A stretch of 64,000 bases of DNA from an uncultured virus (IMG/VR IMGVR_UViG_3300044639_002137) (taxonomy: Duplodnaviria > Heunggongvirae > Uroviricota > Caudoviricetes). This document shows, one piece after another, positions 1 to 64,000 of the stretch; positions within the stretch are counted from its first letter, which is position 1; every line of letters begins with the position of its first letter. The stretch is taken from the IMG/VR virus record IMGVR_UViG_3300044639_002137. One strand, given 5' to 3'. The notes beneath the pieces were generated by a model. That model saw only the letters and a list, made by a program, of their open reading frames with translations. It did no database searches and was not told the DNA's origin. The translations under genes were made by a program, and so were the position numbers.

Positions 1-597
1 GTAAATCTGTTCCACATAGTCCAGGTGCGGTTCTAGTTGCGACCACATGTCAGTTTCTGTGCGACCAGCATAGTTGAGCACTGTGTTCTTTTCTTTCCAA
101 TCTCCGCCCGCTAGCTTGGCTTGGTCTTGATACCATTGGCTACTGAAGATATGTCCACAACTGCGACATTTTAAGTTGCAAAGATTACTGAAACGAATAT
201 CCCAGTAGGTCATTTCAAAAGGAGTTGTTTCCAGTTTCTTTATGTGATGTCCGTGATGCTTGTTAGCACTTTTACGGCCCGAAAAGAATCCTGACTCTTC
301 TTGTTCGTAGCAGCGTGTGCAGGCTGCATTAGGCGTTTCACTCAGCATGTCGGACCGTAGGCGTTGCATAGGAGCGTCAGTCCATATTTGTTCCAGGGTA
401 TTCTCACGGCAATTGCCCACTTGTCCCACACCCATTTCAGCATGGCAGCAAGGATATGCTTCGCCTGTGGGATAGGCATGCAGATGAATCCAAGGATATA
501 TGCAGAACGTTTTTGATTCTGTCAGCAGCGATTCTTCTCTTGGAGTCAGCTGTGTGGGCTTCAGCAGATCTGTTGAATTATATTTGTATTGAGTCAT
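1..597 (-). CDS. Radical SAM protein with N-terminal twitch/SPASM-like domain (partial, runs off the left edge; not in ORF track)
   Basis: Manual translation from ATG at 597: MTQYKYNSTDLL...FCIYPWIHLHAYPTGEAYPCC...ACTRCY...WDIRFSNLCNLKCRSCG (CxxxCxxC). Open to position 1. Confidence 0.85.
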   Translation of the reverse strand, partial: MTQYKYNSTDLLKPTQLTPREESLLTESKTFCIYPWIHLHAYPTGEAYPCCHAEMGVGQVGNCRENTLEQIWTDAPMQRLRSDMLSETPNAACTRCYEQEESGFFSGRKSANKHHGHHIKKLETTPFEMTYWDIRFSNLCNLKCRSCGHIFSSQWYQDQAKLAGGDWKEKNTVLNYAGRTETDMWSQLEPHLDYVEQIY

Positions 598-1921
598 ACC
601 AGTCTGCTAATTTAGAGAACGAGGCGCTGAAGTTCTTGTGTCTGCGGCCGTCGTATTGAGAATAGAATTGACGGAAATCATTCAGCAGTTTGGGCTGTTC
701 AAATGTGTCTGAGTGCGGCGTTTTGACCACATCCAAGTAATCAATCAGTCTTTGTGTATGATTTACTTCATGCTCATGCAGCCACGGGTTGGCACGATTC
801 TTGTACAGCCATTCTTCCAGCACAACTCTGTAGCGTGTGCGTATATCTTCGGGTAACACCAGTGCTGACTGGAAGCTGGGAAAGCGTAGAATATTCAAGG
901 TAAAGCTCACTTGGTCACGACCATACAATCGCTTCAGGTCCATGAGTTGATTCAACAACTCGGGCAAGCTGTCCAGGCACAAGGCATTTATAGTACACAT
1001 CACATGCAGGGCTTTTACTGCACGACTCCGTAGCAGAGTGTGTACATTGGCCAACCACTGAGCATAGTCTAGACCGTCACGGATATATTCGGCTTGAATG
1101 CCCACAGCTTCCATGGATGTATACAGTTCCACGTGAGGTAGTGGCTCAATTGCTGTGACAAACTCTTGCAGTTTGTCTGAATCAAATCCCAGATTTGAGT
1201 TGATGGCCAAGCGAGTGGTGCTGCGACCTTGATTCTGTTTGAACCATTCAATCAGCTTCCAGGTATAACCCGACATCAAGGGTTCACCACCTGTTATTCT
1301 CAGCTCCTGGAGTGTTTTATGTAGATCCGTTTCCCACCACTTAAAGAACGCTTCGACATAGGGATTAGTTTCATTAAAGGTATACAGTTGTGAGCTATCG
1401 TGTCCATGCGTAAAGTGATTACGACCATCACTAACCAATCCTATGTACGGGCCATTATTTTTAATATCTCGTACCCAGGTGCTACTGAAAGCAGGGTTAC
1501 AATAACTACAAGCAAACTGACAAGTGCGGTCAAAGGCGATTTCAAGAGTGCGTAAATTAACGTCTTGATCTGGTGGAGTTTCATATGCTTCTTTCAGTGT
1601 GGTAATGGGATATATCTTGCTCTTGTACACACGGTCGCTCACAGCGTCTCGACCCATGTCTTCAATTTTCCAGCAGTATTCGCAACCTGCAGGACGCTCG
1701 CCTGCAATCATTTGCGCACGGTCTTGTTTCTTTTGATCAGTATTGTGCAGCAGCCTAGGGTTGATACTGACTTTATCTTTGTCGACCAAATGGGCTGGCG
1801 GGTGATGACAACTTGTGGTCTGTCCACTTCCTAACCAAATGGTAGCATTGTACCATTTCGCTGCACAAAAACTCTCACTCAGTGGGTCTAGCACTGTGCG
1901 TTTAAATTCTAAATCATTCAC
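578..1921 (-). CDS. Radical SAM protein with N-terminal twitch-like Cys cluster
   Basis: CQFACSYC motif, ITGGEP motif, N-terminal FCAAKW...SCHH...CEYCW. Confidence 0.88.
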   Translation of the reverse strand: MNDLEFKRTVLDPLSESFCAAKWYNATIWLGSGQTTSCHHPPAHLVDKDKVSINPRLLHNTDQKKQDRAQMIAGERPAGCEYCWKIEDMGRDAVSDRVYKSKIYPITTLKEAYETPPDQDVNLRTLEIAFDRTCQFACSYCNPAFSSTWVRDIKNNGPYIGLVSDGRNHFTHGHDSSQLYTFNETNPYVEAFFKWWETDLHKTLQELRITGGEPLMSGYTWKLIEWFKQNQGRSTTRLAINSNLGFDSDKLQEFVTAIEPLPHVELYTSMEAVGIQAEYIRDGLDYAQWLANVHTLLRSRAVKALHVMCTINALCLDSLPELLNQLMDLKRLYGRDQVSFTLNILRFPSFQSALVLPEDIRTRYRVVLEEWLYKNRANPWLHEHEVNHTQRLIDYLDVVKTPHSDTFEQPKLLNDFRQFYSQYDGRRHKNFSASFSKLADWYDSIQI

Positions 1922-3063
1922 TGAAGGGTATGCTCTTGTAAAAAATCAAACAACCGCTGGGGAAAGTCGCGGCGTAGTTGTTCTCGGTATTCCTGGAGAT
2001 GTTGCTGGTTGTATTTACATACATTATAACACTCATTGAGGAATTTTGCAAGGTCTTGACTGCAAAGATCCTGTACAATTTCGACAATTCGATTGAGTCT
2101 ATCTTGTGTGTTATCAATCGAATCAAACGATTCGTCAATCACATGCCCAAATGTTTGGAATCCTAGATTGCGAAGATCTCGATAAAATCCAGCATTACTT
2201 GCCACTATCCACGGATGTCCTTGGGCCAATGGTTTGGCAATCTTTTCAGTTCGGAAACTGTTGCCGTGTTCACATATGGTTTCTGTAACCAGACTAAAAT
2301 AGGTATCAGCATAGGGTTCAGTTTGTAGATAAATTTCACCCCAGGTGTTGTGAAACATGTCTTGCTTGATAAATTGTCTTTTGGGCGCAGTTATCTCAAC
2401 AGAGTTGTTTTGGTATCGTGCAACTTCGTATCTGGAATCCAGTTGACGTATAGGCGTCACTGTGGTCATTAAATTGATATTGTCTTGCACAAGTGTTAGC
2501 CCTGTGCCTTTTGTAGACGGCCTGCCATCCAGCATGGTCCATATTGCACGATCCAGCAGGCCCAGTTGATTCAATCGTTCCCACAGGTATTTTCTATGTG
2601 GTCTTGCTCGCCCATTCAGGAATAAAAAATCATAAGGCTTGGTCACGGTGTTGTAAATTTCGGGCATGCGTTGCATCTGTTGTAGATTTTCGTCATAGCC
2701 TAATATCACATTAAAGAAATGATCATGTGTTAGTGCAGGATAGTTAGCGGGCATTGTGCCTCCACTGAGTACCAGCAGTTGTTTGCTCAGCACAAGATCC
2801 TCTATACCCAACATGCGTATTTGTTCTATCAGTGTCCAGGATCCTTCAGCAGCACCATCAAACACCATGCGGTATTTTGCAGACTCGCACATGGCTCTAA
2901 CTCGAGGTCTATTTTCTACCAGTTGTTTGCGTCCTATAACATAGGTTGCTCCTGCAACTGGCACATGATCAGCAAATTCCCAGAACTCTTGGCTAGCAAA
3001 GGGTTTTAGTAAATCGTATACAACACTGAATGTATCTACTATTAGATCAAGTTTGTCTGGCAT
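1918..3063 (-). CDS. Glycosyltransferase-like protein (phage family with C-terminal ET..F.TEK..KP...LR..GF.TF...DESFD segment)
   Basis: From ORF 1918..3213; the likely start is ATG 3063 (MPDKLDL), overlapping the end of the upstream gene. Motifs FLFLNGRARPHR, YFSLVTET, FRTEKIAKP, GFQTFGHVIDESFD resemble GT10/exostosin-like C-termini. Confidence 0.55.
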   Translation of the reverse strand: MPDKLDLIVDTFSVVYDLLKPFASQEFWEFADHVPVAGATYVIGRKQLVENRPRVRAMCESAKYRMVFDGAAEGSWTLIEQIRMLGIEDLVLSKQLLVLSGGTMPANYPALTHDHFFNVILGYDENLQQMQRMPEIYNTVTKPYDFLFLNGRARPHRKYLWERLNQLGLLDRAIWTMLDGRPSTKGTGLTLVQDNINLMTTVTPIRQLDSRYEVARYQNNSVEITAPKRQFIKQDMFHNTWGEIYLQTEPYADTYFSLVTETICEHGNSFRTEKIAKPLAQGHPWIVASNAGFYRDLRNLGFQTFGHVIDESFDSIDNTQDRLNRIVEIVQDLCSQDLAKFLNECYNVCKYNQQHLQEYREQLRRDFPQRLFDFLQEHTLQ

Positions 3064-4420
3064 GGTACTCACATTCGGCCCACCAGGAACGCATCTCAGG
3101 AAACACCTGTAAAAAATTTGTCTCGTGGCGTCGATCTGCTTCGCTAAAAAAACGATAGAAGTCTGCTTGATTATGACTTTGATCCGCTTCTTGTCCTGAT
3201 CGCATCCAGGCAATGTCTCTGTCTAGCCTAGACACTTCATAGTCTTTGAAACCTTTGAACGGATCCGCCGATGTTTCCAGGTGTGCAGCCATGTAGTCTT
3301 TGACTGCATCTAGTCGTCTAGCATAGGATTCGCCCAGCGTCTGCAGACTTTGCCAAGCAGGTTCACGTAGCACAGGAGTATCAAACCACACACGCTGATA
3401 TGTTGTGCTGTGTTTTTTGCGTAGATCCAGTATGCCTGCCAACAGTTGATCCAGGCTTGACACACTGAGGTTATTCATTGTTATGATAAATGTCAAGCTG
3501 TTGTAACTGGGAATCTCGGTTAGGAACTGATCAACTCGATCCCACAGCAGATCAAAGTCCAGGCCGTGGCGTATGTATTCTGCTTGAGCTCCCCAGGCGT
3601 CTAGACTCACGTACTGCATGAAGTGTTCTATGCGTCCATCACATAGTTGTTTCACATAGGCCAGATACTTTTGCCATGACTTTTCATCCACACTAAAGTT
3701 TGACGTGACATTTAAATGCAGTTTGGCACTGGGGTTCTCCAGCACATAGTCAAATACTCTGTAAGTATTCCGATCCAGTAGTGGTTCGCCACCAGTCATG
3801 CGAAAGTGTTCCAGTTCAGGATACAGGGTGGGCCACCAGGCCCAGAATGCTTCTACATAGGGATTATGTTCCCGTGCTGGAATGGGCTTACGGTCACCAG
3901 AAAAATGCTCAGCAGCGTTATGAGGCACCAGAGTAGGATATGCACCGTGCCGATCAGTTTCTTGCTGCCAAGTGCTTGAGAACTGCGGGCTGCAATAGCT
4001 GCATGCAAGGTTGCAAACATTGTTAAAATTAACTTCCACGTAACTGGGAATAGCATCTTCATCTCCTGTTGATTTTGTAATTATTGAATAATCTTTGGCC
4101 GCCCAGGGTTCACCTGATCTATAATGCCGATCACTCAGCTTGTCATGTGCTTCCATATTCCAGCAATAGCTACACTCTGCAGGTTTGACGCCTGCCAGCA
4201 TGAGTTTGCGCTGTTCTTTTTTGTGTGGTGTATTGTGCAATGCTGCAGGATTGCGTCCAATATCTTCTATGGGTATTCGGTGCAAGGGCGGATGATAGCA
4301 ACTGTTATTTAATCCTGTAGGCAAATGCAAGCTGACCTGTTTCCATTTGGCAAGACACAAGGCAGGTCCAAGATCGGCCTGCATTTTTTCAGCTGAAGAT
4401 AAAAAATCGCTTTTGCTCAT
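3047..4420 (-). CDS. Radical SAM protein with N-terminal twitch-like Cys cluster (paralog of 578..1921)
   Basis: CNLACSYC, MTGGEP, LCLAKW..SCYHPP..CSYCW; extensive similarity to 578..1921 (NPYVEAF, QAEYIR.GLD). Confidence 0.88.
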   Translation of the reverse strand: MSKSDFLSSAEKMQADLGPALCLAKWKQVSLHLPTGLNNSCYHPPLHRIPIEDIGRNPAALHNTPHKKEQRKLMLAGVKPAECSYCWNMEAHDKLSDRHYRSGEPWAAKDYSIITKSTGDEDAIPSYVEVNFNNVCNLACSYCSPQFSSTWQQETDRHGAYPTLVPHNAAEHFSGDRKPIPAREHNPYVEAFWAWWPTLYPELEHFRMTGGEPLLDRNTYRVFDYVLENPSAKLHLNVTSNFSVDEKSWQKYLAYVKQLCDGRIEHFMQYVSLDAWGAQAEYIRHGLDFDLLWDRVDQFLTEIPSYNSLTFIITMNNLSVSSLDQLLAGILDLRKKHSTTYQRVWFDTPVLREPAWQSLQTLGESYARRLDAVKDYMAAHLETSADPFKGFKDYEVSRLDRDIAWMRSGQEADQSHNQADFYRFFSEADRRHETNFLQVFPEMRSWWAECEYHARQT

Positions 4421-5343
4421 GTTATTTTTGTTATAGTTTTGTGGTAACTTTGAGACATTAGTAAATTGTAATTATGATCCAGGATTGGTTGCATTTCTTT
4501 ATACATGTCAACTAATTCATTCATTGGCCGATTTGTTATATCGCCAATGACTTGATATAGCCGAATCAACCGGTCTCTCCCTTCGAACCCATCATAATCT
4601 TCGTCCCAAAATCCTTGAAATGTTTGGAATCCCATTTGCCGAAGATACGCCATGTGATCTCGTGATGCAAATGATATAAAAGGTTTTTTCATTAGCATGG
4701 GCCGGGTAGTTTTTTCTGTAGGGAAAAAAGTTGTTCCTAGGACAAAAGTTTCTCCTACTACGTCTATTAGAATATTTTGATAAAGCTCTGTAAGTTTGTC
4801 ACGGAAATCATATTCAAGCGGTGAATATTGATCGTTACTCGACTGCAACAATGGAAGATGTTGTAGTAGATTGCTAGAATTGGACATACTAGCAACATCA
4901 TATGTTAATAGTTTATCAAATTCAAACTTATAATCATCAACATTTGTAGAAAAATGGATTAGACTTTGTTGGCTGTATTTACTAAACAGATGCCCAGCTA
5001 ACCCTAATCTTCCCGCAGCAGGGCGGCCATACAAACAAAAGAAAATTTTTGTTTGATTCCATGTGTGCCAATCAGTTGGTATATTTGTTATTTTCTTAAA
5101 GAAAAAATTATTACCTTTGACTTTGATTTTATACTTGTGATGCGACTCTAATGGATTCCATGTGTGAAGGTTCACCTGTTTAAAATTAAACAGATCCAAT
5201 AATTGATATACGCCAAGATTTGCCAGGCATATTGCTTCAGGCTTTATATCTAACTCAACTGTTTTGCCTTGGTTCTTGACAAGATAGTCGATCAACTCGA
5301 GTTGATTCCAAATTTTGTCATTGTTGCAAATTATAGTAAACAT
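4417..5343 (-). CDS. Glycosyltransferase-like protein, same family as 1918..3063
   Basis: DVVGETF, FPTEKTTRP, LRQMGFQTFQGFWDEDYD; AT-rich. Confidence 0.55.
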   Translation of the reverse strand: MFTIICNNDKIWNQLELIDYLVKNQGKTVELDIKPEAICLANLGVYQLLDLFNFKQVNLHTWNPLESHHKYKIKVKGNNFFFKKITNIPTDWHTWNQTKIFFCLYGRPAAGRLGLAGHLFSKYSQQSLIHFSTNVDDYKFEFDKLLTYDVASMSNSSNLLQHLPLLQSSNDQYSPLEYDFRDKLTELYQNILIDVVGETFVLGTTFFPTEKTTRPMLMKKPFISFASRDHMAYLRQMGFQTFQGFWDEDYDGFEGRDRLIRLYQVIGDITNRPMNELVDMYKEMQPILDHNYNLLMSQSYHKTITKIT

Positions 5344-5344
5344 T

Positions 5345-5869
5345 TTATTGTTTTAAAAACCCCGACACCTGCAATGTGTATTTGTTTTGCATGCCTGCAT
5401 TTGCTGACAGATGTAAATGAGTAGAATCCCACATAAATCCTTCGCCTACTTTCCATTTGGCACTGATTTCATTGTCATATTGTATGAACTGTCCTAGTTT
5501 CCAATCTTCAAGATATATGTTGGCTCGAACTTTGAGATTTGTTCTCTCCGGGCATCTTTTGTTGATCTGATAGAAGGTGTCTCGATGTAAAGGAATCATG
5601 CATCCAGGGGGTTGGCATATGCTACTGATAGTAACGACCTCCATGTTTAATTGACTGCCAATGTCATTAAAGTCAAGATCATCCTTGGTCCACCATAGCT
5701 GGTGTATTTTAGTATTTTCATAACAATAAGTTGATGGCAACCCGCCGTAGGGTGCATAATCATCAGCTAGCTCTGTGACTAAGTGACTAATACAACTACC
5801 CTCATGTTGAGAATAATCAGCAGATAAAATCTTTGAAAAATCATAATTTAAATAAATTGGTTTAAGCAT
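5345..5869 (-). CDS. 2OG-Fe(II) oxygenase / cupin-fold protein
   Basis: HxD...H facial triad: PGCMIPLHRD ... HLSANAG, C-terminal KYTLQVSG. Confidence 0.6.
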   Translation of the reverse strand: MLKPIYLNYDFSKILSADYSQHEGSCISHLVTELADDYAPYGGLPSTYCYENTKIHQLWWTKDDLDFNDIGSQLNMEVVTISSICQPPGCMIPLHRDTFYQINKRCPERTNLKVRANIYLEDWKLGQFIQYDNEISAKWKVGEGFMWDSTHLHLSANAGMQNKYTLQVSGFLKQ

Positions 5870-5872
5870 ATA

Positions 5873-6799
5873 TTACCATCCTTCTTGTTGTTGAATAACA
5901 TCAATTTCACGAACCATTACACCTTGATTGTGCCAGTTTGATCTATAGTGTCGTTTAAAGAACTCACTGGCTTCTACTGTGAGCATGTGCATGGGCAGAT
6001 CCAACTGTGTGTGTAATTCATCAGCAATTCTATTGGCCAGAATCTCAGGTTGTTCTAATTCCACAGTAGTCCATAGTTCAGCCAAGGCATCAAAATTCTG
6101 CACCTGTAGATAGTCCCAGTTGGTGAGCATGGTCATGTAGGTGCCTTGTCTAGCGCCAGCCATGGCCCAGTAACCGTATTCTACGTCTGCACCTATGTTG
6201 TGCCATATGGTGAGATGGTCTAGATTTCGTTGATGCACTTGATCCTTGAACTCTGCCAGTGTGGGCCTGGCGCCGCGATTCAGGCACATCTTTACACCTT
6301 CACGAAACCCTGCACGCCAAGCATGGAATGCTGATCCATTGGGATAGGTTGTTGAGTAACAGTCATGCATGGCCCAATACAAGGGATCAAAACAAAACTC
6401 CACTTGTGTTTCTGTGCGGCCATCTGTGTTCTCATGTGTGTTCATATTTTGCACATACTTGCGTGTCCATGAACTCAGGCCGCCGTTGCCGTACATGAGT
6501 CCGTTGATAGCATTACGTGCTTTCCAGCGAAACACAGCAGATTCATAATCAGCAGTGGGGAATTCTAATGTTTGATTGAAGAATTTGGCATCAGGAATAT
6601 TATCTCCGTCGATCAGAACAAAACGTTCTGTGGTGCTGGCGTCTGCTGCGGCCTTGTGTGCTGCGTCAGATCCCCGAACTCCGTCTACACGACGAGCCCA
6701 TGGAATCATGTTTCTAATCTTGACCCAGTTTTCCTCTTTTTTGGGTTCATCATAGGTCAAGTATATGCAATCGAGATCTGCAATGTCAATTTGGTTCAT
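5873..6799 (-). CDS. GT-A fold glycosyltransferase-like protein
   Basis: From ORF 5873..6838, likely start ATG 6799 (MNQIDIADLDCIYLTYDEP). RVDGVRGSDAAHKAAA, FVLIDGD (DxD), YGNGGL, AWRAGFREGVK. Confidence 0.6.
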   Translation of the reverse strand: MNQIDIADLDCIYLTYDEPKKEENWVKIRNMIPWARRVDGVRGSDAAHKAAADASTTERFVLIDGDNIPDAKFFNQTLEFPTADYESAVFRWKARNAINGLMYGNGGLSSWTRKYVQNMNTHENTDGRTETQVEFCFDPLYWAMHDCYSTTYPNGSAFHAWRAGFREGVKMCLNRGARPTLAEFKDQVHQRNLDHLTIWHNIGADVEYGYWAMAGARQGTYMTMLTNWDYLQVQNFDALAELWTTVELEQPEILANRIADELHTQLDLPMHMLTVEASEFFKRHYRSNWHNQGVMVREIDVIQQQEGW

Positions 6800-7139
6800 A
6801 AGTTTTTTTGGTCCATTTTTGATGGGGCGTGTGCTCACTGACGATTACGGCGACATTGTCAGGATGACAAGGGGATCCAGAGTCAGCAGGCACAAGTTTA
6901 GTTATTCTATTAAACCGTTGGGTCACAATCTTTCCGTCAACCACTCTGATGTGCTTGTTGTTTGCATTAAATGCGGCCTGATCTATTTCAACATAGAGGC
7001 CGGGCATGTCTTCCATGGAGTATGCAACAGGATAGCCATCGATATCATGGTATAGTCTGTAGAACACAGGCCCGGGCGCAGGCATAGCACTGAGTGCTGC
7101 CCAGAAATCATCTACACTGAGTGGCTGCTGATTTGACAT
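6786..7139 (-). CDS. Hypothetical protein
   Basis: From ORF 6786..7244; likely start ATG 7139 (MSNQQPLSVDDF); lies in the operon between GT-like genes. Confidence 0.55.
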   Translation of the reverse strand: MSNQQPLSVDDFWAALSAMPAPGPVFYRLYHDIDGYPVAYSMEDMPGLYVEIDQAAFNANNKHIRVVDGKIVTQRFNRITKLVPADSGSPCHPDNVAVIVSEHTPHQKWTKKTYEPN

Positions 7140-7890
7140 GATAATGAAAAGCTCCCCATTGTGCGTGTGTTTGTATCCGCAGTTGATTGTTGCGGTATTC
7201 CCGTACCAACTCCTGTGTCCAGTCTTCGGTTCGTGTTCCTGCATGATGCTGTTTCATATGCACCATTTTGGGATATGTTGCAAATGGCAAGGTAACTGAT
7301 TCTGGACCTATAATTTGTGCTGCCATGGCATACACCACATCAGTGGATGGCTGCTCTTCTGGAAACTTCAACAGTTTGCGATAATCGGCCCAATGAGCAA
7401 ATATGTTACGCACTAGTACAAAAAACTCTTGTGCTGTTTTACTAAGACGCCAGTAAGTAATAGCGTTGTATACATCAGGCAAGTTGTTGTCATCAAATAT
7501 TTTTCGATAACGTCTATTACTGCTAATTTCATCTCTCCAGGTTCTGCAGCCGGTTGATATCACAAGATCTCTGTGTCTAAACATATCCCACCAATGGTCA
7601 ATGTTGCTAACAATCCACATGTCTGCTTCTAGCTTGATGGTTTCACGAAACGGAGTTTGATAAAATGCTTGCCAGTCATTCTCGTATGGATTGGCAGGGT
7701 TCGCGTTGGTAATAAGACGCACATGATCAAACACAGAATCAGTGCATTCTGAATCTGTGACCAGGCAAACTTCAGCAGCGGGATTATGAGTTTTTAATGT
7801 TGTGGCCAGAGATCTGGCACAGTCAACATAATCAACTGTGGCACTATTACAGGCCACAATTACGTAGCCTTGTTCAGCTATGGGCTGCAA
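7108..7890 (-). CDS. GT8-like glycosyltransferase
   Basis: GYVIVACN..DYVDCA, VCLVTD, TPFRETIKLEAD (ExD at the DxD position), STDVVYAMA, HMKQH. Confidence 0.6.
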   Translation of the reverse strand: MQPIAEQGYVIVACNSATVDYVDCARSLATTLKTHNPAAEVCLVTDSECTDSVFDHVRLITNANPANPYENDWQAFYQTPFRETIKLEADMWIVSNIDHWWDMFRHRDLVISTGCRTWRDEISSNRRYRKIFDDNNLPDVYNAITYWRLSKTAQEFFVLVRNIFAHWADYRKLLKFPEEQPSTDVVYAMAAQIIGPESVTLPFATYPKMVHMKQHHAGTRTEDWTQELVREYRNNQLRIQTHAQWGAFHYHVKSAATQCR

Positions 7891-8686
7891 TGATGTCTCC
7901 TAGATGTTTTTTGCCCATGGCATGAAAGTCTGCACCACTTACACAAGAGTACAAATATCCACCTGCGGACTCACGATGTGTGATTTTAAATGTTTCGTCA
8001 GCGGTGGCAATTTGTTCCAGGTCATACTCGGGCAGAATACTGGCCAGACTCCAGGGAATACTGTCAACTCTCCAGGTGCCGCCGCTGATGATTCCCAGGG
8101 CAATGCTCAGTGCAAAGTCATTGCGATAGGTACTTTTCTGAATCTTATACAAGGCTCTGTAATGATCCCAGTTGTCTCGAACCATTTGCATACAGTCAAA
8201 TATGTAGGCGGCGGTGTTGCTCTTGCGAAACATCATCACAGTGGCCCAGCTCATGGGCAGTCGATGCTCACCAAATGTGTTTAGTTCATCCAGCAGTCGA
8301 GACTTTGCAATATCATACGCACGATCGTGACACATGAAATCACGATTGCTGTCAATCACAAAGCTCAGTTGCGAACTGGCCACCACATAGTCTGCATCCA
8401 GGACCAGCGTCTGTTCCCAGGGAGTAAGAGCGTATGCATCTGCCCTGCCGGCATTGTGCCAGGTCACAGTTGAATTGTAGTCTTCAAAAAATCTTGTGCC
8501 ACCAGACTCGGGCTCTGCGCGAATAACTCGATCAAAAGTCTGACTCAATGTGCTGTCTGTGCTGTTGGTTACAACAGCAACCGGTATGCCCAGATGGTGG
8601 CGAATACGGCCTGCACTCCAGGCGGCCATGCTCACATAATCAGTGGCTTCGTTGTTGAAGGCAAATATTAACGCACCGCAGGTCAT
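7874..8686 (-). CDS. GT8-like glycosyltransferase (paralog of 7108..7890)
   Basis: GALIFAFNN..DYVSMA, TPWEQTLVLDAD (DxD), RNDFALSIA, HAMGK. Confidence 0.62.
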   Translation of the reverse strand: MTCGALIFAFNNEATDYVSMAAWSAGRIRHHLGIPVAVVTNSTDSTLSQTFDRVIRAEPESGGTRFFEDYNSTVTWHNAGRADAYALTPWEQTLVLDADYVVASSQLSFVIDSNRDFMCHDRAYDIAKSRLLDELNTFGEHRLPMSWATVMMFRKSNTAAYIFDCMQMVRDNWDHYRALYKIQKSTYRNDFALSIALGIISGGTWRVDSIPWSLASILPEYDLEQIATADETFKITHRESAGGYLYSCVSGADFHAMGKKHLGDIIAAHS

Positions 8687-8988
8687 CGTAGTTGACGTTG
8701 TTGGTCAAGTTCCACTAGCCATGCATTCATTTGCTCTTGCCATAACTGCATGGCCAGGCCTCTTAGCTGTTCAGGATTGACCTGCACAGGAGTTTCATAC
8801 AGGTCCAACACCACTGCATCTCCTGGTGGCACAGTGGCCAACAATACCAGCAGTTCAGGATCAGCACGCCACATTCCGCCACGGTAGGCAAACAACATAC
8901 GGGCTTGGTATTTTTCTTTTAGTATGCGGCGAGCAGCAGCATGATCAAATCTTGCTCGTGCATGTGATATTAATTTTTCAGTATCCAT
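8683..8988 (-). CDS. Hypothetical protein
   Basis: From ORF 8683..9030; likely start ATG 8988 (MDTEKLISH), immediately after a TATAAT box. Confidence 0.6.
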   Translation of the reverse strand: MDTEKLISHARARFDHAAARRILKEKYQARMLFAYRGGMWRADPELLVLLATVPPGDAVVLDLYETPVQVNPEQLRGLAMQLWQEQMNAWLVELDQQRQLR

Positions 8989-8994
8989 ATGTCT

Positions 8995-9023
8995 ATTATA
9001 CACAACTTGCGGCCAAAAGTAAA
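8995..9023 (-). promoter_or_regulatory. Sigma70-type promoter for the GT/radical SAM cluster
   Basis: Minus strand TTTACT (9023-9018), 17 nt spacer, TATAAT (9000-8995). Confidence 0.6.
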
Positions 9024-9041
9024 GGGCCATTGGCCCTTTAC
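9015..9041 (-). terminator. Rho-independent terminator after the tail genes
   Basis: GTAAAGGGCC-ATT-GGCCCTTTAC perfect 10-bp inverted repeat followed by TTTT on the minus strand. Confidence 0.7.
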
Positions 9042-9058
9042 CGCTGGAATATTACCAA

Positions 9059-10036
9059 TTAGGCAACAGTAGCAGCAACAGTAGGTGTTCCCCATGCAGC
9101 ACTCAAATAGGTTGTGCTAGGTGGGAAATATGTTACCACTGTGGCAGGTGCTGTACCAAAAGTGATACCAGTGGTTGCTGTACCACCCGAAATATTATCA
9201 CTTGATCCTACAACTGAACCTCCGGGATCTACCCAGGTTGTGGTCAATACCAATTGTGTTCCGGCACCTGCTGTTTTGGCATTGATCGCTATGTATTGTC
9301 CAGAGTAAGGACTGGTGTCAGCATATTGTTGGTAGATAAGAGTGTCTGATGTGGTCAGGTCATACCAGCCAATTGTGGTCAACAGCGTGGTGGGAGTTCC
9401 TGTTCCGCCAACTTTAGTTGTTCCTGTGTAGGGTACTGCTGCAATTGTTTGTGTGCCTGCTCCGTTGCTGATATAGATGTCACCGACCAGTGTGTTGGCC
9501 AAGTCATTCCACTCTGTGTCGGCTGCGGTTGTGTCTGCGGTTTTGGATGTTTCCCATTTGACAAGCCCGCCTGCGTTCCAGAAATAACGAGCAGCGTCGG
9601 CACTGGCCCAGGTAACTGTATTTGTAAATGTGATGGTCCAAGGAGTGGACCCGGATCCAGTTGCTGCGGTTTTGCTTGCAGTGCCTGTCCAAGCAGTGTA
9701 TTGTGTACCTGATGCAACAGCATTGGCACTGCTGGTTGTCAAGTTTGTGATATCAGTGGCCACATTGGCCAAAATAGAAACAATATTTCCTGTTACCGGG
9801 GCTGTTCTAGATGTAATTGCCCGACCAGTTTGATTGCTGGCGGCGGCCAGGTTGTTGACCAGAGTTGCCCAATTGGTGGCTGTTACTACGCCGTCACCGG
9901 CACCACTCACAAAGGCAACGTTTGCCTGACCCCATCCTTGAGATCCACTAACAGTGGTACCCCAGAATGCATTGATGTTGCCCGCAAAAGCGTTGTAGTC
10001 TGCTGCTTGTATAAGGCTGCCAGATGTGTATGTCAT
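9059..10036 (-). CDS. Virion structural protein (tail/baseplate associated)
   Basis: Thr/Gly/Ala-rich 325 aa, MTYTSGSLIQAADYN start, last gene of the baseplate operon. Confidence 0.6.
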   Translation of the reverse strand: MTYTSGSLIQAADYNAFAGNINAFWGTTVSGSQGWGQANVAFVSGAGDGVVTATNWATLVNNLAAASNQTGRAITSRTAPVTGNIVSILANVATDITNLTTSSANAVASGTQYTAWTGTASKTAATGSGSTPWTITFTNTVTWASADAARYFWNAGGLVKWETSKTADTTAADTEWNDLANTLVGDIYISNGAGTQTIAAVPYTGTTKVGGTGTPTTLLTTIGWYDLTTSDTLIYQQYADTSPYSGQYIAINAKTAGAGTQLVLTTTWVDPGGSVVGSSDNISGGTATTGITFGTAPATVVTYFPPSTTYLSAAWGTPTVAATVA

Positions 10037-10047
10037 TTTTTTTCCTG

Positions 10048-11442
10048 TTAATTTATTGTTACAATGGCTTCAACTGTGCCCAGTTCAGCAGTTGTTTTTC
10101 CAACTAGAGCACGGCCAATAACATTGAATGCTGTGGCTTCGCCGGGAGCAGCAGCGCGGGCAATGCCGTCGCCTGCAGAAATCAATCTGTCGCCTTTGGC
10201 CACAACACCTGATACCAACACAGGCACACGTCCTGTCATGGCAACTGGGGGATGAGTTTCATTGTCACCGGCGCCACCATTCATTGTGAATGCTGGTCTA
10301 GTAGAAATTACACCAAACACTCGATCACTAGCATCATCTTTCACACGAGTAATTTCGTTTGTGCCGCCAAGTTCAACCACTGTACCTGGCAAGTATATTT
10401 CATCAGCTGCAAAACGTTCTGCAACGTCAGCATACAGTGCTGTAGTTGCTTGAGCAAATATGGTATTGAAATAGCTTGAGCTTGACCCAATGTTGCCAAC
10501 AGCATTGCCTGCACCATTCACAATAGCAGTTGTTTCACCAGCAGTGTTAACTGTGGTGGCGCCTCGAATAGTTGTCATGTTGTTTGCACCAAACAAGGTG
10601 ACCATGGTGGTTGTTACGCCGCCGTCGTTGATTTGCAAGTACACATTGCCATCGCTGGTTTGGTTACGCAGATACACATCTGAACCTGTAACCGAAGCTC
10701 GGAAGTCCGAGTCAGCTCCTACTGACAGTCCAGAATCATTAAGGACGCCCAGTGTTCCTGATGTAGTGTCATTGCTGGTAGAACTCAGGAAGTCTGTTGA
10801 ATCCAAGCCGTCCAGCAACTGTGCATTGGTTGCTGTGCCCTGGAACAATTGTGGTACGCCCGAAATTGAACTGGCCATTGTGACACCAGGATTGACTGTG
10901 GTAAATCCGGGAATAGCAACTTGCGGAGTAAATGACAAGTCCTTGCTAAAGATACTCACAATACTGTCTTCCACATACATTTCAACCACAACGTGACTCA
11001 CAGCATTGCTGTCTGTGATTGTGTTTACAATTGCGCCTGTGGTTCCTGTGCCTGCTGTAAATGCCGGACCGACCAGCAACCACGCAACACCGGTATAAAC
11101 TTTGAGCTGGGCGTTAACTGAATCATACCACAGATCACCAGCTACATTTGATGTAGGAGCTGACGCACTAGCAGTGGCACCAGAAATTACTTTGAATGTG
11201 GTTCCATTGTAAACTTTCATGGTATCTGTGGTCTGATCCCACCACAATTGCCCTGTCAAGGGTGCGCCAGGCGCAGTGGTGTTTGAACCATTTTCCAACA
11301 AGTGGATATAATTCTCGTCCAGAAATTCGCCGTAACCGGCGTAATTTTTACCCACCAAGATCATGCTTGAACTGGTATTGATAGTACCATCTGCTATTAC
11401 TGCAAAAATTGTACCATCGGTAAGATTGATTGTATATGACAT
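10048..11442 (-). CDS. Baseplate/tail fibre-like protein with C-terminal intramolecular chaperone (Peptidase_G2/S74-like) domain
   Basis: LVGKNYAGYGE..ENYIHLLEN, two G(Q/D)LW(W/Y)D..(M/L)KVY repeats, C-terminal ALYADVAERF..Y.PGTVV.LGG...GVIST.PA...VAMTGRVPV. Confidence 0.7.
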   Translation of the reverse strand: MSYTINLTDGTIFAVIADGTINTSSSMILVGKNYAGYGEFLDENYIHLLENGSNTTAPGAPLTGQLWWDQTTDTMKVYNGTTFKVISGATASASAPTSNVAGDLWYDSVNAQLKVYTGVAWLLVGPAFTAGTGTTGAIVNTITDSNAVSHVVVEMYVEDSIVSIFSKDLSFTPQVAIPGFTTVNPGVTMASSISGVPQLFQGTATNAQLLDGLDSTDFLSSTSNDTTSGTLGVLNDSGLSVGADSDFRASVTGSDVYLRNQTSDGNVYLQINDGGVTTTMVTLFGANNMTTIRGATTVNTAGETTAIVNGAGNAVGNIGSSSSYFNTIFAQATTALYADVAERFAADEIYLPGTVVELGGTNEITRVKDDASDRVFGVISTRPAFTMNGGAGDNETHPPVAMTGRVPVLVSGVVAKGDRLISAGDGIARAAAPGEATAFNVIGRALVGKTTAELGTVEAIVTIN

Positions 11443-11494
11443 ATTGCTTGCTCCGAATCTTATAGGTATTTATTACCTGTTAATCTACTAATAT

Positions 11495-12133
11495 TTATGC
11501 TGCGCTCAGGTTAGTTAAGGTCTGTATACGCACAGTATAATCAATTTGAATTTGACGATTCAGACTCTTCTGAACTGGATGGAAAATCACATGCGTTAAC
11601 AAACGCAATGCATTACCTTCGCCAGTCCAGGCCTTGAGTCCTAGTTCATCAAACACATATTCCCCGTTGTAATTGGTCGAATTATCAAACGCCTGCTGCC
11701 CCGGTGGCTCGCCGTAATCCAACAAACAGCTGACCAAGATGTCTGTATACACTTGACCTGAGGTGTGTAACACTGTCATGTTGTTGTTGGTTGGATCAGT
11801 ATCAGCTGCTGATTCATCATCAACAACTTTAGCATAGGTTTCATTGTAGAGATCAGCGTTTTGGCCAGTGGTATTAGGGGGCAAATAGGTGATCACACCA
11901 GTGGGATCCACTGAGCTGCCGCCGTTACCAAATGCCATTTCATAAATCCAACCCTGATTTCGGTGGGCCAGAGTTTCAGCCAGGCTGATACTCATGTTTT
12001 CATAGTGAATAGCATTGTCTTTATCAACTAATACTTCTCCAGTGACTGGATCAGTAATTTTGATGTGTCCTTTAATAATAGGACCGTAGGTGTTAATAAG
12101 CATTTTATTGTTTTCCGCTTTTTCGTTGCCCAT
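11495..12133 (-). CDS. Virion/baseplate protein, unknown function
   Basis: 212-aa ORF in the tail operon: GHIKITDP..GEVLVDKDNAIH, FDELGL, THVIFHPVQKSLNR. The start may be ATG 12103. Confidence 0.65.
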   Translation of the reverse strand: MGNEKAENNKMLINTYGPIIKGHIKITDPVTGEVLVDKDNAIHYENMSISLAETLAHRNQGWIYEMAFGNGGSSVDPTGVITYLPPNTTGQNADLYNETYAKVVDDESAADTDPTNNNMTVLHTSGQVYTDILVSCLLDYGEPPGQQAFDNSTNYNGEYVFDELGLKAWTGEGNALRLLTHVIFHPVQKSLNRQIQIDYTVRIQTLTNLSAA

Positions 12134-12139
12134 ATTTAA

Positions 12140-12286
12140 TCACGCTCGCGTCTCCACAAATACTTGTTTGGTGTTGGGATCCGAAATCTTCACAAACCCC
12201 GAGACTGCAATTGACCCTTTTTCGTTTGGACGAGCAACGGGCTGCGGTTTAGGCGGCTGTGAGGGAGTTTGTTGATTTTGCTGCAT
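12140..12286 (-). CDS. Small 48-aa protein (not in ORF track)
   Basis: MQQNQQTPSQPPKPQPVARPNEKGSIAVSGFVKISDPNTKQVFVETRA*, preceded by TAAATA (12296-12291); fills the gap between two genes. Confidence 0.65.
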   Translation of the reverse strand: MQQNQQTPSQPPKPQPVARPNEKGSIAVSGFVKISDPNTKQVFVETRA

Positions 12287-12298
12287 GATTTATTTACC

Positions 12299-15200
12299 TT
12301 AGATTTGTCCTCGGAAAAACCTTGCTGCATCTGTATTGGTCACTTGCAGTGCTTGCCCGTCTGACGGGTTGCCATTGGCTGGTTGATACCACCCAAATCC
12401 TTGACGTACCAGTATAGATACTTCGTATCCGTTGTCAGGTGCTGTATCAAACGTTACTGTGGCAGGCGCCACAGAATCCACAGTGTATCCAGCAGTGACA
12501 CGGATGCCACCCACAAATACCAGAATTGCTTGTTCAGCAAACGACAGAGTCAACTGACTCAAATCAATATTTGGTGCACTAAATGTAACAGTTGTTCCGT
12601 TGCCCAGAGTGTTGGTATACACCACGTGATCTTGGTATTCTTCAGGAGCTAAATTTCCGCGACCCAGGTTATACACTATTGCACCTGCGGTATGCACATT
12701 AGGTGCTGTTCCTGCTGTTCCTCTGCGTAGTCCACTTACCAGGTTGTTGTCAATATCAAGATAACGATACATGATTCGTTCACCATTGATTGTTAAAACA
12801 CCCCAGACATTGATTGCTAGATTTGGCTGTGTTAATGCCGCTGCGTTGTCGACATAAATTATGTCTTGATCCAGATACAAATCCTGTGTCAGGGTGGTCG
12901 TGGTTGACGGTGTCATTCTGTAGGTAGCTTGTACTCCGCGCATGTCTTGGAAAATGCGGAATTCCATTTGTTCTGGAACAACACTGTCTGTAAACAACTG
13001 GGCAACAACAACATCTATAACGCTGATCACCGGACCGTGTATAACCAGTTGCTCACCAACTATCAAGTAATCATCACCGTAGAATATACGATTGCCATTT
13101 TTGGTCACTACCATTCTGGTTGGATCAGGCACAATTCTGCCCAACTGGAAATCATTTGTGGTCACCAGTTGTCCTGCTGAGTAGTCATAGCTGCCAGGAA
13201 GTCCAGTTACTAGGCCCACATCAAAGTCAGTTGAATCATAGGGCTCAGGAACTACTACACCTGTTGTCACAGGTCCTTGCCATAACAAAGTTACTATTTC
13301 TTGTTGGCTTGTGTCATTCCATGAAGTTACAGAAATTATGTCTCCTGCAATAGGATAAAATCCATTGGTAGTACGCCATACCAACAAGGTATTATACAAG
13401 CTACTGCCATCACTCTGCAAAATATAATCTGCTTTGGTACTTACACTGATCAATACTTCTGACCCCGACGACGGTGGTATTGCAAATTCTACGTCTCTTG
13501 TGTCGTCATCAAGCACATAAGGTTCAATAGTAAATTCGCTGTACAAAGTAAGTTCTTGATTGTTGACCCATACACGAACATCGTTGTCTGCTACCAGCGC
13601 CAGACTGTATCCACCACGATTAGGAAGTGGGTAAGCTGAACTGCCGTCAGCAATGTAGTATGCACCCTCAGGAGGTCTTGCTCGTATACCATTTCGTTCA
13701 ACAATCAAGTTAGCAGTATTGGTTCCTTGCATTGAGTTGTCAAGACTGTATTCCAATTGTCCAAAACTCACAAAGTATTGAGTTTGCGGAGTTGACCAAC
13801 TGTTGGGCAATGAGCCATCAGTGGATCCAATGGCCGTGATGTTTAGCTCGTCAGCAACACCATAGGAAGTTGCAAACAAAATGTTTGTGGTATTGTTTGT
13901 TCCTGCGGTGTATGTGTAATTGGTTATCAATACGCCGTTGACAAAAATTACCATGTCTTCAATTTCGTTAACAGCCACAGGAATGTTAAAGGTATTTCCT
14001 ACCGTGGCTCCATTCACACTGGTTTTGTACAGTTGATTGCCGCCACCTATGCCATATATGCTGACAACTAATACGTCACCGTTGGCTGCTGGAGGAGCAC
14101 TAACACTGGTCAAAATAGTCACAGTGTTGGTGACCCAATTTACAATGTAATCTGTGTCAAGATTTAGTTCACGGCCTTGTGTTTGATTTGTTACTCGCAC
14201 CTGCACAGGATTTGGCACAATGCCGTCGAAACTTTGACCAGGCGCACTAACAGAATCATAGTACCACTTGACAATTTCCCAGGCAAATCCGTGACCATTC
14301 AACTCCCAATCAGATCCTGGGCGGGTATAAACACGGAAATCTAGTGTGTCATATTCTGAGCCAGGTATCAGTTCTTCAGGAGCATGGCTTTCGTAAGGTC
14401 CAACAAACTCGCCACCGGTTACATTTACATCATAGGGTCTTGTGCCAAGATAGATATCAACAAAACGACTTTCGTAGATGGCATCTAGAATTGCAGGATC
14501 ATAAGTTGGAAGACCTTCGGGTCCGTATGCAATATTATCAAACGGATTGATGTCAAAGTTGCCAACATCAAAGCCTGAGTTTTGATCAAACGTGGGTGCA
14601 GTAACTTGCACGCCTGGATAATCAATTCCATCAATCAACAATGGTAAGTCTAGTCCTGGTTCATTGGCAGTAGGAACATATAGCCCCATAGTTCTATCCA
14701 CGCCGGACAAGGTAGATGCACTAACTAATGTCCATTGTTCAGGATCAAATGTTACAGATTCCACTGCACTTGAGTCGGCGTTGCTGGCTTCCCATACTCT
14801 GTTGTCATATCGCACCAGGGTTCCGTTGTCATACTGAACCGTTGGTTCCCAGTCTAGGATTGTAGACACATATTGATATCTGTCAAACTTGATTGTGGTG
14901 TTGATGCTACGCACCAGATCGTTGCCCATTACTGCAACAATTCTGCCGCCAACTCCGTTGCCGCCCGATAATTCTATTAGAGCTGTGGTCAGGTATCCTG
15001 CTCCGGGGTTAGTTATAATTACACCAGTAATTTTGCCTGCACTATTGACGTCCACTGTCATGGTGGCCTGTATCAAACAATCTCCAGTAACTGTGGCCAC
15101 AGGAGGTTCGGTATATCCAACACCACCGTCTACAACCACAATGTCTTGAATGTTGAGAGTATAGTTGTTATACCAGAAGTTCCAAGGCTCTGTTTGCCAT

Positions 15201-18200
15201 ACCGGGCTGTCAGGTGCTGTATCACTATAGGTGTTTGATGTGCCGGTGCCCACCGCAGTACTTTGAGTGTATGGTGTCAACACTGGACTCATGAACTGAT
15301 TTGGAATTTGTATAGTGTTATAAAAACTTGGAACGTCAAAGTCAGTCATGCTGCCTTGATAAACGTCAGATCCATCATATATTAGATTGGTCTCGCGAAT
15401 CTGTACATGATATGGTTTGACTTCTTTGATATAGTCCACCACAAAGTCTTGATTATCACGTTGATAAGTCTGGAACGGCAACAGTTGACGGATCTTGTGA
15501 TCAACATCAACCAAGCTGGTTTTGCTCAACCAGTCAGGTGCTTCAAATTCACTGAGCACAAAGTTAAACATCAGTATTAGAGCTTTGTTTCGTTCAATCA
15601 ACAATTCGCCAATCAGCAATTCCTGATTGATGGCTTGAATAATTTTGCGAGTTTCTATCACTGGTTCTTGATCAAAATATTGCGCATCAAACACTTCGGA
15701 GTCAAACCCAAAGCGTCCCAGTTGATAATCCCACAGTTCGGCAGCAATAGCAATGGTGCCATCCTGCAGGCCTACTCGATCCCAACCAGTGTCAGTTCGT
15801 AGATAAATTTCCCATTTACCTTGGGCATTGGCCGTGACTCTTACACTGGCACCAACAGGAACGGTGTATATACTAAGTGTGTCAAGACTACTATAGACCA
15901 GTACTTCGGCTACTATCTGACTGCTCTGATTGTAACCAATCAGATACCAGTCAATGTAACTCCAGTATTTGCGGGTGTCGTAATTTTGTACTCGCACCAG
16001 CATCAACGATGCAAACGTTTTTGCTGTGGTAACGCTGTATATGGTCCATAACCCATTTTGCGCAGAATCAGCTGCAACCAGATACTTGTAACCCACAGGT
16101 ACTATGGCAAAATCTTGATAGCTGAGTTCTTCAAGATTGGCCACACGTTTGTCCCAGGCTCCTGTGCCCGCAGTTGGCTCTGGTTCGCTGGAATTCAACA
16201 AGGTAAAACTGCGAGTTTCTGAGATAGGAAATTGTGCAAGTACAGTGTTGACTCTTTCAAAATAATTTTCCAGTGCCAGGAATCTGTCAGCAAACATAGA
16301 CTGACGTGGTCTGAACTGAACACCGTAACTGTTGGCCGGACTTAGATTTGGGTCTGGCACCTTGGCACCAACAGTGTTAACACCGCACAAAGAATCCTGG
16401 AACTTGAGATACAAATTGTCCGGCAAGAATCCATCAGCACGATTTTCTGGAATCAGGCTGTATTCCACGTGAACATTGTCGTCAGTGTATTCTCTATCAA
16501 ACTCAATACTCAAAATTGTATCTTGTGCAGAAATATCGTTGACTGCATTATAGATAGCAGTTGCGCTGGAACTAACAAACGCCACATACGGGATACCCGA
16601 ACTACGAGGTTCTTCAATATATCTGGCAATACCAGTGGTGCTGAGAGTTTTTCCTGCATTGGTGTCAATTGAGGTAATGCCGCGAACCCAGAAATAATAT
16701 GTTGTGGTAAAAATTCCGTCAAGGTTTAGTCCAGTTGACAAATCGTAACTGACTATGCTTCTAGGAGTACCTTCGCCAGCATAGGTTGCAGGTGGTTGGT
16801 CGCTGGCTACCCATTGATACACATCCACTGTTGATCCCGGAAACACCTGACCCCAGCGGCGTGCTGCATATACAATGTTGTCTTGATTTGGATCAATAAA
16901 GCGAACATTGTTGGTATCCCACCAAATTTCTCCCACATGTACTTGTCCCCAGATCCTACCATAGTTGTTGACTGGTCCCACATTGTAGGCCGCAGGATCT
17001 ACTGCACCAATATAGTTGATATTTTCTCGTGCAGCACCGAGGATTTTGCCCTGCAAAGGATCAAAGAAATCAAAGAAATTGGTTTTTGCACCAGTGACAC
17101 GATCATATGTGAATACTGAATTGACCAACTTGACATCCACCACGGGCAACTGTTGGTGTATTGTTGTCCAGGCCGGAGTCAGTGTGAGATTTCTAAACAC
17201 AGCAACCCGACCATAATCCAGCTCGCTCTGAGTACTGTCGTCAATGTCACTGCCTGGACTACCAATCAACAATACGCCGTTGGTATAATCAATGGATGTT
17301 CCAAACAGATCTAGTTCTTGTACTCGTTGATCATATATTTGTTGACCAAATGCAAATTTACCCGGATTGCTGATTGAATCGCTGGCACTGGGCAAATAAT
17401 CATAAGTGTATACCACGCCACTTTGTGTCAATGGACCACTTATTGTTGTGGTTCGACTATCAAAGTACGTGGTTCCAGCATCAAACGTATTTGGACGATA
17501 CAGATTGCCACGAGGAGCACCCACTGTGAGAGTGGTAGCAAACGAATCAATGTTTACTGCTGATCCAAATCCAGCGTATGCAGCAGGTGCCGGGCTGTCA
17601 ACAGTTTGAGTGTATGCAAATGTATTAAACACCAGGCGTTGGAATGTGGTTCCTATTAGGCCAGGTAGTACTGTAAGTCGGTTGCCAGCATCAGCGGCCA
17701 ACATATTTTTAACACCAATTGTAATCAGGCCGTAGTTGGCTGTGCCTGCTACGCCAGCAACAGCCACAACGTTGTCTATGCCTGCGCTGTTGATGTCTTG
17801 TGCCAGCACTGCTGTCCAGCTGCTGGGTTGCCAGTATGTGGTGTCAGATAGTGCTGTTCCTGTTGGTACAGGTCTGATTGAGATGTAGAGACTCAGTCCA
17901 TAATCAACAATGGTATCCACTGGGTATGTTGATGCACTATTCCAGGCCACTGGCTGAGATAATGCAACCTCCTGGTCATTGATTCTAATTGTTTCACCAG
18001 GAATCAACCGAGGGCCAGGATTGGTACTGGCTGTTATACCGTACACTCGACTTTGATTTACATTGCGCTGGACCAAGCCTGCAGCAGGCAGTACTGATCC
18101 ATCTTGTGGTGCACCCACGTACAAGCTGCAATTGTTTTTGCACAGGTCAATAGCAGCGCCAAAATTAGCACTCTGGAACGGAGCAATGGCGCCAACAATC

Positions 18201-21200
18201 TGCAGCAGATTAAATTTGTTTACTTCAATTTCAATTATGTCGCCCACTGCCAGTGGTGTATCAATTGTGACTTCAGTTGTACTAATCTTGGTAAAGGTTC
18301 CTGTAACGTTTCCTTCTGTATTGGTCAAGAATTGATTGTTTAGAACTACAGATGTTGGCGCAACTAATGTTCCATCAACTGTGTAAGTTGTTTGAGCAGC
18401 ATTGGTCACAACAAAATTCTGCACAGCACGGTCAAATACATATACTGCACCAGCGTCAGTGATAGCATTGTAATAATCATTTGGTGTGCCAACCATTATC
18501 TGACGGCCGTCAGTGGTGCAACTTACACTTTCACCAAATCTAGCAGAGTCACCTAGTCTAGCAGTAATTGTAGTAGAAGCTACAGTTTGATTGATATTTA
18601 CCTGGTATGTTCCTGCTGCTCCAGTGCCGGTCAACAACGCTGTGATTTTTGTTCCTTGAGCTAGGCCTGCGCCGCTTAGGTTCATGCCCACAGTAAGTGC
18701 CGATGCTCCAGGCTGTGCATTAGATACTGTTAGTGTGGTTCCTGATATTGATGCTGTTACTTGTTGTGCGAATTCAATGGTGTCAACAAATGTAAAATAA
18801 CTCTGTGTTGCGACCGCGATGGTTGCTCCGTTACTGGGTACATTAACAAATATCAAGTCTCTGTCATTGTAATCAAAATCATAATCAATACCTGGTCGTT
18901 GCAGCACACCGTTGACAGTAACTTTGAAACTGTATATACTGGTAGCAGAATACAGGTATTCGTTCAATGGAAAAATATTATTTGTGCCAACTCCTGATCC
19001 AGCAATAGTAAAGGTGTTAATTGCACCCGAGGCCAAAATACTAGCTACGGTAATAACTAAATTATTTGCCGGGTCTGTTGCTACTGTAGGCAAAGAATTG
19101 GCATTGTCAATATTTGTGCCAAGGAATGTAAGAGTATTTCCAATAGCATACCCGGTGCCGGCTACCGCAAGCGATGCAGCATATACACCACGAGTATTAG
19201 TAATAGTGAACTTTGCCCCTGTTCCTGTTCCAGTTTGCGAATTGGAAGATAATTCAGAATAAGTCGTTGAATCAATCTGCTGAGAAGTTTTTCGAACAAT
19301 CTTCAAGACCAGATCTTTTGCAGGTGCAGCAGCAAATACAATGTTTGTCGCTGTTTGAGAATAATCTACTCCGTATATCAACAATTTATTGTTCAACACC
19401 ACACTAAGTTGTTCTTTATAGATTGTTCCATCAATTATGATGTGATTACTATAGTTAAATGTAAATTGTTGACCATCGGCTACATACGCAACTGATTGAT
19501 TTTCAACTTCAACTAACCCGTATGCAAATACTTTGTTGATGCCCGGGGCACCAATGTACATCCAGTGTTCGTCTGGACTGACTGCAACACTGTATCCAAA
19601 TTCTGCTGGATATGCCAGGTCGCTAGTGTCTGGAACTGTTAGCAGGTTGGCATTGATAAAACTTGCTGAATCTGGTTGGCGGTATACAGCTGATACATAT
19701 CCTCTGTTGTTGTAACTTGCAGGTGCACCCACTGCTTGCCATGTTTGATTGCCAATGCTTACACTGGATCCAAAGCCCACAGTATCAGCAGCACCATCAA
19801 GTTCTAGTACTGAATTTTCAGCAAACTGAGCAATTTCTGTACGAACATAGGTGTATAATGCACCAGTACTAGGGAGCCGACTCCAGACAACAGGAGTTGT
19901 ACCAACCGTAACTACTCCAGCAGTTTGTATCCAACCTGTATTTACATTTTGAGTACCAGTAGAAACAAAAGTAAATGCACCATTAAATTGAGTTGATATG
20001 TTCATGTCTACCGAACGAGTCAATACAAAATACACAGCACCGGTGCCTGCTGTTGTTAACGTGTATATACCGTTATCAGGGGCATTACCGCCAGTTTCGT
20101 TTTTAACTAAAACTCTAGTACCTATTGTTGATATTGTTTGACCATCAACAACTAGTGCTCCAAACGCAGTAGCAGTAATAGTTGCACCAACGCCAGCTGT
20201 GCCGTTGTTGTAAGTGTAGGCTGGCATTACCGCAGCAGTAGCAGCATATACTGAAGCCTTGGCATTAAGACCTTGATCATTGTAGTTTGGACTACCAACA
20301 ATGGCATACAAGTTGCTCTTGGCCTGCGCCACACTTTGCCCAAACTTGCTGTTGGTCACAGGATTTGTTGCTGTTATTTCTGTTGCAGAAGAAAATACTA
20401 TCTGTTTTTCTAATACTTCCCATAGCCCTGCACCGTTGTTGTCTACCCATACCTTGTTGCCTGGCAGTAGGTCATTGGCATATGGCAAGGTTATTATGTC
20501 GCTGGCTTGTGCCACACGTTGAGTTTGCAGCACAAATCCAATGCCAGTTCCTGTTGCTACCAGCTGGCCACTATTGACAAAGGAAAAATCAACAACAATT
20601 TGGGTAATGCTAGGAACACCAATTACTCTGTACACTCCATCAACTTCTATAGAGAAAAATCTTACCACAAGCTGACGGCCAACTGTGATGCCATGCGGTG
20701 CAGTAAATGTCAGCACCGCGGTTCCGTCAAGATTACTGCTTACTGAAGAAATATAACCAGGAATCTGGCTTGTTCGATAGATGTTCCAGTCGTAGTCATT
20801 GATCTTGGCCACCCAGATAACTGTGCCCACACCAATCTGATCAAGATTTGCATCCAGGCTTGCTGTGTTGGTAATATCAAATACAGTAATGTCAATATCA
20901 TCAAGATTCACATAGCCAGCACCTGGCAGGCCCACGTCAGTTGGATTGACTGTTGTGGTTGTAAGAATATTGGTACTAGGTATCTTGTAACTTTGTTTCC
21001 ACAAGTTGCTCAACAACACTGTTTGATCAGCTTCGCTGATTTCTCCTGTCTGAACCACTTGTATCAAGCTGGGGTTTGCTCCAAGCAAGGCTTCGTTCAA
21101 TTGTAATTCGTAGAAACTACGGTTGGCATTGGCACCATATGTGGCTCTTAGCACAGCCCAGTTTTCATAGATATCATACTGTGCCGGACCGCGGCCCAGA

Positions 21201-24200
21201 TCAGCAAACGAAAATAGTTCAGCTGCTCTAACAGTGCCTTTGGTACCCAGAAACTGCTGATACAGATTGACCTGACTGGTGCTGTCAAGATTCAAGGAAA
21301 CCATGTATTGTCTAGGTTTGAATCCAATCAGTCCGTATGAAAACAAGTCTTGATTCTGTTCAAGATTGGCGGTGTATGTGTTGTAGCTGTTGGCCAGTTG
21401 ATTGCTCTTGTTGGCCAAGTTAGGTAATAGTCCTTGTTGTATTTTGGTATAGTCTGAGATTGTCCATTCGTTGAAATCAAACTTGGCACTGGGTTGAACA
21501 ATATCGATTGCACTGTAATAAAAGTTTTTGTACTCCACAATCTCACCGCGAGCATATTTGACGTTTTGGCTCCAGGGCTTGATGTTGTCTTGGTTGAGAA
21601 CAAATCCTTGTGCATTCAGCTGACCGTTCCACTCAGTGGTGGTTGTTCCAATCAATTTCACACGGTCTTGTCTTGCACCGGTAATTGGCTGATAGATCAA
21701 GTCTGCAAAAATACTCACATTGTCCAGCACAACCATGTTTTCGTAACTGGTAAACTTGATGTTCAAGAAGTTGATGGTTTCGTTGGTCACACTGCGCACA
21801 GCAAAACGATTGTCACTGCGTTCAATCACAAGATCTCTAGCATTGAATGGTTTTCGATCCGCATTGAGTATCATGTTTTCAGCAGTTTGAACAGCAATAC
21901 TATCCACAACGGCTCCAGCACGTTCTACAATCAGTTGGGATGCACCGGGGTTGAGATTGACGATTGCTCCGTCGGTCCAGCCTTGATTGCTCCAGTACAG
22001 GAACTCGCTGACCATCTGATTCCAGTCTAGCACATACCCGTTTTCTAAATTGTCAAACACAAGGCCTTGACTCTGCAACAATGCACCGTAGCTCAACAAG
22101 AAGTCGGCCACAAGAGTGCGATTGGTAAACACATAGCCATATGGTATCTGAACCACGTTGTTGCTGTATTCCACAGGAACACGCACCGTGCTGCCACCAG
22201 CTGAGATTGTTGCTAAATTACCATTGATTAGGCTTTGCAATATACTGAAGTATGGCTGAGTCATGTTGTAACCATACACTGCCCAGCCTGTGGTTGTGCT
22301 TTGAACAATCACACTGGAGTATGTGAGTTGAGCAAATGGCACATTCTTGTAGAACAAGAGATTGTAGCTTTCGTCTGGCAGCAACAGAGTTGAATTCAAA
22401 CTATTGGGGCTGGATTTTTCAGTGTAAATTTGCAGAAGATTTTTACCAGTAAACGATGCCATTCTGTAGCACAATCTTACATCAAGATTTTTAAGATCAG
22501 CAGTAAGGGCAGTGGTAGAATTGATTCCGCTCACACGGTTAAAGTCCACAATCCAATCAATATAACTGGCCTTGCTGACACCGTTGCCATACACTTCAAT
22601 ACCATTGGCATCCAGTCTATAACGTCCATTGTAGAGATACTGGTTGATAGACGTGTCAAATCTATAAAGATCTCTGTCGGCAAACAACGAGAAAAATTCT
22701 GCTGGACGAGTCAGGGCCAACAGTCGCATGGCAGCAAATGGATATGCACTAGAGGTACGCCAGGCGTTTTCTACTGGACCGTCGTCACCCACAACCCAGC
22801 TCTTGCGGAAGTCGTTGCTGTTGAAATTGCCCACCATTACTTGCATGGGACTCAACAAGGCACCTTCACTGCCAGACGGAATCACATCTGTCAACCCAGG
22901 GCGAACGTATTCTGGCAGCACATACGGAGCCACAGGATCTCTAACCAGGCCTGCTGCTAGGTCTTCCCAGAGCACCAAGTTGCCTGAAGTATAGGGGGCT
23001 GGTCCATATTCGTCTTCCCACCATACAGGTATAACACTAAACCCCAACATCTCCCAGGGTCTAGTGTTTGGATAAATTGTGTCGTAGAAATAGTTGTAAA
23101 GCCCGCGCCAGGCACCTACCACCAGCGGCTGGTTCGCAGTTAACTTGTTTGATGCTGTGGAATAATTCCAGGTGAATTGATTGTTCTGTTGGTAATCTTG
23201 TGTTTTGTAGTCTAGTTTGTTCCAGCCTACCCAGGTTAGAAAATCTTCGCTGAGAATGTCTGTTATTTCACCAAGTGTATAATCAGTAGTGCGGAATTCT
23301 CCAGGCACAACTTGGGCTGTGGTCAATGGCACAGGATTGCCGTCCAGTTTGAGATTGTTATAGATTCTAGTTTCAAACTCCAGCAGCAATGCATCGCGGA
23401 AATCACCAAATGCTCTGGTAATAGATCCGTCATGCCCACGAATAACAAAAACTGGATTTACATAAGTTTCATCAAGAAAAATTTCTGGAATATAAGCTGG
23501 ATACAGTCCCAGTTTGGTAGGAGTGTTTGGCACATAGCTGCCGTAGGTCTCAGGATATTCTTGTATGGTAACCACGTCTCCTACTGCCAGCGGTAATGTG
23601 ATTGTAATTCTAGGTCCATCTGTTGCGACCACATACCCAAGATCACGAGTCAATAAAATATCATTTACATAGACCAACAATCCAAGATAGTTGGCTGAAG
23701 TATAATTATACACCTGTGTGGTGTCAAACACCGCGGTAGAAATTGGAGTTACTGTGGTTTGTAGTTGTGTGTACACGCTGCCAGTGGGCAGCATGTCACT
23801 CCAGTAAAATGGATTGCTGCTGGTGCGACCAAGTGTGATGTCAGAAATTACTGCTGTGAGTATTTCTGGCACTGTGAGATTGACATAATCATTGGTCACT
23901 GCTGTGTTCAACAGTTGTGCTTTGAATTTTTCGTATTCTCTTGAATTGTATGAAAGAGCAGCAAAAATTTCATATTCAGGTTTACGCAAGAAATAACCAG
24001 CCAGGGTCATTGGCGAACTTTGCTGCAGAATATTCAGACCATAAGGAATAATATTACCAAGATCTCTAGTGTTGTTGGCACCGTTGACTTTGCCAGTCAA
24101 TGACACTAGATTCTGTGCAATACTTTCGTAGTGAGTTCTCACTGTGCCCAGTGTGAAGTTTGCTGAGTTGCCGTTCAATGGATTGTTTTCAAGATTGACA

Positions 24201-26953
24201 GGAACTTGATAAAAGCCCACTGAACTAACTTGATCACTCAGAGCCAGAACTTCAATGACATCGCCAGGTACTATAACAATGTTGCTGTTAAATGTAATTG
24301 TGGTAGTACTAGCAGTAGTAGTAAAGGCATATGCTGTGGGGTCCTGGAAAACACTACCTACATAAATTTTAACACTGGGCACGACTCCTGTTGGAACCAC
24401 AGCCACATCAAGTACCAGCGGCGTATCAACAACTGATGTAAAACTAAATTGTTGATAAATTACACTCTTGGTTGCAGCACGTTGCCATCCAATTTCTTTT
24501 TCATACACAATTCTATCAGCGTATTGACGAACAAATCCAATACTAATAGGATTTTCAGTGCTGATATTATTGTCTACGTGAATGAACGTGTCTGTATAAA
24601 AGTTGTTGTCAAATACAATATCGCCCACATTGTTGATACTAAGGTATCGTAGAGCAAATCCCAACACAGTATCATCAACTCCTGCCCCCACTGCATAACT
24701 GAACAATTTGCTGCCTACAAATGAAGAACTAGGATAAACTGCACGATTACCAAGACTAAATCCATCTTGGTCATATACATTAAACAAGGGCGCCTGGTTA
24801 ACTGATGTTTTTTCTTGTGCTGTGATCCATTGAACACCATCGTAGAAAAAACTTATACCTTGCAAAGTGTTGCCGCTCAAACAAACAGTACATTGATCAA
24901 TCAATACATCTGCATCAGACGCAGGCACTAGATTAATAACTGGCTGAAGTATTAATGTACTGCCATCTGTGCTGGGAGTGATAAACTCCACTAGATAAAT
25001 TTTGTTGCGAACCTGTGGGTCGTTGTCGGCTGCAAAGATCACTCGACTTCCAGAAATAAAAGAGTACCCGTCAACTGCATATCCAATGGTGCCATTGATA
25101 GTTGACAAAGCGTCAGTTGTTTGAAAGTCTATAATGTTTACTGGTGTCTTGGCCTGGGTTCCCATGTCAAACAATCTAGTGCCGCCACGAAATTCTAGAA
25201 TAGGTCGCTTGGCACGAAACGCATTGTCTATAAACGGAACAGTGTTGTTGTATTCTGCAGATGCATTGATGACATCAATATGAAACCAACGATTAGACCT
25301 GGTCCAGGCATTACGGTCAGGACTATCTAGTGCAATAGTAAGATAATCAGGCACCAGAGGTTGATTTAAACTGGCATCAAAGTTACCTATGTCAAACGGC
25401 AGTGAATCAAACGGCACCGTGGCGCTTTTGGTGTAGGTCTCTGGAGTAACGTAATCAGTGATTGGCAACAGTTGTATAGCTGTGCCCACCCCGGCTACAT
25501 AATAGGTTTGATTCTGATAACCAGCAGGAACAACGCTGCCTCTAAAGATAACTTTGAGGTTGTTGGTAAACACCACGCCGTTGGGCGCAACATAATTTTT
25601 CTTGCCAAGGATGTCGGTTACTATATTCAGTGTTTCAACTTGGCTCTGATCAATCAGTCGAATCTGGCCAAAAATTTCTGGGTTGGTTCCATCTTGATAC
25701 CACAGCAGATCTTTGATTGCGGTGAGCAATGGTATTTCTTCAAAATAGCCTTCTGCATCGCGATACCACTGGGTTCCAGCCCATTGAGTCCCAAACATTA
25801 TGGTGAATTTATTCAGCAGCGGACATTGTGTCACTGATGACAATTGCAGAATGGCATTTCCATCATTGTCATATTGATATTGTATTGCCCAAACACTATA
25901 TCGTGTGTCAACATTAAGGATTGGAGTTGTTTGATCGTATACTTGTGTATCAAAACTACCGAGTAATCCATTGTTGGTAGGAATCTGAGCCAATGGATCA
26001 AATTGACTAGTGATCAACCAACCGCCGTCGGTTGGGTCGGCAATCTGATTGGTAAACACCACCGTGCGACCGTTGAGATTTGTGATCCCATCAATGCCCG
26101 ACGGATATTGTGCTAAAAATTCTGACAGATATATGTTGTTGATTTGATTGAATTTCAAATCAGTTATCAAGTCCACTTGTCCAACAGTCGGGGTAGTTGG
26201 CACCAGTGTTAGATCATAATAGAATTGTTGAGCGTTTTTCAGCGGAACATTAAAAGTTACTGTTCCAGCATCTTCGCCGTTGTTGATAACTCCAAGTACG
26301 TCTCTTGAACTGATATTAGGAGCGTAGGGTAGGCGACCGTTTACGCCAGGGTCAGTTTGTATCCAGAAGCCATTGGGGGCTTGATTTACAACAAAATCAT
26401 AGTTGCCGCCGCGAACCAGAGTGATGATGGGATTCTCACCAGCGATTCCTGAAAAATCATATACATCTGCGCCACGAGTAACGTCAAAACTATCTGTTAT
26501 TGGAATCACTGTGGCACCGACGTCCACTGACAACGGACCGGCTGGCAACCAATAGTACTGACTGTAGTTTGCAAATTTATCAAAACTAATAAACGGATCC
26601 CAGGTATAGTAATCACTGGTATATAATCTGTCTGAGTCGTTTACCTTTGCGCCTTGGCGAGCCAATGCGTCAGAAATACCAGGATAAGTTATTGCATCAG
26701 AAATATCTGTTGTGTCTGGTTTTAGACTGATTACACCTGGTTCCAGTTGATAATTTGCTCGTGTGGCATTGGGCTCAACCACATAATAGTCATTGGGATT
26801 TACACCCGGGCCAACTTTGCGACCAACAAAACCTTGTGTCTTTTTAAACTGCGGCTCTTGAACCAATTGATCCAGAGTAGCTGCCAAAAATTGTTTGTTG
26901 GTAGCAGTTTGAAATATCGGTGGTAGAAAATCTACGGTTCTTGTTCTATCCAT
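12299..26953 (-). CDS. Giant 4884-aa virion protein (baseplate wedge/fibre-like; FG-GAP-like propeller repeats, small carbohydrate-binding-like modules)
   Basis: Uninterrupted ORF directly after the gp6-like gene. Repeats FGQSVA/FGSSVS/FGYSVA/FGESVS/FGAAID/FGSAVN/FGTSID, W..(Y)..G..V.Y modules, YIKEVKPYH. Confidence 0.8.
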
Positions 26954-29900
26954 TAAATTACTCCACTGCCTGGTGCGGTTCTAAGGTTGGTTGACGTCAA
27001 TGCAGTGATCACTTCTACTGAGCTGACTCCGGCTGCATTAACAAAAATTTCATCTGGGGCTGACCGTATTTCATACAGGTCACCAAAACTCTTTAATGGG
27101 TCTAGAGGTACTAGTACCACAGAACTCACAATGCCGCCCATATTTCTGTGGATGTAGGCTGCAAGTTCTGAGAAATAAAATGTATCTCCAAAGTCCCATA
27201 TATCAATTGAAAAATAATCATTCAAGTTGGCAACTACTAGATTTTTAATTTCACTTTCGCTGGCTGTTGAATTGGCTGCACGAATAACTTTGATTGTGGC
27301 TCTGAGTTCTTGTGCTGCTTTGGCGCCAAACAGTGGCTTGAATACTACTGAATTTACAACCACATTGTCTGAAATCATCTTGTAGTTGTTAAGATTTTGA
27401 TAAGCGGTTGACAACTCATTAATTGTGGGCACACTAGGTTTAGGCACCGTATCGGTGGTGTCTCTAATCCAGTTTTGATAAGCATTATAATAGCTTTGTG
27501 TGACCACATACAAGTCAATGATGTTGGTTGTTCCTGGATCAATACGAGATGTCAGTGGAGCATTGTGTCTGTATTGAAAATACAAACTCTGGCGTCCAAC
27601 TCTTGCAATCCAATCTGAAGATACATCTACAAGTGATCGCACAAACGTTGTACTGACCACTAGTTCATAAAAAGCACCCACTTGACCAGCCAAGGGTCCA
27701 ACATAAATTTCTTGGTCGTAAGCATAGAAAATCTGTCCTGCAACATATTCTCCTTTGACCGCTTCAATATCGTTCTTGATTGCAAACTCACTGACCACGC
27801 GGCCTGGTTCAACTAGAATATAGCGTTGCAGATTATCAAAGTCCACTGTCTTTTCAAAGAACACCAGTTTTGAATTTGGAACAACCAACGGTGCCACAAT
27901 TTCATCAAAGAAATCTGGATCATCTGCTACTCCATCACTGTCAACATCTTGGTAACTGACAATCACTTGATAGTCGTCGACGTATCCGTCGGACTCAACT
28001 GGCTGTCCAATGATAGAAAGACTGATGTCCCCGGGCAGAGGTTGATTGGAATCTGGCAAGCTGTTGGTTCTCAACACCTTGACAAAGTCGCTGATTGTTG
28101 TACCTGTGCGAGTGTCAAAAATGCGTTGCCCTGACTCAAAGAAGAATCTTGTTTGCAGCACCGAGCCAAAGTTGTATACCAGAGAACGGCTGGTCACAGT
28201 GTAGCTGAGTCCATCTGTTAGACATTGAATAACCCAGCTTGCATCTTGGCCTGTGCCCGATGTATCTTGTGCATTGGCCAGGCTAAAGTCAGCATTGACA
28301 GCAAGATTATTAGACGTGATCAGATACCAGGTCTGCGTGGTATTATCATATCCAAGTCCAAAGTTTCTAAACAACAAAATCTGATCAGCAATTGAAGATT
28401 CAAGGCTGGCTGGAATATCTGTGACCAACAACGGAATCACTGATACAGGTATTGCTCCTGTGGGCACAAAATTATTAAGTGTAACTGGTCCAGTTCCGTC
28501 GTCAAAGTTGCCTTGCCCCTGGTTGGTACCGTTCAAAACAATAATGCTTGGGCTGGCCCAGATGGTCAGTGTTTCATCTGCACGAACAGGAGTTCCTAGT
28601 CGTAGTCTATTGTTGGCATCAAAGTAATAGCCAGCAGGCGCAGCAAACTTTACCAGGCTACCCACTTGAATATACTTTGTGTTGTTGCTAGAAAAGGTGC
28701 CAATAGGAACAGGACCGCCAGTGGCATTTACAAAATAGCCAGTGGTTTCATTGGCCATTGTGGTACTTTGATTCCAGGTAATATCAAGCACCGCCAAGTC
28801 AGGTCTTGGAAAATTTGCATAATAGAATTGTGTAAAACCATTGGTAATCAACAGTGGTTGTATCTGATTGGTAATTACGCTGGCAATATCATTGCGATTC
28901 AACCACGAAAACACAAATGTGGGCAGTTGATTTTCTTCCCACAGGGCACCGTCAGATCCAAAAATATTAGTTGAGCTATATTTGCCTGTGTTGTCCACTA
29001 GATCAAGATATCGACTGGTACCAATGCTGGCACGATTCAGTGCCTTGCTTTTGATAATTGAGTTGTACAAGGTAAACGGAAAGTTGTTGTAGTCTTCACC
29101 GTTGACCATGCGGTTCTGTGTGTAGTATCTAGCAGGAGCACGTTGTTTGATTTCGTCTAGAGTTTCTCTGGCCTGTGCATTACTGACAGGAGTGGTAATA
29201 CCACAAGTGAATGTAATTGTTTGCAACTGACCAGTTCTGCTGATGTAGCTGATTGGCAAGACCACACTTTGCATTTCTTCAGGATTGATAATGTATTGCA
29301 GGCCGTTGGACGCACGAACATAGGCTCGGAACAATCCCACTGGAATAGCAGAAAATACACCATCGCCAAATGTCAACGTGATCTGATCGTTGGTTCTTGA
29401 TGTTGTGGAAAACAATTTGCGTTGATCAGGTGTCAACTGTTCTGCTGCCGCAGCAAAAACTGATTCTACATACTGCCATTGGCCCACAACATTACCCACA
29501 TTGTCCAACTGGAATACCCAACGGTCTTCATTGTTGACACCTTCGATGTTGATGTTGACTGTGCGATTGCTGATTCGTTCTGCCAGATTAAAATCTTGAC
29601 TTTGCAATACACCCTGTTTGAAATAAAAGAAATAGCCAGTGTTGGCTGCTGCAAATCCCAGAGAGTCACTGCGGAACAGGATATTGAAAATGCCATTGGC
29701 CACAGGGGCAGGCTCGTAGATATAGTCTTGACCCACGGATGTGGAATTCACTGCTTCAAAAGGCATGTTGACACCGTCCACTGTGGCATTGTATGGCAAC
29801 ACCGGCAAGAATCCTGGAACCAGATTGATAGCATATTCAGATGTGTTCACACCCACAATGTCTTGACGATTGCCCGGGCGACCCACACGTTGAGTGTCCA

Positions 29901-30393
29901 CTAGAGCAGCATTTATGACGGCTGTGAATTGTTCTGCCCAGTTTAGATTGGTAGGATCGTTCCAGTTGATAGTAACATTGGCTAGGTCAATTCCGTTGAA
30001 GTCTGTGACATTTTCGGTGGTTTGTACTGAAAACACTTTGAGGTAACCTTGAGCAGCGGTATTTCGTTTGGCAGTGTAGCTCACTAGGTTGGCCAGGCGC
30101 ACCACCGAGTCTCTACGTTCCGCGGTGTCTATGTAATTTTCACGGGTGTTAAGATCATTTCGGAAGGCCATTGCCTGACCCATGAATGCAACAACGTCTA
30201 GTAATGCAATGAATTCTGAACTTTCAATGTAGTCATTGAATGTTTCAGGATAGTACTGTCGAAGATAATCTACAAAACTTTTTCGCAAAGTTTCAAAGTC
30301 GTAGCTTTGAAAGTCAGCTTCTCTAAAGGTCTGATAGATGCGTTTCCAGTCTTCAACGCCAAATACAACTGTTTGTCTAGTAGTGCGTGCCAT
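26953..30393 (-). CDS. gp6: Baseplate wedge protein, gp6-like
   Basis: [76 protein letters not shown]; adjacent to gp25-like gene. Confidence 0.8.
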
Positions 30394-30439
30394 GATATTC
30401 CGTTAATATGTTATTTACCGATAAAGTAAACGGCTACTT

Positions 30440-30814
30440 TTATACAAACGAAGCTCTGCGCTGTTGTTGATCAAAAAATACACTCAGCAATTGTGCGTCT
30501 GCACCAGCTACCAGTTGTATCTCTAGTTCAATTAACACACCGTTTTCTTGTGGGTACACTTGTGCATCATTTAGATAAATTCTAGGATCGCCGCCGGCTA
30601 CTCTTTGCACTTCACGCAGAATATTAGCCATGGTAGTTTGATCCTGGCTTTCAAACAAAAAACTCCAGAGTGTGGTTCCGTATGATGGACGACCAGGCAA
30701 TTGTCCTTGCCAGACATTGAATGCGTTCAGTAGGTCGCGCTTGATTAATTCGCCGTCTACCAGCGTGAATTTTTTGTATTGATTCTGTGTGTTAAATCCA
30801 ATGAATGTGGCCAT
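30440..30814 (-). CDS. gp25: Baseplate wedge gp25-like protein
   Basis: LIKRDLLNAF...G....PSYGT.LW..LFE...DPRI pattern; 124 aa. Confidence 0.8.
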   Translation of the reverse strand: MATFIGFNTQNQYKKFTLVDGELIKRDLLNAFNVWQGQLPGRPSYGTTLWSFLFESQDQTTMANILREVQRVAGGDPRIYLNDAQVYPQENGVLIELEIQLVAGADAQLLSVFFDQQQRRASFV

Positions 30815-30822
30815 ACAGATAT

Positions 30823-31917
30823 TTAGCTGGTGCCCGGAGGTGCAAAATCTGGTACAGATATTTTGCTGTTGCCAATGACTTTTTTCACTGCTTCGTTCAA
30901 ATTAGATCGGTTCACAGTGTTGGTGAATCCTTTGGCTGCCTGTACACCTGCCTCTAGTGGGTTACCGCCGCCGGATATATCAGCATTTAAACCAGCAAAC
31001 GCCTGTGCAAATTCTGCTGATTTGGCAAAGTTATTCATTTGGCTGATTAGTGCAGCTGGAGCGCCGCCTGCGCCGCCAGCAAGTAGTCCGCCAATTCCGC
31101 CACCACTAACTAATGATCCTAGTGACCCCAGCGACCCTAGCGATCCCAGTGACGGTGCAGTTTTGAGCCATTCTGTTGCATTACCCAGCCCAAACTTTGT
31201 GGCATTGTTCAACAACGGGCCCAGTTGCGATGCTACCTCTGTTCCACTAATTGCCCCTACTTGTTTGAGTTGATCAAAGTTCACATTCATTAGGCCTTGC
31301 TGCACTGTGGTTTGCAGTCGTTCGTTGCCCAGAACCGAGGTTAAATCTGTAGCACCCAACTTGCCTGTCCAGCTGGTGGGACTTGACAATATGCTGGTAA
31401 ATTTGCTGGGATCCAGATTGATCTGTTCAGCCAGACCCGGTTTGATCAGGCCTGACAACTGCAACTGATCAGCATTGAGACCAAACTTGCCAAGACCTTT
31501 GGTATTTGTGATTGCTGTCGCAGCCTGGCCCACCGACGTACTAGTTTGTGCTATTAGTCCTTGTATTTGTGCAGGATTAATTGAGCCTATGTTTTGTTGG
31601 CCCACTGTTGTTTTGACAAAGTCACTTACTCCTATTGGATTGGGAATAGGCATTCCTCTTAGGTCTGGAAGATTGATTGTGCTTCCTAGTTGTAGGGCTT
31701 GTGCAAGTGATGCTGGTCCTATTTGAGCTATGGCTGCTGATAGGCCGCCTGTGGCTTGTGTGACTGCATTGACTAAACTACCTATTGGAATTCCTGTTAG
31801 CCCGCCGGTACTGATTTGTTGATCAAATATTGCCCTGGCTTGTTCCACAGTGGCACCCGATGGTCCTTCTACATCATATACTTCGCCGTTCGGTCCTGTA
31901 AATGAAAATTTACTCAT
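30823..31917 (-). CDS. Hypothetical baseplate-associated protein
   Basis: 364-aa ORF between gp5-like and gp25-like genes; Gly-rich SLG repeats. Confidence 0.6.
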   Translation of the reverse strand: MSKFSFTGPNGEVYDVEGPSGATVEQARAIFDQQISTGGLTGIPIGSLVNAVTQATGGLSAAIAQIGPASLAQALQLGSTINLPDLRGMPIPNPIGVSDFVKTTVGQQNIGSINPAQIQGLIAQTSTSVGQAATAITNTKGLGKFGLNADQLQLSGLIKPGLAEQINLDPSKFTSILSSPTSWTGKLGATDLTSVLGNERLQTTVQQGLMNVNFDQLKQVGAISGTEVASQLGPLLNNATKFGLGNATEWLKTAPSLGSLGSLGSLGSLVSGGGIGGLLAGGAGGAPAALISQMNNFAKSAEFAQAFAGLNADISGGGNPLEAGVQAAKGFTNTVNRSNLNEAVKKVIGNSKISVPDFAPPGTS

Positions 31918-33425
31918 GATTTTCTAACTATGCCCCAACTGGAAGGAACTGGTTCAGCATCCGGCGGAGGAGTAGGAGTTCCTTCTGTAAGACTTACACT
32001 GGCAGCTACACCTTGGTTGTGATACGGATACGGTTCGTGCGTTGGTGCTCTTGTGACAATACTTTCTAGTGCATTGGGTTTTACTTGCCAACCAGTAGAG
32101 TTGTCAAATGTAGTGTCGTCCAGGGTTGTTTTAGGATACAGTTTGGGAACCTTAACATCTGCAGCACTGCCGCCGTTGAGATCAATCTTGCTGGCCTTGA
32201 ATTTCAATGCTGAGCCACCGTCCCAGGATCCACCTTGACTTTTTAATGCTAGACTGCCATCACTTCGAATGCCAATTGGTGCTTGGCTGTAAATGGTCAT
32301 GGCACCTTGACTGGCCATGTTCATGGTAGTCACAGCACCAATGTTAGTGGCTGCATTTGATTTCATGTTGATGTTGCCACCAGCAAACATATTGATGTCT
32401 TTGTCAGCATGTAAATTGATAGTTCCGTTGGTTCTTACGTTTACACTGTTGGTTGAAAACACATCTACTGTGCCTTCGGATCCTAGTTCAATCCAGGTTT
32501 GCCCATTGGAATGAATGAACTGAAAAAAGTTTTCTGAATCATTCATCATGATCTGATGACCCTTGGCCGTTCGTAGTCTAAGCAAGGCATTAGTACCTTC
32601 TAGGTCACCATCATCCATGACCAGTGTGTGTCCACCTTTGCGGCCTATTACTTTGACATCTTGCGGCTTCAGTTCACCTGCATTCAATTTCTGGCGTATG
32701 GTGTTGGGATCTGCGCCACCTTGATAGATAGGTTGCCCCGGTGTGCTAATACCATACACCGTGCTAGGACTTTCTCGTTGTGCATTTGAAATAATAGGAC
32801 CACGTTCAGGATCGTTATTCAGTCCTTGTTGAAAGAATATAGCTGCTTGAAAACTATGCACAGGCTTGGGTTGATCAAAGAATCGTGGATTTTTGTTAAT
32901 CTCTTTGTTGGCCGAATTGATTTCAGTAACCGGCAGCTGAGGTGAGTTGGCAAAATATTCTGCTTGTGACTTGTTCTGAGTAACATACTCGCCTGACTTT
33001 GCGGCACCAATCGCCGGCAACATATGATTCAAACTGTCTTGAATTACCGATCCAATGTAGTAGCCTTGATTTGGATCACCTTCTACAAAAAAGCACATTA
33101 CGTCAGAGCCAATATCAGGTGGAGTAAACCACATGCCGTAGCTTTGTTGATTTCCTGGATAGGTGCCTGCGCCTGCACTGGTGCTGGTTTTTTCTGTGGC
33201 ACCGTAAAAAGACGGAAGATAGTTTACCCATCTCCAGGCCTGAGGATTAGAAGCTGGTTGTCCACTTGCAAACTGTTTGATAAACACTTGTAGTTTGCCG
33301 TTGCGAGTAGGGTCGACATTGTTCATAATTTGTCCAATGAACGGCCCCATTTCTGCAGGTGTGCCGCCACGATCAAATTTATAATTGGGTGCGCTGCCTG
33401 ACGGTTGGGCGTTATTTTGTGCCAT
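31914..33425 (-). CDS. gp5: Baseplate hub/central spike, gp5/VgrG-like (no recognisable lysozyme domain)
   Basis: OB-fold DPTRNGKLQVFI..PPDIGSDVMCFF, then GHTLVMDD/GHQIMMND and beta-helix repeats; C-terminal PTHEPY.H. Confidence 0.75.
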   Translation of the reverse strand: MAQNNAQPSGSAPNYKFDRGGTPAEMGPFIGQIMNNVDPTRNGKLQVFIKQFASGQPASNPQAWRWVNYLPSFYGATEKTSTSAGAGTYPGNQQSYGMWFTPPDIGSDVMCFFVEGDPNQGYYIGSVIQDSLNHMLPAIGAAKSGEYVTQNKSQAEYFANSPQLPVTEINSANKEINKNPRFFDQPKPVHSFQAAIFFQQGLNNDPERGPIISNAQRESPSTVYGISTPGQPIYQGGADPNTIRQKLNAGELKPQDVKVIGRKGGHTLVMDDGDLEGTNALLRLRTAKGHQIMMNDSENFFQFIHSNGQTWIELGSEGTVDVFSTNSVNVRTNGTINLHADKDINMFAGGNINMKSNAATNIGAVTTMNMASQGAMTIYSQAPIGIRSDGSLALKSQGGSWDGGSALKFKASKIDLNGGSAADVKVPKLYPKTTLDDTTFDNSTGWQVKPNALESIVTRAPTHEPYPYHNQGVAASVSLTEGTPTPPPDAEPVPSSWGIVRKS

Positions 33426-33434
33426 ATGTGTCCT

Positions 33435-35096
33435 TTATGTTCCTTGATCGTCGTTTACTACACCCTGTGAAGGATTTGGGTCAGGAGCTGGTGATAAATC
33501 TAGTCCATCGGCTCCGCCTGTGGGATTTCCTCGTAGCGTAGGTGGCGGCTGAAATTGTGTAGTTGGAATATCTGCGCCGTCTATGCTGGCAGGTTTTGCT
33601 GGTAACGGTTGAGCTCCGGATGTTGATGTAATAACATTGGTTGTGGGCGCGGGTGCTGCGTATTCTTCGGCAGCGGGCACAGCCGATGCTGCACCTGCTT
33701 GCAATACTCTTGATGTTGATTGTATTATTTGATTGGTAGGTAATACACCACCGGTGGCTGCTATTATACGATCACCAACACCTGAGGTTTTTGCTGTGGT
33801 CGTTGGTGGTGTGGTATTTCTTCCGGTATCTGTTGTCTTGGTAGGGGCTGTGTCTGTTACCCAGATACCTTTGAGTTCTTGAGTAAACTTGCCGCCTCTG
33901 AATGTGCTTTTGCAATTTGTGGCTTGATATGTTACTGCTTCTTGTGCTAGTCCAGCCTTGCCCTGAGCACGATCTACAAAGTAGTTGTTTTTTCCTGGGT
34001 CCATGAGTCCAGTATTGAGATCGTAGTCTCTGGGTTGGTTCCAGGCAAATTCAAAGTATGCACCAGATGCTTTGGCATTTATAGTGCCATCGGCTTCGAA
34101 CGGTGCCGTAACAAACTTGCCCGGTTGCATGGCTTTTGGAGACGGGATCCAGGCAGGATCTCCCATGATCACTAATCTAATGTTGGCCAAGTCAACTGAG
34201 TACAGATAGTCGGCTGCGTTTGCACCAGGTTCAAATGTTTTGCCGTCGCCACCTTGACGTGCTTGGCCGCTGGCTGGCATTACTCTTTTTTTCCAGAGTT
34301 CTCGGCTGTTGATTGATTGCTTTCCTGCTGCGGCTGTTGCGGCATCACTTGTGATAGCTTGACTCCATAGTTTGTTAAACTCCTGCTCGTACTGCAAGAC
34401 CTGTGTGTTTTGCCCTGTGAACCAGTAATTAAATACTTTGTGAACACCACGAGAAGCACCGCTTTCAAAATACTCGCTGGCCACTGGTGTCTGATACGGT
34501 GCCACAGTATAAATCATTTTGTACGCAAAATCGTTTTGTTTTGGATCGTACTGCAAGGGTTGTGCTTCACAACTGACACTGAACCAGGCAAATCTCTGCG
34601 GCGACGGACCGTTATTGTCCCAGGTATTAGTTTCTGAATTCCAGGTGACTTTTTGTTGTGCAGTAATATAACTACTGCTGCGTATTACTGTGTCAATGAA
34701 TTGCACAATCTGTTGTCCTGCTGTTGCAGACTTTTGTCGCACAGTTGGACTCATGCTTTGTTTTTCACTCAGCAGTTGATCAGCTGCTGTTGCTGTAACA
34801 GTTCCGCCTGCCATACTTTTGTCCAACGGCCCTGGCGGAACAACACTGGCATTTTCTAATATAGGATCAGCAAATTTAATTTCGTAAACATCTGGTATAA
34901 AGCCACTTTTTTTGGCTTGCTCTGCATAGAACGTATTTAACGCTGCGCACAGGCCGCTGCCAACTGTTGTGGCACCAGGTTTGGGTGCAGCGGCTGCGTT
35001 AGGAGGTGCACCAACACCACCAACTGCGCTCTCACCTGGTTTGGTTTGTGGTACATTATCAGTTGCTGATATTATTCGAGGGATTGCGGTGGCCAT
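33435..35096 (-). CDS. Putative baseplate hub protein (C-terminal-type part)
   Basis: 553 aa immediately upstream of gp5-like; LVIMGDPAWI and STFRGGKFTQEL resemble gp27/GpD-type hub ends. Confidence 0.5.
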   Translation of the reverse strand: MATAIPRIISATDNVPQTKPGESAVGGVGAPPNAAAAPKPGATTVGSGLCAALNTFYAEQAKKSGFIPDVYEIKFADPILENASVVPPGPLDKSMAGGTVTATAADQLLSEKQSMSPTVRQKSATAGQQIVQFIDTVIRSSSYITAQQKVTWNSETNTWDNNGPSPQRFAWFSVSCEAQPLQYDPKQNDFAYKMIYTVAPYQTPVASEYFESGASRGVHKVFNYWFTGQNTQVLQYEQEFNKLWSQAITSDAATAAAGKQSINSRELWKKRVMPASGQARQGGDGKTFEPGANAADYLYSVDLANIRLVIMGDPAWIPSPKAMQPGKFVTAPFEADGTINAKASGAYFEFAWNQPRDYDLNTGLMDPGKNNYFVDRAQGKAGLAQEAVTYQATNCKSTFRGGKFTQELKGIWVTDTAPTKTTDTGRNTTPPTTTAKTSGVGDRIIAATGGVLPTNQIIQSTSRVLQAGAASAVPAAEEYAAPAPTTNVITSTSGAQPLPAKPASIDGADIPTTQFQPPPTLRGNPTGGADGLDLSPAPDPNPSQGVVNDDQGT

Positions 35097-35097
35097 A

Positions 35098-36576
35098 TTA
35101 TTGTCCGGAATCTAAAAGTGCTTGTGCTCGTTGTGCAGGATCCTGCACAGTGTTACTGCCCGGAGGAGATGACTCTATAGGTGCACCGTTTCTGGTTTCG
35201 TCTCCGGCTGCCTGGCTTGCTGTTTGTTGAACCACGCTGCCAACCAATATGTCCTTGACTGTGCTTCCTTGAAATTGAAAATTCTGTGGTATGCTGCCAC
35301 GATCAGTGCTGAAGCCAGTGATGTCAGGAACTGCAATTCCTTTGATCATGTATTCAACCAACTTGTTAGCAACTTTGAACTCTACTCCAGTAATTGTAAA
35401 CGGCACAAACTTTTCAATTGCTGCACGATTGTCTGTGCCACCAGTTTTTCTTGCAATAGGTTGCACAAGATTGCCATTGATATCATAGCCATAAAATCTT
35501 ATTACCATGCAATACTGTGCTGCGGCATAGTTTATAGGGGTTCCAGGTTTGGCTATATTTTTAGATTCGTACAACTCTCTCACAGCATTCAATAAATTGC
35601 TCAACAGTGTGATTCCATTGGGTTCGGTCACAGTAAAACTCAGTTCTGTGAGTTGTGCCGACCCGCCTGCTGCAGGAGTACTACTATAAATGGTGCTGAG
35701 TTCAAAATTATCAATATAAAAATCCAAAGGAAAGAACGGACTGCGAGCTGCTACTGGGGCACCACCGCTTTGTACCAACAAATAGTAACCGTTGAGATTT
35801 TTCTTATCAGATTTTATCAAGGTCTTGTATGTGTCAGGATCCATCAAATACCAACTTAGACTATATGTATAACTGGCATACTGATCTAGCACATTATCCT
35901 GTGCCACAATGGCATTGGATGCACCGCCATACAATTCGTCCAGTCTATTACGGACCGTGGCAGCGCCGTTGACACTAGCAGCATCGTCGCTGCGGGCTCC
36001 TACTCCGCCTTGTTTGCCGTTGTTTACAGGAGTGGCTCCGGGCACTGCTCCTGAACTTTGCAATTGATTAAATGCTCGTTGCTGAGGATCCAGCAACGGC
36101 GGAGTCCGCAATGGACCCGATGCTGGTGGATCAGATTCAGATTGACTATTGGTTAATGTAACAGTGGGGTCATCGGTGCCAGAATCAACGTCTCCTGTTT
36201 CTGCAGTTGGTGGTAGATCAGCATTGGTCGGACCTGCTGTGGTTTTTTCAACTATTCTACCATCTGGTGTTTCGACCTGCTGGGCAGGAACAGGATTGTT
36301 CGGACTAGCACCATCGTCCCGCGCAGTTTGTGCTTCTCTAGTGGTATCAGCGGAACTGGCAACCGGTGCCAACTGATTTTGTTGAGCTGTTGCCAGTTCT
36401 GTTTGCAGAGTCACAATCCTGTCCCGAGTTTGTTCCAAATTACGTTGGGCCTGTCTTATTTGTAGCGGAGTTGCAGTTGGATCTTGTAATATTTCTTCAA
36501 ACACACGTAGACGATCTTGGAAAAATGCAATATCCAATTCAAGCCGGCGAATTTCGCTTTGAGCAAATGATGACAT
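35098..36576 (-). CDS. Putative baseplate hub protein (N-terminal-type part)
   Basis: 492 aa; NVLDQYASYTY, FTVTEPNGITLL, FYGYD; in the baseplate operon. Confidence 0.5.
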   Translation of the reverse strand: MSSFAQSEIRRLELDIAFFQDRLRVFEEILQDPTATPLQIRQAQRNLEQTRDRIVTLQTELATAQQNQLAPVASSADTTREAQTARDDGASPNNPVPAQQVETPDGRIVEKTTAGPTNADLPPTAETGDVDSGTDDPTVTLTNSQSESDPPASGPLRTPPLLDPQQRAFNQLQSSGAVPGATPVNNGKQGGVGARSDDAASVNGAATVRNRLDELYGGASNAIVAQDNVLDQYASYTYSLSWYLMDPDTYKTLIKSDKKNLNGYYLLVQSGGAPVAARSPFFPLDFYIDNFELSTIYSSTPAAGGSAQLTELSFTVTEPNGITLLSNLLNAVRELYESKNIAKPGTPINYAAAQYCMVIRFYGYDINGNLVQPIARKTGGTDNRAAIEKFVPFTITGVEFKVANKLVEYMIKGIAVPDITGFSTDRGSIPQNFQFQGSTVKDILVGSVVQQTASQAAGDETRNGAPIESSPPGSNTVQDPAQRAQALLDSGQ

Positions 36577-36579
36577 TGA

Positions 36580-36879
36580 TTAGAATCCTAACACGTTGCG
36601 TAATGTGGTAATTTTTGGCAGATAAATTTGCACGCCAGCCTTGAAGTCCAGGGGAGGTGCAGTTAGTGTGTTGGGATTGCGTTGATAAAACACCCACCAC
36701 AACTCTGCTGTGTCATACAAGTCAAATGCCAGTAGATCAGGTCTATACTGATACGTGGTGTTGATCAGCATGATACGATCGTCAGTTTCTTTGGGAATAG
36801 GCCGATTGGTCATGGTGTCCAGAAAGAACTGACTATAGCCAGTGGTATAGTATGCGCTGGTTGAATCATAAGTGGCCAT
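36580..36879 (-). CDS. gp53: Baseplate wedge gp53-like (LysM-like) protein
   Basis: YRPDLLAFDLY...LWWVF...N...G..IYLP signature. Confidence 0.75.
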   Translation of the reverse strand: MATYDSTSAYYTTGYSQFFLDTMTNRPIPKETDDRIMLINTTYQYRPDLLAFDLYDTAELWWVFYQRNPNTLTAPPLDFKAGVQIYLPKITTLRNVLGF

Positions 36880-38279
36880 TACCAGAACCCTCCTTTGATT
36901 AGATCACCGTTGGCGAATCCCTTGACGCTGAACTGTTGGCTGACCTGTGATCTAGTTTGCATTGGCAACAATATCAGGCTGATTTCAAGTTTTGTGGGCA
37001 CATAGGTTGGTTCATTTTTCCCCAGTGTGGGCGGCGCTGTTGGATTAGATATGGCTCCTTTGAGTATGCCTTGACTGGAGAAAAGATTTGCCAATCGATT
37101 GACTGCACTAGATATAGGGTTTGTGGGCAGGTCTTGGCGGACCCTGCGTGACAGCAGATTGGTTCCGTTGATATTGGCACTTCTGGCACGTATGTAATCA
37201 ACGTCTGCTGGCAGACTGTATGCAAAACTGCTGACCACACAAGGGTGTGCTGAGAACTGATACTGCCCTAGTCCTGTCAAGAATACCAAGGGAGGTGGGG
37301 CTCCTCGTTCTGCGTCCTGACCATAAAACATTTTTGTTACTGATCTAAAGAAATGTATCACAGCCAACAAGTAATCTGCTTCGGCAGAATCTTGTGCTGT
37401 GAATGTGGCTGACATATTCACCGCATCGGTGTAGCTTGACTTGTAGAAATACCCTTTGTAGTTTGAGTGAGTAAGTGTGTATGGATCATATTCAGCCTTG
37501 TAATTGATATCAATTTTGGGTGTGTACGGAAATATTACTCCGCCTGTTTTGGCCAAGGGAGCCAGTATTCCTGGAGGACTTGCATTGTACAAATAGGTAG
37601 CACTGGGTGCCAGGCTAAGACGAACACGCCAGTCCCCGTTGTTGGTCATTTTGCGTTGTGCTTCCAGCGTGGCTTGACGCTGTGCCAACAAGGTGCCTGC
37701 CTGCTGTTGGGCAGCCGCACGTTGTTGCGGATCTTGAACTGTGTTTGCTCCAGGCAAGGATGCGGCGGCTATTTGGGCAGCTTCGGCTCGTTGTTGTGGA
37801 TCTAGAAATGTATTTACAGGAGCAGCAGAGGTTGTAGGTTGTGCTGCTGCAAATTGTCTAGCATCTTCTTGGTCTTGGAGACTTTGATCGTTTGCTGCAT
37901 CAACAGGTTCAGCAGCACTGGCTGCATTGGCTTCTGCAGCCGCTTCAGCAAGAGCAGCGTCGCGGGCTTCGGCCTGTTGTTGCGGATCTAGAAATGTGTT
38001 TACTGGTGTTGCTGATTGTGCTGCTACCGCTTCGTCCACGCCTGCAAATTCGTTGTATGGCGAAGTTGTAACTTCTGGAGGTGCAACTGTTGCTTCGGCG
38101 TCAATAGTAAAGGTAGAAGTATATCCGCCTGTAGCATCAACAACTGTGTTGGTAAAACTAGTGTTTATTACAACATCGCCGCCCAGTGAAGCAGCTACCT
38201 GGGCCCGAGCATCGGCTTCGGCCAGATTCTGGGCGGTGTTTGCATCTGAGGCGGTGACTGTGGATGAGAATGTAGACAT
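36879..38279 (-). CDS. Tail tube initiator / baseplate-tube junction-like protein with low-complexity N-terminus
   Basis: C-terminal GVIFPYTP..THSNY..FTAQ..HFFRSVTKMFYG..GAPPPLVFL..PCVVSSF; Ala/Gln-rich N-terminal half. Confidence 0.6.
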   Translation of the reverse strand: MSTFSSTVTASDANTAQNLAEADARAQVAASLGGDVVINTSFTNTVVDATGGYTSTFTIDAEATVAPPEVTTSPYNEFAGVDEAVAAQSATPVNTFLDPQQQAEARDAALAEAAAEANAASAAEPVDAANDQSLQDQEDARQFAAAQPTTSAAPVNTFLDPQQRAEAAQIAAASLPGANTVQDPQQRAAAQQQAGTLLAQRQATLEAQRKMTNNGDWRVRLSLAPSATYLYNASPPGILAPLAKTGGVIFPYTPKIDINYKAEYDPYTLTHSNYKGYFYKSSYTDAVNMSATFTAQDSAEADYLLAVIHFFRSVTKMFYGQDAERGAPPPLVFLTGLGQYQFSAHPCVVSSFAYSLPADVDYIRARSANINGTNLLSRRVRQDLPTNPISSAVNRLANLFSSQGILKGAISNPTAPPTLGKNEPTYVPTKLEISLILLPMQTRSQVSQQFSVKGFANGDLIKGGFW

Positions 38280-38295
38280 AGTGATTCCTATATCT

Positions 38296-38302
38296 TATTT
38301 AC
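38296..38302 (-). promoter_or_regulatory. Late (gp55-type) promoter box TAAATA heading the baseplate operon
   Basis: Minus strand GGTAAATAAG upstream of ATG 38279. The same TAAATA box precedes many structural genes (approx. 11470, 12291-96, 30412-17, 30820-25, 46508-13, 48525-30, 50370-75, 50659-64, 53302-07, 55742-47, 55786-91, 57339-44). Confidence 0.7.
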
Positions 38303-38332
38303 CCAAAAAATAAACCACTCAGTTTATAAAGG

Positions 38333-38360
38333 TTGACAAAGCGGCAAAATATGTTATACT
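38333..38360 (+). promoter_or_regulatory. Sigma70-type promoter for gp55
   Basis: TTGACA (38333-38338), 16 nt spacer, TATACT (38355-38360) with extended -10 TG. Confidence 0.75.
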
Positions 38361-38386
38361 AAGTAATATTTTAAGGACCTGTCTTA

Positions 38387-39313
38387 ATGGCAATCATCGC
38401 AAGGACCACACCAAAAACCAATTATCTCAACAACAGAGATATTCTCAAAGAGATTCATTCCAGCAAGAAAAACTACTGTGCTTATAGAGATCCTGATCTA
38501 GATCACCAGTGCGATATTATTCTGCCAAGCCTGAGCAAGATCAATCAAAAAACCATAGCAGAAGCCAGACGCAACCGAGCCGATCGTATCAAACGTGAAA
38601 CCGGCGAGATACTTGATCCAAAAAAAATACCCAACACAGACATTGTGTTTCGAATCATGACCTGGGAACATGTGCCCATGGCGCCAAAGAAAATTACCAA
38701 GGCCGAAGCAAAAAAGCGCAGCAAACTGGAAGATTTACTGGAACTGGATGAAGTGGTTGAAGATCCGCTAGCTGATCTGATTGATGCACCAATGCTAGAT
38801 CCCACACACATTCGAGTGAACTTTCCTCCGTTCTTTCACTATCGCATAGACGACGCCAAGGTGCCGTTCCTGGTGGGCAAGAGTCATTGGAAGGGCGATC
38901 TAGAAACCGGAGAGTTTAGCAAGGATCACGGTGACATGACACGCAAACTGGCCATGATGTTCATGAAATTGTGTGAGCGTTATGCCACAAGATCAAACTG
39001 GAGAGGATACACCTACAATGAAGAAATGCGCGGGCAAGCCCTGTTACAACTCAGCCAAATTGGACTGCAATTTGATGAATCAAAATCGCAGAATCCTTTT
39101 GCGTATTATACTGCCGCTATTACCAATAGCTTTACTCGTATCCTGAACATTGAAAAGAAAAGTCAAAACATTCGTGATGACATTCTGGAAATGAACGGGC
39201 TCAATCCGTCGTGGACACGACAGAATTCTGGCAAGCACTCAATGGCGGCCATGAGTGGCCCGGTTACAATTACAACCTATACTACGTCTGAAACTGATCC
39301 AGTTGAGATTTAA
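38387..39313 (+). CDS. gp55: Late-transcription sigma factor, gp55-like
   Basis: NYLNNRD, NWRGYTYNEEM..A, QFDESKSQNPFAYYT...NSF.RIL..EKK; upstream of gp47/gp46 as in T4. Confidence 0.85.
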   Translation: MAIIARTTPKTNYLNNRDILKEIHSSKKNYCAYRDPDLDHQCDIILPSLSKINQKTIAEARRNRADRIKRETGEILDPKKIPNTDIVFRIMTWEHVPMAPKKITKAEAKKRSKLEDLLELDEVVEDPLADLIDAPMLDPTHIRVNFPPFFHYRIDDAKVPFLVGKSHWKGDLETGEFSKDHGDMTRKLAMMFMKLCERYATRSNWRGYTYNEEMRGQALLQLSQIGLQFDESKSQNPFAYYTAAITNSFTRILNIEKKSQNIRDDILEMNGLNPSWTRQNSGKHSMAAMSGPVTITTYTTSETDPVEI

Positions 39314-39326
39314 TCTGCCAAAGTTA

Positions 39327-39355
39327 TTGACTTTAGCAGCTAGAGATTGTAAAAT
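39327..39355 (+). promoter_or_regulatory. Sigma70-type promoter for gp47
   Basis: TTGACT (39327-32), 17 nt spacer, TAAAAT (39350-55). Confidence 0.65.
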
Positions 39356-39373
39356 TGTGGATTAAAGGAACCG

Positions 39374-40390
39374 ATGACAAATCTATTTCACAAAGCCGCA
39401 GTCTTCACGGACATACATTTTGGACTCAAGAGCAACAGTACTCAGCACAATGAAGACTGCCTGAACTTTGTGAAGTGGGCCACGGCCAAGGCCCGGGCCG
39501 AAGGTTGCGAAACCTGCATGTTCCTGGGTGACTGGCACAACAATCGAGCCAGTCTCAACATTGTCACACTCAACTACAGCCTACAAGCACTGGAGCACAT
39601 GAATGCAAATTTTTCCAATGTGTATTTTATTCCTGGCAATCACGACCTTTATTATCGTGATAAACGTGATATACAAAGTGTGGAATGGGCAAAGCATCTC
39701 CCCCGTGTACAGATATGTAACGACTGGTTTAGTAGCGGCAATGTGGTTATTGCTCCTTGGTTGGTGGCTGATGATCATAAACGCATACCAAAACTAACGG
39801 GCAAGTACATGTTCGGGCACTTTGAACTGCCCGGTTACTTGATGAATGCCCAGATTGAAATGCCAGATCATGGCGAAGTGCAACGAGAACACTTCACTGG
39901 TTTTGAACATGTGTTTACTGGACACTTTCACAAGCGGCAGACCAAAAAGAACATTACCTACATTGGCAATTGTTTTCCGCACAACTATGCTGACGCCGGT
40001 GACGACGATCGTGGCCTGATGATTCTGGAATGGGACAAAGAGCCTGAGTTTCACGCCTGGCCAGATCAGCCCAGATATCGTGTGTTTGGTCTCAGCAACA
40101 TCATCGACAATGCTGCCACTATCCTGGCACCGGGCATGCATGTGCGTGTGCAACTGGACATTGAGATTTCATACGAAGAAGCCAACTTTATCAAAGAAAC
40201 ATTTATCAAAGACTACGGTCTCAGAGAGATGGCCCTGATACCCAACAAAGCCAGCTCAGTAGACACAGACATGGCACCAGGTGAGATCAAGTTTGAAAGT
40301 GTAGATCAAATTGTCACAGATCAGATCACCAACATTGCATCCGAATTCTACGACAACAAACTGCTGTTGAAGATCTATCAGGATCTTTGA
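39374..40390 (+). CDS. gp47: Recombination endonuclease subunit (Mre11/SbcD-like)
   Basis: Metallophosphoesterase motifs DIHFG, LGDW, GNHD, GHFE, GHFH. Confidence 0.9.
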   Translation: MTNLFHKAAVFTDIHFGLKSNSTQHNEDCLNFVKWATAKARAEGCETCMFLGDWHNNRASLNIVTLNYSLQALEHMNANFSNVYFIPGNHDLYYRDKRDIQSVEWAKHLPRVQICNDWFSSGNVVIAPWLVADDHKRIPKLTGKYMFGHFELPGYLMNAQIEMPDHGEVQREHFTGFEHVFTGHFHKRQTKKNITYIGNCFPHNYADAGDDDRGLMILEWDKEPEFHAWPDQPRYRVFGLSNIIDNAATILAPGMHVRVQLDIEISYEEANFIKETFIKDYGLREMALIPNKASSVDTDMAPGEIKFESVDQIVTDQITNIASEFYDNKLLLKIYQDL

Positions 40391-40407
40391 GAACATCAAC
40401 TCATGAT

Positions 40408-40941
40408 ATGATTACTAAACTTGAAATAACACCTGAATATTTGGCAGCTATTAAGAACAAATACAAAATAATTGATCACGTTAACTTGTTATCGGTTGAT
40501 TTTGATTTTGTTTTGCTTGAAAAATTTTTAAATAAAACAAAAAAAAGTTGCTATCAGGCCAACGAACGATATATCATTGAGCACTTTGATACTGATTATT
40601 ATTTGCCAGAGTTTCCATATGGATTAACTTTGTATAATTTATTTGTTGCATTTAAAAAACTTGATATTCCGTTGTTTACCATGCTAATAATTACAAATAG
40701 TTTTGGGATCGAAAAAGAAATTAATGCTTTAGCACCTGATTGTAATGATAGACCAACGGTTATTACTACATTTATTAGCTATCTACACTATACTAACGAA
40801 TATCACAATGTCGATGTTGATGCTAAAGAAATTACAGTTCCTGGAATCTGCATGATGAGCGCATCAAGAGTACACCGACATGCCTTATACAATTTTTTTG
40901 AACGTGAATTGTTGTTGGATTTTTTAGCGGTGACCAAATAA
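40408..40941 (+). CDS. Hypothetical protein (AT-rich insert; possibly the N-terminal half of a GT-like protein)
   Basis: From ORF 40387..40941, likely start ATG 40408; IIEHFDTDYY, SASRVHRHAL. Confidence 0.55.
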   Translation: MITKLEITPEYLAAIKNKYKIIDHVNLLSVDFDFVLLEKFLNKTKKSCYQANERYIIEHFDTDYYLPEFPYGLTLYNLFVAFKKLDIPLFTMLIITNSFGIEKEINALAPDCNDRPTVITTFISYLHYTNEYHNVDVDAKEITVPGICMMSASRVHRHALYNFFERELLLDFLAVTK

Positions 40942-40942
40942 T

Positions 40943-41467
40943 ATGGAGTATATTTATCCCCATCCGTACACCCGAATCAACGAAACATGGATAGATAGCA
41001 GTGTTGCATGTGTTCCGCTAATGGGTTCTGTTTTGCACCCGTTGATACACGGCAAACCAAATTCACCAACTACTAGATATCAAGCAGATTTTTACAAATA
41101 CGTTGCTGTTGACATTGTGTCAGAAAGTGTTTATAATTATAGATATCCGTACATCTCCGAAAAGATACTTCGACCAATTGCATGCAAGAGATTGTTTATT
41201 GTAGTAGGTGCTCCGGGTACGTTGGCGTTATTACACAGCAAAGGATTTAACACCTTTCCTAACATTTTTGACGAATCGTACGACTCGATTTTTAGTCCAG
41301 TGCAACGATGGCATGCATTAGAAAAAGTAATTAAAGACTTTGTAACTAAACCTCTTGAAGAGATAATTAGAATTGTGCAATCAAGTAGTGCAATACTAGA
41401 TCACAATTTTGAAGTTTTAAAAAATTTACAAAAGATTGAACTTAAGGACCTAGTTGATACACATTAA
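40943..41467 (+). CDS. Glycosyltransferase-like C-terminal domain protein (family of 1918..3063 and 4417..5343)
   Basis: VDIVSES, YISEKILRPI, LHSKGFNTFPNIFDESYD, ILDHN. Confidence 0.55.
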   Translation: MEYIYPHPYTRINETWIDSSVACVPLMGSVLHPLIHGKPNSPTTRYQADFYKYVAVDIVSESVYNYRYPYISEKILRPIACKRLFIVVGAPGTLALLHSKGFNTFPNIFDESYDSIFSPVQRWHALEKVIKDFVTKPLEEIIRIVQSSSAILDHNFEVLKNLQKIELKDLVDTH

Positions 41468-43535
41468 AAATCTCACTGTTCGAAACTTCATGAGCGTGGG
41501 TGCTGCTACCCAGGCCATCAACTTTGACCGCAAAGACATTACCCTGGTGCTGGGCGAGAATCTTGATCTTGGTGGTGATGGATCACGCAACGGCACAGGC
41601 AAAACTACAATCATCAATGCACTTAGCTATGCCTTGTATGGCACGGCTCTGTCAAACATCCGCAAGGACAATCTAGTAAACAAGACCAACGGCAAAAACA
41701 TGCTGGTTAGTCTGGAGTTTGCAGTCAACGGTGCAGAGTATAGAATTGAACGTGGGCGCAAACCAAACGTGCTCAAGTTTTATGTGAACAATGAAGCCAC
41801 AGTGGCCACAGACGAAGCACAAGGTGATTCAAGAGAAACACAAGACGCTGTGGAACGCATTATGAACATGAGTCACGACATGTTCAAACATGTTGTGGCT
41901 CTCAACACCTATACCGAACCGTTCCTGGGTCTAAAAGCCAATGACCAACGAACCATCATTGAACAGTTGCTGGGTATTACACTACTGAGCGAACGTGCTG
42001 ATGCAATCAAAGAACTGGCTAGAGGCACCAAAGACTCAGTATCTCAAGAAGAATTTAGAATTAGAGCAGTGGTTGAAGCCAACAGCCGTATTGCAGAACA
42101 GATTGAAAGTCTCAAACGACGACGAGTGCTATGGCAAAAAAAGCAAGACAGCGATCTTGAATATCTTGCCACACAGTATGCTGATCTAACACAGATCAAC
42201 ATTGAAGCTGAATTGCTGGCACACCGAGATCTTGCCGTCTACAGTCAACAAAAGACAGCACAAGATGCGCACACTGCCTTGGTGGCTAGACAAACCGCCT
42301 GGCGACAAAAACAATCTCGAGACGTAGCCGACTTTAGAGCCAACTATGATCTACTGAGCCACATTGACATTGAGGCTGAACTGGCCGCACATGCCGCTCT
42401 GGCTGCTCACTCCCACCAGGTCAAGAACACAGCGGATATTGAAAAGCTAATTACACGTTGTAGAGCTGATGAGATTCGAGAGCAGGCTGCTGTTGCCAAA
42501 CTAGCTGCAGAGATTGCTGAACTAGAAGCACACAAATGCTATGCTTGCGGACAAGAGTTCCATGACGGAAGTCACGAAGCAGTACTAGAAGACAAACGCA
42601 AGACCCTGCAAGAAGCTGAACTACAGGCTACGGCCACAATGAGTCAGCTGATCGAACACACCGCAGCACTGGCAGCTCTAGGCGTGTTAGGTGCAAAGCC
42701 TGTTACACACTACCGCACTGAAGCAGAAGCTATTAGACATTCAAGCGAGTTGGAAAATATTCAAAAGCAAATTGATGCCAAACTTGACGAACTTGATCCC
42801 TATGCCGAACAAGTGTCAGAATACACTGAGGTTGTGCTAGGTGCTCAGCCAGTCACTCACTACGATACCGAAGCCAAGGCAGTCACACACCTGAGTCAGG
42901 TTGCCAACTTGTTGCAACAGATCACTGCCAAGACAGCAGAAACTGATCCCTACACTGATCAGATCAACGACATGACCAATCAGGCTTTGCAGACTGTGAG
43001 TTATGATGCCTTAAACGATCTCAATCGATTGCAGGAGCATCAGGACTTCTTGCTCAAACTACTGACCAGCAAGGACAGTTTTGTTCGCAAGAAGATCATT
43101 GATCAAAACTTGAGTTATCTCAACGCAAGGCTCACACACTACCTGGATCGTATTGGCCTGCCGCACACTGTGAAGTTTCAAAACGATCTCACAGTCAGTA
43201 TTGAAGAACTGGGTCGTGAACTGGACTTTGACAATCTCAGCAGAGGTGAGCGCACCAGACTGATCTTGAGTCTGAACTTTGCGTTCCGTGATGTTTGGGA
43301 AAGCCTATACTCTCCGATCAACCTGTTGTTTGTGGATGAACTGATCGACAACGGACTAGACACAGCAGGTGTAGAGAATGCTCTGGCCTTGCTCAAACGC
43401 ATGAGTCGTGAACGTCACAAGAGTATCTGGCTTGTGAGTCATAGAGACGAACTGAGTGGCCGAGTAGAAAACATACTCAAGGTTGTGAAAGAAAACGGAT
43501 TCACCAACTACAATACCGAGGTTGAACTGGCATGA
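41454..43535 (+). CDS. gp46: Recombination ATPase (Rad50/SbcC-like)
   Basis: Walker A NGTGKT, zinc hook CYAC, signature LSRGE, Walker B LLFVDE, SH; TTG start. Confidence 0.9.
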   Translation: MIHIKNLTVRNFMSVGAATQAINFDRKDITLVLGENLDLGGDGSRNGTGKTTIINALSYALYGTALSNIRKDNLVNKTNGKNMLVSLEFAVNGAEYRIERGRKPNVLKFYVNNEATVATDEAQGDSRETQDAVERIMNMSHDMFKHVVALNTYTEPFLGLKANDQRTIIEQLLGITLLSERADAIKELARGTKDSVSQEEFRIRAVVEANSRIAEQIESLKRRRVLWQKKQDSDLEYLATQYADLTQINIEAELLAHRDLAVYSQQKTAQDAHTALVARQTAWRQKQSRDVADFRANYDLLSHIDIEAELAAHAALAAHSHQVKNTADIEKLITRCRADEIREQAAVAKLAAEIAELEAHKCYACGQEFHDGSHEAVLEDKRKTLQEAELQATATMSQLIEHTAALAALGVLGAKPVTHYRTEAEAIRHSSELENIQKQIDAKLDELDPYAEQVSEYTEVVLGAQPVTHYDTEAKAVTHLSQVANLLQQITAKTAETDPYTDQINDMTNQALQTVSYDALNDLNRLQEHQDFLLKLLTSKDSFVRKKIIDQNLSYLNARLTHYLDRIGLPHTVKFQNDLTVSIEELGRELDFDNLSRGERTRLILSLNFAFRDVWESLYSPINLLFVDELIDNGLDTAGVENALALLKRMSRERHKSIWLVSHRDELSGRVENILKVVKENGFTNYNTEVELA

Positions 43536-44545
43536 CTCTGGCAACCTGGCATTTCCATATTGAAATATCCAGCAAGTGTACCCTGAGGTGCCCAAGGTGT
43601 GCTCGTCAAGAAGTTCCTGATGGTCTAGTCAACACAGAACTAAATCTAGAATTTTTCAAACGTAATTTTACTCCTGAGTTTGTGCGGACCAATGTAGAAA
43701 AAATTACATTCTGCGGCGACGACGGTGATCCTGTATACGCTCATGATCTGATACCTGTTGTACAGTACATCAAAAGCATCAAGCCTGTGGAGATTGTGAT
43801 TGTGACCAACGGTAGTCATAAAAAAGTATCCTGGTGGAATGAGCTTGGACTGTGCCTGGGACCACAAGACAGTGTACACTTTAGTATCGACGGGTATGAT
43901 AACGCCAGCAATAATTTATATCGGGTGAACAGCGATTATGACAGCATAGTTGCAGGGTTGCAAGCACTTAGAGCCGCAAGCCTGTGTCAAATTGTTTGGG
44001 CTACAATTGCATTCAAATTCAATGAAGATCATATGGAACGCATGCAGCAATTTGCCAAAGATCTAGGAGTAGACCGATTTCAGTTGACCAAGAGCACAAA
44101 GTTTGGCAGTGTGTATCCATCATATGGTGTTGATGATCCACTCGAACCCAGTGTAAAATTTGTGAGTGGCACCCATCGTTTTGAACGTGAAGTTGTTGCG
44201 TTATCAGACGCAGGTGAGTGGCAAGAAATTCCGTTAACAAACTTAAAATTATTCAATCAAACCCCAAGTCGCAATGGTATAACACCCTTGTGCAAGATAG
44301 GCAACAAGGGCTTGTATATTGATGCTCGTGGCAGATTATTTCCCTGCTGCTGGGTGGCCAATAGATACAATCACAATTCAGACTGGCAGCAAATAGCAAA
44401 CAATTTTAATTTAAATACCAGAACACTTGCAGATTCAATCACAGACCCTTTTTGGGCAGCTGAGTTTCAGTCATTTAAGTGGCAGGAATGCCAGTCTAAA
44501 TGCAAGAGCTCAGTGGTTGATGAAAAATATGCCACAACATGGTGA
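43532..44545 (+). CDS. Radical SAM protein with C-terminal twitch/SPASM-like Cys cluster
   Basis: CTLRCPRC, CGDDGDP, C-terminal C..LYIDARGRLFPCCW..CQSKC. Confidence 0.85.
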   Translation: MTLATWHFHIEISSKCTLRCPRCARQEVPDGLVNTELNLEFFKRNFTPEFVRTNVEKITFCGDDGDPVYAHDLIPVVQYIKSIKPVEIVIVTNGSHKKVSWWNELGLCLGPQDSVHFSIDGYDNASNNLYRVNSDYDSIVAGLQALRAASLCQIVWATIAFKFNEDHMERMQQFAKDLGVDRFQLTKSTKFGSVYPSYGVDDPLEPSVKFVSGTHRFEREVVALSDAGEWQEIPLTNLKLFNQTPSRNGITPLCKIGNKGLYIDARGRLFPCCWVANRYNHNSDWQQIANNFNLNTRTLADSITDPFWAAEFQSFKWQECQSKCKSSVVDEKYATTW

Positions 44546-44587
44546 AAGAGATAACTACACTGCAAAGGTAATATAACAAATTCTCGC

Positions 44588-45016
44588 ATGACATGGCACT
44601 ATCAAAACACTCCAGTTGAGACACTGCCCGAAGAATGCATAGGATTTGTTTACCTGATCACCAATAATCTTTCTGGTCGCAAGTACATAGGCAAAAAACT
44701 AGCTAAATTTTCAAAAACCACATACAAAACAGTCAAGCAAAAAAACGGCATCAAGAAAAAAAAGAAAATTAGAACCAAAATTGACAGTGATTGGCGCGAC
44801 TACTACGGTTCAAGCGAAAATCTTACTGTTGACGTAAACACCCTAGGCACCGAAAACTTCACCAGAGAAATACTTTACTATTGCACTTCAAAGGCACAAT
44901 GTTCATACATTGAAGCTAGAGAACAGTTCGATCGCAAGGTATTAGAATCCACAGATTATTACAATGGCCATATCTCAGTCAGAGTACATGGCTCACACAT
45001 CATAAACAAAATTTAA
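44588..45016 (+). CDS. Stand-alone GIY-YIG family nuclease
   Basis: GFVYLITN...KYIG, YYGSS, FTREIL, E..EQ, YYN. Confidence 0.8.
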   Translation: MTWHYQNTPVETLPEECIGFVYLITNNLSGRKYIGKKLAKFSKTTYKTVKQKNGIKKKKKIRTKIDSDWRDYYGSSENLTVDVNTLGTENFTREILYYCTSKAQCSYIEAREQFDRKVLESTDYYNGHISVRVHGSHIINKI

Positions 45017-45019
45017 GGC

Positions 45020-45420
45020 AACACAAACGACACTGTGCCGAATGTTTGGTTCGGCTCCATTGAGGAACGGTGAGATACCCGGTCCGGACTTGGACGTCAA
45101 AGGCAATTGCTAACTTAAGGCAACAAATGGTCGGGGCTCTGTGAAACAGATACAACCCCTGCTTATAGGACTTGGATCTTGATCGGGTTACTAGGGTTCC
45201 GTTGATATGTGAAGCTTGAGTAGGGGGTACCGGTCAACCGCCTCCGCGTGGGTAACCACAATCTCATTATTATAGATGACTGCTGTCACTCGGATGATGC
45301 ATTCAATTCACCGTGCATACGGTGAATTATGACCACATAATCTGGATGATACTAAATTCAGTAACAAAGAAATCATTGATGAGCGACAGCGAATCAATAG
45401 ACTTGCTACGCAAGTCTCTA
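45020..45420 (+). ncRNA. Putative structured non-coding RNA or ssDNA element (unknown family)
   Basis: The largest gene-free gap in the window, with about 10 consecutive stem-loops including a GTAA tetraloop hairpin and a perfect 10-bp hairpin; strand assignment is tentative. Confidence 0.55.
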
Positions 45421-45443
45421 AACAAATGAAAGTTTCCGTTTTA

Positions 45444-45680
45444 CTAAAAAAATGGCAATCCACTTTTTTTGGTGGTCTCTAAATTGTCTTTGATAAGTTC
45501 GCCTATGAGATCTCGTTCACTGAGACCCAGTGCCATGGCCTGGTCGTATGTCAACCCACCACGCATGAACCAACTCATTTTCAATGCCTCCCGACGGATC
45601 TGTTGGCAGTCTTTTTCCATACCCTCAACTAGATCGTTGATTTGTTCAGGACTAGAGGTTAGGAGGCGTCTTCGAAAAAA
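45444..45680 (-). CDS. Tail-assembly chaperone extension (gp51/gpT-like), probably reached by -1 frameshift
   Basis: Helical FFRRRLLTSSPEQ...SWFMRGGLTYDQAM...ERDLI; overlaps the end of the upstream gene in the -1 frame. Confidence 0.6.
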   Translation of the reverse strand, partial: FFRRRLLTSSPEQINDLVEGMEKDCQQIRREALKMSWFMRGGLTYDQAMALGLSERDLIGELIKDNLETTKKSGLPFF

Positions 45681-46495
45681 CTTGACAAATCCAGCGTAAA
45701 TGCTTGTTTGTATTTGTGACTGCATTCTTTACAAGTTAGGTCCAAGGGCTTGACTTCGCTGGCCTGTTTGAGACCAATCACATAATCTCTCAGCTGGTTG
45801 AATTTTTTGCTGTCGCAATTTTTTAGAAAATCCACAATGAACTCAGTTTCTGTCACCATGGCCTGAGGTGTTTTGATTGCAGCAATGCTTTGTGCAACTG
45901 TGTTCAAGGTAGTTTCATTGATTACAGCTATGCTTTTGTTCAGTTGGTCAATTTTGATTTTTTCGTCTGCGTCACTGTTGATCAACTGCATGGCCTGCTG
46001 CTGTTCCAGTTGTACCTGATTGTTTTGATTCACAGTGCGATAGGTTATGGGCTTGAAGTAAATTTCTAAATCGCCTATGTTCAGCACCTGATCGTAGTTG
46101 CCCGCACTTATCATGTCGTTGACTCGTCTAAGGTCCACAGAAATTTCATCTGCTTCGTTGCAGGCTGGGCAAGTGGTGCCAATCTCCATTTCATGACCGT
46201 AACTAGCAATTCTAATGCCCACTAGCACAGCATCAATGTCTGTGCTGGGCATGACCCAGGGATCACGAATACTAGGAACACAGCTCTTGATCACGTTGAC
46301 TGTGGCAGTACCGTTGAACAAGGCATCAGGCGTGCGATAGGTGATTTCATCCACACTGGTCATGGGCAACACTGGTAATTCGCTGTTGGGCGGCATCTGC
46401 AAGGTGCCCGGTGGGTAGAATTTCCCACCAGATGGCAATCGGATGTAAACAGCTGGTTGGCGAAAATACTGGGTTAAAGGGTTGTTTGGTAGCAT
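45659..46495 (-). CDS. gp26: Baseplate hub assembly protein, gp26-like
   Basis: YIRLPSGGKFY, PMT..DEI, DIDAVLVGIRIASYG, CPAC and CKEC, ends SSFF. Confidence 0.75.
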   Translation of the reverse strand: MLPNNPLTQYFRQPAVYIRLPSGGKFYPPGTLQMPPNSELPVLPMTSVDEITYRTPDALFNGTATVNVIKSCVPSIRDPWVMPSTDIDAVLVGIRIASYGHEMEIGTTCPACNEADEISVDLRRVNDMISAGNYDQVLNIGDLEIYFKPITYRTVNQNNQVQLEQQQAMQLINSDADEKIKIDQLNKSIAVINETTLNTVAQSIAAIKTPQAMVTETEFIVDFLKNCDSKKFNQLRDYVIGLKQASEVKPLDLTCKECSHKYKQAFTLDLSSFFEDAS

Positions 46496-46559
46496 AAGTT
46501 TCCTCGATAAATATAATTATGACAAAATCTCCCCAGGATAAAATTACAAGGATTGCACC

Positions 46560-48521
46560 ATGAGTGAAGAATTAGCAGCATCAAACGAAAAGCTGGCCGC
46601 AGCAAACGAAAAGCTAGCCGCGCTCCAAGATTTGCTGGGAAACAAAACTAGTAAAGCCAGTGAAGCTTTTGGAACCATGGCCGGGGCTACAGGTAATTTT
46701 GTAGGATCCATGAATGCTGGTGCTCAGGGAATGAGTGCCTACAACGGTCTGGTTGCTGCTGGCGGCAAAGCTCTGGGTCAGCTGGCAGGTGATTCAACCA
46801 TTGCTCAGAAAAGTCTAGGTGCTCTGGCCGGAGCATCCAGTAGTCTAATAACAGCTATCTTCAAACAGAGTGATGCGCTGTTCAAGAGCTATCAAGATAT
46901 CAGTCAAATAGGTGCTGCTGGAAGTTCCGGTATGCAAGGCGTGTTCGACAACATGCAAAAATTTGGTTACAGCATAGAAGAGCTGCCTAAATTTGGAGCA
47001 TTGTTAGCACAAAATTCAGAAGCTCTGGCTGCATTTGGCGGCACAGTGGAGCAAGGTGTCAAACAGTTTGCGGGTGTAGCCGAAGGCATTCAACGTTCCG
47101 GACTACAAACTGAATTTGAACGCATGGGCATGAGTGTTGACAGCATCAACAAAGGAACCGCAGCGTATCTCAAAACTCAGGCCATGACCGGTGCCAGTGC
47201 TGCCAAGACTCAGGCCGAACTTACAGCTGGGGCAGCAGAGTACATACGCCAACAAGACATACTGAGCAAGCTCACAGGAAAATCAGCAGAAACTCTGCTT
47301 AAAAACGAAGAAGCCCGCATGGCAGATCAGCGTTACAACGCTGTTCAGAGCGAGCTAGAATTAAAGGCCGAAGAAGCCAGAGCCTCAGGAAACGAAGCAG
47401 CGGCCAAAGATTTTGAAAGACAAAAATTACAAAATCAACAGTTGGTAGAATCAGTGCCTGCTGGCATGAAAAAAGGTGTTCAGGATCTGTTGTCAGGTGT
47501 TGCTACCACCAAAGAAGCACAGGCTGTGGCAATGACCAACAACAGAATGGCTCAACAAATTCAATCTGGCAGATTTGAGGCAGCTGATGTAATGACAACA
47601 GGAGCACAAGAATCTGCTGCCAATAGAAAGCGTAATATTGCTCTGGGCAAAGCAGGGGTCATGGATGATACATTTGGTGCTGGAATGATGCAGGCACAAA
47701 CAGACATGGCAGCCAAGGTAAGAACAGGAGTTTTAACACCTACACAAGCAACAGCAGCAGCCGTAACGGCCCAAAAAGCACAAGTTGAAACACCAGAAGC
47801 AGCAGTGGCCAATCAGGTGGCCATACGTCAGGCTCAGCAAGAAGTAACTCGCGGTATGAATAGCATGGTGCAGATTGGGGTGCATCCTGCAACTGCTGCA
47901 TTAAAATCCTTTTCTGCTGGGCTCGAAGCAGTGGTAACAAGAATGCCAGGAACCGGGGACAAGACTGGCATAAGAAACACTCCAGGCCGTGGCGATGTAA
48001 AAGGCACAGGATTCCAAGGCAAGGTAATCGCTCCAGAGATAGTTCAGCAAAATCAAGGAACAATTAACAAGTTTAATACGCCAGGAGATGCCATGCGTGA
48101 CATGGTCAAAAACATGGGCTTACTTGAAAATGCTAGTCCAGCTAATTTTATCAACACCGCAGCAAAAGCATCTAATAGATCATCGGTCAATCAATCAGCT
48201 GCTGAAACCTCTAGATTGTCCAGAAACTCGGACTTGAATTCTGCTATGGCCAGCATTATTGACAAAACCAATCTGGGCAAAACTCAGTATACAGGGCCCA
48301 ACTCCACAATGTCAAATCCTGTGGGTGATACCACTCCTACTGGACCGGTAACAACACCAGCATCGTCTGCTACTACCACTGATTCAAGCATGCTGACCAC
48401 CAGCATGAATGAACTGATCAAACGTGCCACATTGCAGCAGAACAGCCTGGACGAACTGGTTGATCTCAGCAGAAGAAGCCTGGCCCAGAATGGCAAGTTA
48501 CTTCAGGCTGCAAGGCAATAG
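46560..48521 (+). CDS. Tape-measure-like helical protein
   Basis: 653 aa, Ala/Gln/Met-rich helical composition, low in aromatics; divergent from the gp26-like gene; TAAATA upstream. Confidence 0.55.
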   Translation: MSEELAASNEKLAAANEKLAALQDLLGNKTSKASEAFGTMAGATGNFVGSMNAGAQGMSAYNGLVAAGGKALGQLAGDSTIAQKSLGALAGASSSLITAIFKQSDALFKSYQDISQIGAAGSSGMQGVFDNMQKFGYSIEELPKFGALLAQNSEALAAFGGTVEQGVKQFAGVAEGIQRSGLQTEFERMGMSVDSINKGTAAYLKTQAMTGASAAKTQAELTAGAAEYIRQQDILSKLTGKSAETLLKNEEARMADQRYNAVQSELELKAEEARASGNEAAAKDFERQKLQNQQLVESVPAGMKKGVQDLLSGVATTKEAQAVAMTNNRMAQQIQSGRFEAADVMTTGAQESAANRKRNIALGKAGVMDDTFGAGMMQAQTDMAAKVRTGVLTPTQATAAAVTAQKAQVETPEAAVANQVAIRQAQQEVTRGMNSMVQIGVHPATAALKSFSAGLEAVVTRMPGTGDKTGIRNTPGRGDVKGTGFQGKVIAPEIVQQNQGTINKFNTPGDAMRDMVKNMGLLENASPANFINTAAKASNRSSVNQSAAETSRLSRNSDLNSAMASIIDKTNLGKTQYTGPNSTMSNPVGDTTPTGPVTTPASSATTTDSSMLTTSMNELIKRATLQQNSLDELVDLSRRSLAQNGKLLQAARQ

Positions 48522-48581
48522 CGGTAAATAATGTATTACGTTGTGATTCAACGTGTGATGCAATCAAGAATGGATTTCTAA

Positions 48582-50372
48582 ATGACATGGCGTAAGTATT
48601 TCAAAGTCGCTGATCTCTCTGGACAGATGAGCCCTATTTCTGGCAACAAGGAACAGGGCCTGCCGGGCTATCCCAAAAATGATGGCCGTACTAGTAATTC
48701 TTCGGAAACTGATTTTAGTTTCCGCAACTATGCCAGCCGACTGCCTGAAGTGTATTCGGGTCATCCTAATCGAATTGAACGTTACAATCAGTACGAAAAC
48801 ATGGATTCAGATTCAGAAGTTAATGCATGTTTAGACATTATCTCTGAGTTCAGTACACAGCTGAATGAACAAAACGACACACCATTTGAAGTGACCTACA
48901 ACGATGATCCTACTGATCACGAAATAGAAATTATTCGCAAGCAACTGCAACAGTGGGTCAAGCTGAACCGACTGGATCAACGCATCTTCAAACTGTTCCG
49001 TAACACTCTCAAGTACGGTGATCAGGTGTTTGTTCGCGACCCAGAAACATTTGAAATGATGTGGGTGGACATGAGCAAGGTAGTGCGTGTGATTGTGAAC
49101 GAAAATGAAGGCAAGCGTCCTGAACAGTACATTATTCGTGACATCAATCCCAACTTCCAGAACCTAACTGTGGCAGCAAAAACCACCACAGACTTCATGG
49201 TCAATCCTTCTTCAGGCGGTGGCGGATCAGGTGGTCCTGCCATGCAAGGTGGCGGGTATACAGCACCAAACTCGGCACTGAGTGGTGCTTCTAGATTTAG
49301 CCGTGCAGTAAACGAAACCTGTATTGATGCCAAGCACGTGGTACACATGAGCCTGAATGAAGGCCTGGATGTGTTCTGGCCTTTTGGTAAATCAATTCTG
49401 GAAAACATCTTCAAAGTATTCAAACAAAAAGAACTCTTGGAAGATGCCATGTTGATCTATCGTGTGCAACGTGCGCCTGAGCGACGAGTGTTCAAAATTG
49501 ACGTGGGCAACATGCCCAGCCACATGGCCATGAGCTTTGTGGAACGTGTGAAGAATGAAATGCACCAACGACGTATTCCCACATACGGTGGCGGTGGTCA
49601 AAACATCATGGATTCAAGCTATAATCCACTGAGTATCAACGAAGATTTCTTCTTTCCGGTGGGAGAAAACGGCCGCGGAAGCAGCGTAGATGTGCTGCCT
49701 GGAGGACAAAATCTCGGCGAAATCGACGATTTAAAATACTTCAACAACAAGATGGCCCGTGGTCTGCGTGTGCCTTCAAGCTACCTGCCCACTGGTCCAG
49801 ACGACTCAGATCGCACCATGCAAGACGGCAAAATAGGCACTGCCCTGATACAAGAATACAGATTCAACCAGTATTGCGAGCGACTACAGGCATTGATCAT
49901 GCAGAAACTGGATGATGAATTCAAGATGTTCATGCGATGGAGAGGCTTTAATATTGATGCTGGCCTGTTCCAGATCAAGTTTAATCCGCCGCAGAACTTT
50001 GCTAGCTATCGTCAAAGCGAACTAGACAACACAAGAATCACAGCATTTGCCAGTCTGGAACCCTTGCCCTACATGAGCAAGAGATTCATGCTGGAACGCT
50101 TTCTGGGCTTGTCACAGGACGAGATTCAGAAAAATGACAAGATGTGGAAAGAAGAACGTGCCACACCCGAACTGGAAACCACAGGTGGTCAAGATCTACG
50201 TGCAGTGGGCATTACCCCAGCAGGCATTGAAAGTGACGTTGCCATGGGGCAAGAAATGGCCAACATCACACCGCAAGGTGCAGAGGGTGCAGCAGCACCA
50301 GGTGGCACCATTGGCACCACTCCAGCAGCACAGCCTCCAGGTGCAGGCGCAGCAGTTGCGCCAGCAGCATAA
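48582..50372 (+). CDS. gp20: Portal protein
   Basis: LLEDAMLIYRVQRAPERRVFKIDVGNMP, EDFFFP, LPGGQNLGEIDDLKYF..K..RGLRVP.S. Confidence 0.95.
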   Translation: MTWRKYFKVADLSGQMSPISGNKEQGLPGYPKNDGRTSNSSETDFSFRNYASRLPEVYSGHPNRIERYNQYENMDSDSEVNACLDIISEFSTQLNEQNDTPFEVTYNDDPTDHEIEIIRKQLQQWVKLNRLDQRIFKLFRNTLKYGDQVFVRDPETFEMMWVDMSKVVRVIVNENEGKRPEQYIIRDINPNFQNLTVAAKTTTDFMVNPSSGGGGSGGPAMQGGGYTAPNSALSGASRFSRAVNETCIDAKHVVHMSLNEGLDVFWPFGKSILENIFKVFKQKELLEDAMLIYRVQRAPERRVFKIDVGNMPSHMAMSFVERVKNEMHQRRIPTYGGGGQNIMDSSYNPLSINEDFFFPVGENGRGSSVDVLPGGQNLGEIDDLKYFNNKMARGLRVPSSYLPTGPDDSDRTMQDGKIGTALIQEYRFNQYCERLQALIMQKLDDEFKMFMRWRGFNIDAGLFQIKFNPPQNFASYRQSELDNTRITAFASLEPLPYMSKRFMLERFLGLSQDEIQKNDKMWKEERATPELETTGGQDLRAVGITPAGIESDVAMGQEMANITPQGAEGAAAPGGTIGTTPAAQPPGAGAAVAPAA

Positions 50373-50380
50373 ATATCTGT

Positions 50381-50599
50381 ATGATTCTCAATGAGCTTTA
50401 CCACAAGTCGCCTGCTGCCTATCAGGATGTTGCAGCAGACAACACCCAACCTCATATTGGGCAACTTAGAAAAACCAAGCTCACTCTTAAACAGTTGAAC
50501 AAACTGCGAAAAATGAATGACACCCGAACCTTTGAGTACAATGAGAAGCTCAAAGACATCAGAACTCAATACGCACCTCCTGCTGCTCCTCCAGCGTAA
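50381..50599 (+). CDS. Small prohead-associated protein
   Basis: 72 aa between portal and core genes; RKTKLTLKQLNKLRKM. Confidence 0.65.
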   Translation: MILNELYHKSPAAYQDVAADNTQPHIGQLRKTKLTLKQLNKLRKMNDTRTFEYNEKLKDIRTQYAPPAAPPA

Positions 50600-50722
50600 T
50601 ATAGCTGTCTTAATTGACAAAAAAACTGTCATAAACAGCACATTTTTCTCCAAGATTGTAAATATAGGTATACATTTTGCCGGGTGGCAAAATTACCGAA
50701 TATCTTAACAGGAGCTATTTAA

Positions 50723-51553
50723 ATGAGTAAAAATCGTTTCGAACAACTGATCGAATATGTCATCAATGATGAAGACGCTAAAGCCAAAGAACTTTTCCAC
50801 CAAATCGTTGTGGAAAAGAGCCGCCAGATTTATGAAAACCTCATGCAAGAGGAAGATCTTGACGAAGACAATGCCATGGGCGAAGAACCCACTGAAATTG
50901 ACACAGACATGGACGAAGGTCACGACATGATGGGCGGAAGCCAAACAGCTGACCTAATCGACGATGTTGAAGCTGAAGAATCCGGCATGCAAGAAGGTGA
51001 AGACGACGCTGAGTTTGACGACGAAGCCGAAGATGCTGGCGATGATCTCACTGGCGACCTTGAAAGCGAACACGACATGGGCGGAGACGAGCCTGCTAGC
51101 AAAGACGACGTTATGAATCTTGAAGACAAACTGGACCAGTTGATGGCCGAGTTTGAAAACATGATGGGTGGTCAAGACGGCGATGCAGCTGACATGATGG
51201 GTTCCGACGACATGGGTGCCATGGACGACGATGAATACGAAACTGAAGGCATGATGGAAAACATCACCCTCAAGCAAGTTCATCCTAAAACAACCACTCA
51301 AGAAGAAGGCAACGGCAAATCAGGACCTGTTGCATTCAACAGCGGTGCAGCTGGTATGGCCAGCAAGCCTGTGCGTATGACTGGTGACACTGCACAAGGT
51401 CGCACAGCTCCTACCGCCAAAGACATGATTGGTAAAGTTGGCAACAGCCCAAGCCAGTCTACTCAGGCTCCCAAGGCAGCTACCAAGCCGCACACAGCAC
51501 AAGCCACTGGTGTAAACACCAAGAGCCCATTGCCCGGCGGACGTAGAGGTTAA
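50723..51553 (+). CDS. Acidic prohead core/scaffold protein (gp67/68 position)
   Basis: Highly Asp/Glu-rich, AGGAG RBS, position before gp21. Confidence 0.7.
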   Translation: MSKNRFEQLIEYVINDEDAKAKELFHQIVVEKSRQIYENLMQEEDLDEDNAMGEEPTEIDTDMDEGHDMMGGSQTADLIDDVEAEESGMQEGEDDAEFDDEAEDAGDDLTGDLESEHDMGGDEPASKDDVMNLEDKLDQLMAEFENMMGGQDGDAADMMGSDDMGAMDDDEYETEGMMENITLKQVHPKTTTQEEGNGKSGPVAFNSGAAGMASKPVRMTGDTAQGRTAPTAKDMIGKVGNSPSQSTQAPKAATKPHTAQATGVNTKSPLPGGRRG

Positions 51554-51559
51554 TTGACA

Positions 51560-52198
51560 ATGCGTTACCTACAGGAACATCTCAACTTCAATCAGGCCAA
51601 GATTCGTGTCTTGGTTGAAGATGATGTTCACGGTGGCAAAACACTGTACATGGAAGGTGTATGTATCGAAGGCGGAGTTCGCAATGCCAACGAACGTGTG
51701 TATCCTGTACAAGAAATTTCTAGAGCAGTTGAATCTGTCAACAAACAAGTGCATGAAGGCTACTCTGTACTGGGTGAAGTAGATCACCCAGAAGATTTGA
51801 AAATCAATCTTGACAGAGTTAGTCATTGCATCGACAAAATGTGGATGGATGGACCTGCTGGTTATGGTAAGTTAAGAATATTACCTACACCTATGGGCCA
51901 GCTGGTAAAAACCATGCTGGATTCGGGTGTGAAACTCGGCGTTTCGAGTCGTGGTTCCGGCAACGTGAACGACGGCAACGGACAGGTCAGTGACTTTGAA
52001 ATAGTCACTGTAGATATTGTTGCTCAGCCTAGTGCTCCAAATGCATATCCCAAAGCAATTTATGAAGGACTTCGTAACATGAAGTACGGTCATAAAGTGT
52101 TGGAAATTGCCAGAGAAGCAGGGCATGACAGCAAGGTACAGAGATACCTGACACAGGAAGTAAAACGCCTGATTCGGGATCTCAAAATTAAGGAGTAA
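51560..52198 (+). CDS. gp21: Prohead protease
   Basis: RNANERVYP, LGEVDHP, LDRVSH, PTPMG, LGVSSRGSG, DIVAQPSAPNA; start ATG 51560 or TTG 51554. Confidence 0.93.
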   Translation: MRYLQEHLNFNQAKIRVLVEDDVHGGKTLYMEGVCIEGGVRNANERVYPVQEISRAVESVNKQVHEGYSVLGEVDHPEDLKINLDRVSHCIDKMWMDGPAGYGKLRILPTPMGQLVKTMLDSGVKLGVSSRGSGNVNDGNGQVSDFEIVTVDIVAQPSAPNAYPKAIYEGLRNMKYGHKVLEIAREAGHDSKVQRYLTQEVKRLIRDLKIKE

Positions 52199-52201
52199 AG
52201 C

Positions 52202-53299
52202 ATGCTAGATGCAATCAAGCCATTGCTAGATAGCGGCCTAATCAACGAAGACGTCAGTCAAGAACTCAACGAAGCTTGGGAATCTAAACTGACAGAAGCA
52301 CGTGAACAGGTCAGAGCAGAACTACGTGAAGAGTTTGCGCAACGCTATGAGCACGACAAGACAGTGATGGTTGAAGCCTTAGATAATATGTTAACAGATA
52401 GACTCTCTGGTGAACTCGAAGAGTTTGCCCAGGAGAAAATGGCAATGCGGGAAGACCGCGTGAAGTTCCAGTCTAAGATGAAAGAAAATGCCACCAAGTT
52501 CAACAACTTTATGGTAACAAAATTATCTGAAGAAATTGGAGAGTTACGTAAAGACCGCAAGATGCACAGTGAAGGACTAGAAAAACTAGAAAGCTTCATG
52601 GTGCATGCCCTGGCTCGTGAGATCCAAGAATTTACCCAAGACAAACGTGATGTAGTGGAAACAAAAGTCCGCTTGGTACGTGAAGCTCGTGGTCAACTCC
52701 AAGGTCTCAAAGCAAGATTTGTAAAAGAATCTGCGCAAAAAATGAGTCAAGCTGTTAGTCAACATCTCAAGACTGAACTGGGTCAGTTGCACGAAGACAT
52801 TAAAGTTGCTCGCGAGAACAATTTTGGTCGACGTATTTTTGAAGCGTATGCTGCTGAATTTGGTGCTACTCATCTCAATGAGAAAGCCGAAGTTCGCAAG
52901 TTGCAAAACACCATCGCTGCCAGAGAACATCAACTGTCAGAAGCTATCAAACTCAGCCGCCGGGCCAAGGTCCTGGTTGAGTCCAAAGAACGTGAAATAC
53001 GTATGATCAACGAATCCAATGTGCGTCAAACCACTCTGGAAGAGTTACTTTCTCCTCTCAACGAAGAGAAAAGTGAGACCATGCGTAATTTACTCGAAAG
53101 TGTTCAAACAGCCCGTCTGAAGAACGCTTTTGAAAAGTATCTACCAGCTGTGCTAGCTGAAGGCAAATCCGCAAAAGCCCGTCAGGTGATTGTGGAAAAT
53201 GTTTCAGAAGTCACTGGTAATAAAACTGCTCACCGCCAAGACGACGACACTGCTGACAACAGCAATGTCATTGCCATCAAGCGTCTGGCAGGACTGTAA
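52202..53299 (+). CDS. gp22: Prohead core scaffolding protein
   Basis: Coiled-coil, FGRRIFEAY, lies between gp21 and gp23, AAGGAG RBS. Confidence 0.85.
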   Translation: MLDAIKPLLDSGLINEDVSQELNEAWESKLTEAREQVRAELREEFAQRYEHDKTVMVEALDNMLTDRLSGELEEFAQEKMAMREDRVKFQSKMKENATKFNNFMVTKLSEEIGELRKDRKMHSEGLEKLESFMVHALAREIQEFTQDKRDVVETKVRLVREARGQLQGLKARFVKESAQKMSQAVSQHLKTELGQLHEDIKVARENNFGRRIFEAYAAEFGATHLNEKAEVRKLQNTIAAREHQLSEAIKLSRRAKVLVESKEREIRMINESNVRQTTLEELLSPLNEEKSETMRNLLESVQTARLKNAFEKYLPAVLAEGKSAKARQVIVENVSEVTGNKTAHRQDDDTADNSNVIAIKRLAGL

Positions 53300-53318
53300 T
53301 TTAAATAAGGAGACTTAA

Positions 53319-54530
53319 ATGTCACAACAATTATTGGAAGGTCGCTGGGACGAGACCAAGGAAGCATTGCTTGAAGGACTGAATGGTTCTAAACGCAATA
53401 GCATGAGCGTTATTCTTGAGAATACACGTAGATACTTGAAAGAGAACGCAAGTTCTGGTTCAACCGGCTCTGGCAACATTGCAACACTTAACCGTGTTAT
53501 TTTGCCTGTTATTCGTCGTGTTATGCCAACTGTTATTGCTAACGAGTTGGTGGGTGTTCAGCCCATGACTGGCCCTGTTGGTCAAATTCACACTCTGCGT
53601 GTGCGTTATGCCAACACAATGACTGACAATTCTGCTGCTGCCACAAGCACAGCAGCTGGTGAAGAAGCATTGAGCCCGTTCAAAATTGCTCAGGCCTACT
53701 CTTCAGCAAGCAGCACAAGTGCTGGTATTGTTGATCCAACACAGAATATCTATTCTGGTGCCAACACAACAGTGCTTGAAGGCAGCGGCGGTCGTCAGAT
53801 CTCTGTGCAAATCTTGAAGCAGGCTGTGGAAGCCAAGACTCGCAAGTTGCAAGCACGTTGGACTTTTGAAGCTGCTCAAGACGCACAAGCTATGCATGGT
53901 ATCGACGTAGAAGCCGAAATCATGGCAGCTCTTGCACAAGAGATCACAGCTGAGATTGACCAGGAAATCTTGTTGAGCCTGCGCTCACTGGCCACTACTG
54001 AGTTCACATACAACCAGGCTACCGTTTCCGGTACAGCTACATTCGTTGGTGACGAACACGCCGCCCTGGCTGTTTTGATCAACCGTGTGGCCAACTTGAT
54101 CGCTCAACGCACTCGTCGTGGCGCAGGTAACTACGCTGTTGTATCTAGTGCTGCACTCACAGTGTTGCAATCAGCTACAACTAGTGCGTTTGCTAGAACC
54201 ACAGAAGGCACATTCGAAGCACCTACAAACACCAAGTTTGTGGGTACTCTGAACGGCGCAATGCGTGTGTTTGTTGACAGTTACGCAAGTGACTCAACAC
54301 CTGTATTGGTTGGCTACAAAGGAAGTTCGGAAGCTGACGCACCTGCGTTCTACTGCCCATACATTCCGTTGATGAGCTCTGGTGTTGTTCTTGATCCAAC
54401 AACATTCGAACCAGTTGTTAGCTTTATGACTCGTTACGGGTTCATCGAATTGACCAACACTGCATCGTCATTCGGCAATGCCGGAGATTATGTTGGAGAA
54501 ATTGCTGTCAGCAATTTGTCGTTCAGCTGA
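53319..54530 (+). CDS. gp23: Major capsid protein
   Basis: RRVMPTVIANELVGVQPMTGPVG, AKTRKLQARWTFEAAQD, TRRGAGN, YCPYIPL, TRYG. Confidence 0.97.
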   Translation: MSQQLLEGRWDETKEALLEGLNGSKRNSMSVILENTRRYLKENASSGSTGSGNIATLNRVILPVIRRVMPTVIANELVGVQPMTGPVGQIHTLRVRYANTMTDNSAAATSTAAGEEALSPFKIAQAYSSASSTSAGIVDPTQNIYSGANTTVLEGSGGRQISVQILKQAVEAKTRKLQARWTFEAAQDAQAMHGIDVEAEIMAALAQEITAEIDQEILLSLRSLATTEFTYNQATVSGTATFVGDEHAALAVLINRVANLIAQRTRRGAGNYAVVSSAALTVLQSATTSAFARTTEGTFEAPTNTKFVGTLNGAMRVFVDSYASDSTPVLVGYKGSSEADAPAFYCPYIPLMSSGVVLDPTTFEPVVSFMTRYGFIELTNTASSFGNAGDYVGEIAVSNLSFS

Positions 54531-54555
54531 TCCACAATCCATTTATTTGGACAAC

Positions 54556-54580
54556 AAAAACGCCCTTCGGGGCGTTTTTT
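54556..54580. terminator. Bidirectional rho-independent terminator
   Basis: AAAAA-CGCCC-TTCG-GGGCG-TTTTTT between convergent gp23 and TPR-GT genes. Confidence 0.9.
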
Positions 54581-54585
54581 ATTGA

Positions 54586-55737
54586 CTAGATCTTGAACCA
54601 GCTGAGGAACTTGTGCATCCGATCAACCACTGAATCCCAGTCACCTTGCCGAGGCTGGCGGAACAGTCTAGCACTGGGATACCAGGGCGAATCTTCACGA
54701 CCGGTCAGCCAACGCCAGCAGTTGCCATAGGCATTGAGTGGTATCCACACAGGTCGACCCAGAGCACCGGCCATGTGTGCATTGGCAGTGTCCACAGAAA
54801 TCACCAGATCAAGATGATGCATGAGTCCGGCTGTGTCTGCAAAGTTTCTTATAGTGCCTGGAAAACACACAGCACCTGCTGCCGTGATGATCTCAGTTTC
54901 TTCATCTGTAGCATCCATCTGTAGATTGATCCACTGATGTTCAGGATTGCGACGTATCAAGTCAGCCATGTTTGCCACAGGCATGCTCTTGTGCTGATGT
55001 ATCCAGCTATCCTTGCGGCCTGACCAGCACACACCAATTCTCATGCGAGTTTTGGAACCCAGTCGATCAGCCCAGATCCGTGCGTTCACAGGATCAGCTG
55101 CAATGTACTGCAACTGATGTGCAATGTTTTCCAGAGTCATGCCAATCACTCTGGGAATGTCCATCATGGCAATCCAGTAGTCAAATTCACCTAGGTCTTC
55201 ACCGGGTTCATAGATGCCCACAATTGTTCCTGCTGGTTGCGGAAACAGGGGTTTGACACTGGGGTTCAACAGTAATTTTATTTTCACACCGGTTGAGTGC
55301 AGATTGGCAGTGAATCTTATGAACTGTATTTGATCACCCAGTCCTTGTTCACCTATGATCAGTAGTGTTTTATCCTTGAGATCTTGACCGGTCCATTCAG
55401 GTTGAACCAGTTGGGGTTTGGTGCCGTCAAGATGTTCAAATCGCCAGCGTGATTCGTACAAGGGCCAGCCACGAGCATAGTCCCCGTTCAGCAAGTAGGC
55501 CACTGCAAGATTGAACTCAGAAGTGACGTCAGCAGGGTTGATGTCATGTGCTGCATGTAGAAAAGGAATGGCTCTGGCAGGATAGCCCATTTCTCTCAAC
55601 ACATTGCCGTAGTTGTTGAATGCTGCACTGTGATTGAAATCTTCAGCAAACACCTGTGCGTAACATTTTAACGCCTGTTCGGGATGATTTTCTGCACGAT
55701 GTTGATTGCCTTGGTCAATAAGTTCTTGATGGTTCAT
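54586..55737 (-). CDS. TPR-repeat plus glycosyltransferase (GT9/GT-B-like) protein
   Basis: Likely start ATG 55737. N-terminal TPRs (AFNNYGNVL, FNLAVAYL), EQGLGDQIQF, RIGVCWSG, LDLVISVDT..AHMAGALGRP, SPWYPSARLFRQ. Confidence 0.85.
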   Translation of the reverse strand: MNHQELIDQGNQHRAENHPEQALKCYAQVFAEDFNHSAAFNNYGNVLREMGYPARAIPFLHAAHDINPADVTSEFNLAVAYLLNGDYARGWPLYESRWRFEHLDGTKPQLVQPEWTGQDLKDKTLLIIGEQGLGDQIQFIRFTANLHSTGVKIKLLLNPSVKPLFPQPAGTIVGIYEPGEDLGEFDYWIAMMDIPRVIGMTLENIAHQLQYIAADPVNARIWADRLGSKTRMRIGVCWSGRKDSWIHQHKSMPVANMADLIRRNPEHQWINLQMDATDEETEIITAAGAVCFPGTIRNFADTAGLMHHLDLVISVDTANAHMAGALGRPVWIPLNAYGNCWRWLTGREDSPWYPSARLFRQPRQGDWDSVVDRMHKFLSWFKI

Positions 55738-55792
55738 GAGATATTTAAGAATACCGCAGCCTTGAGAAAAATAAACCTTTTTTGCTAAATAC

Positions 55793-55864
55793 AAGTCAAC
55801 GCAATACTGCGTTTTATGCGGTGATTTACCCTGCCGCGTACGGACTAGAACTCCGATCGGACTT
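55793..55864 (+). promoter_or_regulatory. Structured 5' leader (three hairpins, cloverleaf-like)
   Basis: AACGCA/TGCGTT, TATGCGG/CCGCGTA and CGGA-CTAGAAC-TCCG stems between TAAATA (55786-91) and the AAGGAG RBS. Confidence 0.5.
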
Positions 55865-55883
55865 CTTTAAGGAGAAAAAAATC

Positions 55884-56669
55884 ATGGGTCGTCCTCTTAA
55901 AATACAAAAAACTTCTACCGGCTCCGGCAATGGTGGCGCCAGCGTGGGTGTGGATCTTGGCTATCCGAACTTTGGCTCGCTCACTGTACCGGTATTTAAC
56001 TCACCGATACAAACACTCAATGACGCACAGTATGTGGGTGTGGTAGGTGGTGCAGCCCCTACGGATAGCCCCAGTGCTACCAATCCTAGAGTTGTGGTCA
56101 CAGTGAATATCACCTTGGCCACAGGCGCTGCCGCAGGTTCTGCCACTGGTTATATCATACGCCAAAAAGGCAGCCACAAGTATCTGGTAGGCGATGCCAC
56201 CACCATCAATGACGAAGACATACTGGTTGGTAATGCATACATGATCGTCACAGTTGGTGATACCAATTGGCAAGCCGCTGGAGCACCGATTGGTGCAGGC
56301 GTTGGCACAGTATTCACTTGCACCAGCACTGATGTTGGCGGCACAGGCACAGTCAATTTGGTTGGCGTGTGTGTGCTCAGCGATTCTGGATCTCCTACCA
56401 ACGGCAACATGAGCATTGCCTACATAGACAACGCCAGCTCTGATGTGTACATCAGCAAACTTACCAACCACTTTATCCTGGGCTGGGAAGGTGGTTCCAA
56501 CTATGATGCAGCTTCGGTCACAGGCGATCTTCGCAGCTTGGCCAACTTCTTCACAGACGAAGGCACCATGATCAAATCTGGCACTTCTGGCGGTGCCAAC
56601 ACCGGCAGCGTTTCGTCAGGACAACAAAATCTCTTGAACCTGGCACTGGTAGAAAACACCACTTCCTAA
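55884..56669 (+). CDS. Virion structural protein (possible head decoration)
   Basis: Start ATG 55884 (MGRPLKIQK) after AAGGAG; late promoter; Gly/Thr-rich; IIRQKGSHKYLV. Confidence 0.65.
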   Translation: MGRPLKIQKTSTGSGNGGASVGVDLGYPNFGSLTVPVFNSPIQTLNDAQYVGVVGGAAPTDSPSATNPRVVVTVNITLATGAAAGSATGYIIRQKGSHKYLVGDATTINDEDILVGNAYMIVTVGDTNWQAAGAPIGAGVGTVFTCTSTDVGGTGTVNLVGVCVLSDSGSPTNGNMSIAYIDNASSDVYISKLTNHFILGWEGGSNYDAASVTGDLRSLANFFTDEGTMIKSGTSGGANTGSVSSGQQNLLNLALVENTTS

Positions 56670-56684
56670 TAGATTTAGGCACCG

Positions 56685-56718
56685 AATCCTCTCAGCTACA
56701 TACTGGGAGGATTTTTTT
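56685..56718 (+). terminator. Rho-independent terminator overlapping the next RBS
   Basis: AATCCTCTCAG-CTACATA-CTGGGAGGATT followed by a T-run. Confidence 0.7.
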
Positions 56719-57306
56719 ATGAGCATAGCATTTGTATTGGGCAACGGCCAAAGCCGATCAGTCATTGATTTGACCAGAATTCAGCCTCTGGGTCCAATCT
56801 ATGGTTGCAACGGACTGTATCGAGATTTTGAGCCCGATTGTCTTGTGGCCACAGACAGACCCATTGCAGAACACATACAACGTTCGGGCTATAGCAAAAA
56901 AAATAGATTTTATACTCGCAGACCCTTGCCAGATCTGGGCGCACACCAGGTTCCAAAAAAGTATCACGGCAACAGTTCAGGTCCTATTGCGTGTGCCATA
57001 TCTGCGTCTGATGGACACAGACGCATATATCTACTGGGCTATGACATGTCTGGCACAGCGGCCAGCAAATTCAACAATGTGTATGCAGGAACAGAGTTCT
57101 ACAAGGCCGCCGATTCAGCACCCACCTTCACAGGCAACTGGATCAAACAACTGGTCGCAGTTGCTAGAGACTTTCCCCGAACGGAATTTGTGCGTGTGTG
57201 CGGCATAACCACTGCTGAAATTATCGACTTAAAAAACATAGATAATTTTTTGCACATTGATCTCAAAGCCTTTGTGCACCGGATAAACACCGGCGAAAAC
57301 CTGTAA
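56719..57306 (+). CDS. Sialyltransferase/MAF(DUF115)-like Rossmann-fold protein
   Basis: AFVLGNGQSR, YGCN, LVATD, SSGPIA, IYLLGYD. Confidence 0.6.
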   Translation: MSIAFVLGNGQSRSVIDLTRIQPLGPIYGCNGLYRDFEPDCLVATDRPIAEHIQRSGYSKKNRFYTRRPLPDLGAHQVPKKYHGNSSGPIACAISASDGHRRIYLLGYDMSGTAASKFNNVYAGTEFYKAADSAPTFTGNWIKQLVAVARDFPRTEFVRVCGITTAEIIDLKNIDNFLHIDLKAFVHRINTGENL

Positions 57307-57362
57307 TCTCCCTACAACCTTGGCCTTGCTGGCTCTGGTAAATACAGCAAGAGACTCTACAA

Positions 57363-60300
57363 ATGACCCAATATGTTATTGACATTGGCGCGGTACCCGA
57401 CGACGGGCAGGGCGACCCGTTACGCACAGCGTTTGCATTTACCAACGACAACTTCAATCAGATTTTTGAATCAGGACCTGTTGGCTCAAATGTAAAAATT
57501 GCCAACAATACCATCACCACCACGGTGATAAACAGCAACCTAATATTGAGCCCTTCGGGCATTGGCAAAATTCAGGTCAACAACACACTGCTGCCACGAA
57601 TTGACAATGTGTATGATCTGGGCAGCTTGTCTCAGAGATTCAACACCATCTATGTGGGCTCTGGTGGCCTGGACATCACAGGTGGCATCGTTGTCAGCGG
57701 CAATATCACTGCTGACTATTTTATCGGCAACGGGTCGGCACTCACAGGCATTGTGGCCACCACAGGCAGCAGGGTCGTAAACGGCAACAGCAATATCAAC
57801 ATACCCACAGCGGGTTCCAATATATTTGTCACAGTCAACGGTACTGGCAATATTGTGGTATTTTCCAATACCGGAGCGTATGTTGCAGGCGCCGTAAGTG
57901 CAACAGGCAACATCACAGGTAATTATATCCTGGGCAACGGTGCGTTGCTGACAGGAATCAATGCCAACTACAGCAATGCCAATGTAGCAGCATACCTGCC
58001 CACATACACAGGTAACTTGGTCAGCCTAACAGGGCCAGTAACAACCACTGCCAATGTCACAGGCGCTAATTTAAGAACCAGTGGACAAATCACAGCCACA
58101 GGCAACATCACCGGCGGCAACGTAGACACCAACAGAGTCAATGCAGCCAATATCACTGTTGGTGGACCAATTAGTGCAAGTGGGAACGTCACGGGCAATT
58201 ATATTCTGGGTAACGGTGCGTTGCTGACAGGTATCAACGCCAACTATAGCAATGCCAATGTTGCGGCATATCTTCCAACCTATACAGGTAACTTGGTCAG
58301 TTTAACAGGACCAGTAACAACCACTGCCAATGTTACTGGTGCTAACATTCGCACAACAGGACAAATAACAGCCACAGGAAATATTACTGGTGGTAATGTA
58401 GACACTGGCAGAGTCAATGCTGCTAATATTACTGCCAGTGGAAATGTTAGCGGTGCATACTTCCTTGGTGATGGTAGTCAATTAACAAATTTACCTGCAG
58501 GAAATTACAGCAATGCCAATGTCACAGCATACCTGCCCACATACACAGGTAACCTGGTCAGTCTAGCCGGTCCAGTAACAACCACTGCTAATATCACTGG
58601 TGCTAATATTCGTGCGACTGGACAAATAACAGCCACAGGCAACGTCACAGCAGGCAATGTTGATACCAGCAGAGTCAATGCTGCTACGGTTACTGTCAGC
58701 GGGCCAGTTAGTGCAAGTGGCAATGTCACTGGTGCGTACTTCTTGGGTGACGGTAGTCAGTTAACCAATCTACCTGCTGGTAATTACAGCAATGCCAATG
58801 TTGCTGCTTACTTGCCCACATACACTGGCAACTTGGTCAGTTTAACAGGTCCGGTAACAACCACAGCCAACATCACTGGCGGCAATTTGTTAACCAGTGG
58901 TCAAGCCACAGTCACTGGCAATATCACAGCAGGCAATGTAGACGCCACCAAAGTCAATGCTGTCACTGTGGCGGCCAGCGGCTCAATCAGTGCTGTTAGC
59001 AACATCACCGGCAACAATCTAATTGGTGTCACTGTAACCGGAACCACTGTTACTGCCACAGCCAACGTGGTTGGCGGCAATATCACCACAGCTGGACAGA
59101 TTTCATCTACAGGAAACATAACTGGTGGTAATCTCAGTGTCCCTGGTGGAACAGTCTCAAGTCTCACAGTTAGTGCCTCAGGAAATATTCGAGGCGGCAA
59201 TCTTGTTACGCCAGGATTTATCACAGCCACAGGCAATATCACAGGCGGCAATGTAGACACTGGCAACATACATGCTGGCAATGTAAATGTTGATAGTGTC
59301 GTAAGTGCCCAAGGCAATGTGTATGGAGATAACTTTGTTGGCAACGGGTTAGTAATTTTTGGAAATGCGTCACTGGGCAATACTTCTGTATCTGGAACCA
59401 TTGGTGCCACTGTTGTCAGCGCATCAGGCAATGTGATTGGTGGAAACTTACTGACCACTGGTCAAGTCAGTGCCAGCGGCAATGTGTCAGGCAACTATTT
59501 TGTTGGTAACGGTGCGTTACTAACAGGTATCACAGTATCAGCTGGATCATCACTGTTGAATGGCAACAGTAATGTTGTTGTGGCTACCAATGGCAACGTC
59601 ACAGTTGGTGTAAGTGGAATCAGCAACATAGCACAGTTTGCCAACACCGGTGCATATGTCACTGGTGTCATTAGTGCCACAGGCAACATAACAGGCAGTT
59701 ATTTGCTTGGTAACGGTGCATTTATCACAGGATTACCAGCAGGATACAGCAATGCTGATGTGGCCAACTACCTGCCAACATATTCGGGCAACTTACCAAA
59801 TTTAACCGGACTAGTATCAACCACAGGCAACATTGCTGGCAATTACTTTATTGGTAACGGTAGTTTATTGACAGGTGTAACAGCATCTGGAGTCAACGCC
59901 AATGCACTAACCGGCAACACATTAAGTTCAAATGTATTGAACTCCAGTCTAACGTCGGTTGGCACCCTGAGCAATCTGATTGTAACAGGAAACACAACTA
60001 GTGGTAATTTATCAACTGGTGGATTAATCAGTGCAACTGGCAACATAACCGGCAATTATATCCTGGGCAACGGTGCATCGCTGACTGGTGTGATTACCAG
60101 TGTGGCCAACATCAATCTTGGCACATCAAATGTTACTGTTGTTAGCTCTGGCGGCAATGTCTCTGTTGGCATAGGCGGAACAAGCAACATAGCAGTATTT
60201 GCCACAACAGGCGAATATGTTACTGGCCTAATTAGTGCAACAGGTAATATCACTGGCAGTAACTTACTCACTGCTGGATTGATATCTGCAACCGCTAATG

Positions 60301-63300
60301 TTACTGCTGGTAACATTAACACAGTGGGATTGATAACAGCAACCGGCAATGTTAGTGGTAATTATTTTATTGGTAATGGTAGTCAATTAACAGGTGTTGC
60401 AGCATCTAGTGTAAATGCTGATGCACTAATTGGCAACACTCTAAGTTCAAATGTATTAAACTCGAGCCTAACATCAGTCGGCAATTTGGTTAGTCTAAGT
60501 GTGGTTGGAAACACAACCGCAGGTAATTTACTAACAGGTGGCTTGATAAGTGCAACTGGTAACATTACAAGTGCTACCAATATTTCGGGTGGCAACGTTG
60601 TCACAGGAGGCCTAATATCAGCAACTGGCAATGCCACCGTTGGTAATTTAAGCACAGCAGGGTTGATTACTGCAACTGGTAATATTTCTGGCAACAATAT
60701 TTTTGCCACAGGACTTGCAAGTGTCACAGGCAATGTAGCTGCCGGCAACGTCAACACCAGTGCTATTAGACCTGTCAGCGGGCCATTGACAATTACCACT
60801 GCGTCAGGCAATTTGAATCTGCAACCAGCAGGCAATATTGTGTTGGCCAACACCTATATCAACAGTGTGGCATATCCAGCACAAGATACTGATGCTGCAA
60901 CAAAATTGTATGTTGACAACATGGTGTCAACTGCTATAGCGTATCACACACCTGTATATGCAGCTACCACTACCACACTGGCTTCTAGCACAGGCGGAAC
61001 AATTACATATGCTCAACCCAACGGCGCGGCCAATGGGGTTGGTGCAACGCTGACCACCACAGGCTCATTTAATCTAGTTGATACCAGCAATGTTCAGACA
61101 CTGGGCACACGTATTTTGGTCAAGGATCAGGCCGATGCGGTACAAAACGGCATTTACACCTGGGCCAATGCCACAGCAATTGTTCGAGCCACTGATGCAG
61201 ACGAATATGGACCAGATAGTTCACAACAAATAAGTGTAAACGATTATTTCTTTACCAGCACTGGCAATGTTAATGTTGGATCAGCCTTTATAGTTAATTC
61301 ACCAACGGGCACTATTACTTTTGGCACAAGCAACATTACTTTTGCTCTGTTTAGTCAAACAACAGCGTATACTGCCAACGTTGACGCTGGACTAAGTCTA
61401 ACTGGCACTGTATTCTCAGCCAAGGTTGATCTGAATACCACAGCATTTGATGCTGGTGGAAATATTATTGTCAAAGCAGGAGCCAATCTTACCACACCCA
61501 ATATTGGTGCTGCCACCGGCACAAGCCTGAGTTTGATTGGCAATGTCAACAGTGGAAATGTCAACACCAGCGGCTTGATTTCAGCAACTGGCAACATTAC
61601 AAGTGCTGCCAATATTTCAGGTGGTAATGTTCTAACAGGCGGTTCAATAAGTGCAACTGGCAACATTACTGGCAATTACTTTGCTGGCAACGGTGCAGGA
61701 CTTTCTAATGTCATTGCTTCCGGCGGCGTAGGCAATACTATTACACTGGGCACACCCACAGACGGTAGCCTAACAGCCAATGTTGCTTACCCTGGATGGA
61801 CCACAGGTACTTTTGTTACTGATGGTCTGGATGATCTAAACCAGGTGTCATTGAACATTGCCAACAGTACCTACGTGGGCAATGCCTATATCACTGCCAA
61901 CGTTTATTCTGGACCCAGTCCGTTGACAGTGGCATTCACCAGTTATTACATTGGTAATCCCAACAGTTTCTTGTGGCAGTTTGGAGATGGCACAGCCAAT
62001 GCCACCACAGCCAATGCGGTTCATACCTTTAGCAATACACTAGGCGGAACTTTTACTGTGAACTTCACTGCCTTCAATACCAATGGAACCTACAACGGCA
62101 ACGCGGCCAATGGTGCCAAAGGATCCACTAGCAGTGCCAACATTTCGAACATTGTGTTGTACACTCCAAGTCCAATACCGTCATTTACTCTAAGCAGCAA
62201 CAGTTTCAACACAGGCAACACCATAACCATAACCAACACCAGCCAGTATGTGGTCTGGTATGACCTGAGTTTTGGCGATGGTACTGCTAATTTTGCTGCT
62301 GGTCCAGGTCTGGGCAATACCTCATTTACCAATGTAACTCATCAGTACAATTCCGTGTCGTCCAACGCAGACAGTTTGTACAGTGCAGTTCTAAGTGGCA
62401 CCAGCAACACCGCCGGACCGGGCAACGTTACTGTGGTATCATTGGCCAGCAACGTCAAAGTTTATGCTCCTCAAACCGGCAATGTGTTTGTCACTGCCAA
62501 TCGGGCCAACGTGATCAACGGCCTAGGTGGTATAAGTTTCCGCAACGACTCAAATGGCACGCCAGGAAACACAGCCAGTTTTGGTGCACAACAATTGTAC
62601 AACTTCAACTACGGTGACGGCAATATCAGCAACGTCAATGTAGGAACAGGAATTGCGGGTAATCCAGCAGCAGCCAATGTCACAAACACCTTTGTGTTGA
62701 GTGCTGCCAACCAAGCCGGCAACGTTTATCAACAGTTCACAGCTAATTTGTATCTGTATACTGGTTACAGCAGCAGCCCAGCCCAAAGTGGCAATATCAC
62801 AATCACAATAGAACCTCAGGTGCGTGGCAACTATATTGGAACCACCGCCAACGTTGTGACAGATGCCACTGCCAACACAGGCAATGCCAGAGTGGGATAT
62901 CTCTATACTGATTATAATACTTCCAACAGATCAACGTTTACATTCCAGAACACCAGTCAGAACAGTAATCTGGCCAACTGGTCCTGGGGTGACAGCACAT
63001 TCAGCAACGGTGTATCAAATGTGGGCAACACTCTGCACACCTACAACAGCACTGGTGCGTTCACAGTGGCACTCACGGCCAATGGCACACCCAACGGTAT
63101 AACCAGCACTGCTCAAAGCAACACAATCTCCAATGTTGGTTATATTTTTATTGCTGTGAATCCCACAGCACCAACTAATCTTAGTGGATACTCCAACTTG
63201 GCCATAGCCAACACCAGCCAAGGAACCAGTCCGTTGTTGGCGGCTGGAGCAACAGATGCCTCAGGCGGCAACATTGTGGCCAATGGTGCCAGTGTCACAC

Positions 63301-64000
63301 GTTTTGCAACAACCACCCCAATTGCCACTGCTGCCAATATTATCAATGCCAACACAGGCATAAGTTCAACTCAGTTGACAGCCAACCTGTTTGCCTATGT
63401 CAACAATGCTGATGCCGGCAATGTGACATTTAGCAATGTGAGCAACACAGTCGGAACCTCGGGCGCATTGGTAATCACTCAAGATCGAGACTTGCATGTG
63501 GCCAATGCTGCTGTGCCAAGTTACTTCTACAAGGTGTTCAATGCCAATATTTCGTGTGCCCTCAGCAGCTTGAGCACTGGTTACAACAACTACAAATTGG
63601 TAGATTCTGTAACAGGCAACACCAACTATGTGGGATTTGTCAAAGACAATTTGAATTCAGCACCTAGCCTGGTCACTGCCAGTACCACTTTGGTTGAAGC
63701 CACAGCAGGCACCTATCGATATATTTCAGGTATTCCTTACTACAACACAGGATCACCCACAATTACCATTGCCACACTGGCAGTGGCAAACTTGTCTGGA
63801 CAAACATTTAGAAGTGCAGATCCGTTTGTGTTGGCCAGTGGAACAGTGATTGAAGGATCTGGGGCCATATTATCTGCAACACAGACCAAGGCACTTGGCA
63901 CAATCAACAATGCTGGCAACAGCTTCCTGACAGGAGCCAATCTAAATGCCAATGTGGGTGTTGGTTCATCTTACACACTTGGCAACTTGACTGCCAACCT
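57363..64000 (+). CDS. Very long tail fibre/adhesin-like virion protein (>2212 aa, runs off the right edge; not in ORF track)
   Basis: ATG 57363 after TAAATA. MTQYVIDIGAVPDDGQGDPLRTAF (gp9/gp10-like N-terminal anchor), ATGNITG repeats, PKD-like domains; the same frame reads sensibly at the window end (VGSSYTLGNLTAN). Confidence 0.85.
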   Translation, partial: MTQYVIDIGAVPDDGQGDPLRTAFAFTNDNFNQIFESGPVGSNVKIANNTITTTVINSNLILSPSGIGKIQVNNTLLPRIDNVYDLGSLSQRFNTIYVGSGGLDITGGIVVSGNITADYFIGNGSALTGIVATTGSRVVNGNSNINIPTAGSNIFVTVNGTGNIVVFSNTGAYVAGAVSATGNITGNYILGNGALLTGINANYSNANVAAYLPTYTGNLVSLTGPVTTTANVTGANLRTSGQITATGNITGGNVDTNRVNAANITVGGPISASGNVTGNYILGNGALLTGINANYSNANVAAYLPTYTGNLVSLTGPVTTTANVTGANIRTTGQITATGNITGGNVDTGRVNAANITASGNVSGAYFLGDGSQLTNLPAGNYSNANVTAYLPTYTGNLVSLAGPVTTTANITGANIRATGQITATGNVTAGNVDTSRVNAATVTVSGPVSASGNVTGAYFLGDGSQLTNLPAGNYSNANVAAYLPTYTGNLVSLTGPVTTTANITGGNLLTSGQATVTGNITAGNVDATKVNAVTVAASGSISAVSNITGNNLIGVTVTGTTVTATANVVGGNITTAGQISSTGNITGGNLSVPGGTVSSLTVSASGNIRGGNLVTPGFITATGNITGGNVDTGNIHAGNVNVDSVVSAQGNVYGDNFVGNGLVIFGNASLGNTSVSGTIGATVVSASGNVIGGNLLTTGQVSASGNVSGNYFVGNGALLTGITVSAGSSLLNGNSNVVVATNGNVTVGVSGISNIAQFANTGAYVTGVISATGNITGSYLLGNGAFITGLPAGYSNADVANYLPTYSGNLPNLTGLVSTTGNIAGNYFIGNGSLLTGVTASGVNANALTGNTLSSNVLNSSLTSVGTLSNLIVTGNTTSGNLSTGGLISATGNITGNYILGNGASLTGVITSVANINLGTSNVTVVSSGGNVSVGIGGTSNIAVFATTGEYVTGLISATGNITGSNLLTAGLISATANVTAGNINTVGLITATGNVSGNYFIGNGSQLTGVAASSVNADALIGNTLSSNVLNSSLTSVGNLVSLSVVGNTTAGNLLTGGLISATGNITSATNISGGNVVTGGLISATGNATVGNLSTAGLITATGNISGNNIFATGLASVTGNVAAGNVNTSAIRPVSGPLTITTASGNLNLQPAGNIVLANTYINSVAYPAQDTDAATKLYVDNMVSTAIAYHTPVYAATTTTLASSTGGTITYAQPNGAANGVGATLTTTGSFNLVDTSNVQTLGTRILVKDQADAVQNGIYTWANATAIVRATDADEYGPDSSQQISVNDYFFTSTGNVNVGSAFIVNSPTGTITFGTSNITFALFSQTTAYTANVDAGLSLTGTVFSAKVDLNTTAFDAGGNIIVKAGANLTTPNIGAATGTSLSLIGNVNSGNVNTSGLISATGNITSAANISGGNVLTGGSISATGNITGNYFAGNGAGLSNVIASGGVGNTITLGTPTDGSLTANVAYPGWTTGTFVTDGLDDLNQVSLNIANSTYVGNAYITANVYSGPSPLTVAFTSYYIGNPNSFLWQFGDGTANATTANAVHTFSNTLGGTFTVNFTAFNTNGTYNGNAANGAKGSTSSANISNIVLYTPSPIPSFTLSSNSFNTGNTITITNTSQYVVWYDLSFGDGTANFAAGPGLGNTSFTNVTHQYNSVSSNADSLYSAVLSGTSNTAGPGNVTVVSLASNVKVYAPQTGNVFVTANRANVINGLGGISFRNDSNGTPGNTASFGAQQLYNFNYGDGNISNVNVGTGIAGNPAAANVTNTFVLSAANQAGNVYQQFTANLYLYTGYSSSPAQSGNITITIEPQVRGNYIGTTANVVTDATANTGNARVGYLYTDYNTSNRSTFTFQNTSQNSNLANWSWGDSTFSNGVSNVGNTLHTYNSTGAFTVALTANGTPNGITSTAQSNTISNVGYIFIAVNPTAPTNLSGYSNLAIANTSQGTSPLLAAGATDASGGNIVANGASVTRFATTTPIATAANIINANTGISSTQLTANLFAYVNNADAGNVTFSNVSNTVGTSGALVITQDRDLHVANAAVPSYFYKVFNANISCALSSLSTGYNNYKLVDSVTGNTNYVGFVKDNLNSAPSLVTASTTLVEATAGTYRYISGIPYYNTGSPTITIATLAVANLSGQTFRSADPFVLASGTVIEGSGAILSATQTKALGTINNAGNSFLTGANLNANVGVGSSYTLGNLTAN
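57921..58900 (+). repeat. Intragenic tandem repeats (~87-93 aa units)
   Basis: YSNANV(A/T)AYLPTYTGNLVSL units begin at 57969, 58245, 58506 and 58785 (periods 276/261/279 nt); a degenerate copy is at 59745. Confidence 0.85.

Follow-up and report, generated by a model that had tools for sequence, protein, structure and literature searches.

The window, meaning the whole 64,000-nt stretch of DNA analysed here, derives from an uncultured freshwater T4-like phage. It encodes a gp55-like late sigma factor and SbcD/SbcC-like gp47/gp46, as well as baseplate hub and wedge genes, the portal, the prohead protease and the major head protein. The gene row gp55-gp47-gp46-radical SAM-GIY-YIG is followed by a conserved RNA of ~390 nt with a complex fold, which occupies positions 45027-45417 of the plus strand. 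The nearest virus record, a 77-kb piece with an estimated completeness of 22%, carries a single copy of this RNA.

The last gene of the row (44588..45016, plus strand) encodes a SegE-type GIY-YIG protein of 142 aa. The protein matches the Pfam family PF19835 (SegE_GIY-YIG) with 110.2 bits (cut-off 25; E 1e-31) and phrog_447 with an E value of 1.1e-35. The FVY and YIG motifs, whose residues may have a catalytic role, are readable in the translation, and together with the score above the cut-off they place the protein in the SegE-type group. The PF19835 match spans residues 3-129 of the 142, as expected from the original prediction that only the catalytic domain is present; the C-terminal DNA-binding domain that completes the architecture of the Seg/I-TevI homing endonucleases is absent. 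A PDB sequence search with the protein gave no matches at E<=1.

Both strands of the 427 bases that follow the gene (45017-45443) lack open reading frames of more than 51 aa, in agreement with the earlier claim that no plausible gene lies there, and ARAGORN detects neither a tRNA nor a tmRNA in the stretch. The minimum free energy is -132.2 kcal/mol, whereas shuffled sequences average -112.45 (sd 5.9; z -3.35), and none of 100 shuffles equals it. By blastn, dozens of IMG/VR contigs carry the element at 75-94% identity, and cultured phages give no match. We gathered 159 IMG/VR loci by querying with the radical SAM neighbour and the GIY-YIG protein, and a further 120 through a pattern built on an invariant stretch of the RNA. 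A pattern scan of genome contigs returned the gene together with the RNA on two contigs of one MAG, and one chance match within a Pseudarthrobacter gene.

Conservation of the fold was assessed on an alignment of the window and 43 distinct copies (A1, 44 sequences). RNAalifold assigns 91 pairs to A1, 35 of them with double changes; this structure was corrected using a covariation scan of 109 distinct copies. The curated structure comprises 95 pairs in 20 helices, and 98.8% of its cells on A1 are standard pairs. Compensatory double changes are present in 38 of the 95 pairs (343 cells), values that none of 500 shuffles reach; a control in which the partners were slid by 1-3 columns yields just 4-8 such pairs and 7-18 cells. 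G-U pairs, which would be C-A if read on the opposite strand, occur in the plus-strand alignment, and the RNA strand is therefore the plus strand. The relatives thus bear out the proposal that a large, structured non-coding RNA lies on the same strand as the gene. How the RNA might work, as proposed below, is far less certain than that it exists and that it is independent of the nuclease.

Besides two three-way junctions, the overall fold has a pseudoknot that involves a loop, as well as GNRA loops, and it includes long junction strands that do not vary. The first junction (45029..45098) is closed by the helix GAC/GUC (45029-31/45096-98), in which one pair reads GC in 93 and CG in 10 of 109 sequences, and another AU in 98 and GC in 6. 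It contains a covarying hairpin (45037-43/45049-55) and a covarying helix (45056-59/45091-94) that encloses a further covarying hairpin (45064-70/45079-85); the last two supersede the originally proposed stem GTCC/GGAC (45082-95). A long-range helix GUCA/UGAC (45096-99/45330-33) suggested by RNAalifold was rejected, being broken in exactly those sequences that carry variants of the closing helix. The junction is followed by a short helix GGC/G(G)UC capped by a hairpin UUGC/GCAA (45102..45132), with a 9-nt loop, UAACUUAAG, that is invariant in A1 and includes the palindrome CUUAAG. Next come a hairpin GGGG...CCCC (45133..45159), with the outermost pair 45133-45159 varying between UA (53), GC (41) and CG (10 of 109), and a long covarying hairpin (45161..45197). 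The loop of the latter (AUCU, 45176-79) forms a pseudoknot with AGAU (45274-77), supported by the pair 45178-45275, which is CG in 56 and UA in 40 of the 109 sequences. The long near-invariant stretch beyond it holds a small putative hairpin (45198..45212), where a single G-U/G-C pair varies (GC in 4 of 109) and the pairing, lacking covariation, is unproven.

The second three-way junction (45217..45266) is closed by UGAG/CUCA (45217-20/45263-66); the pair 45217-45266 is UA in 56 and AU in 52 of 109 sequences, and this helix replaces an ACUU/GAGU helix drawn by RNAalifold. It encloses a hairpin with an asymmetric bulge and a UCAA loop (45223-45) and another with a GNRA loop (45248-59). Downstream lie two direct repeats, D1 (45277..45300, UGAC-N-ACUC-heptamer) and D2 (45330..45352, UGAC-N-AAUCU-heptamer). 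Their heptamers, R1 (45292-45298) and R2 (45344-45350), both read GGAUGAU. The hairpin between the repeats, H12 (45306..45327), is invariant within version 1 of the RNA, the version found in the window, while other versions keep a hairpin with a different sequence. Because H12 never varies within version 1, its pairing there is putative and unproven, as is that of several long stretches that are equally constant. After D2, an A-rich linker of variable length (45353..45374, the indel-rich columns 440-480 of A1) leads to hairpin H13 (45375..45398), which has a 6-bp stem, tandem G-A, GC/GC and a GNRA loop, and shows double changes in all eight of its pairs. The terminal hairpin H14 (45400..45416) shows double changes in four of six pairs. 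In the window its stem is not followed by a T run, and no plus-strand intrinsic terminator site is called at 45399-45430; many relatives in A1 show just UUUAAU after the stem.

Seven of the nine stem-loops originally listed are supported by the relatives: 45037-55, 45133-59 (the outer GGGG/CCCC), 45223-45, 45248-59, 45305-28, 45375-98 and 45399-417. Besides the displaced GTCC/GGAC stem, the exception is TGAC/GTCA (45277-88), in which the two middle positions are standard-paired in just 45 and 49 of 109 relatives.

The RNA is a nearly constant companion of this gene block. The protein-selected set of 159 loci was reduced to 117 by removing 22 loci that lacked the 3' end of the gene and 20 duplicates, and to 112 assessable loci by setting aside five with less than 500 nt of downstream sequence. 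The RNA lies downstream of the GIY-YIG gene, on the same strand, in 111 of these 112. Profiles of three different bodies divide the 111 into version 1 (52 loci), version 2 (15) and version 3 (44). Each version joins a 5' body of its own, 200-300 nt long, to a common 3' module of ~170 nt. No alignment is possible between the 5' bodies of different versions, and the version-1 profile matches versions 2 and 3 solely from model position ~205-270 onward. The common module consists of the ACUC-heptamer, a hairpin, UGAC-N-AAUCU-heptamer, the linker, the hairpin N6-GA-GC-GNRA-GC-GA-N6 and the terminal hairpin; a cross-version alignment confirms that H13 is common to all three. Nearly every member of a clade of abundant lake phages thus carries one of three interchangeable RNA versions. 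A FastTree phylogeny of the 111 GIY-YIG proteins, weakly resolved for a protein of 142 aa, shows at least 20 changes of the version label, against 44-49 in the five label shuffles listed. The versions have therefore been swapped repeatedly between lineages.

One of the three versions begins with a motif that is already catalogued. The Rfam family RF01718 (Polynucleobacter-1) matches all 13 scanned version-3 loci with 84.6-116 bits (cut-off 37), and none of the five version-2 or six version-1 loci scanned. In version 3 the match begins 13-47 nt past the stop codon of the GIY-YIG gene, except at locus L010, where another gene intervenes. According to the 2010 publication (Weinberg et al., PMC2864571), the motif is 141 nt long, has 16 members from Burkholderiales and from fresh water or estuaries with one RefSeq hit, and is marked as probably RNA and probably cis-regulatory, with no function assigned. 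The alignment of that publication includes a copy in the Polynucleobacter chromosome NC_009379.1. The two RNAs share a freshwater origin, and in the sister phages the motif occupies the same spot after the orthologous GIY-YIG gene and is followed by the same 3' module. They differ in the 5' body of the window's RNA, which the motif does not match, and the published 141 nt exclude the 3' module. Present data thus place Polynucleobacter-1 as the 5' third of a phage RNA of ~450 nt: an orphan Rfam motif, unexplained since 2010, is only the first third of a larger molecule.

The window's RNA itself belongs to no Rfam family detectable at the gathering threshold (whole window) or at E<=10 (1.2 kb, and the 231-nt 5' part); RF01718 is included in this result, and the output at low thresholds consists only of chance-level matches to miRNA, snoRNA and sRNA families. 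By score the window therefore lies outside RF01718, with which it shares the genomic place and the common flanking module. The earlier statement that the RNA belongs to no known family holds for the window's own sequence, but its novelty is partial because a sister version begins with Polynucleobacter-1. A full-text literature search found the name Polynucleobacter-1 in PMC2864571 alone. The same literature yielded no description of the window's RNA, which may be included among the 10,006 viral candidate RNAs of a catalogue available to us in part (PMC10690425).

The most distinctive feature of the 3' module is the identity of its two heptamers. R1 and R2 lie ~52 nt apart on either side of a hairpin and covary by identity, not by complementarity. 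A strict pattern applied to all loci gave 109 distinct matches, 92 of them true modules and 17 chance matches elsewhere. The two heptamers are identical in 89 of the 92 modules and differ at one base in the other three. They take nine forms: GGAUGAU, AGAUGAU, AGAUAAU, GGAUAAU, AGAUGAA, GGAUGAA, GGAUGAG, AGAUGAG and ACAUGAA. Among 109 version-1 copies, position 1 of R1 and R2 reads AA in 66, GG in 39 and AG in 4, and position 5 reads GG in 58, AA in 46, GA in 4 and CC in 1. Within this version, positions 1 and 5 vary independently of each other (GA 46, AA 23, AG 23, GG 16) and of all other columns. The ~24 nt around the heptamers are repeated in direct orientation, though imperfectly, and the differences between the two copies are fixed (ACUC against AAUCU). 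The segment between them folds into a hairpin of at least six pairs in all 86 distinct cases, with G-U pairs in 35, and the stems of this hairpin differ between versions.

Ordinary helices cannot generate such a pattern of twin identity. No complement of the heptamer was found inside the RNA, where the best candidate pairs in 0.79-0.83 of the cells, and none was consistently placed within 3 kb, where the fullest 10-nt bin holds 6 of 89; whatever reads the heptamers would therefore act in trans. Most simply, a single reader acting in trans would have to recognise both heptamers, or both would undergo the same processing; they could equally be processing sites or sites bound by a protein at the level of DNA. 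Covariation by identity between two sites offers a concrete, mutable handle for experiments.

The RNA starts 3-12 nt past the stop codon of the upstream gene, too close for a separate promoter to fit between them. Between the GIY-YIG gene and the RNA in the window there is no promoter-like or terminator-like site on the plus strand, so that the absence of a separating terminator noted earlier is borne out. Metatranscriptome contigs cover both gene and RNA in four of four runs and bridge the junction in three (X16, 44834-45124; X17, 44926-45205; X18, 44981-45124); the bridging record of X15 has just 30 letters on the gene side. RNA libraries may contain DNA, and the bridging of the junction is for this reason weak support; contigs show neither ends, levels nor a discrete RNA. 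Positions 45381-45427 are without cover in three runs, and such gaps carry no evidential weight. Co-transcription of the gene and the RNA is likely: the GIY-YIG gene, the upstream neighbour, probably shares one transcript with the RNA.

We tentatively favour a stand-alone RNA made by read-through, in which a scaffold is read twice by one trans-acting factor and an exchangeable 5' body serves as the functional domain. Reading through the upstream genes would produce the RNA, which would then work on its own and not with the GIY-YIG protein. The 3' module would act as a recognition scaffold, displaying two identical single-stranded heptamers ~52 nt apart. Both would be read by the same factor, which could be a protein dimer or else a complementary nucleic acid, present in two copies and encoded at another place. 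The 5' body would carry an activity specific to each version, with host takeover, anti-defence and regulation as candidates. Large RNAs with a comparable, conserved, tertiary-looking structure are rare, and have repeatedly proved to be ribozymes or the cores of RNA-protein machines.

A role in cis would likewise suit the constant location of the RNA next to one and the same gene block in all relatives. The RNA might be an element of its own transcript, a 3'-end stabiliser, a terminator or an insulator at the border where rightward early/middle genes meet leftward baseplate genes; if the next gene is on the plus strand, it might instead be a leader controlling that gene. Several observations agree with such a role: the RNA always lies at the same gene border, it ends in two hairpins, and Polynucleobacter-1 was considered probably cis-regulatory by its 2010 authors (PMC2864571). 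Of 135 distinct loci, 101 have the first open reading frame beyond the RNA on the opposite strand, as an insulator or terminator would have it, and 30 have it on the plus strand, beginning just past the RNA, as a leader would; four have none. The orientation of the neighbours does not settle the choice between cis and trans. However, ~390 nt with junctions, a pseudoknot and invariant strands far exceed the needs of a stabiliser or terminator, and the last hairpin in the window, with no T run, is not called as a terminator. The genes on both flanks vary, so that no single regulated gene emerges. We regard a cis-acting element as unlikely.

The folded transcript might alternatively be a replication RNA that acts at its own locus as a persistent hybrid or primer, for which ColE1 RNA II and the T4 origin transcripts are models. 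The repeats would be initiator sites and the A-rich linker an unwinding element. The two identical direct repeats do adjoin an A+T-rich stretch and are spaced by about five helical turns, and the position is constant in all relatives. However, plus-strand G-U pairs are retained in the hairpin that separates the repeats, a constraint at the level of RNA; the repeats number only two, and there is no known initiator gene. This explanation appears quite improbable.

A bolder reading, to which we assign only a small probability, takes the family for a phage RNA that is modular and can be programmed. The matched heptamers would then encode specificity by pairing twice with a target elsewhere, a nucleic acid of the host or the phage, and the exchangeable 5' bodies, among them the orphan Polynucleobacter-1 motif, would be alternative effector or sensor domains. 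Were this true, T4-like phages would possess an RNA-directed system of a new kind, which a nuclease might use.

A self-processing ribozyme or processed precursor, in which the heptamers mark two cut sites that free a hairpin RNA of ~52 nt, is very unlikely. Identical sites around a hairpin do resemble repeat-spacer or tandem-unit precursors, and the fold has the complexity of a ribozyme; yet no known ribozyme family in Rfam matches, and the RNA contigs, which cannot show ends, contain no consistent joints or ends.

In the original prediction, the RNA was a partner, a guide or a processing substrate of the GIY-YIG nuclease. In its favour, the two are physically linked. Among the 111 protein-selected loci with the RNA, the distance between gene and RNA, on the same strand, is below 130 nt in 89, but in the other 22 one or two plus-strand genes of several unrelated kinds lie between them, and the RNA starts directly after the stop codon of these genes too. 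The pattern-selected set (80 loci less two duplicates and five with too little upstream DNA) comprises 73 loci, in which the gene lies within 130 nt in 55, 130-2500 nt upstream in 16, and nowhere within 2.3 kb in two; it is thus found within 2.5 kb upstream in 71 of the 73. The linkage is strong but not obligatory. Co-assembly of gene and RNA in the RNA libraries and the lysine-rich insert of the protein also accord with a partnership.

Against it stands the wide distribution of the protein family without the RNA. A tblastn search finds homologues of the protein, none reaching 60% identity, in 496 records of cultured phages, among them cyanophages, the Methylophilales phage Melnitz, and Sinorhizobium and Acidovorax phages. 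In five annotated relatives (Melnitz-3, ACP17, P-HM1, P-SSM7 and S-SRM01) there is no space for the RNA, because the next gene overlaps the GIY-YIG gene or follows within ~150 nt, and a search with the RNA profile at three of the cultured-relative loci returned nothing. One protein, moreover, accompanies three mutually unalignable RNA bodies, with the many version switches on its tree. No hypervariable, guide-like segment exists in the RNA: its variable parts are the A-rich linker and the covarying helix positions, and the heptamers take only their nine forms.

Nor does coevolution single out the nuclease. The normalised mutual information between GIY-YIG and heptamer positions is 0.34-0.47, against 0.63 for the best other columns. 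Nearly all tests with p93, radical SAM, baseplate and GIY-YIG proteins exceed a permutation null that ignores phylogeny, with 0.64 for p93 column 29 as the highest value among the larger sets, and this comparison is uninformative. Nothing between the RNA and the GIY-YIG protein rises above this clade-level background and the heptamers are not outliers, in statistics that ignore phylogeny and are weak in either direction. A nuclease partnership is the least probable of the readings considered here, and the tempting notion of an RNA-guided GIY-YIG nuclease is set aside as unsupported.

The analogy with HEARO, the omega RNA of IscB, fares no better. Both are large structured RNAs adjoining a small nuclease gene, but the window's RNA has no Rfam match, its neighbour is a GIY-YIG and not an IscB-type (RuvC/HNH) protein, there is no variable guide segment, and the linkage of RNA and protein is dispensable here.

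The group I intron of T4 td, with its GIY-YIG homing endonuclease, offers another comparison: a T4-like phage, and a GIY-YIG gene beside a folded RNA, with a local A-rich junction and hairpin superficially like P3-J3/4-P4-P5-P6. There is, however, no match to RF00028, the candidate long-range helix P3 is contradicted by covariation, and in two relatives no interrupted gene or second exon was found, the downstream open reading frames of at least 100 aa lying on the other strand. RNase P RNA, tmRNA and tRNA are likewise not detected by Rfam or ARAGORN. Resemblances noted by eye to the conserved regions of RNase P, to the group I P3-P6 layout and to a hammerhead core (45378-45393) were dropped because the nucleotides in question pair otherwise with covariation and no model matches.

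In size, complexity of fold and phage setting the RNA is reminiscent of GOLLD and ROOL, large ornate RNAs associated with phages, but it matches neither in sequence or model. By analogy with these RNAs, the invariant palindromic CUUAAG loop of the window's RNA could mediate self-association.

Two contigs binned in a single Haliscomenobacter MAG (L282 and L283) each carry the GIY-YIG gene together with the structured RNA, and their RNAs share 86% and 93% identity with that of the window. These are either phage contigs binned into the MAG or a hint of which host is infected. One hairpin loop of the RNA, UAACUUAAG at positions 45111-45119, is invariant and includes the self-complementary hexamer CUUAAG, through which the RNA could form a kissing dimer.

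In version-3 loci, those relatives whose RNA joins a Polynucleobacter-1 (RF01718) 5' body to the shared 3' module, the gene directly 3' of the RNA often encodes a protein beginning with MK[IV]Y[ED]I[IV][ST]E. Such genes occupy the forward strand in L123 (3900-5051), L128 (3928-4896) and L143 (3934-4875), as well as in L146, L147, L150, L153 and L155. Because this N-terminus resembles what we take to be the capsid-targeting sequence of T4 internal proteins, the products may, by analogy, be injected proteins encoded in a variable island. In three loci, the RNA is immediately followed by another, different GIY-YIG-looking ORF with a YIGKGKG motif recognised by eye (L021, 3040-3663; L079, 3043-3672; L100, 3926-4555).

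The window contains at least three radical SAM paralogues (581-1921, 3050-4420 and 43532-44545), and relatives carry additional copies, 22-29% identical, upstream of the orthologous one. On the reverse strand, a 93-aa ORF (45444-45725) overlaps by 67 nt a 278-aa ORF (45659-46495) assigned to T4_baseplate (PF12322) and baseplate hub family phrog_150. A single ORF of 4,884 aa (12302-26953, reverse strand) matches phrog_10938, a family of virion structural proteins (E = 2.2e-274), and is adjoined by a 1,146-aa baseplate wedge gene. The sole gathering-level Rfam match in the whole window is a freshwater-2 RNA (RF02980; 55797-55886, forward strand), which at 61.5 bits lies above the cut-off of 49.9 and overlaps the start of a forward-strand ORF (55782-56666).
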